Made by a program: the position numbers and the translations under genes
Shown here: piece by piece, positions 1 through 32,000 of the stretch
How the letters are laid out: every line of letters starts with the position of its first letter
Position numbering within the stretch: position 1 is the first letter of the stretch
The notes under the pieces: model-generated
What the model was told of the DNA's origin: nothing
The model's database searches: none
The model's input: only the letters and a program-made list of their open reading frames with translations
Assembly: GCF_008189285.1 (NCBI RefSeq)
Contig: NZ_CP043315.1
Coordinates: 30,001 to 62,000 of the forward strand
DNA: 32,000 bases
From: Candidatus Saccharimonadota bacterium
GTDB taxonomy: Bacteria; Pseudomonadota; Alphaproteobacteria; CAJXXZ01; 1604HC
Direction of reading: 5' to 3'

Positions 1-44
1 AGATGATTAGAAAAGATTTAAGAAAGAGAATTTTTCAAAGTTGA
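1..44 (+). CDS. 3' end of an ORF entering from the window edge (possibly thymidylate kinase, by synteny only)
   Basis: Frame 3 is open from the window edge (..MIRKDLRKRIFQS*). Its TGA (42-44) overlaps the TTG start of the next gene as TTGA. Identity is only a guess from the conserved tmk-holB-metG order. Confidence 0.25.
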   Translation, partial: MIRKDLRKRIFQS

Positions 45-691
45 TCAATAAAAAAAAATTAAAAGATAGACTGCAAAGTTTTCTTGATTCATCTGGATTG
101 CCTGCATTTGTTTATGGATCTGAGGTGGGTTTTATTAATGAAGTATGCAAGGAATTATTTGATGAATTTAATATTGCAGAGAAAATACAGCTTGATTTAT
201 CTTCAATAAGTGAAGTGAGGGATTTAATTGGTTTTTTGAATGCTACTCCAATATATGGCAAGCAGAAATTAGTGTTGCTGAATGACGCTCAAAAATGGAG
301 CAATGGTGTTAAATCTGCTTTGTTGAAAAGCTTAGAAGAGCATCCAAGTTATAACAAAATTATTATTACTTCTTCTTCAATATTGGATTTAACTATAATG
401 TCTAGATGTTATAAAATTCATATTTCTTCTGATTTATTGAGCAAAACTTGCAACATTGATGAGGTAAGCAGAATAGAAGATCCAAATGTTTTGTTTGCAT
501 GCATGAAGGATTATTTGGAAAAAATAATTCTATGTAATAATTTTAATTTACTTGCTTATGCAGAAGATTTATGGGATAAGGTGAATGAAACTTATAGTTG
601 GTTTAGAAAAGGAGAAATATCATCGCAAAATTGTATTCAGATTATGTCAAATCTGATTCTAGATCATTTGAATCAGATAAACAGTTTATAA
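41..691 (+). CDS. holB: DNA polymerase III delta-prime subunit (short form)
   Basis: 216-aa ORF with a TTG start. KLVLLNDAQKWSNGVKSALLKSLEEHP ... IIITSS ... SRCYKIHI resembles the clamp-loader box of HolB (E. coli KVVWVTDAALL..ANALLKTLEEPP ... SRC). It lies immediately upstream of metG, as in many alphaproteobacteria. It is short for the family and has no zinc-module Cys cluster. Confidence 0.7.
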   Translation: MINKKKLKDRLQSFLDSSGLPAFVYGSEVGFINEVCKELFDEFNIAEKIQLDLSSISEVRDLIGFLNATPIYGKQKLVLLNDAQKWSNGVKSALLKSLEEHPSYNKIIITSSSILDLTIMSRCYKIHISSDLLSKTCNIDEVSRIEDPNVLFACMKDYLEKIILCNNFNLLAYAEDLWDKVNETYSWFRKGEISSQNCIQIMSNLILDHLNQINSL

Positions 692-2148
692 CTGCGCCAA
701 TATATTATGTGAATGGATCCCCGCATTTGGGTCATTTGTATACCTCAGTGGCAGTTGATATATTACATAGGTTTGCTTTGCTTTTTGGCGAATCATTTTT
801 TTCCATTGGAACAGATGAGCATGGGCAAAAAGTTGAGCAATCTGCTCAGAGAAATAAGTGTGAAACGCAAGATTATGTAGATAGCATGTATATTGAATTT
901 TACAAATTGATGAATGCAGCGAATATAAAATATGATGCTTTTGTGAGAACAAGCTCTAAGAAGCATAAAGATAATGTTTTAAATTTTTGGGATAAATTGT
1001 GTAAAAAAGGGGATGTATACGAAGGCGCTTATTCTGGCTGGTATTCTACTCGTGATGAGCAATTTTATTCTGAAGATGAAGTATCAGATGGCGCAAATGG
1101 AAAAATTGCAAAAATATCTAACAGTCCAGTTGAATGGCTGGAAGAAAAATGCATGTTTTTTAAACTCTCTAAATATCAAAATATTTTATTAGATTATTAC
1201 AAGAAAAATAAAGATATTATAAAACCAAGTTCAAGATACAATGAAACTATAGGAATGCTTGAAGCTGGAATTCCAGATTTAGCAGTAACTAGATCAAGAT
1301 TTTCATGGGGAGTTAGTTGCGGAGAAGGGCAAGTGATTTATGTATGGGTCGATGCTTTATCTAACTACATTACTGCAATGGAAAATAATGTAGACTATTG
1401 GATCAATGATATGATTCATATTATAGGTAAAGATATATTGAAATTTCATGCAATATATTGGCCAGCACTGCTTTTATCAGCAGATTACGCCCTTCCTAAA
1501 AGAATATATGCTCATGGATGGTGGACTGTTAACAAAGAAAAAATGTCTAAATCTCTTGGAAATGTGATTGATCCATTTGAAATTTTAAATAAATATGGAA
1601 TTGATCAGTTGCGATACTGCATTATGAAAGAGATGAGCTTTGGTCAAGATGGAGATTTTGATCACGAAAGAATAAAAAATAGAATAAACACTGAACTAGC
1701 TAATGTAATTGGAAATTTGACTCAGAGAATACTTAGCTTTGTTTGGAAAGAATATGAAGAGACTTTAGAAATCAATAGCATAGATGAAAATGACTATGAG
1801 CTTCTAAAGTGTTGGGATGAATGCTTGGAAAATTCTTATTCAGCAATGAAAGAGCAACAAATTCATGTATATTTAGAAGAAGTTAGAAAAGCTGCTGCAA
1901 AAACAAATCAATACGTAGATGGTGCAGCTCCATGGAAGTGTGATGATGCTAACAAAAGGAGAATTTTATCTGTTGGAATCGAATGCATTAAAAGAATGGC
2001 CTTGATATTGAGTCCAGTTATGCCAGAGATGAGCAAGAAGATTTTGAATATTCTAGGATGTGAAATAAATATAGATTCATGGTTTAAATCAATTAATTAT
2101 AGAAAACTGGATAAACCATCTCCATTATTTAGCAGAATAATTGGTTGA
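631..2148 (+). CDS. metG: methionyl-tRNA synthetase (no C-terminal tRNA-binding extension)
   Basis: ITAPIYYVNGSPHLGHLYT (HIGH-type motif) and EKMSKSLGN (KMSKS motif), with MetRS-like layout throughout. The only canonical in-frame start upstream of the conserved N-terminus is TTG at 631, which overlaps holB by 61 nt. The exact start is uncertain. Confidence 0.9.
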   Translation: MYSDYVKSDSRSFESDKQFITAPIYYVNGSPHLGHLYTSVAVDILHRFALLFGESFFSIGTDEHGQKVEQSAQRNKCETQDYVDSMYIEFYKLMNAANIKYDAFVRTSSKKHKDNVLNFWDKLCKKGDVYEGAYSGWYSTRDEQFYSEDEVSDGANGKIAKISNSPVEWLEEKCMFFKLSKYQNILLDYYKKNKDIIKPSSRYNETIGMLEAGIPDLAVTRSRFSWGVSCGEGQVIYVWVDALSNYITAMENNVDYWINDMIHIIGKDILKFHAIYWPALLLSADYALPKRIYAHGWWTVNKEKMSKSLGNVIDPFEILNKYGIDQLRYCIMKEMSFGQDGDFDHERIKNRINTELANVIGNLTQRILSFVWKEYEETLEINSIDENDYELLKCWDECLENSYSAMKEQQIHVYLEEVRKAAAKTNQYVDGAAPWKCDDANKRRILSVGIECIKRMALILSPVMPEMSKKILNILGCEINIDSWFKSINYRKLDKPSPLFSRIIG

Positions 2149-2249
2149 ACTTGCTCCGAAACTCAGATAAATTATATGCATAATTGATTATGGCAATTAA
2201 TTAAATTCTATAATTTTCACATTTTTATTTCATTTAGCCGTAAATCAAT

Positions 2250-2278
2250 TTGACTGACTGCGCTTTTGATATTAATAT
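2250..2278 (+). promoter_or_regulatory. candidate sigma70-type promoter upstream of dcd
   Basis: TTGACT (2250-2255), 17-nt spacer, TAATAT (2273-2278), 18 nt upstream of the dcd ATG. Such matches arise easily by chance in AT-rich DNA, and the implied transcription start would fall right at the AAGGA Shine-Dalgarno. Confidence 0.25.
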
Positions 2279-2295
2279 TCATATAAGGAAAATAG

Positions 2296-2910
2296 ATGAG
2301 TATTCAAATTGATAAAACTAATAAAATTCTTGAACAAGAGACAAAGAATAATGCTAGAGGGGTTCTTGCAGATCATGAAATTCGTGATTTAGCTATAAAT
2401 AAAGGAATGATTTCTCCTTTTATAGAAAAGAATGTTGGAAAAGGGATTATATCTTACGGATTATCTTCATATGGATATGATTCTCGTTTAGGAGATGAGT
2501 TTAAAATATTTACAAATGTGAATAATAGCATAGTAGATCCGAAGAATTTTAGTTCTGATAATTTTGTTTCTAAGAAGGGTGATTTTTGCATTATTCCACC
2601 AAATAGCTTTATGTTATGCAGAACTGTTGAGTATTTTAAAATTCCTAGCGATGTTCTTGTGATTTGTTTGGGCAAATCTACTTATGCAAGATGTGGAATT
2701 ATCGTAAATGTAACTCCATTGGAGCCAGGTTGGGAAGGGCATGTTACATTAGAGTTTTCCAACACAACTCCATTACCAGCAAAAATCTATGCCAATGAAG
2801 GTGCATGCCAATTCATTTTTATGAGATCGACTCCTTGCGAGACTACATACAAGGACAGATCAGGAAAATACATGAATCAAATTGAAATCACCCCTCCCAT
2901 GATAAAGTAA
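2296..2910 (+). CDS. dcd: dCTP deaminase
   Basis: 204-aa ORF with an AAGGA Shine-Dalgarno upstream. Family blocks [29 protein letters not shown] and [13 protein letters not shown] are present. Confidence 0.9.
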
Positions 2911-3026
2911 AACTTTATTATCCCTGAATGATAAAGTAAAACTTTATTATCCCTGAATGATAAAGTAAAACTTTATTATCCCTGAATGATAAAGTAAAAC
3001 TTTATTATCCCTGAATGATAAAGTGA
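2893..3026. repeat. 29-bp tandem repeat, about 4.4 copies, seeded by the 3' end of dcd
   Basis: ATGATAAAGTAA recurs at 2899, 2928, 2957 and 2986, with a truncated copy at 3015. The unit is atgataaagtaaaactttattatccctga. The first copy is the last four codons plus the stop of dcd. Confidence 0.95.
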
Positions 3027-3550
3027 TAAATTTGAATTCTCTTTTGTGATTATAAAGCAACACTTAGAGCATTTAGTTATGAAGTGAAGCTTATTGTTTC
3101 TTTTGATTAAAATAAACTTCGATGCTTCTATGCGTTTTACAATCTTATATGGTTGTCATTTTATTAATATTTTTCTCCAATAGAGCAAATATTCATTTCA
3201 ATTTCAACTTTACAAATTATTTAATTTTAAACAAAGCCTTTATTTTAGTTGCATTAAAAAGCTTTGTTAGATTTATTCTTTAATAAGAAATGACTTAGCT
3301 TTATTTAATTATAAATAGAGTTTTATTCTTTTTGTATTAATTAACATCATTATTCCATAAGTAAGCTTTGTTATCTTCATCATCAATAAATACTGTGCTG
3401 ACTGATGAAGCCAAAATAATATGGTTCATTTTTTTCATAATTACCTCTGATAAATTATTAAAGAAATTGATTAATTAAATATAAAAAGAATTGATTAATT
3501 AATATAAATTTATTTTGATCTGCAGAAAACTTAAAGTTTTTGCGAGTTGA

Positions 3551-3850
3551 TTATTTTGACTTACGTAAAGCTTTTTCTTGATTAAATAGCGTTCGGAAAG
3601 TTTTTGTAAATGTGATTTTAGCATCATATTTGCCTTCCACTTCTTGTTTTTCTCCAGTCCTTGGGTTTGTTTTTATTGCTGGCTCTCTCCATTTCGGCTC
3701 TGATTTGAAGAATCCTCCCCAAGAAACTGCATCATCATCTAGCATCGATTCAGTTATTATAAGCTTAAAAGCAGATAAAACATCATCTACTTCGTTTATT
3801 TTTATATGTAATTTTTTTGCTATAGCTTGCTTTAATTGCGTATAATTCAT
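3551..3850 (-). CDS. HU/IHF-family DNA-binding protein
   Basis: 99 aa, with an AGGAGG Shine-Dalgarno directly upstream (taggaggaatATG). MNYTQLKQAIAKK..., ITES, and the arm region KTNPRTGEKQEVEGK match the HU/IHF fold pattern (HU: RNPQTGKEI). Confidence 0.85.
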   Translation of the reverse strand: MNYTQLKQAIAKKLHIKINEVDDVLSAFKLIITESMLDDDAVSWGGFFKSEPKWREPAIKTNPRTGEKQEVEGKYDAKITFTKTFRTLFNQEKALRKSK

Positions 3851-4080
3851 ATTCCTCCTAAGAAATTATATAACTTAAGGTATGATACATTAAAGTTATA
3901 TTTTTAAAAAGAGACACTCTCTTGAAGAAATGTAACTAGAAATAGTAAATTTTTTATTAATTTTTTCATATTAATATTAAAAATACAAAAAAATCATATT
4001 TTTTGAATAAATTTATAGATTTACTGTTTTTTGAAATTGCAAAAATATATCTAAATTAATATATTGGCTTTTGATTTAAG

Positions 4081-4275
4081 TCAGGTAGGTGATTTAGATC
4101 TTGCTTTAGCTATTTTACGAACTCTTTCTTTCTTTTGCATTGCTTTTTGCTCAGAAGGCTTTAAAAAATGCCTTCTCCTTTTTTGTTCAGCGCCTATTCC
4201 TTCTCTTTGAACGAATCTTTTTAGAAGTTTCCATGCTTTCTGAATTTCATTATTAACAACATTAACTGATATCAT
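4081..4275 (-). CDS. rpsU: 30S ribosomal protein S21
   Basis: MISVNVVNNEIQKAWKLLKRFVQREGI..EQKRRRHFLKPSEQK resembles S21 (E. coli ..[28 protein letters not shown]). I prefer ATG at 4275, preceded by GGAGAAG, over the longer ORF start at 4305. Confidence 0.85.
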   Translation of the reverse strand: MISVNVVNNEIQKAWKLLKRFVQREGIGAEQKRRRHFLKPSEQKAMQKKERVRKIAKARSKSPT

Positions 4276-4747
4276 AATTCTTCTCCATTTCTGCAATAAT
4301 ATCATATTAGTTAAACAATGAAAACGCGATTAATATTTATGCGAAGTTTATAGTTTGTAAATTATTTCTATTTGATGCAATTTGCATAATTCTGCATTTT
4401 TTAATTTATATAGATATAGATAATTATGACAGATAAATTAATCAAATATATTCAGATATTAATATACAGCACAATTCTCTTTATTTTTCAGCAATGCCCT
4501 TTTCTTTATTTTTTTTGATTTAAGGATATGTGTATAGAATGTGATTTTAAACTTTTTTGGAAGAGCAAAATTTATGATTGAATTTTTATCTTGATTTAAT
4601 AGATAGCAAAGAGGTTTTTTAAGCGCTTAAATATATAATATAAATTAATATGCAATTTATAATCGCTTTTGCATAATTAAATAATGCGTAATTTGTGTGT
4701 AAAACACTGAACATATGGAGCTATATGAAAAAAGTTAAAAAAAGGTG

Positions 4748-4776
4748 TTGACAATTTATGCGGTATGAGAGAAGAT
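4748..4776 (+). promoter_or_regulatory. candidate rRNA operon promoter with upstream A-tract
   Basis: TTGACA (4748-4753), 17-nt spacer, GAAGAT (4771-4776; a weak -10 that keeps A2 and T6). It is preceded by an A-rich UP-like tract (atgaaaaaagttaaaaaaagg) and lies about 100 nt upstream of the 16S 5' end. Confidence 0.3.
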
Positions 4777-4810
4777 ACTTGTGTTGGACAAAAAGTCTGT
4801 TTAAAAAGTG

Positions 4811-4841
4811 TTTTTTGAAGGATAGCAAGCTAGCTGTTAAG
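4811..4841 (+). other. 16S leader half of the precursor processing stem
   Basis: 4811-4841 (ttttttgaaggatagcaagctagctgttaag) pairs with 6412-6442. By hand, 31 positions give 1 mismatch and 1 G-U. This bracketing of mature 16S is typical of RNase III processing stems. Confidence 0.8.
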
Positions 4842-4873
4842 GATGACCAAGTGTTTACTTGGGACTTTGTTTT

Positions 4874-6390
<1,517 letters not shown>

Positions 6391-6411
6391 TAGGGATTTA
6401 CCCTATTTATA

Positions 6412-6442
6412 CTTAATAGCTAGCGTGCTATCCTTCAAAAAA
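6412..6442 (+). other. 16S trailer half of the precursor processing stem
   Basis: Complement of 4811-4841 (cttaatagctagcgtgctatccttcaaaaaa). Confidence 0.8.
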
Positions 6443-6446
6443 AATA

Positions 6447-6520
6447 GGGCTGGTAGCTCAGTTGGTTAGAGCGCACGCTTGATAAGCGTGAAGTCGGAGG
6501 TTCGAGTCCTCCTCGGCCCA
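6447..6520 (+). tRNA. tRNA-Ile (anticodon GAT)
   Basis: 74-nt cloverleaf gggctggtagctcagttggttagagcgcacgcttGATaagcgtg...ggttcgagtcctcctcggccca. No CCA is encoded. It is in the standard spacer position. Confidence 0.95.
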
Positions 6521-6525
6521 TTTAC

Positions 6526-6598
6526 GGGGGTGTAGCTCACTTGGGAGAGCGCATGCTTTGCACGCATGAGGTAGTCGGTTCGATCCCGACCATCTCCA
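6526..6598 (+). tRNA. tRNA-Ala (anticodon TGC)
   Basis: 73-nt cloverleaf gggggtgtagctca...ctttGCAcg...ggttcgatcccgaccatctcca, with the G3:U70 identity pair. No CCA is encoded. Confidence 0.95.
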
Positions 6599-6608
6599 CT
6601 TTGTCCGT

Positions 6609-6628
6609 TTTAAAAGTATAAGAAATAT
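6609..6628 (+). other. 23S leader half of the precursor processing stem
   Basis: 6615-6628 (agtataagaaatat) is perfectly complementary to 9534-9547 (atatttcttatact). With one bulged A (9548) the pairing extends to 6609-6614 / 9549-9554. Confidence 0.7.
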
Positions 6629-6689
6629 TTAATACATTCTCAATTTAATGATTGTTAAAAGTAAATTAACTATATAACATTCATTGAGT

Positions 6690-9490
<2,801 letters not shown>

Positions 9491-9533
9491 ACGCAATGTT
9501 TGTTATGTTATTACTAATCATAAATTTTTGTTT

Positions 9534-9554
9534 ATATTTCTTATACTATTTAAA
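9534..9554 (+). other. 23S trailer half of the precursor processing stem
   Basis: Complementary to 6609-6628 (see the leader half). A degenerate second copy of this trailer motif follows at about 9565-9590. Confidence 0.7.
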
Positions 9555-10178
9555 TTTTTTGACTTTTTGTTTATACTGTTTAAATTTTTAATATTATACT
9601 TCTTATTATTTTATATATTTTGTTGAATATGCGATTGTATCGTTATGTTCAAATGTTAATATAGGTATGTTTGATAATTTGATATATTTTATTAGAGTTA
9701 TTTCCTAAGAATATTAAATTTGTTGATACAATTTATTTTTCTAATTTTTTAATAATTTGATATTTCATTGTATATGCAGTGTTGTAAATTTACTACATTG
9801 ACTTATCTAAATCTTGTCTTTGAGTGTTAAGATAAAATTGCAACTTTATTGTGCTAAATTCATTGCATTTGTATTGATTGATTTAAATAAGTAAGAGTTG
9901 AAGTGCAAAATATTTTATATTTACAAAAGTTCTTCAAAGTCAGCCAAGTCTATTAAATTGCTTTTAAATAAACTGTTCTCATATTTTAGATTTCTTATAA
10001 CAATTATATTAAAGCTACTTAAATTAGATCGATAAGAATAGTTGAGAGCAATTATTTAGATTGATAAAATTGGTTATTTTTTGCGCATTCTTTTAATTTT
10101 AATTTTAAGATAATTTGATATTTTATTATAATTTTAATTTAAAGCTTAATTTAAAAAACTATTCTTTTTTAATTAATA

Positions 10179-11175
10179 GTTGCTTAAAAATGAAAGGCAG
10201 GCCATCTTCATATCAGTCAATAAACTTCATGCCTTAATGCATATTGTTAGATTGCTTAAGGGTGAGTTTACAATGAAAAGTTTTTTCTGAACATATTGAT
10301 AGCACAGCTTTTATGGCGCTGATATTAGAAAGGCGAAAAGAATCATTATCGCGCACAGCTATAGTCTGAACATCTTGTGTAATTTAAAACTCAAAACAAT
10401 TAGTTTGTTCTGATGTTTGAAATCTGCCTTAACTAGATTGCTTAAATATTTAATCCTTAAATTCCCATTAACTAGATCACTTAAGTATAAATTTCAATGG
10501 ATAGAATCAAAATTCTTTTTTGATCATATAGCTGCTTATTAGTTTTTTTCTACAAAAATTTAATTAAGACTAAGACTGTATTATAAAAGTGCAAGTGTTT
10601 AGAATTAACCTATTAAGATTTTTCTTTGTGAATTTTTTTTCAGTTTCGATAACGAAAAATTCTTTAATCCTATGAAGTCATAAGCATTAAAGAGTTGTTA
10701 GAAGCGAGAAAACTGGAGCGAATCGTAAAAACGTGAGAAACATTTTCACTGAAAACTCAAAACTTCCTATGAAGCTTTTCTTTTGGTTCAAGTAGAGTTA
10801 GCTTACCTTAAAATGAGAGTGTTTGTTGCAGTTAATAGCAATAGAAACAACGCTACTTAGCTCTGTAGATGTGATGAAATGAACTGCTGCAAGTTTTCAT
10901 TGAGCTAAACTTGTTTTTCCTGCTATTGTGCAGATGATTTATTCTGATGATTTTGAAATCCTTGATTATTTAATGCGCATTTATAGAGCACTGAAATAAA
11001 TTTGCAAAACTTTATATATTTTTGTTGTTGAAATATATTGCTTCCAATATGAGTGAAGTTTGGATCGAGACGCACTTACTTGTTATGTTTGTGAATTTAT
11101 TTGCTTTTTTACTGTAAATGCATTTATTTCTATTAAGCGCTTCAAGAGAAGTTAGCAATGCGAATTGAAATATTT
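10179..11175 (+). pseudogene. decayed, internally deleted 23S rRNA fragment (relic of a second rrl copy)
   Basis: Colinear, same-strand similarity to the intact 23S. The core 10522-10925 aligns by eye to 7762-8200. In the best stretch, 10732-10775 vs 7988-8031, 32 of 44 positions are identical (cgtgagaaacattttcactgaaaactcaaaacttcct vs tgtgagaaacattttcgctgaaagtccaaggtttcct). Weaker anchors: gttgcttaaaaatgaaaggc (10179) vs gttgctaggggtgaaaggc (7441); ttttatggc (10310 vs 7603); gagtgaagtt..ggatcgagac..gcacttact (11051) vs cagtgaagtt..ggatagaccccgtgcacctttact (8610-8680). The outer boundaries are uncertain. Confidence 0.65.
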
Positions 11176-11655
11176 ATTAGATTTATATAATTTGTAGCGT
11201 TTTATCAGTTTTGCCATTGAGCCATCTCAAAGACAATTTCTTGTGCCATATATAGGTTGTGAAATATTTATTACACATGCATCAGTTTTGCCTTAATTTG
11301 CTTCAAAAGAAATTGTTTATCCAGTGTTAATTGAAATATTTGCCTTTTAACAGTTCGCAGGAATTTCCTTTTTTGATTAATGTGGATTTTTATCTTTTTT
11401 ATTTTCTATGATTTTGTTCTATATACTTGATATCACATAGTAAAAAAAGATAGCTTTAATTTTTTTTTGTTTTCTGGCTTTGTGTTGTATGTTTTTTTAT
11501 ATAGCTAAAATAGTTAATTAAAGCGAAAGTTCTTCAATTTGACTTATTTGACTTGTTAAATAATACAATAAGTCATTTTTAATTTTAATGATTATGAAAT
11601 TGAGAAATTATGAAATTGAGAATTTTAATTTAATTAACTAGTGTATTTTTTTAAA

Positions 11656-13524
11656 TTAATAATCATAGGAATTATAGCTCATATCAAACGCTTTGTTAAA
11701 AATTGTATTATTTCCCCCTTTTCCTGGTATTGCAAATATTACTTTCTTGAATAGTCCTTGGAATTCCTTTTCACTTAGCACTTCTTTGTAGCATTGTGTA
11801 ATGAATTCTGGGCTATTTCCAAATACTCCACATCCCCATGCTCCTGTTATGAATGTATCGCTTCCAGTTATGTATGCAGCCTTAAGCTGGTCACGCATTT
11901 TAGCTTTGGTGATATTTTTGAACTCTTCTACATTTCCTTTTGAAAGATTGAATGCATATTGATCAAATTTTTTGTTTGATGCTCCTTTGCTAAGTTTGTC
12001 ATTTATGCAGTATGCTGCTTGTACAACTACTGCAATATTATGAATTTTGTCAAATGGTTTATAGTCATCTTTCTTCGCTTTTCTGATCAATGAAACTCCT
12101 GGAGCGTAGATTATTTCGTTGTGAGCAATTGGATAAAGCGATGAATGTTGTTTTATTCTACTTTGAAGAATATGGAATAAATTTGTCGATCTGCACAAAT
12201 CCTCTTCCTGTGCTGATGCTCCTTTTTTGAATCCTCCGCACATGTCTTCTTTGTTTGCAAAGTCTAATACAGCAACTTTAAGCCCTTGTTGAATTGCGGA
12301 ATCAGATGCTGTGATGGAATCTGTATTCGCAACTTCTATTTTAGTGACATGTGTAGTTTTAGATTTTAATTTTTCATTGAATCTTTTGTTTAATTCTGTG
12401 GAATTATTTTTATACGTACTATTTGCTGCTTTTTTTGCGTTTAGACTTGTTTCATTATCTACATTCCAGTCATGGTGTTGGTTAGCAAAGATAGTTAATT
12501 CATAATCTCCTCTTGTGCTTCCTGGTTTGTATGCGCTCCAAGATTCTCCTGTTTTTGACACAATAACATCTGCAATCAATGCGCTTCCTGACCTATCTTT
12601 TGCATATTCAGGCTCTATCATAAGAGATGATCCTCTTTCATCTTTTTCAACAGAAGTAGAGGTAGAAGCTCCTTTTCCACCAGCAGATTCAAGTCCTTTT
12701 GACCCTTTGCTATAAGATTCTTGTTGTATTACAGAAGATCCTCTTCCAGCGGTAACTGCAGATCCTCTTCCAGCGGTAACTGCAGATCCTCTTCCACCAG
12801 AGGTAGAAGCTCCTTTTCCACCAGCAGATTCAAGTCCTTTTCCACCTTTTCCACCAGCTTCAACAATCTCTACAGTTTTTCTTGGTTGAGATGCGCCAAA
12901 TCCACTAGGTTCTGCATTTTTTGATACATTATTGTAGAAATCATATTTTTCTGTAATGACTGCGTATCCTTCTATGTTTATAATTTTAAATTCTACCCCT
13001 ATGCATTTTTCAATAGCTAATACCTGTTCACGTGCTAAATTATCCTCAGAAAATTTGTCTGTTTCTTTGAAATGTTGAGCCGTTTTAGATTGCGAGGAAT
13101 GCATGTGATTCAATAGATCTTCTATGCTTCTATTTTTATTAATAGCCTCTTTAATTATTTGTTCTTGCTTATCACTGAGGCCTCGATATGTTGATTTAGC
13201 TACTTGTGTTAACAATGCTGTAATTATTGCGTAATAATCACTTCCATTTATTTCTCCACGCTTAGTTTTTTCATGCAAGCTTTTAATGGTAAAATTGACC
13301 GATTGCGCATTGTCTTTAATCAGATCTCCAAGTTCGTTTGCTAAACGTGAATTCAATTTTAATAATTCAAGTGAATGTATGCTGACTCCTATATCTTGCA
13401 TTTTAATTGAGTTAGAATGCAATGCATTATAATCTATTCGATCCTGTTTTAAATTTATGCAATTTAAGTATGATGTCAATAAAAGTGGAATAATGTTTAA
13501 TATTTTCATAATATATTCTAACAT
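11656..13524 (-). CDS. multidomain protein with C-terminal microbial-type PARG / TIGR02452-like macrodomain (putative ADP-ribosyl hydrolase)
   Basis: The ORF is open to TTG at 13542, with ATG candidates at 13524 and 13509. The C-terminal ~230 aa carry LKVAVLDFANKEDMCGGFKKGASAQEEDLCRSTNLF and FITGAWGCGVFGNSPEF. I recognise these as the Gly-loop/QEE and diphosphate-loop blocks of the DUF2263/PARG_cat_microb family. The N-terminal ~200 aa have no recognised motifs, and the middle is a Gly/Ser/Lys/Arg repeat linker. Confidence 0.75.
   Translation of the reverse strand: MLEYIMKILNIIPLLLTSYLNCINLKQDRIDYNALHSNSIKMQDIGVSIHSLELLKLNSRLANELGDLIKDNAQSVNFTIKSLHEKTKRGEINGSDYYAIITALLTQVAKSTYRGLSDKQEQIIKEAINKNRSIEDLLNHMHSSQSKTAQHFKETDKFSEDNLAREQVLAIEKCIGVEFKIINIEGYAVITEKYDFYNNVSKNAEPSGFGASQPRKTVEIVEAGGKGGKGLESAGGKGASTSGGRGSAVTAGRGSAVTAGRGSSVIQQESYSKGSKGLESAGGKGASTSTSVEKDERGSSLMIEPEYAKDRSGSALIADVIVSKTGESWSAYKPGSTRGDYELTIFANQHHDWNVDNETSLNAKKAANSTYKNNSTELNKRFNEKLKSKTTHVTKIEVANTDSITASDSAIQQGLKVAVLDFANKEDMCGGFKKGASAQEEDLCRSTNLFHILQSRIKQHSSLYPIAHNEIIYAPGVSLIRKAKKDDYKPFDKIHNIAVVVQAAYCINDKLSKGASNKKFDQYAFNLSKGNVEEFKNITKAKMRDQLKAAYITGSDTFITGAWGCGVFGNSPEFITQCYKEVLSEKEFQGLFKKVIFAIPGKGGNNTIFNKAFDMSYNSYDY
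12658..12841. repeat. intragenic repeats: 43-bp perfect direct repeat pair flanking 24-bp tandem repeats
   Basis: agaggtagaagctccttttccaccagcagattcaagtcctttt occurs at 12658-12700 and 12799-12841 (encodes KGLESAGGKGASTS twice). gatcctcttccagcggtaactgca occurs in tandem at 12737-12760 and 12761-12784, plus a partial third copy (encodes the GRGSAVTA repeats). Confidence 0.95.
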
Positions 13525-13628
13525 TTTAACTTTTGAAGTCAAGTAAATTTTTATTGTTGCAATTAGGCAAATTTAATCAATTGAATAAATAGGTTTTGCA
13601 ATTGTATATATATTTGTTACAGTTATAC

Positions 13629-14912
13629 ATGACTATTGGAATTATTTTAGCTGCTGGAAAAGGGTCTAGATTTGGCTCAAAATCCAAGCTATTTGTCGAA
13701 TTATGTGGTCAATATGTTTTAGACTATCCGATTAATTTATGTAAAGAATTAAGAATAGAAGAAATTAACTTGGTTGTTAAGGATAGAGAAGAAGATTTGG
13801 ATAAATGCAATATTGAAGGGTGTAATATTATTTTACAATCCGATAAAAAAGGAACTGGTGGAGCCACTTTGTCTGCAGTTGAGAAATTTCAAAAACCTAT
13901 TAATGGTAATGTTGTTATATTATTAGGGGATTGTCCTTTGGTGCTTGAGAACACAATAAGTCAAGCATTGAATAAATTAGATAATTACGATCTTATAATT
14001 GGAGGAGTTAAATCAGATTCAGATCATTCTTATGGGAGAATTATTTCAAAAAATGGAACAATTTTATCAATAGAAGAAAGTTCTGTTAAAAGTGAAATTA
14101 CAGAATTTCGTAATGCTGGTTGGATGGTTTGTAATGGAAAATATCTCAATGATTTGCTTAGAAAGATTCCTTTAATTAATGGAGAATATTATTTAACAGA
14201 ATGTGTTAGAATAGCTAATGAATTTGATTTGCGAGTTGGAATGATTGAAGTTAGTGAAGATATTGGAATAAATACAAAGTTGGATTATATTAATGCATCA
14301 TCTGTATTACAGAAAAGATTTAGAGAAAATGCTATAAATAAAGGAGTTTTGATGATGGATCCTGATGCGGTTTATTTTTCAGCAAAAACTACTTTTGAAG
14401 ATGATGTGCAAATAGATCCATATGTGACATTTAAAGGGAATGTAAAATTGCAATCTGGAAGTCATATCAAATCATTCTCTAGCATAGAATCTAGCACAAT
14501 AGGGCAGAATGCTAAGATTGGCCCATTTGCTAATCTAAGAAATGGAACGATAGTTGGGGAAAAAGTAGAGATTGGATCTTTTGTAGAGACAAAAAAATCT
14601 GTATTTAAAAAGCAAAGCAAAGCAAAGCATCTCAGCTATATCGGAGATGCTGATATAGGAGAGGGGTCTAATATTTCTGCAGGAGTCGTATTTTGCAATT
14701 ACGATGGAGTTAATAAAAACAAATCCAAAGTTGGAAAAAATGTTTTTCTAGGGGCTAATAGCTCTTATATTGCTCCATTGGAATTAGGAGACAATTCTCA
14801 AATTGGAGCTGGTAGCGTGATTACTAAAAATGTAAAAGATAATTCTCTTGCTGTTGCACGTTCTAAGCAAAATGAGTATAAAATAATAAATAAAAATAGG
14901 AGCAAAGATTAA
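13629..14912 (+). CDS. glmU: bifunctional GlcNAc-1-phosphate uridyltransferase / glucosamine-1-phosphate acetyltransferase
   Basis: N-terminal nucleotidyltransferase loop IILAAGKGSRF. C-terminal left-handed beta-helix hexapeptide repeats (YIGDADIGEGSNISAGVV..GKNVFLGANSSYIAP..GDNSQIGAGSVI). I prefer ATG at 13629 over the longer TTG at 13596. Confidence 0.9.
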   Translation: MTIGIILAAGKGSRFGSKSKLFVELCGQYVLDYPINLCKELRIEEINLVVKDREEDLDKCNIEGCNIILQSDKKGTGGATLSAVEKFQKPINGNVVILLGDCPLVLENTISQALNKLDNYDLIIGGVKSDSDHSYGRIISKNGTILSIEESSVKSEITEFRNAGWMVCNGKYLNDLLRKIPLINGEYYLTECVRIANEFDLRVGMIEVSEDIGINTKLDYINASSVLQKRFRENAINKGVLMMDPDAVYFSAKTTFEDDVQIDPYVTFKGNVKLQSGSHIKSFSSIESSTIGQNAKIGPFANLRNGTIVGEKVEIGSFVETKKSVFKKQSKAKHLSYIGDADIGEGSNISAGVVFCNYDGVNKNKSKVGKNVFLGANSSYIAPLELGDNSQIGAGSVITKNVKDNSLAVARSKQNEYKIINKNRSKD

Positions 14913-14914
14913 AT

Positions 14915-16675
14915 ATGTGTGGTTTGATAGGTATAGTTCATAAAGAAGGCAATGTTTGCGAAAAAATACACAAGGGATTGGAATATCTTCAATATAGAGG
15001 ATACGATTCTTGTGGTATTTCTGTCATGGAAGATGGGGAATTTTACGCAAATAAACAAATAGGGCCTATTTCTGGTCTGAAAAAAAATTGCCATAGTGGA
15101 AAAATAGGAATTGGACACACTAGATGGGCTACTCATGGATGCATCAGTATAAAAAATACCCATCCATTTATGCATAAAAATCTTGCAATTGTTCATAATG
15201 GGATTATAGAAAATCATTCTGAAATTAGAGACAAATATCCTGATTATCATTGGAAAACAGGATGTGATACAGAGTCTATTTTGAAGTCCACATATGAGCA
15301 TTTAAAGGAATATAGAAATATTAACGATGAAATTACTGATCACGCTGATTGGAATTATGCATTTGAAAAGATGTCAGAAGAATTAGACGGGTCATTTGCT
15401 GTTGCATTTATGGATTTAAGCTACCCTGACACTTTATTTTTTATAAGAAAGGGATTAAGCCCTTTATCAATAGCTGTTTCAGATGACTTTGGAGCAATTG
15501 CATCTGATTGCCTTGCATTATCCGATATGTCTGATCATGTTATTGATATAGAAAATGGCCAATATGGATATGTAAAAGCTGGAAAATATGAAATTAAGCC
15601 AGGAAATATAAATGAAAAAAGACATATTATTAAATCTCCTAAAATGTCAGAGAAATCTCATGATACATGGTTTGCTCATGAGTTCCACACTCAACCAATG
15701 GTTTTGTCTAATGCGCTTCATAAATTTAACAGCGCTTTTACTTTATCAGATTTTGAGAAGCCTAAATTTATAGATATATTAGGATGTGGAAGTTCTTACT
15801 ATGCAGGATGTGTAGGTAAGTATTGGATTGAAAAATATGCAAATATTATGTGCAGAGTTCAAATGTCTTCTGAGTGGAAAGATTTAAAAGGATACGATAG
15901 AACCATTGCACTTATTTCTCAATCAGGAGAAACAGCAGATACTTTAGCAGCTTTTGGAAAACAGCTTGGCGCACATAAGACTGTCGGTTTTGTGAATACT
16001 TTAGGAAGCAGCTTATCTAGAGCGGTAGATCATGTTGTGCCTACTTTTGTTGGTCAAGAAGTTAGCGTTGCATCTACAAAAGCCATGACTGGACAAATGC
16101 TATCTTTATTTTTATGGGCTACAAAATTATCTGGAGTCAACAAACAGGATGAATTAACTGAATTATTTGAAAAAATGTCTTGTTTAATCAATAAATTGCC
16201 TGAAAATACTAAAGAAGTAATAGATATATGTGCAAATGTTGATGATTTGTTTATTCTAGCCAAAGGGAATTTGGTTCCTATAGCGTATGAAGGTGCGTTA
16301 AAAATTAAAGAATTGGCATATGTTCATGCAGAAGCAATGAGCGCTAGTGAATTAAAGCATGGTCCTTTAGCGATGATTAATCCAGATTCATCTCAGGCAA
16401 TTATATTTCTAGCCCCGTCTTCAAGCTCTCTTTGGAGCAAGATGCTTTCTGCTGTTGAAGAGGTTCATAGTAGAGGTGGGAAGGTCATTGTTATTAGCGA
16501 TAAGCCTGAGAAGTTTAATGTTAATTATTCTGTAAAAATGCCATATATAGAGGAAGATTTAGCCCCATTTTTGTATATATTATCCATGCAGTGGATTGCT
16601 TATGGATTAGCAATAAGAAAAGGAAATGCAATTGATATGCCTAGAAATCTTGCAAAATCTGTCACAGTAGAATAA
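14915..16675 (+). CDS. glmS: glutamine--fructose-6-phosphate aminotransferase
   Basis: N-terminal nucleophile MCGLIGIV, GHTRWATHG, SIS-domain motif SQSGETADT, and the family-typical C-terminus ..KSVTVE. It begins 2 nt after the glmU stop. Confidence 0.95.
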   Translation: MCGLIGIVHKEGNVCEKIHKGLEYLQYRGYDSCGISVMEDGEFYANKQIGPISGLKKNCHSGKIGIGHTRWATHGCISIKNTHPFMHKNLAIVHNGIIENHSEIRDKYPDYHWKTGCDTESILKSTYEHLKEYRNINDEITDHADWNYAFEKMSEELDGSFAVAFMDLSYPDTLFFIRKGLSPLSIAVSDDFGAIASDCLALSDMSDHVIDIENGQYGYVKAGKYEIKPGNINEKRHIIKSPKMSEKSHDTWFAHEFHTQPMVLSNALHKFNSAFTLSDFEKPKFIDILGCGSSYYAGCVGKYWIEKYANIMCRVQMSSEWKDLKGYDRTIALISQSGETADTLAAFGKQLGAHKTVGFVNTLGSSLSRAVDHVVPTFVGQEVSVASTKAMTGQMLSLFLWATKLSGVNKQDELTELFEKMSCLINKLPENTKEVIDICANVDDLFILAKGNLVPIAYEGALKIKELAYVHAEAMSASELKHGPLAMINPDSSQAIIFLAPSSSSLWSKMLSAVEEVHSRGGKVIVISDKPEKFNVNYSVKMPYIEEDLAPFLYILSMQWIAYGLAIRKGNAIDMPRNLAKSVTVE

Positions 16676-17452
16676 TTTTAAATTAATTCATAGTTATCAT
16701 TATTATTTTTGAAATAACTTGCATTTAGAAAGCAATCTTTTTCAATAATTTGACTAAGCCAGAAGGGCGATTATATCAAATCATATACAATTTCTTTATT
16801 TAATTTTTATGTCATGAAATTTGCATTATTTTTTTTAATATCTACAAATGTAAATTATTATAAGCTTGAAAATACTTAATTAAATTTAAGAGAATTTATT
16901 TAAACAATTTCATGTTTAAGAAATTTTTATTCGCATGCAAACTCTTCTAGTTTGTAATATCAGCCCCTTTTTGCATTAATTTTAGATGCTACAGTAAATT
17001 ATTAACTGTTATCTCAAATCTAATGAAGTGTAATTTCTTTAATAAACAAATGGCATTTTTAGCGATGAATTTCTTAAAGCTTTTCTTAGAATATTAGTTG
17101 CTGATTAATTTATGCAATTCAAATATTGCTTGCTAATATTATTGCATTAACAATGAAAAAAGATTGATTTTTGATGTTAATCTTTCAAGTTATGGCAATA
17201 ACACTCCAAACTTGATCATGAAATGATGCAAGTTTTTATAAATTAGATTTAGTTGCTTGATAATATCTATTAACGTTAGATTTATTGATTTATTTGCATA
17301 TTAGATGTTTTATTTTTACTTAATTATTAATGCATTTTGGTATTTTTTAGCTCATATTCTATCTGCTAATATTTTATGCTTTCTAATTATTCGATTTTTT
17401 CATGCTAAATATAATTTATAAATATTATTGTAAGTTATAATTATTTCTCAAA

Positions 17453-18751
17453 TTATTTTATCATTTGCTTAATATCTTGTAGCTCTGATTCAAGAGAATC
17501 TATGCTTTGTTCAATTTTCTTTATGCTATGCATTGCCGTTGTATGATCTTTCCCCCCAAGAAATCTTCCTATTTCTGGAAGAGAGCTATCTGTAAGCTCT
17601 CTACACAAATACATAGCTATTTGTCTTGGTTTAAGAATATTCCTTTTTCTAGATTTTGAGCAAAGCTCATCTTTTTCTATATTATAGTATTTACAAATTG
17701 AATCAATAATTAGTTCAGGTGTTATAGGTTTTTTATGCTGAACAAATTCCTTTAAAATTCCTTTAACTGTATCAAGATCAAGGTCTTTTTTGAAAAAATC
17801 TACATATGCTATAACTCTCATCAATGCTCCGCCTAATTCTCTTATGCTAGACTTAACGTTTTCAGCTATAAACTGAAGAATTTCATCATTGATATTTCTT
17901 CCTATAGATTTTTCCTTTAATATGCTTAATCGCAATTCATAGTTTGCGGGATGCAAATTCACAACTAATCCGCTACCCAATCTTGATCTCAATCTTTCTT
18001 CAATTCCAGATAATTCTGAAGGAGGCTTGTCTGCAGAAATAACCAATTGTTTTCCTTGAGATATTAGATACACAAAAGTGTGAAAAAATTCTTCTTGAGT
18101 TGAGTCCTTGCCTGATAAAAATTGAAAATCATCAATCATCAATATATCAAAAGATCTTAACTCTTCTTTGAAAGACATCATATCTTTTTGCTTTAATGCG
18201 TTGATAAATTTTAACATGAACTGCTCAGCAGATAAGTAGCAAACATTATTATTGTGGAAATTTTTCTTAATATACCATCCAATTGAATGCATTAGATGAG
18301 TTTTGCCAAGCCCAACAGGTCCGTATAAAAACAAAGGATTGAAAATTCTTTCTTCAGATTGCGCTATTCTTAATGCTGATGTGTAAGCCATTTCGTTTGA
18401 TCTTCCAACAATGAAAGTTTCAAAAACCATATCTTTGCTTAAGGGAAGTGAATATTCATTTTTATTATTATACGATATTTCATTTTTTTGATTATTGATT
18501 TTAGAAGAAGATTCTTTTGCTAAAGTTTCCTTTACTTCGAATTCAATAGAAAGATTATGTTTTTTTGCGATATCTTGAACAATATCTAAATAGTGATTTT
18601 TAATCCAATTAGCAATGAATTTAGTTTTTACGCATGCATATAGCTTATCTTTAACTATATTAACCTCTACACCATCAAACCAACTACTCACAGTAGAGTC
18701 GCCAAGCTTGCTTTTTAGTTCAGTTAATATATCTTGCCAAACGCTGCTCAT
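17453..18751 (-). CDS. dnaA: chromosomal replication initiator protein DnaA
   Basis: Walker A LYGPVGLGKTHL, Walker B ILMIDDFQF, sensor region, and the C-terminal DNA-binding signature LGGKDHTTAMHSIKKIE. Confidence 0.95.
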   Translation of the reverse strand: MSSVWQDILTELKSKLGDSTVSSWFDGVEVNIVKDKLYACVKTKFIANWIKNHYLDIVQDIAKKHNLSIEFEVKETLAKESSSKINNQKNEISYNNKNEYSLPLSKDMVFETFIVGRSNEMAYTSALRIAQSEERIFNPLFLYGPVGLGKTHLMHSIGWYIKKNFHNNNVCYLSAEQFMLKFINALKQKDMMSFKEELRSFDILMIDDFQFLSGKDSTQEEFFHTFVYLISQGKQLVISADKPPSELSGIEERLRSRLGSGLVVNLHPANYELRLSILKEKSIGRNINDEILQFIAENVKSSIRELGGALMRVIAYVDFFKKDLDLDTVKGILKEFVQHKKPITPELIIDSICKYYNIEKDELCSKSRKRNILKPRQIAMYLCRELTDSSLPEIGRFLGGKDHTTAMHSIKKIEQSIDSLESELQDIKQMIK

Positions 18752-18773
18752 AAAATTCTATTCATCAAAAAAT

Positions 18774-19037
18774 TCAAATTTTATTAAATAATTTAGCTAA
18801 TCTTTCAATTTTTCTATCAGCATTAGCAGGGTGAACTATTCTTTTTCTTCCACATCTAGCTATGCAAGATTGAGTTTTTCTGAAAAGCTCAACATTTTTT
18901 TCTGCATTTTCGATAGATTTTCTCAATGCTTTAATAGAAGTTCTCATTGTGCTTAGGGCAGATTTATTTCTACCCCTAGCTCCTCCAATATTCTCATCTC
19001 TGCGAATACGTTTTTTAGTAGCTGTATGATTAGCCAT
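18774..19037 (-). CDS. rpsT: 30S ribosomal protein S20
   Basis: 87-aa basic protein MANHTATKKRIRRDE..., S20-like throughout. It lies directly upstream of dnaA on the same strand, as in many alphaproteobacteria. Confidence 0.9.
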   Translation of the reverse strand: MANHTATKKRIRRDENIGGARGRNKSALSTMRTSIKALRKSIENAEKNVELFRKTQSCIARCGRKRIVHPANADRKIERLAKLFNKI

Positions 19038-19102
19038 TATTTACCTCTTTTGACATATACATAATTCTACAACATATTTTCATATCAATAAATAGCATTT
19101 TA

Positions 19103-19627
19103 CTATTTCTTCCTTCCAATAAATGATTCTAATATTGTCATTGCTGACAATGCGTCATCTGTTTCTAATTTATGACCCCCACTATACATTGATGAGACGT
19201 ATGAGCTTGTACATCTTTCATCTCGTTTTACTATTGGTCCTTTCCAAGATTTTTGTAAATTATCAATAAATTTTTGAGTTTCTTTGCATTGAAAGGCTTC
19301 TTCTCCCTTCATATTTAAGGGCCATCCTATAATAACCCCAACAACATCTCTTTCTTTTATTAATTGTAAAACTATATCTACAATAAATTTTTTTGGCCCA
19401 TATACTCCATTAGGGATTGCAAGTTCCTGATTATAATCGCAGAAAGCTACTCCAGTTCTTACTTCTCCATAATCTAATCCAATTAACACTCCAGATGTGG
19501 GAATACTTTCTTCTGATATTGAGATATTATTTCCTGATTCAGATGCAATGCTACTTGCCCCTTCAATGCTATCTTTTTCTATTGAGATTTTATCTTCTGA
19601 TTTTGAGATGCTGTCTATTGTTTGCAT
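19103..19627 (-). CDS. ruvX: YqgF/RuvX putative pre-16S rRNA nuclease / Holliday junction resolvase-like protein, with N-terminal Ser/Ile/Glu-rich extension
   Basis: The core LIGLDYGEVRTGVAFCD ... VVGVIIGWPLNMKGEE matches the RuvX family. The ATG at 19627 overlaps the stop of the upstream helicase as TAATG, which supports the long form. Confidence 0.85.
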   Translation of the reverse strand: MQTIDSISKSEDKISIEKDSIEGASSIASESGNNISISEESIPTSGVLIGLDYGEVRTGVAFCDYNQELAIPNGVYGPKKFIVDIVLQLIKERDVVGVIIGWPLNMKGEEAFQCKETQKFIDNLQKSWKGPIVKRDERCTSSYVSSMYSGGHKLETDDALSAMTILESFIGRKK

Positions 19628-21573
19628 TATCTTTTTGCCAAACTATTTAATGGGACAATTTTTACTACATTGCCAAATTTAACTTGAGCATGATGAACTC
19701 CAGTTTCCTCAACAATTCCATGTCCAAATATATCATGAAATACTTTGTTTCCATTTTTCTTGTGCTTAAATGACTGGAAAGTTGAATTTTTTGAATCTAG
19801 CTCTTTTAAAAATCTAGATGGAGTTGTAGACATGTATTTTCCATGCTGCATTCTGCTTTGTGCGTATGATATTGCTAAGTAAGATCTAGCTCTTGTTAGC
19901 GCAACATATGCTAATCTTCGCTCTTCTTCAGTGTTAGCTCTTGATCTTATATGAGGAAACAACCCTTCTTCCCATCCAGGCAAAAATACGATATCAAATT
20001 CCAATCCTTTTGCTGCATGAACTGTCATCAGTTGAACATCTTTATCATCATCAGACTTTATATTGCTCCATAGAACATAATTTGCATATTCTTCTGCTCC
20101 TTCAAACTCTCCAACAGATTCCAGCCATCTGTTTAGATTTTCTTGTCTAGGAGGTTCAGATGCTTCAAACAATCCAGATTCTTCAATTATTTTTTTAGCT
20201 AATTTTGAAAAAGGAAGGGGAGAGCTTTTCCATGAATCAAATTGATCTAGAATTTCCTTTAATTTATTATTTGTAGATTCATTTAATCCGCTATTGTCTA
20301 TTTTATCTTTTACAGAAGCTCCAGGAGAGCTTTCTATTTTATCTATAGTAGTTTTTCCTATTCCTCGTTTTGGAGATTGAATCAATCTGCTGAAAGCCAT
20401 GAAGTCATTTGGATTAGCTAGAAATCTAATGTATGAAACAGCATCTTTGATTTCAGCTCTATCAAGCAATTGAATCGATCCAACAATAGAATATTTGATA
20501 TTTGCATTAAGAAGGCTTTCCTCCATAGAGTCCATTTGCGCTGAAGTTCTGAATAATATTGCTACAGATGCGTCAGGATTTTTTTCTTTTTCCTGAGCAA
20601 TAATTTTGCAAATCTCGCTACTTTCTTCTTTTTCATGAATAGCAACAAATACATCTACTTTTCTATCTGAAACAGAATTTGGCAGTAATTCTTTGTCTAT
20701 TCTATTTTTATTGAATTTAATAAGTGAGTTTGCGCTTTTTATAATCTTATCAGTAGATCTGTAGTTTTGGTCCAATATAATTCTTTGTGAGTTTTTAAAT
20801 TCTTCACCAAAGCCAAGAATGTATTTTATATTTGAGCCTCTAAATGAGTAGATTGCCTGATCTGGATCTCCAACACAGCATAATTGATTTTCTTTTCCAC
20901 ATATTAGTTTTAGCCATTCATGTTGGACTTCGTTTATATCTTGATACTCATCCACGCAAATTAGTTTATATTGTTCTTTATATTGCGCCAAAACTGATGG
21001 GTTATTTTTCCATAATTTAATTGCATTAACTAACAAGTCAGCAAAATCCATCGCATTCATTTCTTTTAGTCTTTTTTGATATATCTCTCCAATATCTCTT
21101 TCTGCAGGATTTAGGTCTCCGAATGTGCCTTTTTCTTTTGCTCTTTGAATTAGCTCCAAAATCTGACTTGGCCTAGAATCTTTGAATTTCATATGACTCA
21201 TAATTTTTCTTATTAACTGCAATTGATCATCATATGAAAGAACTTGAATGTTCTCAAATCCTAATAATTTTTCATGAGTTTGCACGATATTTAAAGAGAT
21301 TCTATGAAAAGTCCCTATTGAAATCATAGATGCAAAATGGCCCAAATGAGATTCTAGCCGTTTTTTCATTTCATGCGTGGCTTTATTAGTGAATGTAGTT
21401 GCCATTATTTGATTAGGAAGAACTAATCCCTGATCAATGTAATGACATATCTTTGATACAATTGTTTTTGTTTTACCAGTTCCCGCTCCAGCTACTATAA
21501 GCAGGTTATCTTTGCACTGAACCGCTTTTTCCTGGTTTGGATTTAAATTATGCATATAGCTAATTTGTACCAC
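19627..21573 (-). CDS. uvrD: UvrD/Rep/PcrA-type SF1 ATP-dependent DNA helicase
   Basis: Motifs LLIVAGAGTGKT (I), TFHRI, CVDEYQDIN (II), VGDPDQAIYSFRG (III), YRS, TVHAAKGLEFD (V) and AYVALTRAR (VI). The longest ORF starts at GTG 21573; an alternative start is ATG 21555 (MHNLNPNQEKAV). Confidence 0.9.
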   Translation of the reverse strand: MVQISYMHNLNPNQEKAVQCKDNLLIVAGAGTGKTKTIVSKICHYIDQGLVLPNQIMATTFTNKATHEMKKRLESHLGHFASMISIGTFHRISLNIVQTHEKLLGFENIQVLSYDDQLQLIRKIMSHMKFKDSRPSQILELIQRAKEKGTFGDLNPAERDIGEIYQKRLKEMNAMDFADLLVNAIKLWKNNPSVLAQYKEQYKLICVDEYQDINEVQHEWLKLICGKENQLCCVGDPDQAIYSFRGSNIKYILGFGEEFKNSQRIILDQNYRSTDKIIKSANSLIKFNKNRIDKELLPNSVSDRKVDVFVAIHEKEESSEICKIIAQEKEKNPDASVAILFRTSAQMDSMEESLLNANIKYSIVGSIQLLDRAEIKDAVSYIRFLANPNDFMAFSRLIQSPKRGIGKTTIDKIESSPGASVKDKIDNSGLNESTNNKLKEILDQFDSWKSSPLPFSKLAKKIIEESGLFEASEPPRQENLNRWLESVGEFEGAEEYANYVLWSNIKSDDDKDVQLMTVHAAKGLEFDIVFLPGWEEGLFPHIRSRANTEEERRLAYVALTRARSYLAISYAQSRMQHGKYMSTTPSRFLKELDSKNSTFQSFKHKKNGNKVFHDIFGHGIVEETGVHHAQVKFGNVVKIVPLNSLAKR

Positions 21574-21621
21574 ATTTTGCGCAAGCTATAAATTCATGAA
21601 GAGATATAATATAATTTAGGA

Positions 21622-22236
21622 ATGAAGAGAAATATTTTCATTGCTTTTTCTATGCTAACTGCATTTATTTATGTAAAACAATTGAAAAAATATCAGATTC
21701 AAAAAATAACTATTCTAGGAAATATAATGACAACAAAAAATGAAGTTGTTAAATTGATTCCTAAGGGAATGTATGAGTGTAATGCAGCAAAAATAAGGCG
21801 CAATATGATCAAAATGCCATGGGTTGCAGATTGTACAGTAAAAAAAGTGTGGCCATATGAGGTTGTTGTTTTTATTGAAGAAGAGATTCCTATTTTTGAA
21901 AATGCCAATTTTTATATTACTTCAGTAGGCAAAATGATCAAGAAAGATTCTAGGGAATATCCAATTTCTAGAATTAAGTTTTCAGGAAAGTTTGTAGCAT
22001 CTGAAATTGAGAATGCATTTAAGATTATGTCTCAACATGAAGATTTATTAGAAAAAGTTGATGCAATACATAGAAAACGAGAAGATAGATTTGATCTTAA
22101 CATTAAAAATAAAACAATTAAATGTTTAGATGGAGATCTTAATCGCTGTATTATAAGATATTTATCTTTGCCTAAATATATTCCTAATTCTAAAAATATT
22201 GATCTAAGGCATCCACAAAGAGCCGTTTTTTACTAA
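21622..22236 (+). CDS. ftsQ: cell division protein FtsQ (POTRA domain)
   Basis: N-terminal hydrophobic segment. POTRA-like IQKITILGNIMTTKNEV..IRRNMIKMPWVADCTVKKVWPYEVVVFIEEEIPIF. The family-typical C-terminal motif IDLRHPQRAV is present. Confidence 0.65.
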   Translation: MKRNIFIAFSMLTAFIYVKQLKKYQIQKITILGNIMTTKNEVVKLIPKGMYECNAAKIRRNMIKMPWVADCTVKKVWPYEVVVFIEEEIPIFENANFYITSVGKMIKKDSREYPISRIKFSGKFVASEIENAFKIMSQHEDLLEKVDAIHRKREDRFDLNIKNKTIKCLDGDLNRCIIRYLSLPKYIPNSKNIDLRHPQRAVFY

Positions 22237-22492
22237 ATCAATAATATTATTTTCTTCATGAATTGAATTGGTTGAAATAGCAATTGACCTTTAATTATGC
22301 TAATAATGCAAATTCTTCATATTCAGAATTTAAAAAATTCTTAATTTAACAGATTAACAATATTCACATTTAATTTAATAATAGCTTGCATTTAATTTGA
22401 GTGTAATTCACATTTAATTTTAATAAGAGTCAATGTTTAATTAGAATCCATATTAATTTTTAATGTCAGTTTTGTAAAATTTTGTAAAAATA

Positions 22493-22579
22493 CAGATAGA
22501 GTGGGATTCGAACCCACGAGATACTCGCGCATCTGCCGGTTTTCAAGACCGGTGCTTTCGGCCGCTCAGCCATCTATCC
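22493..22579 (-). tRNA. tRNA-Ser (anticodon TGA)
   Basis: The reverse complement reads ggatagatggctgagcggccgaaagcaccggtctTGAaaaccggcagatgcgcgagtatctcgtgggttcgaatcccactctatctg. It is 87 nt with a long variable arm, a T-loop ggttcgaatcc and discriminator G. Confidence 0.93.
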
Positions 22580-22620
22580 GATTTTATGATATCAAAAAAT
22601 TATGATATGTTGTAGATGTT

Positions 22621-23289
22621 ATGGGAAAAATATTTTATTATGCAAAATCTGCTCTATTTATATCGATAATGTATTCATTTACAGCATTGTATTTTGTAGT
22701 CGGGTTGCCACTTTTATTTAGTGAATCTTTCACGTACAAATACATGAGATCATGGTGCAAAATCATGATTGCTATAGTGCGTTTTTTTGGAGTGAAGAGT
22801 GAGATTGTTGGAAAAGTTCCTTCTGGGTCTGCGATTATATGTTCAAATCATCAGTCATATTATGAAATAATATTATTATTTGCAGCATTGGATAGGCCTG
22901 TTTTTGTTTTAAAAGCAAGTATTTTGAAAATTCCAATTTATAATTTATATTGCAAAGTAATGGGAATGATACCTGTTGATAGATCAAGATTTAATAAAGA
23001 TTGGCAAGATTTGGCGAAAAAACAATTAGAAAAAGGCAAGCAAGTGATTATGTTTCCCGAAGGAACTAGAGTTCCTATTGGAAGGACTGTTTCATATAAA
23101 CCTGGAGCATTTAAATTGGCAAAAGATATGAATATGCAAATATATCCTGCTAGCACTAATGCAGGAGAGATATGGTCTGGTCCAGGATTTTTGAAAAAAA
23201 CAGGAAAAGTTTATGTAAAATTTCATGATCCAATTGATCCAGACCCAATTTTGCTAAGAGATGCAATTAATTCTGTTGTTAAAATATAA
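22621..23289 (+). CDS. plsC: 1-acyl-sn-glycerol-3-phosphate acyltransferase
   Basis: N-terminal membrane segment. Acyltransferase block I CSNHQSYYE (HX4E instead of HX4D) and block III MFPEGTR. Confidence 0.85.
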   Translation: MGKIFYYAKSALFISIMYSFTALYFVVGLPLLFSESFTYKYMRSWCKIMIAIVRFFGVKSEIVGKVPSGSAIICSNHQSYYEIILLFAALDRPVFVLKASILKIPIYNLYCKVMGMIPVDRSRFNKDWQDLAKKQLEKGKQVIMFPEGTRVPIGRTVSYKPGAFKLAKDMNMQIYPASTNAGEIWSGPGFLKKTGKVYVKFHDPIDPDPILLRDAINSVVKI

Positions 23290-23362
23290 TTTAAATAACG
23301 AGCTGCTAATGCAATTTCACTGCTTCTGTTTGTTTTTATTTCTTAAGAAGATAGATTTTTTC

Positions 23363-23540
23363 ATCTAAAATTGATTTTACCATTGAAATATTATTTGAAA
23401 GTTTGTCAATATAATCTGACTGTTTCTATTTATTAAAAAATTAAATACAGCTTTTTATTTATCTAAAATTGATTTTACCATCGAAATATTATTTGAATTT
23501 TACTGTTTAGATATTATTTGAAGTTTAGATATTATTTGAA
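23363..23540. repeat. intergenic repeat cluster upstream of asd
   Basis: The 37-mer atctaaaattgattttaccatYgaaatattatttgaa occurs at 23363-23399 and 23461-23497 with 1 mismatch. tttagatattatttgaa occurs at 23506-23522 and 23524-23540. The core atattatttgaa therefore occurs 4 times. Confidence 0.9.
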
Positions 23541-23600
23541 TTTTTAATCTGAGCTCTTTAAGCGCTTTCAGTATTATTGATTGCATAGTATATTTTATAT

Positions 23601-24593
23601 ATGTTTAATATTGCGATTATTGGTGCTTCAGGATTGATTGGAAGGTCAATTTTAAGTGTTTTGCATGAAAGAAAATTTCCTATCAAGAATTTGTATTTAC
23701 TTGCAAGAAAAGAGCAAGAGATTTCTTTCGACGATAAGGTATTTAAATGCAATCGTCTTGATGAATTTGATTTTAAATCTGCCGATATAGTTTTTAATGC
23801 TACAGATAGAAGTGTAATTATGAAATATATGGGCGATATTGTTGAATCTGGAGCGTTTTTGATTGACAAATCAGATGCGTTACGCATGGATAAAGACGTT
23901 CCTCTTGTTGTTTCTGAGGTTAATTATGAAATTAATAAAGATAAAATAGAAGCAAATAAAATAGTTGCATCTCCTAATTGTGTGGCTATGCCTGCTGCAA
24001 TAATATTGAGCGCTTTGTTGCGAAAAACAAAAATAAGCCATGTGTTTATGACTGCGCTTCAATCTGTATCTGGAGTAGGGGGTAGTGGAACAAAAGGCCT
24101 ACTAGAAGAAACAAAGAAAAGCTTAATGTCTTCTCATCTTAATCCTGCTTATTTTGAAAAAGTTATTGCATTCGATATTTTGCCCAAAATTGGTGAAATT
24201 AATTCAGATCTTTCGTCCACAGAAGAGTTGAAAATTAAAAAAGAAATAAACAAAATAATTAAAAATAAATTATATATGCATGTGACATGTGCTAGAGTTC
24301 CAGTTTTGACAGGACATGCAATTGACATGCATATTCCATGCGATCTAAGCAGAGAAGATGCTGTTAAGGCATTAAAAAGCATGGAGTGTATTCATGTTTG
24401 CGATAGAGAAGATAATACGTATGTTACTCAACGAGAATCAGCTGGAGAAGATGAGATCTTTGTTAATAGAATTAGACACATAGATGGAGTTTTAAGCATG
24501 TGGGTTTCATATGATAATATTAGATCTGGTGGCGCTATCAATGGAGTGAAAATTGCCGAAAAAATTATTCAAAGCTTGAAATCTACTAATTAA
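23601..24593 (+). CDS. asd: aspartate-semialdehyde dehydrogenase
   Basis: Rossmann N-terminus IAIIGASGLIGRS, active-site ASPNCVAM, and RVPVLTGHAIDMHI in the C-terminal domain. Confidence 0.9.
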   Translation: MFNIAIIGASGLIGRSILSVLHERKFPIKNLYLLARKEQEISFDDKVFKCNRLDEFDFKSADIVFNATDRSVIMKYMGDIVESGAFLIDKSDALRMDKDVPLVVSEVNYEINKDKIEANKIVASPNCVAMPAAIILSALLRKTKISHVFMTALQSVSGVGGSGTKGLLEETKKSLMSSHLNPAYFEKVIAFDILPKIGEINSDLSSTEELKIKKEINKIIKNKLYMHVTCARVPVLTGHAIDMHIPCDLSREDAVKALKSMECIHVCDREDNTYVTQRESAGEDEIFVNRIRHIDGVLSMWVSYDNIRSGGAINGVKIAEKIIQSLKSTN

Positions 24594-24696
24594 ATCTTTT
24601 TTTGTATTGGTCAAATTTAATTCATAATTAGCTTTCTTTAATTTATAAAACTATCTTTTTTATATTTTAATCATTATGCAAAAGCATTATACAAAA

Positions 24697-24749
24697 TTTA
24701 TTTCTGATTTATTTCTGATTTATTTCTGATTTATTTCTGATTTATTCCT
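24697..24749. repeat. 11-bp tandem repeat (tttatttctga), 4 full copies plus a partial one
   Basis: tttatttctga occurs at 24697, 24708, 24719 and 24730, then tttattcct. It lies in the convergent asd/rnc spacer. Confidence 0.95.
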
Positions 24750-25110
24750 TCATCTTACTAGAGATATTTTTATATTTTAATTTTCAAATCACATAAAGTG
24801 ACAGATTAAAGAAAGTTAGTTTAGTTTATAAATTTATTGATGATATAGAATTATTAATGATGAAGAAATTGTGAAGTTATGATATTTAACGTAGAGCTTT
24901 TTCACAATTATTTAAAATTTAGCGTTTATTTTTTACTATTGCTCAATTTAGCGTTTATTTTTACGATAATTCAAAATGTATCTTTCCAACTTTATTTAAA
25001 ATTCAATTCAATCTCTTTGAAATATTTTCACCAACTTATTTCTGCTTAAGTTTAAATTAATCGTTATTTAACATCTATTTGTGTTTTTTTATCTTTAATT
25101 TTTTATGAAC

Positions 25111-25776
25111 TTATTTTCTATTTTTTTTATTATCAATTAGATCTGTGTATTTTTTTAGAAATTCCAATGCTGCATTTTTTTCAGCTGCTCTTATTGATTG
25201 GCTTACTCCAATTGTTATTTGCGTATTTACTTGTAATTCAACTGTATATTCTGGTTTGTGAGGAGGGCCATGCTGACTTACAAGTGTGTATTTGTATTCT
25301 TTTGAAGTTTTGTGAGTCCATTTTTGCAACAAAGATTTTGGATCTAATTCAGCAAAGCTCATAGCCTCTTTAGGCCAATTGTTTTGTACCAATTTGTATG
25401 CAGAATCCCACTCTCCATCTAAGAATACCGCCCCTATAATTGCTTCGCATGTATCTGCAAGAACGTTATCTGAATTTTCTCCTTTATATAATATGTAATC
25501 TTGAACATTCCACATTCTTGCTATCTTCAAAAGGGTGTGTTTGTTAACTTTTGTAGCTAATTCTTCAGCACACTCTTGCTCCGATTCATGTTTTTGACTC
25601 CATATCATTTTTGCTATTGATAAATTAAGAACCCTATCTCCTATGAATTCTAATAATTCAAACTTAGATTTTTTATAACTAGGATGCGTGATCGCGTTTT
25701 TAGAATAAAAATTATTTTTAAATTTATAATTTATATTTTCTTCTAGCAACTTGATTGATTTAGATAAATCTTCCAA
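25111..25776 (-). CDS. rnc: ribonuclease III
   Basis: Signature ELLEFIGDRVLNL (consensus ERLEFLGD), second catalytic cluster LADTCEAIIGAVF, and a C-terminal dsRNA-binding domain (..SIRAAEKNAALEFLKK). TTG start. It overlaps the lepB stop by 17 nt, in the conserved lepB-rnc order. Confidence 0.92.
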   Translation of the reverse strand: MEDLSKSIKLLEENINYKFKNNFYSKNAITHPSYKKSKFELLEFIGDRVLNLSIAKMIWSQKHESEQECAEELATKVNKHTLLKIARMWNVQDYILYKGENSDNVLADTCEAIIGAVFLDGEWDSAYKLVQNNWPKEAMSFAELDPKSLLQKWTHKTSKEYKYTLVSQHGPPHKPEYTVELQVNTQITIGVSQSIRAAEKNAALEFLKKYTDLIDNKKNRK

Positions 25777-26569
25777 TTCTACTCCATTTTATGTTGATAA
25801 TCATGCTAATGATGCTAAATGGCAATCTTATGATCCATGATATCCAGTTATTTTCTTGAGCCATTCTAGAGCTTGATCCAAATATGATCAAAGTAGGCTT
25901 TCCTATAATTCTATCGTAAGAAACAGAGGAAACAAAATTGTGAAATCTAAAATCTTGCGAAAAGTGCATATTGTCTCCCATGCAAAATACATGCCCATTT
26001 GGCACTTCAAATATTTCTGTATTGTCTGATGCAATGTTTCTATCAGAAATATTATCCGGATCCCTTCTCAATATCTCATAAGATTTTCCAGATGGAAGTG
26101 TGACAGAAAACACACTCATATCTTCTTTGCTTCCATTGTCATGAATAAGTTCATATGCTTCTTTATATTCTATTTTCATAGCTTCGTTATTAATATATAT
26201 TGTTCCATTTTTCATTTGAACTTTATCTCCATTTATACCGATTATTCGTTTTGTATAAAGCTTAGAAGGCTCTTTATCTATTGAGAAACATATAACATCT
26301 CCTCTTTGTGGAGTTTTTGCCATTATTTTATTTTTCCAAAATGGCAACATTCCACCTATAAATGGAATAGACATTCTAGAAAATCCATAATTATATTTAG
26401 TTGCGATAACAACATCTCCATTTTCCATTGTTCTAGACATTGATTCAGATGGAACGATATATGGTTCAAATAAGAATATGCGAACAAATATTATCAATCC
26501 TATGAAAATATTATTTCTTAATTTCTTTGTAATTTGCACTATTTTACCTATAAATTCCTTGTTAGCCAC
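25760..26569 (-). CDS. lepB: signal peptidase I
   Basis: N-terminal TM segment, catalytic Ser box VPSESMSRTM, Lys box YTKRIIGINGDKV, and box E GDNMHFSQDFR. GTG start. Confidence 0.9.
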   Translation of the reverse strand: MANKEFIGKIVQITKKLRNNIFIGLIIFVRIFLFEPYIVPSESMSRTMENGDVVIATKYNYGFSRMSIPFIGGMLPFWKNKIMAKTPQRGDVICFSIDKEPSKLYTKRIIGINGDKVQMKNGTIYINNEAMKIEYKEAYELIHDNGSKEDMSVFSVTLPSGKSYEILRRDPDNISDRNIASDNTEIFEVPNGHVFCMGDNMHFSQDFRFHNFVSSVSYDRIIGKPTLIIFGSSSRMAQENNWISWIIRLPFSIISMIINIKWSRIGRFI

Positions 26570-26692
26570 ACATTATCATGATTAAATATGAATGTATAGT
26601 AAGTAAAACAGTAAGTAATTTTCAATTGATCTATAAAAAAATGCTTATCGATGATAAAATCTAATACTGAGTTTATGCTGAAAAGAGGAACC

Positions 26693-28102
26693 ATGAGCAT
26701 ATTAAATAAAATGATAATGAATGGAAAAGAAATATTCCCCTTAGTCGAGGGAGGAAAGGGGATTTCTGCGACAAATGGGGAAAGCTCTGGAGCATGGGCT
26801 GCATGTGGTGGAATTGGAACTATTTCTGCTGTATATGGCGATGTTGTAGAAGATAAATTAGTTCAAATCAAAGGAATAGATGGGTTTGATGGCCCAACAA
26901 GAGATGAAAGATCATTGCAATTGGCTGAACATACAATCAAAGCAACTGTATCTCAAATTAAAATTGCTAAAGAGAGATCAAATGGAAATGGTCTTTTGAA
27001 TATTAATTTACTTTGGGAGTTAGCAAAAACTAAAGAAATAATGCATGGCGTTTTGGAAAAAGCAGGTCATTTGTTAAATGGAGTTACGTGTGGAGCGGGA
27101 ATTCCTTACAAATTAGCTGAAATAGTATCAAAATATGGATTGCTATATTACCCAATTGTCTCATCTGCATTAGTTTTTAAGATTTTATGGAAGCGAGCTT
27201 ATTCTAAATACAAAGAAACTCTTGGCGCTGTAGTGTATGAAGATCCTTGGGTTTCTGGAGGTCATTTAGGGATTAGTAATAGGGAAGACCCTAAAAAAAG
27301 AGAAAGTGCACTAGATAGAGTGATTAGCTTGAGAAAAACTATGAATGAATTAGGTTTGCAATCTACTCCTATTATTATGGCTGGAGGAGTTTGGCATCTT
27401 AGTGATTATGAAAAAGATTGGATTAACAATGATTTTCTACAACCTATAATGTTTCAACTTGGAACAAGGCCATTGTTGACACAAGAAAGTCCTATTTCAG
27501 ATGAATGGAAAATGAAGCTGTTTGATTTGAAAGAAGGAGATGTAGAGATAAATAAATTTAGCCCTACAGGATTTTATTCTTCTGCTGTTGGAAATTCGTT
27601 TTTGCGAGAATTGCAGGGCATAAGCGAAAGACAAGTTGCATATTCTAGAGAAAAAGATGAAAATTTCTCCGCAGAATACAAACAAGGAAGAAGAAGTATT
27701 TATTTTCACAGTGATGATTTGACCAAAGTTCTTGATTGGAATGCAAAGGGATATGATAAAGGAATGTATACCCCAGATGAAACAATAGTTTTTGTAACTG
27801 AAGAAAAGTCAAAGCAAATTGTTCAAGATCAAATTAATTGCGTTGGATGTTTGAGTAATTGCAAGTTTAGTAATTGGTCTAACTCGGAAAGTGGAACCAC
27901 TGGAATGAAGCCAGATCCTAGATCTTTTTGCATATACAAGACATTGCATAATATATCTCACGGGCAATCTGTTGATAATAACTTGATGTTTGGTGGATAC
28001 AATGCATATAAATTTGGACAAGATCCATTTTATTTCAAGAATGGAAAGAAGTTCATTCCTACAGTTAAAGAATTATTCGAAAGAATGTTGACTGGATATT
28101 AA
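26693..28102 (+). CDS. nitronate monooxygenase (NMO)/FabK-like FMN TIM-barrel oxidoreductase with long C-terminal extension
   Basis: FPLVEGGKGISA..GGIGTIS, VTCGAGIP, EDPWVSGGHLG and PIIMAGGV..FQLGTRPLLTQES align by eye with FabK/NMO blocks (QGGM..GGLG, TTGAGNP, EGMEAGGHIG, VIAAGGI..VQVGTRF). I prefer ATG at 26693, preceded by AGAGGA, over ATG at 26651. The C-terminal ~180 aa extend beyond the usual barrel and contain CVGCLSNC. Confidence 0.6.
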   Translation: MSILNKMIMNGKEIFPLVEGGKGISATNGESSGAWAACGGIGTISAVYGDVVEDKLVQIKGIDGFDGPTRDERSLQLAEHTIKATVSQIKIAKERSNGNGLLNINLLWELAKTKEIMHGVLEKAGHLLNGVTCGAGIPYKLAEIVSKYGLLYYPIVSSALVFKILWKRAYSKYKETLGAVVYEDPWVSGGHLGISNREDPKKRESALDRVISLRKTMNELGLQSTPIIMAGGVWHLSDYEKDWINNDFLQPIMFQLGTRPLLTQESPISDEWKMKLFDLKEGDVEINKFSPTGFYSSAVGNSFLRELQGISERQVAYSREKDENFSAEYKQGRRSIYFHSDDLTKVLDWNAKGYDKGMYTPDETIVFVTEEKSKQIVQDQINCVGCLSNCKFSNWSNSESGTTGMKPDPRSFCIYKTLHNISHGQSVDNNLMFGGYNAYKFGQDPFYFKNGKKFIPTVKELFERMLTGY

Positions 28103-28630
28103 AAAAATTAATTTTTTCTATAATCAGGAAATAGTTTTTTATAAAAGCAGTTTAAGTAATGTATTTCGTTTGCAAATAGTTTTGTATCAAAGTATTTTAA
28201 TTTTTCAAATAATTTAAATAAAATAAATTCTGCCTAAGCAATGTCTTTTTGTAGGTAAATTTATAACACTTTAAATTTCATCTAAAGCAATATTTCTGAA
28301 TCATTAATAAATATTATCGCATTTTGAATTGCTTCTTATGGCAAGCTAAGCTTTTTTTTATTTAAGTATCTTAGAAATATTTATAGTGACTTTGTTCTTT
28401 TCAGAATATAAAGTTAAATTTTTATTGCATTTTATTTATTGAAATAAACTAAGCTTTGTTCATGCGCTTCAAATAGAAATAGAATTATGGAATAAGCTAA
28501 TTGTTATTTAAGTATTCGAATGGCAATAGAATAGAATTAAACAGTCCTTTGAAGTATATAAAAATTAAAGTTTATGATTTGTGCATCATAAGAATAGCAT
28601 TCATTTTACGTTTTTTTGCAAAAGCATACT

Positions 28631-29197
28631 TTACGCTTTTTGCAAAAACATAATGTGAGACTTTCCCTCTATTTTTTCTTTTAATACTTTGAAATTTGCA
28701 TGCTCATACTGATGTTTTCTGTATGATCTTACAGATATTATCGAATTTTCATCTATTAAATTTTTCTCTAACAGGTTTTCCAAAACTAAATTTTCTTTTT
28801 GTTCTGGAAATGGCAAATCTATAAATAATGTATCAAAAACCTCGTCAGGGAAATTAACTTTTAATGCGTTGGATATGTATGTTCTTGCCTTTATGTTCAG
28901 AATATCTGAGTTTATATCCCACTTTTTTACTGTTTCATTTAGATTTCTTATTACAGATGGGTCTTTGTCTACAAAAACAACTTCATTTGCTCCACGTGAA
29001 AGAGCTTCTAATCCTAAAGATCCGCTTCCACAGCATAAATCAAGAACTTTATTTATTTTTTGTCTACTCTCTATTGTATCGAAAATTACTCGTCTAATTC
29101 TCGCTAAAGGAGGTCTAGCAGGATGAATAACAGGCATAGATTTCATGCGATATATTCCCTTTATAATGCGGGGATTTATAACTCGTTTATTAAGCAC
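28631..29197 (-). CDS. rsmD: 16S rRNA (guanine966-N2)-methyltransferase RsmD-like
   Basis: RIIKGIYR.., ARPPLARIRRVIFD, SAM-binding VLDLCCGSGSLGLEALSRGA, VVFVDKD and FIDLPF (DPPY-type motif). The longest ORF reaches GTG at 29263, inside iscA. I prefer GTG at 29197, which overlaps the iscA stop as GTGCTTAA and gives a family-typical 188 aa. Confidence 0.8.
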   Translation of the reverse strand: MLNKRVINPRIIKGIYRMKSMPVIHPARPPLARIRRVIFDTIESRQKINKVLDLCCGSGSLGLEALSRGANEVVFVDKDPSVIRNLNETVKKWDINSDILNIKARTYISNALKVNFPDEVFDTLFIDLPFPEQKENLVLENLLEKNLIDENSIISVRSYRKHQYEHANFKVLKEKIEGKSHIMFLQKA

Positions 29198-29570
29198 AGA
29201 ATGACTTTCCACATGCACATTTGCACTGTTCGTTAGGATTATTGAATACAAACCCTGAAGCACTTTCAGTTTCGTGATAGTCTATTGTAGCCTCAGAAAG
29301 CATTTTTAATGTATCGTCATCCATAAATGCTTTAACTCCATTTGTATCAATGTAATGCTCGCCATTTATTTCAAATACATATTCCATTCCATAAGACATT
29401 CCAGCACATCCATCTCTAGCAACATTTATTCTTATTCCTAGAGGTTTTTTGCCTTTTTTTTGCTCGTATTGGTCGAATTTTTCAATAATTTTACTAGCAG
29501 CTTTTTCAGATATGCAAGGAGGAACAATATTTTCCAACTTCACTTCTGTTGTATCATTTGAACAGTTCAT
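29190..29570 (-). CDS. iscA: iron-sulfur cluster insertion protein, IscA/ErpA (HesB) family
   Basis: RDGCAGMSYGMEY and the C-terminal CACGKSF (C-x-C-G-x-S-F) three-Cys pattern. The ATG overlaps the iscU stop as ATGA. Confidence 0.88.
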   Translation of the reverse strand: MNCSNDTTEVKLENIVPPCISEKAASKIIEKFDQYEQKKGKKPLGIRINVARDGCAGMSYGMEYVFEINGEHYIDTNGVKAFMDDDTLKMLSEATIDYHETESASGFVFNNPNEQCKCACGKSFCA

Positions 29571-29968
29571 TCTTTCCCTTTCTTGATTAATCTTTTAGAG
29601 ATTAAATTTTCTATAGCATCTGTGATTGCTTCTTCTGCCAAAACTGAACAATGTGTTTTGATGGCAGGAAGAGATAATTCATCAGCTATATCTTTATTTG
29701 TAATTTTTTTAGCCTCTTCAAGTGTTAATCCCATTACTTTTTCTGTAAGAACAGAGCTTGATGCAATTGCTGATCCACATCCAAAAGTTTTGAATTTTAC
29801 ATCTGCAATTCTATCACTATCATCAACTTTAATATATATTTTCAATACATCTCCGCATCCTGGTGATCCAACAAATCCTACTCCAACATTATCATCTGTT
29901 TCATCCATAGATCCAACATTTTTTGGATTTCTGAATGCTTCATTAATTTTTTCGTTATATCTATTCAT
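29567..29968 (-). CDS. iscU: Fe-S cluster assembly scaffold IscU
   Basis: GSPGCGDVLK, FKTFGCGSAIASSS, LPAIKTHCSVLAEEAI (three ligand Cys plus an LPPVK-like motif). AAGGAG Shine-Dalgarno upstream. Confidence 0.93.
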   Translation of the reverse strand: MNRYNEKINEAFRNPKNVGSMDETDDNVGVGFVGSPGCGDVLKIYIKVDDSDRIADVKFKTFGCGSAIASSSVLTEKVMGLTLEEAKKITNKDIADELSLPAIKTHCSVLAEEAITDAIENLISKRLIKKGKE

Positions 29969-29977
29969 AATTTCTCC

Positions 29978-31252
29978 TTAGTGGTGTGAATGCCACTTAA
30001 CTTTCTTTAAATCAACTCCTGATTTTTTCATTTCCCATAATGGGCTCATTTCGCGTAATTCATTTACAGTTCTAATTGCATCATTTGCAAAATTATCCAT
30101 ATCTTCTTCAGTAGTATATATTCCCATAACTATTCTTAATGAAGTATGTATAAGCCCTTCATCGACTCCTATTGCTTCTAAAACATAAGAAGGTTGCAAA
30201 GTTGTAGATGAGCATGCAGAAGCAGATGACATGGCATAATTTTTTAATTTCATCATGATTGCCTCTCCCTCTATATGTGCAAAACTAAGATTCATGTTAT
30301 GTGGAATTCTTTGCTCTGAATCTCCATTTAAATATATATCTTCCAAAGAGGACATAATCTTATTCAATGTTTTTTCTTGCAAATTTTTCATGCGATTCCA
30401 CTCAGATTCTCGTTCCAATTCTGCAAGTTCAGCAGCTTTTGCCATTCCAACACATAATTGAACAGGGACAGTTCCAGATCTGATTCCTTTTTCTTGTCTT
30501 CCTCCAAACACGATAGGAGAAACTCTAGTTTTTTTCTTAATATATAGAGCTCCTATTCCTTTTGGGCCATAAAATTTATGCGCAGAAAAGCTCATAAGAT
30601 TTACGTAAATTTCTTGAAGATCTATTTTTATTCTTCCCACAGCTTGTGCTGCATCAACGTGGAAAAATACATTTTTAGCTTTACACATTTCTCCTATCGC
30701 CTTTATTGGTTGAATTGTTCCTAATTCAGAATTTACCCAACCTACAGAAATTAGAATGGTGTTTTCTTTTATTGCATCATGTAATTTTTGCAAATCAATG
30801 ATTCCATTTTTCTCGATTTCTATATAAGTTGTTTCTACATTATCTTGTTTATCCAATTCGTGAAATGTTTCAAGAGTTGCTTTGTGTTCGATATTTGTAG
30901 TAATGATATGAACTTTATCCATGCCATTTTCTATCCTACTTTTTACTATTCCTTGAATTGAAATATTATTAGATTCTGTAGCTCCAGAAGTAAAAATTAA
31001 TTCTTTAGATTCGCAATTTATAACTTTTCCAATAATTTTCCTACTACTTTCTACTGAATCCGTTGCCTGCCATCCATATTGATGAGTAATCGAATGTGGA
31101 TTTCCTATGCATTTCAAATAAGAATCATATATTACTTTTGCTACTTCAGGACGACAAGGTGTAGTCGCGCTATAATCTAAGTAGATTTGTTGCTCAGAAG
31201 CATTTTGCTCCTGAGCTAGCCTTTTAGAGCTTTTTTCACTATTTATATTCAC
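29978..31252 (-). CDS. iscS: cysteine desulfurase (IscS/NifS type)
   Basis: YLDYSATTP, PLP-lysine box SFSAHKFYGPKGIGALY, active-site loop SSASACSS, C-terminal ..WHSHH. GTG start preceded by AAGGAG. Confidence 0.93.
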   Translation of the reverse strand: MNINSEKSSKRLAQEQNASEQQIYLDYSATTPCRPEVAKVIYDSYLKCIGNPHSITHQYGWQATDSVESSRKIIGKVINCESKELIFTSGATESNNISIQGIVKSRIENGMDKVHIITTNIEHKATLETFHELDKQDNVETTYIEIEKNGIIDLQKLHDAIKENTILISVGWVNSELGTIQPIKAIGEMCKAKNVFFHVDAAQAVGRIKIDLQEIYVNLMSFSAHKFYGPKGIGALYIKKKTRVSPIVFGGRQEKGIRSGTVPVQLCVGMAKAAELAELERESEWNRMKNLQEKTLNKIMSSLEDIYLNGDSEQRIPHNMNLSFAHIEGEAIMMKLKNYAMSSASACSSTTLQPSYVLEAIGVDEGLIHTSLRIVMGIYTTEEDMDNFANDAIRTVNELREMSPLWEMKKSGVDLKKVKWHSHH

Positions 31253-31450
31253 TATTTCTCCTTAAGTAATATTATAAAATTTAGAGAGAGCGGGCAAGGT
31301 TAATTATATTTTAATCTGTACTTGTATATTTATATAGAAATATTTGAAATTTATTTGTTGTTATTTTAATACAAATTAAAGACTTGATTAAGCTTTCATT
31401 AACTGTTAAAATAAATTGGTGCATTTTTATGTTCATTGTTAAAGGTGTTT

Positions 31451-32000
31451 ATGATTGTTAATAAAAATAAAAAGTATTCCAGTATTATGATACAAAGAAA
31501 ATATGGAGCTTTAGAAGGCAAGTATTCTAAGTGTGAAGCGAGTAATTTGGGAGGCAAATCAGCAGTGCTGATTCTTCATCCTGATTCTGCTTGTGGGGGA
31601 TCCATGAAGAATAAAGTTGTAAAAGTTCTTGGAGATGCATTTGCAACTCTAGATTTTGATGTTTTAAGGATAAATTTTCGAGGGGTTGGAAAATCTCAAG
31701 GAAAATATGATGGTGGAGTAGGAGAATTAGATGATGCATTGGATGCTATAGATTGGCTTAACTCTCAATATTATGATTTGGCAAATATTTGGGTAGCAGG
31801 GTTTGGATTTGGTGGATTAATTGCTATTAAATCTGTAATGAGGCGTCCAAATATCAACGGATTTATTTCTATCAGCCCTCCAAAAGAGAGTCAAGAATTA
31901 AACCCACTTACTCCATGCTCTAATGGATTATTGATTGTAGGAGAAAATGATCATACTGTTGAGCCAGATGTTGTAAAATCTTTGACTGAAATTCTTTCTT
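31451..32000 (+). CDS. alpha/beta-fold hydrolase family protein (COG2945-like), 3'-truncated by the window end
   Basis: Not in the ORF track because it runs off the window. My translation: MIVNKNKKYSSIMIQRKYGALEGKY..AVLILHPDSACGGSMKNKVVKVLGDAFATLDFDVLRINFRGVGKSQGKYDGGVGELDDALDAIDWL..WVAGFGFGGLIA... This matches the LHPHP..GG.M.NKVV / RFNFRGVG.S.G / GE..D pattern of that family. An alternative start is ATG 31487. Confidence 0.7.
   Translation, partial: MIVNKNKKYSSIMIQRKYGALEGKYSKCEASNLGGKSAVLILHPDSACGGSMKNKVVKVLGDAFATLDFDVLRINFRGVGKSQGKYDGGVGELDDALDAIDWLNSQYYDLANIWVAGFGFGGLIAIKSVMRRPNINGFISISPPKESQELNPLTPCSNGLLIVGENDHTVEPDVVKSLTEILS

Follow-up and report, generated by a model that had tools for sequence, protein, structure and literature searches.

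A decaying and probably lineage-specific 23S rRNA gene fragment downstream of the sole rRNA operon in a reduced Cytomitobacter genome

INTRODUCTION

In its architecture, the locus described here comes closest to that of Borrelia burgdorferi sensu lato, where one 16S gene is accompanied by two tandem 23S-5S sets, both of them complete and transcribed (PMC3037291). As in Borrelia, the bacterium is host-restricted and its rRNA genes are few; the extra 23S sequence comes directly downstream of the 23S gene, shares its orientation and represents a lineage-specific event within a genus. Unlike in Borrelia, the extra sequence amounts to 14% of the gene, its structure is ruined and no 5S gene is involved. 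The nearest conceptual parallel is the proposed shuffling of rickettsial genomes by rRNA-gene recombination. Split and rearranged rRNA operons are described from obligate intracellular bacteria, and recombination at duplicated rRNA genes is proposed to have shuffled Rickettsia genomes (summarised in PMC2688493). Shared with these systems are a reduced alphaproteobacterial endosymbiont, an atypical rrn with an unlinked 5S gene and an rRNA-derived repeat at a breakpoint, whereas the events summarised there are deduced from gene order only, with no mention of an rRNA remnant (PMC2688493). Furthermore, eroding pseudogenes in the spacers of reduced symbionts such as Buchnera are well known (PMC3164680) and resemble the present case in that a long AT-rich spacer holds a recognisable, eroding remnant which drifts toward the composition of the genome. 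Those pseudogenes are mostly protein-coding genes lost from the ancestral set, whereas here the remnant duplicates an essential RNA gene that stands intact next door.

In the present work we describe this remnant, referred to below as the relic, together with its surroundings, its state of decay and its probable origin. Organelle genomes likewise contain rRNA gene fragments and pseudogenes that lie without function near points of rearrangement, although they differ from the relic in genetic system and in mechanisms. A literature search of incomplete coverage found no description of a 23S pseudogene fragment in a bacterial endosymbiont, and because of that coverage the absence of a prior description is no proof of novelty. 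The preprint on Cytomitobacter genomes (10.1101/719211) does not mention the relic.

RESULTS

One intact rRNA operon and an unlinked 5S gene

The DNA that we analysed, the window, is a stretch of 32,000 nt corresponding to positions 30001-62000 of a genome that consists of a single contig. At 628,024 bp and 29.7% GC this genome falls inside the range published for Cytomitobacter symbionts (10.1101/719211). We refer to it as G000, to three congeners as G001-G003 and to the representatives of two other genera of the family as G004 and G006. Positions are those of the window unless genome positions are stated. The sole rrn operon of the genome has the following parts:

4873-6389, plus strand: 16S rRNA gene, intact
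6447-6520, plus strand: tRNA-Ile gene, spacer tRNA of the operon, intact
6526-6599, plus strand: tRNA-Ala gene, spacer tRNA of the operon, intact
6693-9489, plus strand: 23S rRNA gene, intact and of full length (Rfam RF02541, 2585.9 bits)

The intact 23S gene is present in a single copy, as judged by blastn and nhmmer over the whole genome. No 5S gene lies 3′ of it, and the single 5S gene of the genome is located at genome positions 574333-574448. As the 5S gene is found hundreds of kb away from the 16S-23S operon in all six family genomes (G000-G004 and G006), the split between 23S and 5S must be old and family-wide; the unlinking is older than the relic and unrelated to it.

The 23S trailer (9480-9555) is complementary to the 23S leader, including the leader of G001 (an opposite-strand match of 86 nt at 74%), in keeping with a conserved processing stem. 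The first ~65 nt downstream of the 23S are therefore to be counted as functional rrn sequence rather than as spacer. Within the 23S gene there are AT-rich expansions at 7843-7887 and at about 8125-8150, the distribution of which is variable. A hairpin of ~20 nt in the 23S is present in the genus and in G006, missing from G004 and deleted in the relic.

A colinear piece of 23S sequence in the downstream spacer

The 23S gene is separated from the next ORF, on the minus strand, by an ORF-free tract of 2,166 nt. This tract is the longest non-coding stretch of the genome apart from the rRNA genes, with a median gap of 150 nt, according to a crude measure that counts ORFs of ≥90 aa. The segment of the 23S gene that recurs in the tract, and the parts of the tract itself, are given below:

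7781-8191, plus strand: parent segment within the intact 23S, roughly E. coli 23S nt 1100-1480
9490-10536, no strand assigned: AT-rich spacer from the 23S to the relic, of which the first ~65 nt are conserved 23S trailer
10537-10917, plus strand: 23S pseudogene fragment (the relic core), equivalent to 23S nt 1089-1499, by Smith-Waterman, blastn and nhmmer
10918-11655, no strand assigned: AT-rich spacer 3′ of the relic, which includes ATCAGTTTTGCC in duplicate at 11204 and 11281

The relic core is homologous to the parent segment, colinear with it and on the same strand. Smith-Waterman alignment of 9491-11655 with the 23S gave a same-strand score of 88, as compared with 17.8±1.9 (maximum 23) for 60 dinucleotide shuffles, 15 for the reverse strand of the 23S and 13-17 for the 16S, and the alignment of the relic opens with 13 identities in 13 positions. 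Blastn aligned the relic with the 23S at 62.7% identity over 418 columns (E 4e-27), and nhmmer with the --max option recovered it at E 2e-21, with an alignment of 10537-10921 inside an envelope of 10517-10941. The relic measures about 380-425 nt, which is equivalent to 411 of the 2797 nt of the 23S, and it starts 1,047 nt 3′ of the end of the intact gene. The parent segment includes an AT-rich expansion of ~30 nt and of helix-45 type; its E. coli numbering is approximate, being anchored by a partial alignment in which query positions 113-317 correspond to about nt 1186-1394 of the annotated E. coli 23S.

An earlier note on this DNA had described the tract as a same-strand, colinear copy of internal 23S sequence, and this core observation is borne out by all three methods. 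The best stretch that it singled out (10732-10775 against 7988-8031) is also exact, with 32 identities in 44 positions and with G or C in the 23S replaced by A or T in the relic at 7 of the 12 differences. The extent that it proposed, from 10179 to 11175, holds for 10537-10917 and fails on either side. Free local, semi-global and end-anchored alignments of 10179-10536 with 7441-7780, and of 10918-11175 with 8192-8760, all fell within the shuffle distribution, and nhmmer at E<=10 gave no match in either of these flanks. A relic of 750-1000 nt is therefore to be replaced by one of the size given above, and a mapping in which about 125 nt of relic would cover about 410 nt of 23S is without support, since the flank alignments are no better than shuffles.

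Further remnants of 16S, ITS, tRNA or 23S were found neither in the spacer nor in the rest of the 628-kb genome when a four-genome rrn profile and a single operon were used as nhmmer queries (--max, E<=10). Besides the operon and the one relic, the rrn profile matched nothing in the whole genome except ordinary tRNA genes similar to those of the operon spacer. Neither rRNA nor the closest relative nor the post-relic spacer shows detectable homology to the spacer 5′ of the relic (9490-10536), and for the spacer 3′ of it (10918-11655) none was detected to the 3′ part of the 23S or to anything else. The similarity between the post-23S and post-relic spacers that is expected of a young trailer repeat was not seen, and it would in any case be undetectable after such decay. 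The sequences that flank the unlinked 5S gene resemble the spacer no more than shuffles do, and tblastx against G000 and G001 revealed no protein-coding remnants in the spacer, the six-frame translations of which are full of stops with no frame of 60 aa or more.

The small repeats listed in the earlier note are present in the spacer, namely TAGATTGCTTAA at 10248 and 10434 and the ATCAGTTTTGCC pair, and the variant of the former has to be moved by one position, from 10472 to 10473. Just 5′ of the relic there is a 30-nt imperfect direct repeat (10420-10449 and 10459-10488; 77% identity, 39-nt spacing). It contains the TAGATTGCTTAA / TAGATCACTTAA motif, and the copy at 10248 is a third exact copy of this 12-mer.

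Loss of structure and AT-biased decay

The relic is a dead, non-functional 23S fragment. A search with the Rfam LSU model at E<=10 on 9480-11700 returned no LSU and no 5S, the only matches being chance snoRNA and miRNA ones. Against a consensus structure derived from six functional 23S segments, each of which keeps 94-100% of the pairs, the relic retains 64 of 98 scorable conserved base pairs, and a further 21 are deleted. Pairs that changed on one side are broken in 23 of 41 cases and pairs that changed on both sides in 10 of 16, so no compensatory pattern is apparent. The branch leading to the relic in the phylogenetic tree measures 0.75 substitutions per site, as compared with 0.012 for the functional copy.

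The decay of the relic looks neutral, AT-biased and unconstrained, in agreement with what had been claimed for it from the sequence. Over the 351 columns in which G000 and its closest relative share the functional state, the relic is unchanged at 233, and GC→AT changes (75) exceed AT→GC changes (34), such that 54% of GC sites have changed versus 19% of AT sites. The GC content is 41.1% in the parent segment and 30.1% in the relic, the genome as a whole standing at 29.7%. Estimated separately, the relaxation of GC sites and that of AT sites coincide (e^-λt ≈ 0.32-0.33) if the equilibrium GC is taken as 25%, the composition of the spacer. The indels are small, comprising three deletions (7, 4 and 26 nt) and a single insertion of 6 nt.

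Comparison with relatives and placement of the relic

Each of the five relatives (G001-G004 and G006) has one 16S-23S operon, and a second rrn operon was found in none of them. The operon flanks of G001-G003 and G006 contain no 5S gene 3′ of the 23S and no rRNA-like sequence; in the three congeners the 23S is followed after 160-650 nt by the next gene, an ORF of 1,050-1,064 aa. In G004 the spacer tRNAs are located elsewhere in the genome. G001, with 95% identity to G000 across rrn, lacks the relic throughout its genome, and a relic-specific 22-mer gave 0 matches to metagenome contigs.

The ~30-nt expansion is present in the relic and, among functional 23S genes, in those of G000, G001 and G003 only. 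A variable stem, AAGTTT...AAACTT, is found in the relic and in the functional copy of G000 alone, and at four sites the relic keeps an ancestral base that the functional copy of G000 has since changed. A maximum likelihood tree makes the relic the sister of the G000 23S (SH-aLRT 76.7, UFBoot 76), a placement that these values support moderately. The AU test rejects a relic outside G000+G001+G003 (p 0.012) and one basal to the genus (p 0.001), and does not reject a relic that is sister to G001 or to G000+G001 (p 0.28). Several of the derived states common to the relic and G000 are G→A/T changes, which could be convergent under AT pressure.

Four-fold degenerate sites in 282 ortholog pairs of G000 and G001 are 45.1% identical, with 38.0% expected at saturation. 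A crude estimate, for which equal neutral rates are assumed, would date the duplication to about 0.6 of the way along the G000 branch, counted back to the G001 split; on this dating the copy would be old, yet younger than the split between the species.

A species-specific breakpoint beside the operon

Synteny with all three congeners extends from holB-metG-dcd through the 23S and ends at about 9506. As G000 alone breaks there, right after the 23S, the relic sits at a derived breakpoint. The genes that lie 3′ of the 23S in the relatives are found in G000 at genome positions of about 120.7-129.3 kb, immediately following the block that in G001 lies before rrn, so that a 14.5-kb rrn block (holB-metG-dcd-rrn) has moved in the G000 lineage. 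No rrn remnant is present at the ancestral site (genome 120.2-120.7 kb). In the 470-nt junction vacated by the rrn block, a 15-nt unit, AAAACAGTCAAAATA, is repeated in tandem about nine times at genome positions of about 120,520-120,660. Synteny resumes at 13595, and the 4.1 kb between the 23S and glmU are species-specific, consisting of the spacer with the relic and of the following ORF:

11656-13542, minus strand: lineage-specific ORF of 628 aa with a PARG-type macrodomain (NCBIfam TIGR02452, 1.2e-29) in its C-terminal part

This ORF has no counterpart in the five relatives, and an exact-protein look-up gave no match. The glmU matches in G003 (126652-127917, TAA) and in G006 (191957-193216, TGA) were reported with one internal stop each; pseudogenes, alignments that overrun the gene or errors in sequencing could explain these stops. 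On the scale of the genome, colinearity between G000 and G001, both of ~620 kb, is broken up into more than 100 blocks, and inversions and translocations are numerous; the Cytomitobacter genome preprint calls the symbiont genomes relatively stable (10.1101/719211).

DISCUSSION

We propose that the relic is a decaying 23S fragment which was duplicated within the lineage of this species, later than its separation from the closest sequenced congener, and which was probably partial from the outset; we consider this the likely origin of the sequence. According to this model, a piece of the 23S gene (nt ~1089-1499) would have been duplicated in the G000 lineage at the species-specific rearrangement breakpoint, and the copy would most probably have been partial at birth. 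It may stem from a short tandem duplication that had its left boundary within the 23S; or the break by which the rrn block moved may have been repaired with a patch for which the nearby 23S served as template. Under either route the copy would never have been a working gene. The relic would since have drifted about two thirds of the way toward the AT-rich equilibrium of the genome, gaining small deletions on the way. A partial start is suggested because parts of the same age should be detectable at ~65% identity and none were found, because the distance between the end of the 23S and the relic's counterpart of nt 1089 is only 1,047 nt, and because the alignment begins with an unbroken run of identities. 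Since the relatives have single operons and the relic carries species-specific characters, the copy would have originated de novo at a time when the lineage already possessed just one operon. It is possible, and we put this forward tentatively, that the relic is the scar of the move of the 14.5-kb holB-metG-dcd-rrn block, the 23S piece having been copied or duplicated at the break.

Alternatively, a complete tandem duplicate of the 23S gene or of the rrn operon may have formed in the G000 lineage, become inactivated and then suffered large deletions that left only nt 1089-1499. Such a duplicate would fit the same orientation of the relic and its position directly downstream of the operon, the 2.17-kb ORF-free tract, which looks as if much DNA was once there, and the three internal deletions, which would represent deletional decay; moreover, tandem 23S-5S duplicates exist in Borrelia burgdorferi (PMC3037291), and the remainder of a complete copy could have been lost through large deletions, such as are frequent in reduced genomes. 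The earlier note had also seen in the relic the remains of a whole second 23S or rrn operon. The tract gives this no support: only 23S nt 1089-1499 is detectable, and parts of the same age should be visible next to a survivor that is 63-66% identical, but 16S, spacer tRNA, 23S nt 1-1088 and 23S nt 1500-2797 have left no trace. In addition, the 1,047 nt available compare poorly with the about 2.9 kb plus trailer of a whole operon, and at least two large, neatly placed deletions would be needed. We therefore regard a complete duplicate as rather unlikely. An ancestral origin, in which the relic would be the last remnant of a second rrn operon kept similar by gene conversion until recently, draws on the general loss of rRNA operons in host-dependent bacteria (PMC2688493) and on concerted evolution, which could mimic species-specific characters. 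It is very improbable, given that a second operon is found in none of the five relatives, such that several independent and traceless losses would be needed, that the site is a derived, species-specific synteny break, and that the AU test rejects a deep placement. The earlier interpretation of the tract as a snapshot of rRNA operon copy-number reduction does not survive the single rrn of five out of five relatives and the relic-free flanks of G001-G003 and G006, and the species-specific 23S characters, the sister position to G000 and the AU rejection of placements outside G000+G001+G003 speak equally against an ancestral copy.

Chance or compositional similarity, or a functional RNA element such as a 23S-derived decoy or regulatory RNA, deserves hardly any credence as an explanation. 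The alignment score lies about 37 sd above composition-matched shuffles, far beyond chance. In favour of a functional RNA, read-through from the 23S into the relic is conceivable, given that the interval contains no predicted intrinsic terminator; against it stand the pairs broken by single-side and double-side changes (23/41 and 10/16), a composition that has relaxed to the genome average, and the fact that the relic was not found in relatives, neither in the flanks of G001-G003 and G006 nor in the whole of G001. The partial, lineage-specific duplication that we favour leaves a relic that reveals no new mechanism or function and is in this respect a modest curiosity.

The relic is nevertheless a rarely seen object, a recognisable rRNA-gene pseudogene fragment in a highly reduced bacterial genome. 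With a relative age and a mutation spectrum attached to it (about 35% divergence, a 2.2:1 excess of GC→AT changes and an equilibrium GC near 25%), it provides a small internal clock for neutral decay in Cytomitobacter. Furthermore, it marks a species-specific rearrangement breakpoint beside the rrn operon, and it corrects the tempting reading that an ancestral loss of rrn copy number has been caught in the act. Finally, if the relic is indeed the scar of the rrn block's move, it would provide direct evidence, from sequence, that the genomes of obligate intracellular alphaproteobacteria are shuffled with concomitant duplication of rRNA genes or template switching, a role of rRNA genes that in Rickettsiales has so far been inferred only from gene order.

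Follow-up and report, generated by a model that had tools for sequence, protein, structure and literature searches.

The PARG-family gene and its locus

A gene of the poly(ADP-ribose) glycohydrolase (PARG) family lies in the 628 kb genome of Candidatus Cytomitobacter indipagum, a member of the Holosporales that lives as an endosymbiont in a diplonemid, which is a marine protist. The host-associated, reduced alphaproteobacterium supposed from the sequence alone was therefore identified correctly. The window analysed is the whole stretch of 32,000 nucleotides in which this gene lies. The features of the locus are as follows, with amino acid positions counted from the first possible start codon.

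4873-9489: intact adjacent rRNA operon
10536-10921: decayed 23S fragment
11656..13542, minus strand: whole ORF, 628 codons from TTG 13542, with the stop codon at 11656-11658
11659..12585, minus strand: bacterial-type PARG macrodomain and its N-terminal helical extension, aa 320-628 (HMMs, phmmer, AF2, Foldseek and profile alignment)
11698..11736, minus strand: ribose-cap region FAIPGKGGNNTIF, aa 603-615
11815..11844, minus strand: diphosphate-binding loop GAWGCGVFGN, aa 567-576
12202..12240, minus strand: catalytic loop CGG-X7-QEE, CGGFKKGASAQEE, aa 435-447
12622..12876, minus strand: low-complexity Gly/Ser/Ala/Lys/Arg linker with seven G-[KR]-G motifs, aa 223-307, a nested DNA repeat
12658-12720 and 12799-12861, minus strand: 63-nt duplication in the linker (87% identity)
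12731-12802, minus strand: three 24-nt tandem units in the linker (75-100% identity to the reference unit)
12877..13509, minus strand: orphan N-terminal module, probably helical, aa 12-222, with no detectable homologue or family
13450..13509, minus strand: hydrophobic N-terminus MKILNIIPLLLTSYLNCINL, candidate Sec signal peptide or signal anchor (hydropathy comparison)
13596/13629: glmU, divergent from the PARG-family gene

The ORF was confirmed and lies on the minus strand, and the chance probability of an open frame this long was about 2e-22 given the local base composition. Three candidate start codons were found, TTG 13542, ATG 13524 and ATG 13509, none of them preceded by a Shine-Dalgarno (SD) sequence, and the protein is 617 to 628 aa long depending on which is used. 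The NCBI annotation starts at ATG 13509 (617 aa) and names the product 'TIGR02452 family protein', so the protein was not unannotated as the sequence-only reading had implied. A second start at the internal Met308, with the SD-like string GAAAGAGGA, was set aside because Arg-Gly codons (AGA GGA) yield such strings all along the linker. GC3 was 0.22-0.25 for the PARG-family gene and 0.19-0.22 for glmU and glmS; this closeness suggests that the gene is old enough for amelioration, though it is intact in a 628 kb genome.

The gene is monocistronic and does stand alone between an rRNA relic and the divergent glmU. It adjoins 2.2 kb of gene-free DNA holding the decayed 23S fragment, which was detected with nhmmer against the intact 23S (E=1.6e-31) and with blastn and was missed by Rfam; the site is a rearrangement breakpoint. 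The gene is set among the replication and repair genes dnaA, ruvX and uvrD, in an order inherited from relatives. Neither the window ORFs of at least 100 aa nor a six-frame translation of positions 9490-11655 contained an ADP-ribosyltransferase (ART), PARP or sirtuin, in agreement with the earlier statement that the window lacks an ADP-ribosyltransferase partner. A decayed partner gene in 9490-11655 was also considered and rejected, the six-frame Pfam scan of this stretch being empty. No PADLOC defence model matched.

A bacterial-type PARG macrodomain

HMM scores, sequence matches to solved PARGs and the predicted fold all confirmed that the C-terminal part of the protein is a macrodomain of the microbial PARG/TIGR02452 type. 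PF10021 (PARG_cat_microb) matched with E=2.3e-21 and 77.2 bits (cutoff 23.5), and TIGR02452 with E=1.2e-29 and 103.7 bits (cutoff 50), covering 230 of 266 profile positions, so that a family assignment first made from the sequence alone proved right. The extent given with it did not, as the domain spans about 310 aa (aa ~320-628) and not ~230 aa. Phmmer against solved PARGs returned the enzymes of Thermomonospora curvata (TcPARG, 3SIG) and Deinococcus radiodurans (DrPARG, 5ZDA) with E=1.2e-16 and 6.7e-15, respectively, with QEE and GAWGCGVFGN lined up.

The AF2 model of the PARG domain had a pLDDT of 82.6 and a pTM of 0.83 and was confident across the core. The best 13 Foldseek matches in the PDB were all bacterial PARGs (TcPARG and DrPARG), with E from 5e-17 to 3e-14 and target TM of 0.73-0.78, while generic macrodomains in the same search reached only ~1e-5. 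For 3SIH/3SIG, the E-value was ~5e-17 and the TM 0.77-0.78, with an identity of 23-24% in the structural alignment. The predicted fold is thus that of a bacterial PARG, and QEE and the Gly loop align to E114/E115 and to the F227 loop of TcPARG, as expected from the sequence-only reading.

In an alignment of 113 family sequences, the protein kept 8 of the 8 columns that are invariant and 33 of the 48 that are conserved. Both motif blocks quoted beforehand were present. In the catalytic loop, E446 and E447 are the counterparts of the catalytic E114 and E115 in TcPARG, the Q445-E446-E447 positions are invariant in 112/112 relatives, and the spacing is X7 (signature X6-8). In the diphosphate-binding loop, G570, C571 and G572 are invariant and F574, the equivalent of the ribose-positioning TcPARG F227, is found in 111/112 family relatives. 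The replacement of the first Gly was verified, C435-G436-G437 standing in place of GGG. This Gly is Cys in 5/112 family members, four of which (P0011, P0029, P0043 and P0047) have CGG in the form PCGGFK. The three glycines of GGG, which contact the pyrophosphate, are described as essential in TcPARG (PMC8699189, citing Slade 2011). Unusual changes at conserved positions were P434M (0/112 relatives), Y473A (0/112) and P511Y (1/112). We infer that the domain is probably catalytically competent despite CGG.

In the ribose-cap region, N611 stands where TcPARG has R268 and DrPARG has T267, an Asp partner is missing, and the loop has 3 residues fewer than that of TcPARG. By alignment, the protein therefore lacks the Arg268-Asp261 ionic pair of TcPARG, an obligate exo subtype in which the pair caps the 2'-OH, and as a result it probably accepts internal (endo) or bulky substrates. 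With its catalytic macrodomain intact, the protein should hydrolyse PAR at the ribose-ribose bond. The linkages cut by PARG-type enzymes are ribose-ribose (2'-OH to C1''), and the mono-ADP-ribose next to the protein stays in place (PMC8120803). Action on protein mono-ADP-ribosylation, which had been named as a target, is for this reason not expected.

The N-terminal module, linker and hydrophobic N-terminus

The N-terminal module (~210 aa) was searched against 1.84e9 representative proteins, and only the protein itself and two repeat-inflated matches were returned. The latter, P0114 and P0115, were rejected as homologues because they are internally repetitive proteins whose E-values sum 4-8 weak repeat matches of ~25-29 bits each. 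There was no Pfam match to the module. Its single-sequence AF2 model had a pLDDT of 39.7, and Foldseek with this model gave 0 matches at E<=0.001, returning generic long helices only. The protein has 425 residues before the core, compared with a median of 84 and a maximum of 187 in the 112 family members, and a comparable N-terminal extension was seen in 0/112 of these. Thus, we were able to show that the N-module is an orphan and that the architecture is unique, as the sequence-only reading had supposed. No full-length homologues were found, in free-living bacteria or otherwise.

The Gly/Ser/Lys/Arg repeat linker was present as described. It is a recently expanded nested DNA repeat, in which the two copies of the 63-nt duplication bracket the three 24-nt tandem units.

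The hydrophobic N-terminus MKILNIIPLLLTSYLNCINL, noticed before, was found at 13450..13509. It consists of MK followed by 18 uncharged residues, with Asn and Pro within the core. The best 9-residue hydropathy was 2.62, and clear signal peptides in relatives reached 2.61 and 2.80. By hydropathy only, the N-terminus scored like the signal peptides of relatives (DegP and a 787-aa protein) and unlike most cytoplasmic controls, and the same crude metric was also fairly high for a cytoplasmic Rossmann strand (Asd). There was no AxA cleavage motif in the N-terminus; the candidates for cleavage are LTS↓Y and LNC↓I. Signal peptidase I (lepB) is encoded within the window. The genome is reported to have Sec, a reduced T2SS/T4P, a modified T6SS and 106 predicted signal-peptide proteins (10.1101/719211). 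Export of the protein is plausible on these grounds.

Distribution among relatives

The PARG-family gene was not found in any Cytomitobacter or Nesciobacter relative. None of the 112 homologues (0/112) lies on the ~560-622 kb genomes of relatives, and in C. primus as well as in three relatives the glmU locus contains neither the gene nor a remnant, which shows its absence from relatives. Horizontal acquisition is the most likely origin. The best sequence match was P0002, a 450-aa metagenomic PF10021 protein (Logan SRR21707668, 1.9 kb contig), with 33% identity and E=8e-22. The hydrophobic extension of P0002 and the AAY that it shares with the protein were counted in favour of export.

Predicted function

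The explanation we favour, held at a probability of about 0.45 as a whole, is that the protein is a lineage-specific bacterial-type PARG that is Sec-targeted and could meet host substrates outside the cytoplasm. The macrodomain would hydrolyse the 2'-OH to C1'' ribose-ribose O-glycosidic bond that occurs in PAR chains as well as in 2'-O-ADP-ribosylated RNA, with E446 and E447 working as E114 and E115 do in TcPARG, and with F574 and the Gly loop gripping the diphosphate-ribose. The signal-peptide-like hydrophobic segment would direct the protein, in which a G/S/K/R repeat linker that has been expanding recently joins the PARG domain to a ~210-aa, putatively helical orphan module, to the Sec translocon, and the protein would end outside the bacterial cytoplasm, at the envelope or released. 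No host membrane surrounds the symbiont, which lies free in the cytoplasm of the host and now and then in mitochondria (PMC5845003), so an exported enzyme could meet host-derived ADP-ribose polymers or ADP-ribosylated nucleic acid. We infer the host to be the source of the substrate. PARPs occur in all eukaryotic supergroups, Excavata included, and T. brucei, a euglenozoan relative of the host, has a PARG eraser (PMC4245714). Points counted against the favoured explanation were the missing AxA motif, the Asn and Pro in the core of the N-terminus, the fairly high hydropathy of the Asd strand, the uncertain start without an SD sequence, the reduced T2SS, CGG together with P434M, Y473A and P511Y, and the intracellular setting of the established roles of bacterial-type PARGs (DNA-damage response and toxin immunity). 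Host PAR is chiefly nuclear, which was counted against a host-directed role.

A bolder form of the favoured explanation, which we consider unlikely, is that the endosymbiont exports a PARG-type glycohydrolase into its diplonemid host and erases PAR or 2'-O-ADP-ribosyl RNA marks there, which would be a first. Erasure of host marks could, for example, blunt a PAR-dependent stress, death or antibacterial response. The orphan N-module would supply targeting, and the G-[KR]-G linker might itself bind PAR or RNA.

Somewhat unlikely, in our view, yet a serious rival for which bacterial PARGs provided an experimental example in 2025, is a cytoplasmic immunity or repair enzyme that strips ADP-ribose from RNA 2'-OH or from phosphorylated nucleic-acid ends after attack by ART toxins, delivered by competing bacteria (RhsP2- or Tpt1-like) or by the host, with the N-terminal extension as an accessory or tethering module. 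SCO0909 and DRB0099, two bacterial-type PARGs, reverse RNA ADP-ribosylation by RhsP2 and give E. coli as much protection as the cognate immunity protein, and PARGs are patchy, often transferred and often missing from close relatives (PMC11833690), which matches the pattern found here. An 'orphan' defence enzyme would also fit a window with no cognate ART, the open ribose-cap region would suit RNA-linked substrates, relatives are equipped with T6SS loci, and one host can harbour two species. However, the characterised immunity PARGs are single-domain proteins of ~250-280 aa with neither a signal-like N-terminus nor a 300-aa extension, the hydrophobic N-terminus casts doubt on a location in the cytoplasm, PADLOC returned no match, and the 2018 paper (PMC5845003) describes a single symbiont for this host species, so that a competitor is hypothetical.

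The substitutions bear on another possibility, that of an impaired macrodomain which still binds ADP-ribose and has lost or altered its hydrolysis, serving as a binder or adaptor or belonging to a gene that is decaying at a degenerating locus. The replaced first Gly of a GGG described as essential in TcPARG (PMC8699189), the unique or near-unique P434M (0/112), Y473A (0/112) and P511Y (1/112), and the neighbouring 2.2 kb of gene-free DNA with its decayed 23S fragment at a rearrangement breakpoint would all agree with this, and partly conserved signatures mean uncertain function according to Perina et al. Against this, QEE, F574 and the entire diphosphate loop are intact, every invariant column is kept, CGG recurs in an independent family subgroup, a 1.9 kb frame is unbroken in an AT-rich genome prone to stops, and the AF2 model is confident across the core; impairment thus appears improbable. 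Least is to be expected of endogenous PAR turnover, in which the symbiont would degrade its own PAR in a DNA-damage response as proposed for DrPARG, an enzyme that degrades the PAR of its own cell and helps post-UV recovery (PMC6445106). The nearby dnaA, ruvX and uvrD would suit such a role, though this synteny is inherited from relatives. We consider it very unlikely, as neither a PARP nor any other ART lies in the window, sister species whose genomes are just as reduced manage without the gene, and the hydrophobic N-terminus and orphan extension would be left unexplained.

Significance

Bacterial-type PARGs are widespread and functionally enigmatic. To our knowledge, the known ones are single-domain cytoplasmic enzymes, and we know of no effector function for the diplonemid-Cytomitobacter protist endosymbiosis. 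If the protein is exported, host manipulation by erasers of ADP-ribosylation would widen from the Arg-specific macrodomains of Legionella to the PARG class and would reach a protist endosymbiosis, and export would account for the retention of a lineage-specific gene of 1.9 kb in a 628 kb genome. Should the protein instead serve immunity in the cytoplasm, this would be evidence for ADP-ribosylating toxins being faced even by extremely reduced endosymbionts. The gene offers a compact and testable entry point, since the catalytic domain is easily expressed and the diplonemid-Cytomitobacter system is in culture.

Comparison with known systems

TcPARG (PDB 3SIG/3SIH; Slade et al. 2011), the prototype of DUF2263/PF10021/TIGR02452, belongs to the same family and has the same fold. 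The two proteins have in common the QEE pair, the GAWGCGVFGN loop including the counterpart of F227, and a helical extension N-terminal to the macrodomain. Unlike TcPARG, the protein of C. indipagum has CGG for GGG, lacks the R268-D261 cap and is probably not a strict exo-enzyme. It also has ~310 extra N-terminal residues (signal-like segment, orphan module and repeat linker); TcPARG, by comparison, comprises 277 aa in one domain and is cytoplasmic.

DrPARG (DRB0099; PDB 5ZDA-G) and SCO0909 of S. coelicolor are in the same family. The ribose-cap position is uncharged, as is T267 in DrPARG, which permits endo cleavage (PMC6445106), and the protein appears to share with DRB0099 and SCO0909 the chemistry needed for PAR and 2'-O-ADP-ribosyl RNA. 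Both of these are single-domain, cytoplasmic proteins of DNA-damage recovery and toxin immunity, while the protein of C. indipagum is extended and may be exported. A ligase and a kinase/phosphatase share an operon with DRB0099, whereas the gene studied here is monocistronic. P0002 is the sole family member that shares AAY in place of AAPN, and it too has an atypical extension with hydrophobic segments. Its extension, however, is C-terminal, comprises two hydrophobic segments plus a tail rich in Lys, and has no relation to the N-module, and its GGG is canonical.

The Legionella metaeffectors MavL and Larg1 (Lpg0081) are macrodomain proteins without the GGG-X6-8-QEE signature, in contrast to the CGG-X7-QEE found here, and MavL showed no PARG activity. 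They are Arg-mono-ADP-ribose hydrolases that have a bacterial ART effector as their partner (SidE family, Ceg3) and are secreted by the Dot/Icm T4SS, whereas the gene of C. indipagum has no ART partner within 32 kb and a T4SS is not among the systems reported for its genome. By analogy, they may nevertheless be regarded as the nearest precedent for a host-directed role, as ADP-ribosyl hydrolases that an intracellular bacterium delivers into its eukaryotic host, where Larg1 works at mitochondria on ADP/ATP translocases (PMC10989772, PMC9191684, PMC10951314).

Reading Frame, Start Sites and Organism

11656-13542 (-): PARG gene, 628 codons, starting at TTG
12202-12240: motif block CGGFKKGASAQEE
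11815-11844: motif block GAWGCGVFGN

The reading frame of the PARG gene is real: a stop is expected every ~13 codons at the base composition of the window, and 628 open codons would arise by chance with P of about 2e-22. Both motif blocks quoted in the sequence-only reading were found. Alternative in-frame starts are ATG 13524 and ATG 13509, and the GenBank entry (P0001) gives a 617-aa protein from 13509, named "TIGR02452 family protein", on a contig of 628,024 bp. GenBank already names the domain; the novelty lies in the architecture, the orphan status, the lineage specificity and the genomic setting. The TTGACT-16 nt-TAGAAT element at 13515-13542 (-), with an extended TG, resembles a promoter. 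Transcription from it would start at about ATG 13509, and the mRNA might then be leaderless; DNA as AT-rich as this yields many such matches (20 found, 11.5 expected).

GenBank assigns the protein to Candidatus Cytomitobacter indipagum, a member of the Holosporales that has the diplonemid Diplonema aggregatum as its host and is an endosymbiont living free in the host cytoplasm, occasionally in the mitochondrion, with no host membrane around it (PMC5845003). The guess of a reduced, host-associated alphaproteobacterium was thus right.

The C-Terminal PARG Domain

The C-terminal region matched PF10021 PARG_cat_microb (aa 363-487, E=2.3e-21, 77.2 bits, Pfam cutoff 23.5) and TIGR02452 (aa 379-616, E=1.2e-29, 103.7 bits, NCBIfam cutoff 50), and the microbial-type PARG call of the sequence-only reading holds above both cutoffs. 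Sequence alone also retrieved the solved PARGs of Thermomonospora curvata (TcPARG, 3SIG, E=1.2e-16) and Deinococcus radiodurans (DrPARG, 5ZDA, E=6.7e-15), in which QEE and GAWGCGVFGN align with the identical blocks of the query. A family alignment was made of aa 305-628 and 112 homologues from a search of 5.8 billion proteins. The homologues were 22-35% identical to the query over the alignment, and all had PF10021 except P0097, a homologue with no Pfam domain on record. The AlphaFold2 model of the domain built on this alignment was confident (mean pLDDT 82.6, pTM 0.83). When it was compared with solved structures, the 13 best PDB matches were TcPARG or DrPARG entries only (E 5e-17 to 3e-14, target TM 0.73-0.78), and generic macrodomains ranked after them at about 1e-5. 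The putative catalytic pocket is assigned from the alignment together with the fold match. Every sequence and fold criterion tested places the protein in the bacterial-type PARG family, with one signature position variant.

All eight invariant family columns were kept (L426, Q445, E446, E447, G570, C571, G572 and F615), and the query had the consensus residue at 33 of the 48 columns conserved at >=70%, most mismatches being conservative. The CGG-for-GGG signature with QEE was as first noted: Cys replaces the first Gly. This Cys is shared by 5 of the 112 relatives, and in four of them the motif is PCGGFK[ST]GA, close to MCGGFKKGA in the query. Unusual substitutions were P434M and Y473A (each 0/112) and P511Y, found elsewhere only in P0002, the nearest homologue.

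Exo versus endo cleavage is decided at TcPARG R268, paired with D261, or DrPARG T267 (PMC6445106), a position that precedes the invariant Phe by four residues. Here the query carries N611, the family-majority residue, with no Asp partner and a loop three residues shorter in the ribose-cap region, so the Arg-Asp ribose cap is absent. Judged from the alignment, the protein is not a TcPARG-type capped exo-enzyme and would probably cleave without strict exo restriction.

Repeat Linker and Orphan N-Terminal Module

The Gly/Ser/Lys/Arg repeat linker recognized by eye is present at aa 223-307 (22% Gly, 18% Ser, seven G-[KR]-G motifs). Its coding DNA is a nested repeat, a 63-nt duplication (87% identity) flanking three 24-nt tandem units that are 75-100% identical to the reference unit, the first two 92-100%. 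This signature indicates a recent slippage-type expansion. An internal in-frame ATG at 12619-12640 (-) encodes Met308 (SLMIEPEY), just ahead of the PARG domain, and GAAAGAGGA stands 9 nt upstream. This ATG could be left over from a PARG gene that once stood alone, or could serve as an internal start; Arg-Gly codons, however, produce strings like GAAAGAGGA throughout the linker.

Ahead of the invariant Leu of the core, the query has 425 residues; the 112 relatives have at most 187 (median 84), and the architecture of the query is unique in this sample. The N-terminal module is coding, since the first 320 codons are open (chance P about 1e-11). No motif had been recognized in it, and the searches agreed: Pfam gave nothing of note for residues 12-222 (best RasGAP_C, E=0.047), and when aa 12-235 were searched exhaustively with phmmer against 1.84 billion representatives, the query itself and two weak matches came back. 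These two were rejected as homologues, being internally repetitive proteins whose scores were summed from 4-8 repeat matches of ~25-29 bits each. The stretch EKCIGVEFKIINIEGYAVITEKYDFYNN at ~12919-13050 (-), covering aa ~165-208, has a weak likeness to the 67-aa unit repeated in P0114, a repetitive protein (VGIDGYATFAEKYYENNM; 36% over 44 aa); no single repeat match is significant, and the likeness is probably due to chance. The single-sequence AlphaFold2 model was helical but unusable (pLDDT 39.7), and a fold search with it gave no match at E<=0.001. With no Pfam family, accepted homologue or fold match, the module is an orphan.

In the N-terminus, MKILNIIPLLLTSYLNCINL, MK precedes 18 residues without charge. 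The highest hydropathy over 9 residues, a crude metric, was 2.62, compared with 2.61 and 2.80 for exported proteins of relatives (a DegP-like protein and a 787-aa protein ending ...NVWA|G, respectively) and -0.09 to 2.14 for eight cytoplasmic controls. No AxA-type cleavage motif was found in the N-terminus. Signal peptidase I (lepB) is encoded in the window, and the genome paper describes Sec, a reduced T2SS/T4P, a modified T6SS and 106 signal-peptide proteins, with PARG, macrodomains and ADP-ribosylation going unmentioned (10.1101/719211). From its signal-like N-terminus, export of the protein is plausible.

Genomic Setting and Relatives

10536-10921 (+): decayed 23S copy
7780-8195: colinear internal segment of the intact 23S
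13596-21573: stretch compared with relatives, from glmU onward, with dnaA, ruvX and uvrD downstream of glmS and inverted relative to glmUS

The other genes of the window are housekeeping (holB, metG, dcd, glmU, glmS, dnaA, ruvX, uvrD, ftsQ, plsC, asd, rnc, lepB, rsmD, iscAUS), along with an intact 16S-tRNAIle-tRNAAla-23S operon. No ADP-ribosyltransferase (ART), PARP or sirtuin is among them, in line with the lack of a partner noted earlier. The "decayed rRNA relic" was correctly named: it is an internal 23S segment with ~63% identity (nhmmer E=1.6e-31), which Rfam cmscan does not report, and points to an earlier second copy of the rRNA or to the scar of a rearrangement. It lies in the 2.2 kb between 23S and the PARG gene, which held no ORF >=60 aa, six-frame Pfam signal or Rfam match. 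No 5S rRNA gene follows 23S: a scan of the 32 kb at the gathering threshold found none, nor did one of 9400-11800 relaxed to E<=1, and the operon consists of 16S, the two tRNA genes and 23S only. A second stretch of ~1.9 kb upstream of 16S (2911-4872, GC about 0.25) has no real ORF >=100 aa. A 483-aa ORF at 26651-28102 (+) has only a sub-threshold NMO (nitronate monooxygenase/FabK-like) match (27.2 bits, cutoff 28) and is longer than typical members of that family.

Loci of relatives were reached through GlmU orthologues (C. primus 61%; three ~560-622 kb genomes 58, 55 and 53%; a closer relative 68%; N. abundans 42%). The order rpsT-dnaA-glmU-glmS occurs in C. primus and one other genome, and dapF precedes glmU in a third. 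No PARG gene or remnant was found at the glmU loci examined, and none of the 112 homologues lay on contigs of these genomes. At loci L007 and L010, from C. primus and another relative, the genes run (uvrD-)ruvX-rpsT-dnaA-glmU-glmS, and those from ruvX through glmS share a strand. C. indipagum has dnaA, ruvX and uvrD inverted relative to glmUS, which places the PARG gene and the 23S relic at a rearrangement breakpoint, near dnaA and hence probably close to the replication origin. GC3 of the PARG gene (0.22-0.25) is on par with its neighbours (0.19-0.22), so its acquisition was not recent. In the 621,866-bp genome with GlmU at 55%, T6SS genes (ImpA_N, IcmF-related_N, DotU) lie directly downstream of glmS (L011 14693-20137); the corresponding part of the window has no T6SS gene.

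The best homologue, metagenomic P0002, is 33% identical (450 aa, GC 37%; contig L006 372-1724, Logan SRR21707668). Its C-terminal extension carries two hydrophobic segments (aa 342-387) and a Lys-rich tail, and a hairpin resembling a bacterial terminator lies 3' of the gene. It would be a second atypical bacterial-type PARG, probably membrane-associated.

Predicted Function and Comparison with Known Systems

Family knowledge was drawn from PMC8120803, PMC6445106 and PMC11833690. A single Glu of the signature donates a proton to the glycosidic oxygen and also places the water at the oxocarbenium intermediate. Bacterial-type PARGs hydrolyse PAR at the 2'-OH to C1'' linkage between riboses, leaving the protein-proximal ADP-ribose; they also cut the chemically identical RNA 2'-OH bond made by the T6SS toxin RhsP2 and remove ADP-ribose from phosphorylated nucleic-acid ends. 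From this chemistry, the query would be expected to act likewise on PAR, RNA 2'-OH and phosphorylated ends, with the CGG variant as a caveat.

We tentatively favor export or host-directed action (probability about 0.45). It is supported by the signal-like N-terminus and the unique extension, by a life in the host cytoplasm with no membrane around the symbiont, and by the fact that so small a genome (628 kb) has kept a lineage-specific gene of 1.9 kb. A cytoplasmic role against ART toxins, in immunity or repair, is a serious rival, though a less likely one. Experiments offer a direct precedent for it, and it agrees with a distribution that is patchy, HGT-driven and partner-less, but it leaves the N-terminus and extension unexplained. 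It is doubtful that the protein is a catalytically impaired binder or the gene a decaying one, and a role in endogenous PAR turnover is very improbable.

In chemistry, the query would resemble Streptomyces coelicolor SCO0909 and D. radiodurans DRB0099. If it is exported, its biological likeness would be to the Legionella macrodomain metaeffectors MavL and Larg1. These belong to another class, however: they have no GGG-X6-8-QEE signature, and MavL proved inactive as a PARG. The query, in turn, has no visible ART partner and would differ in secretion route.
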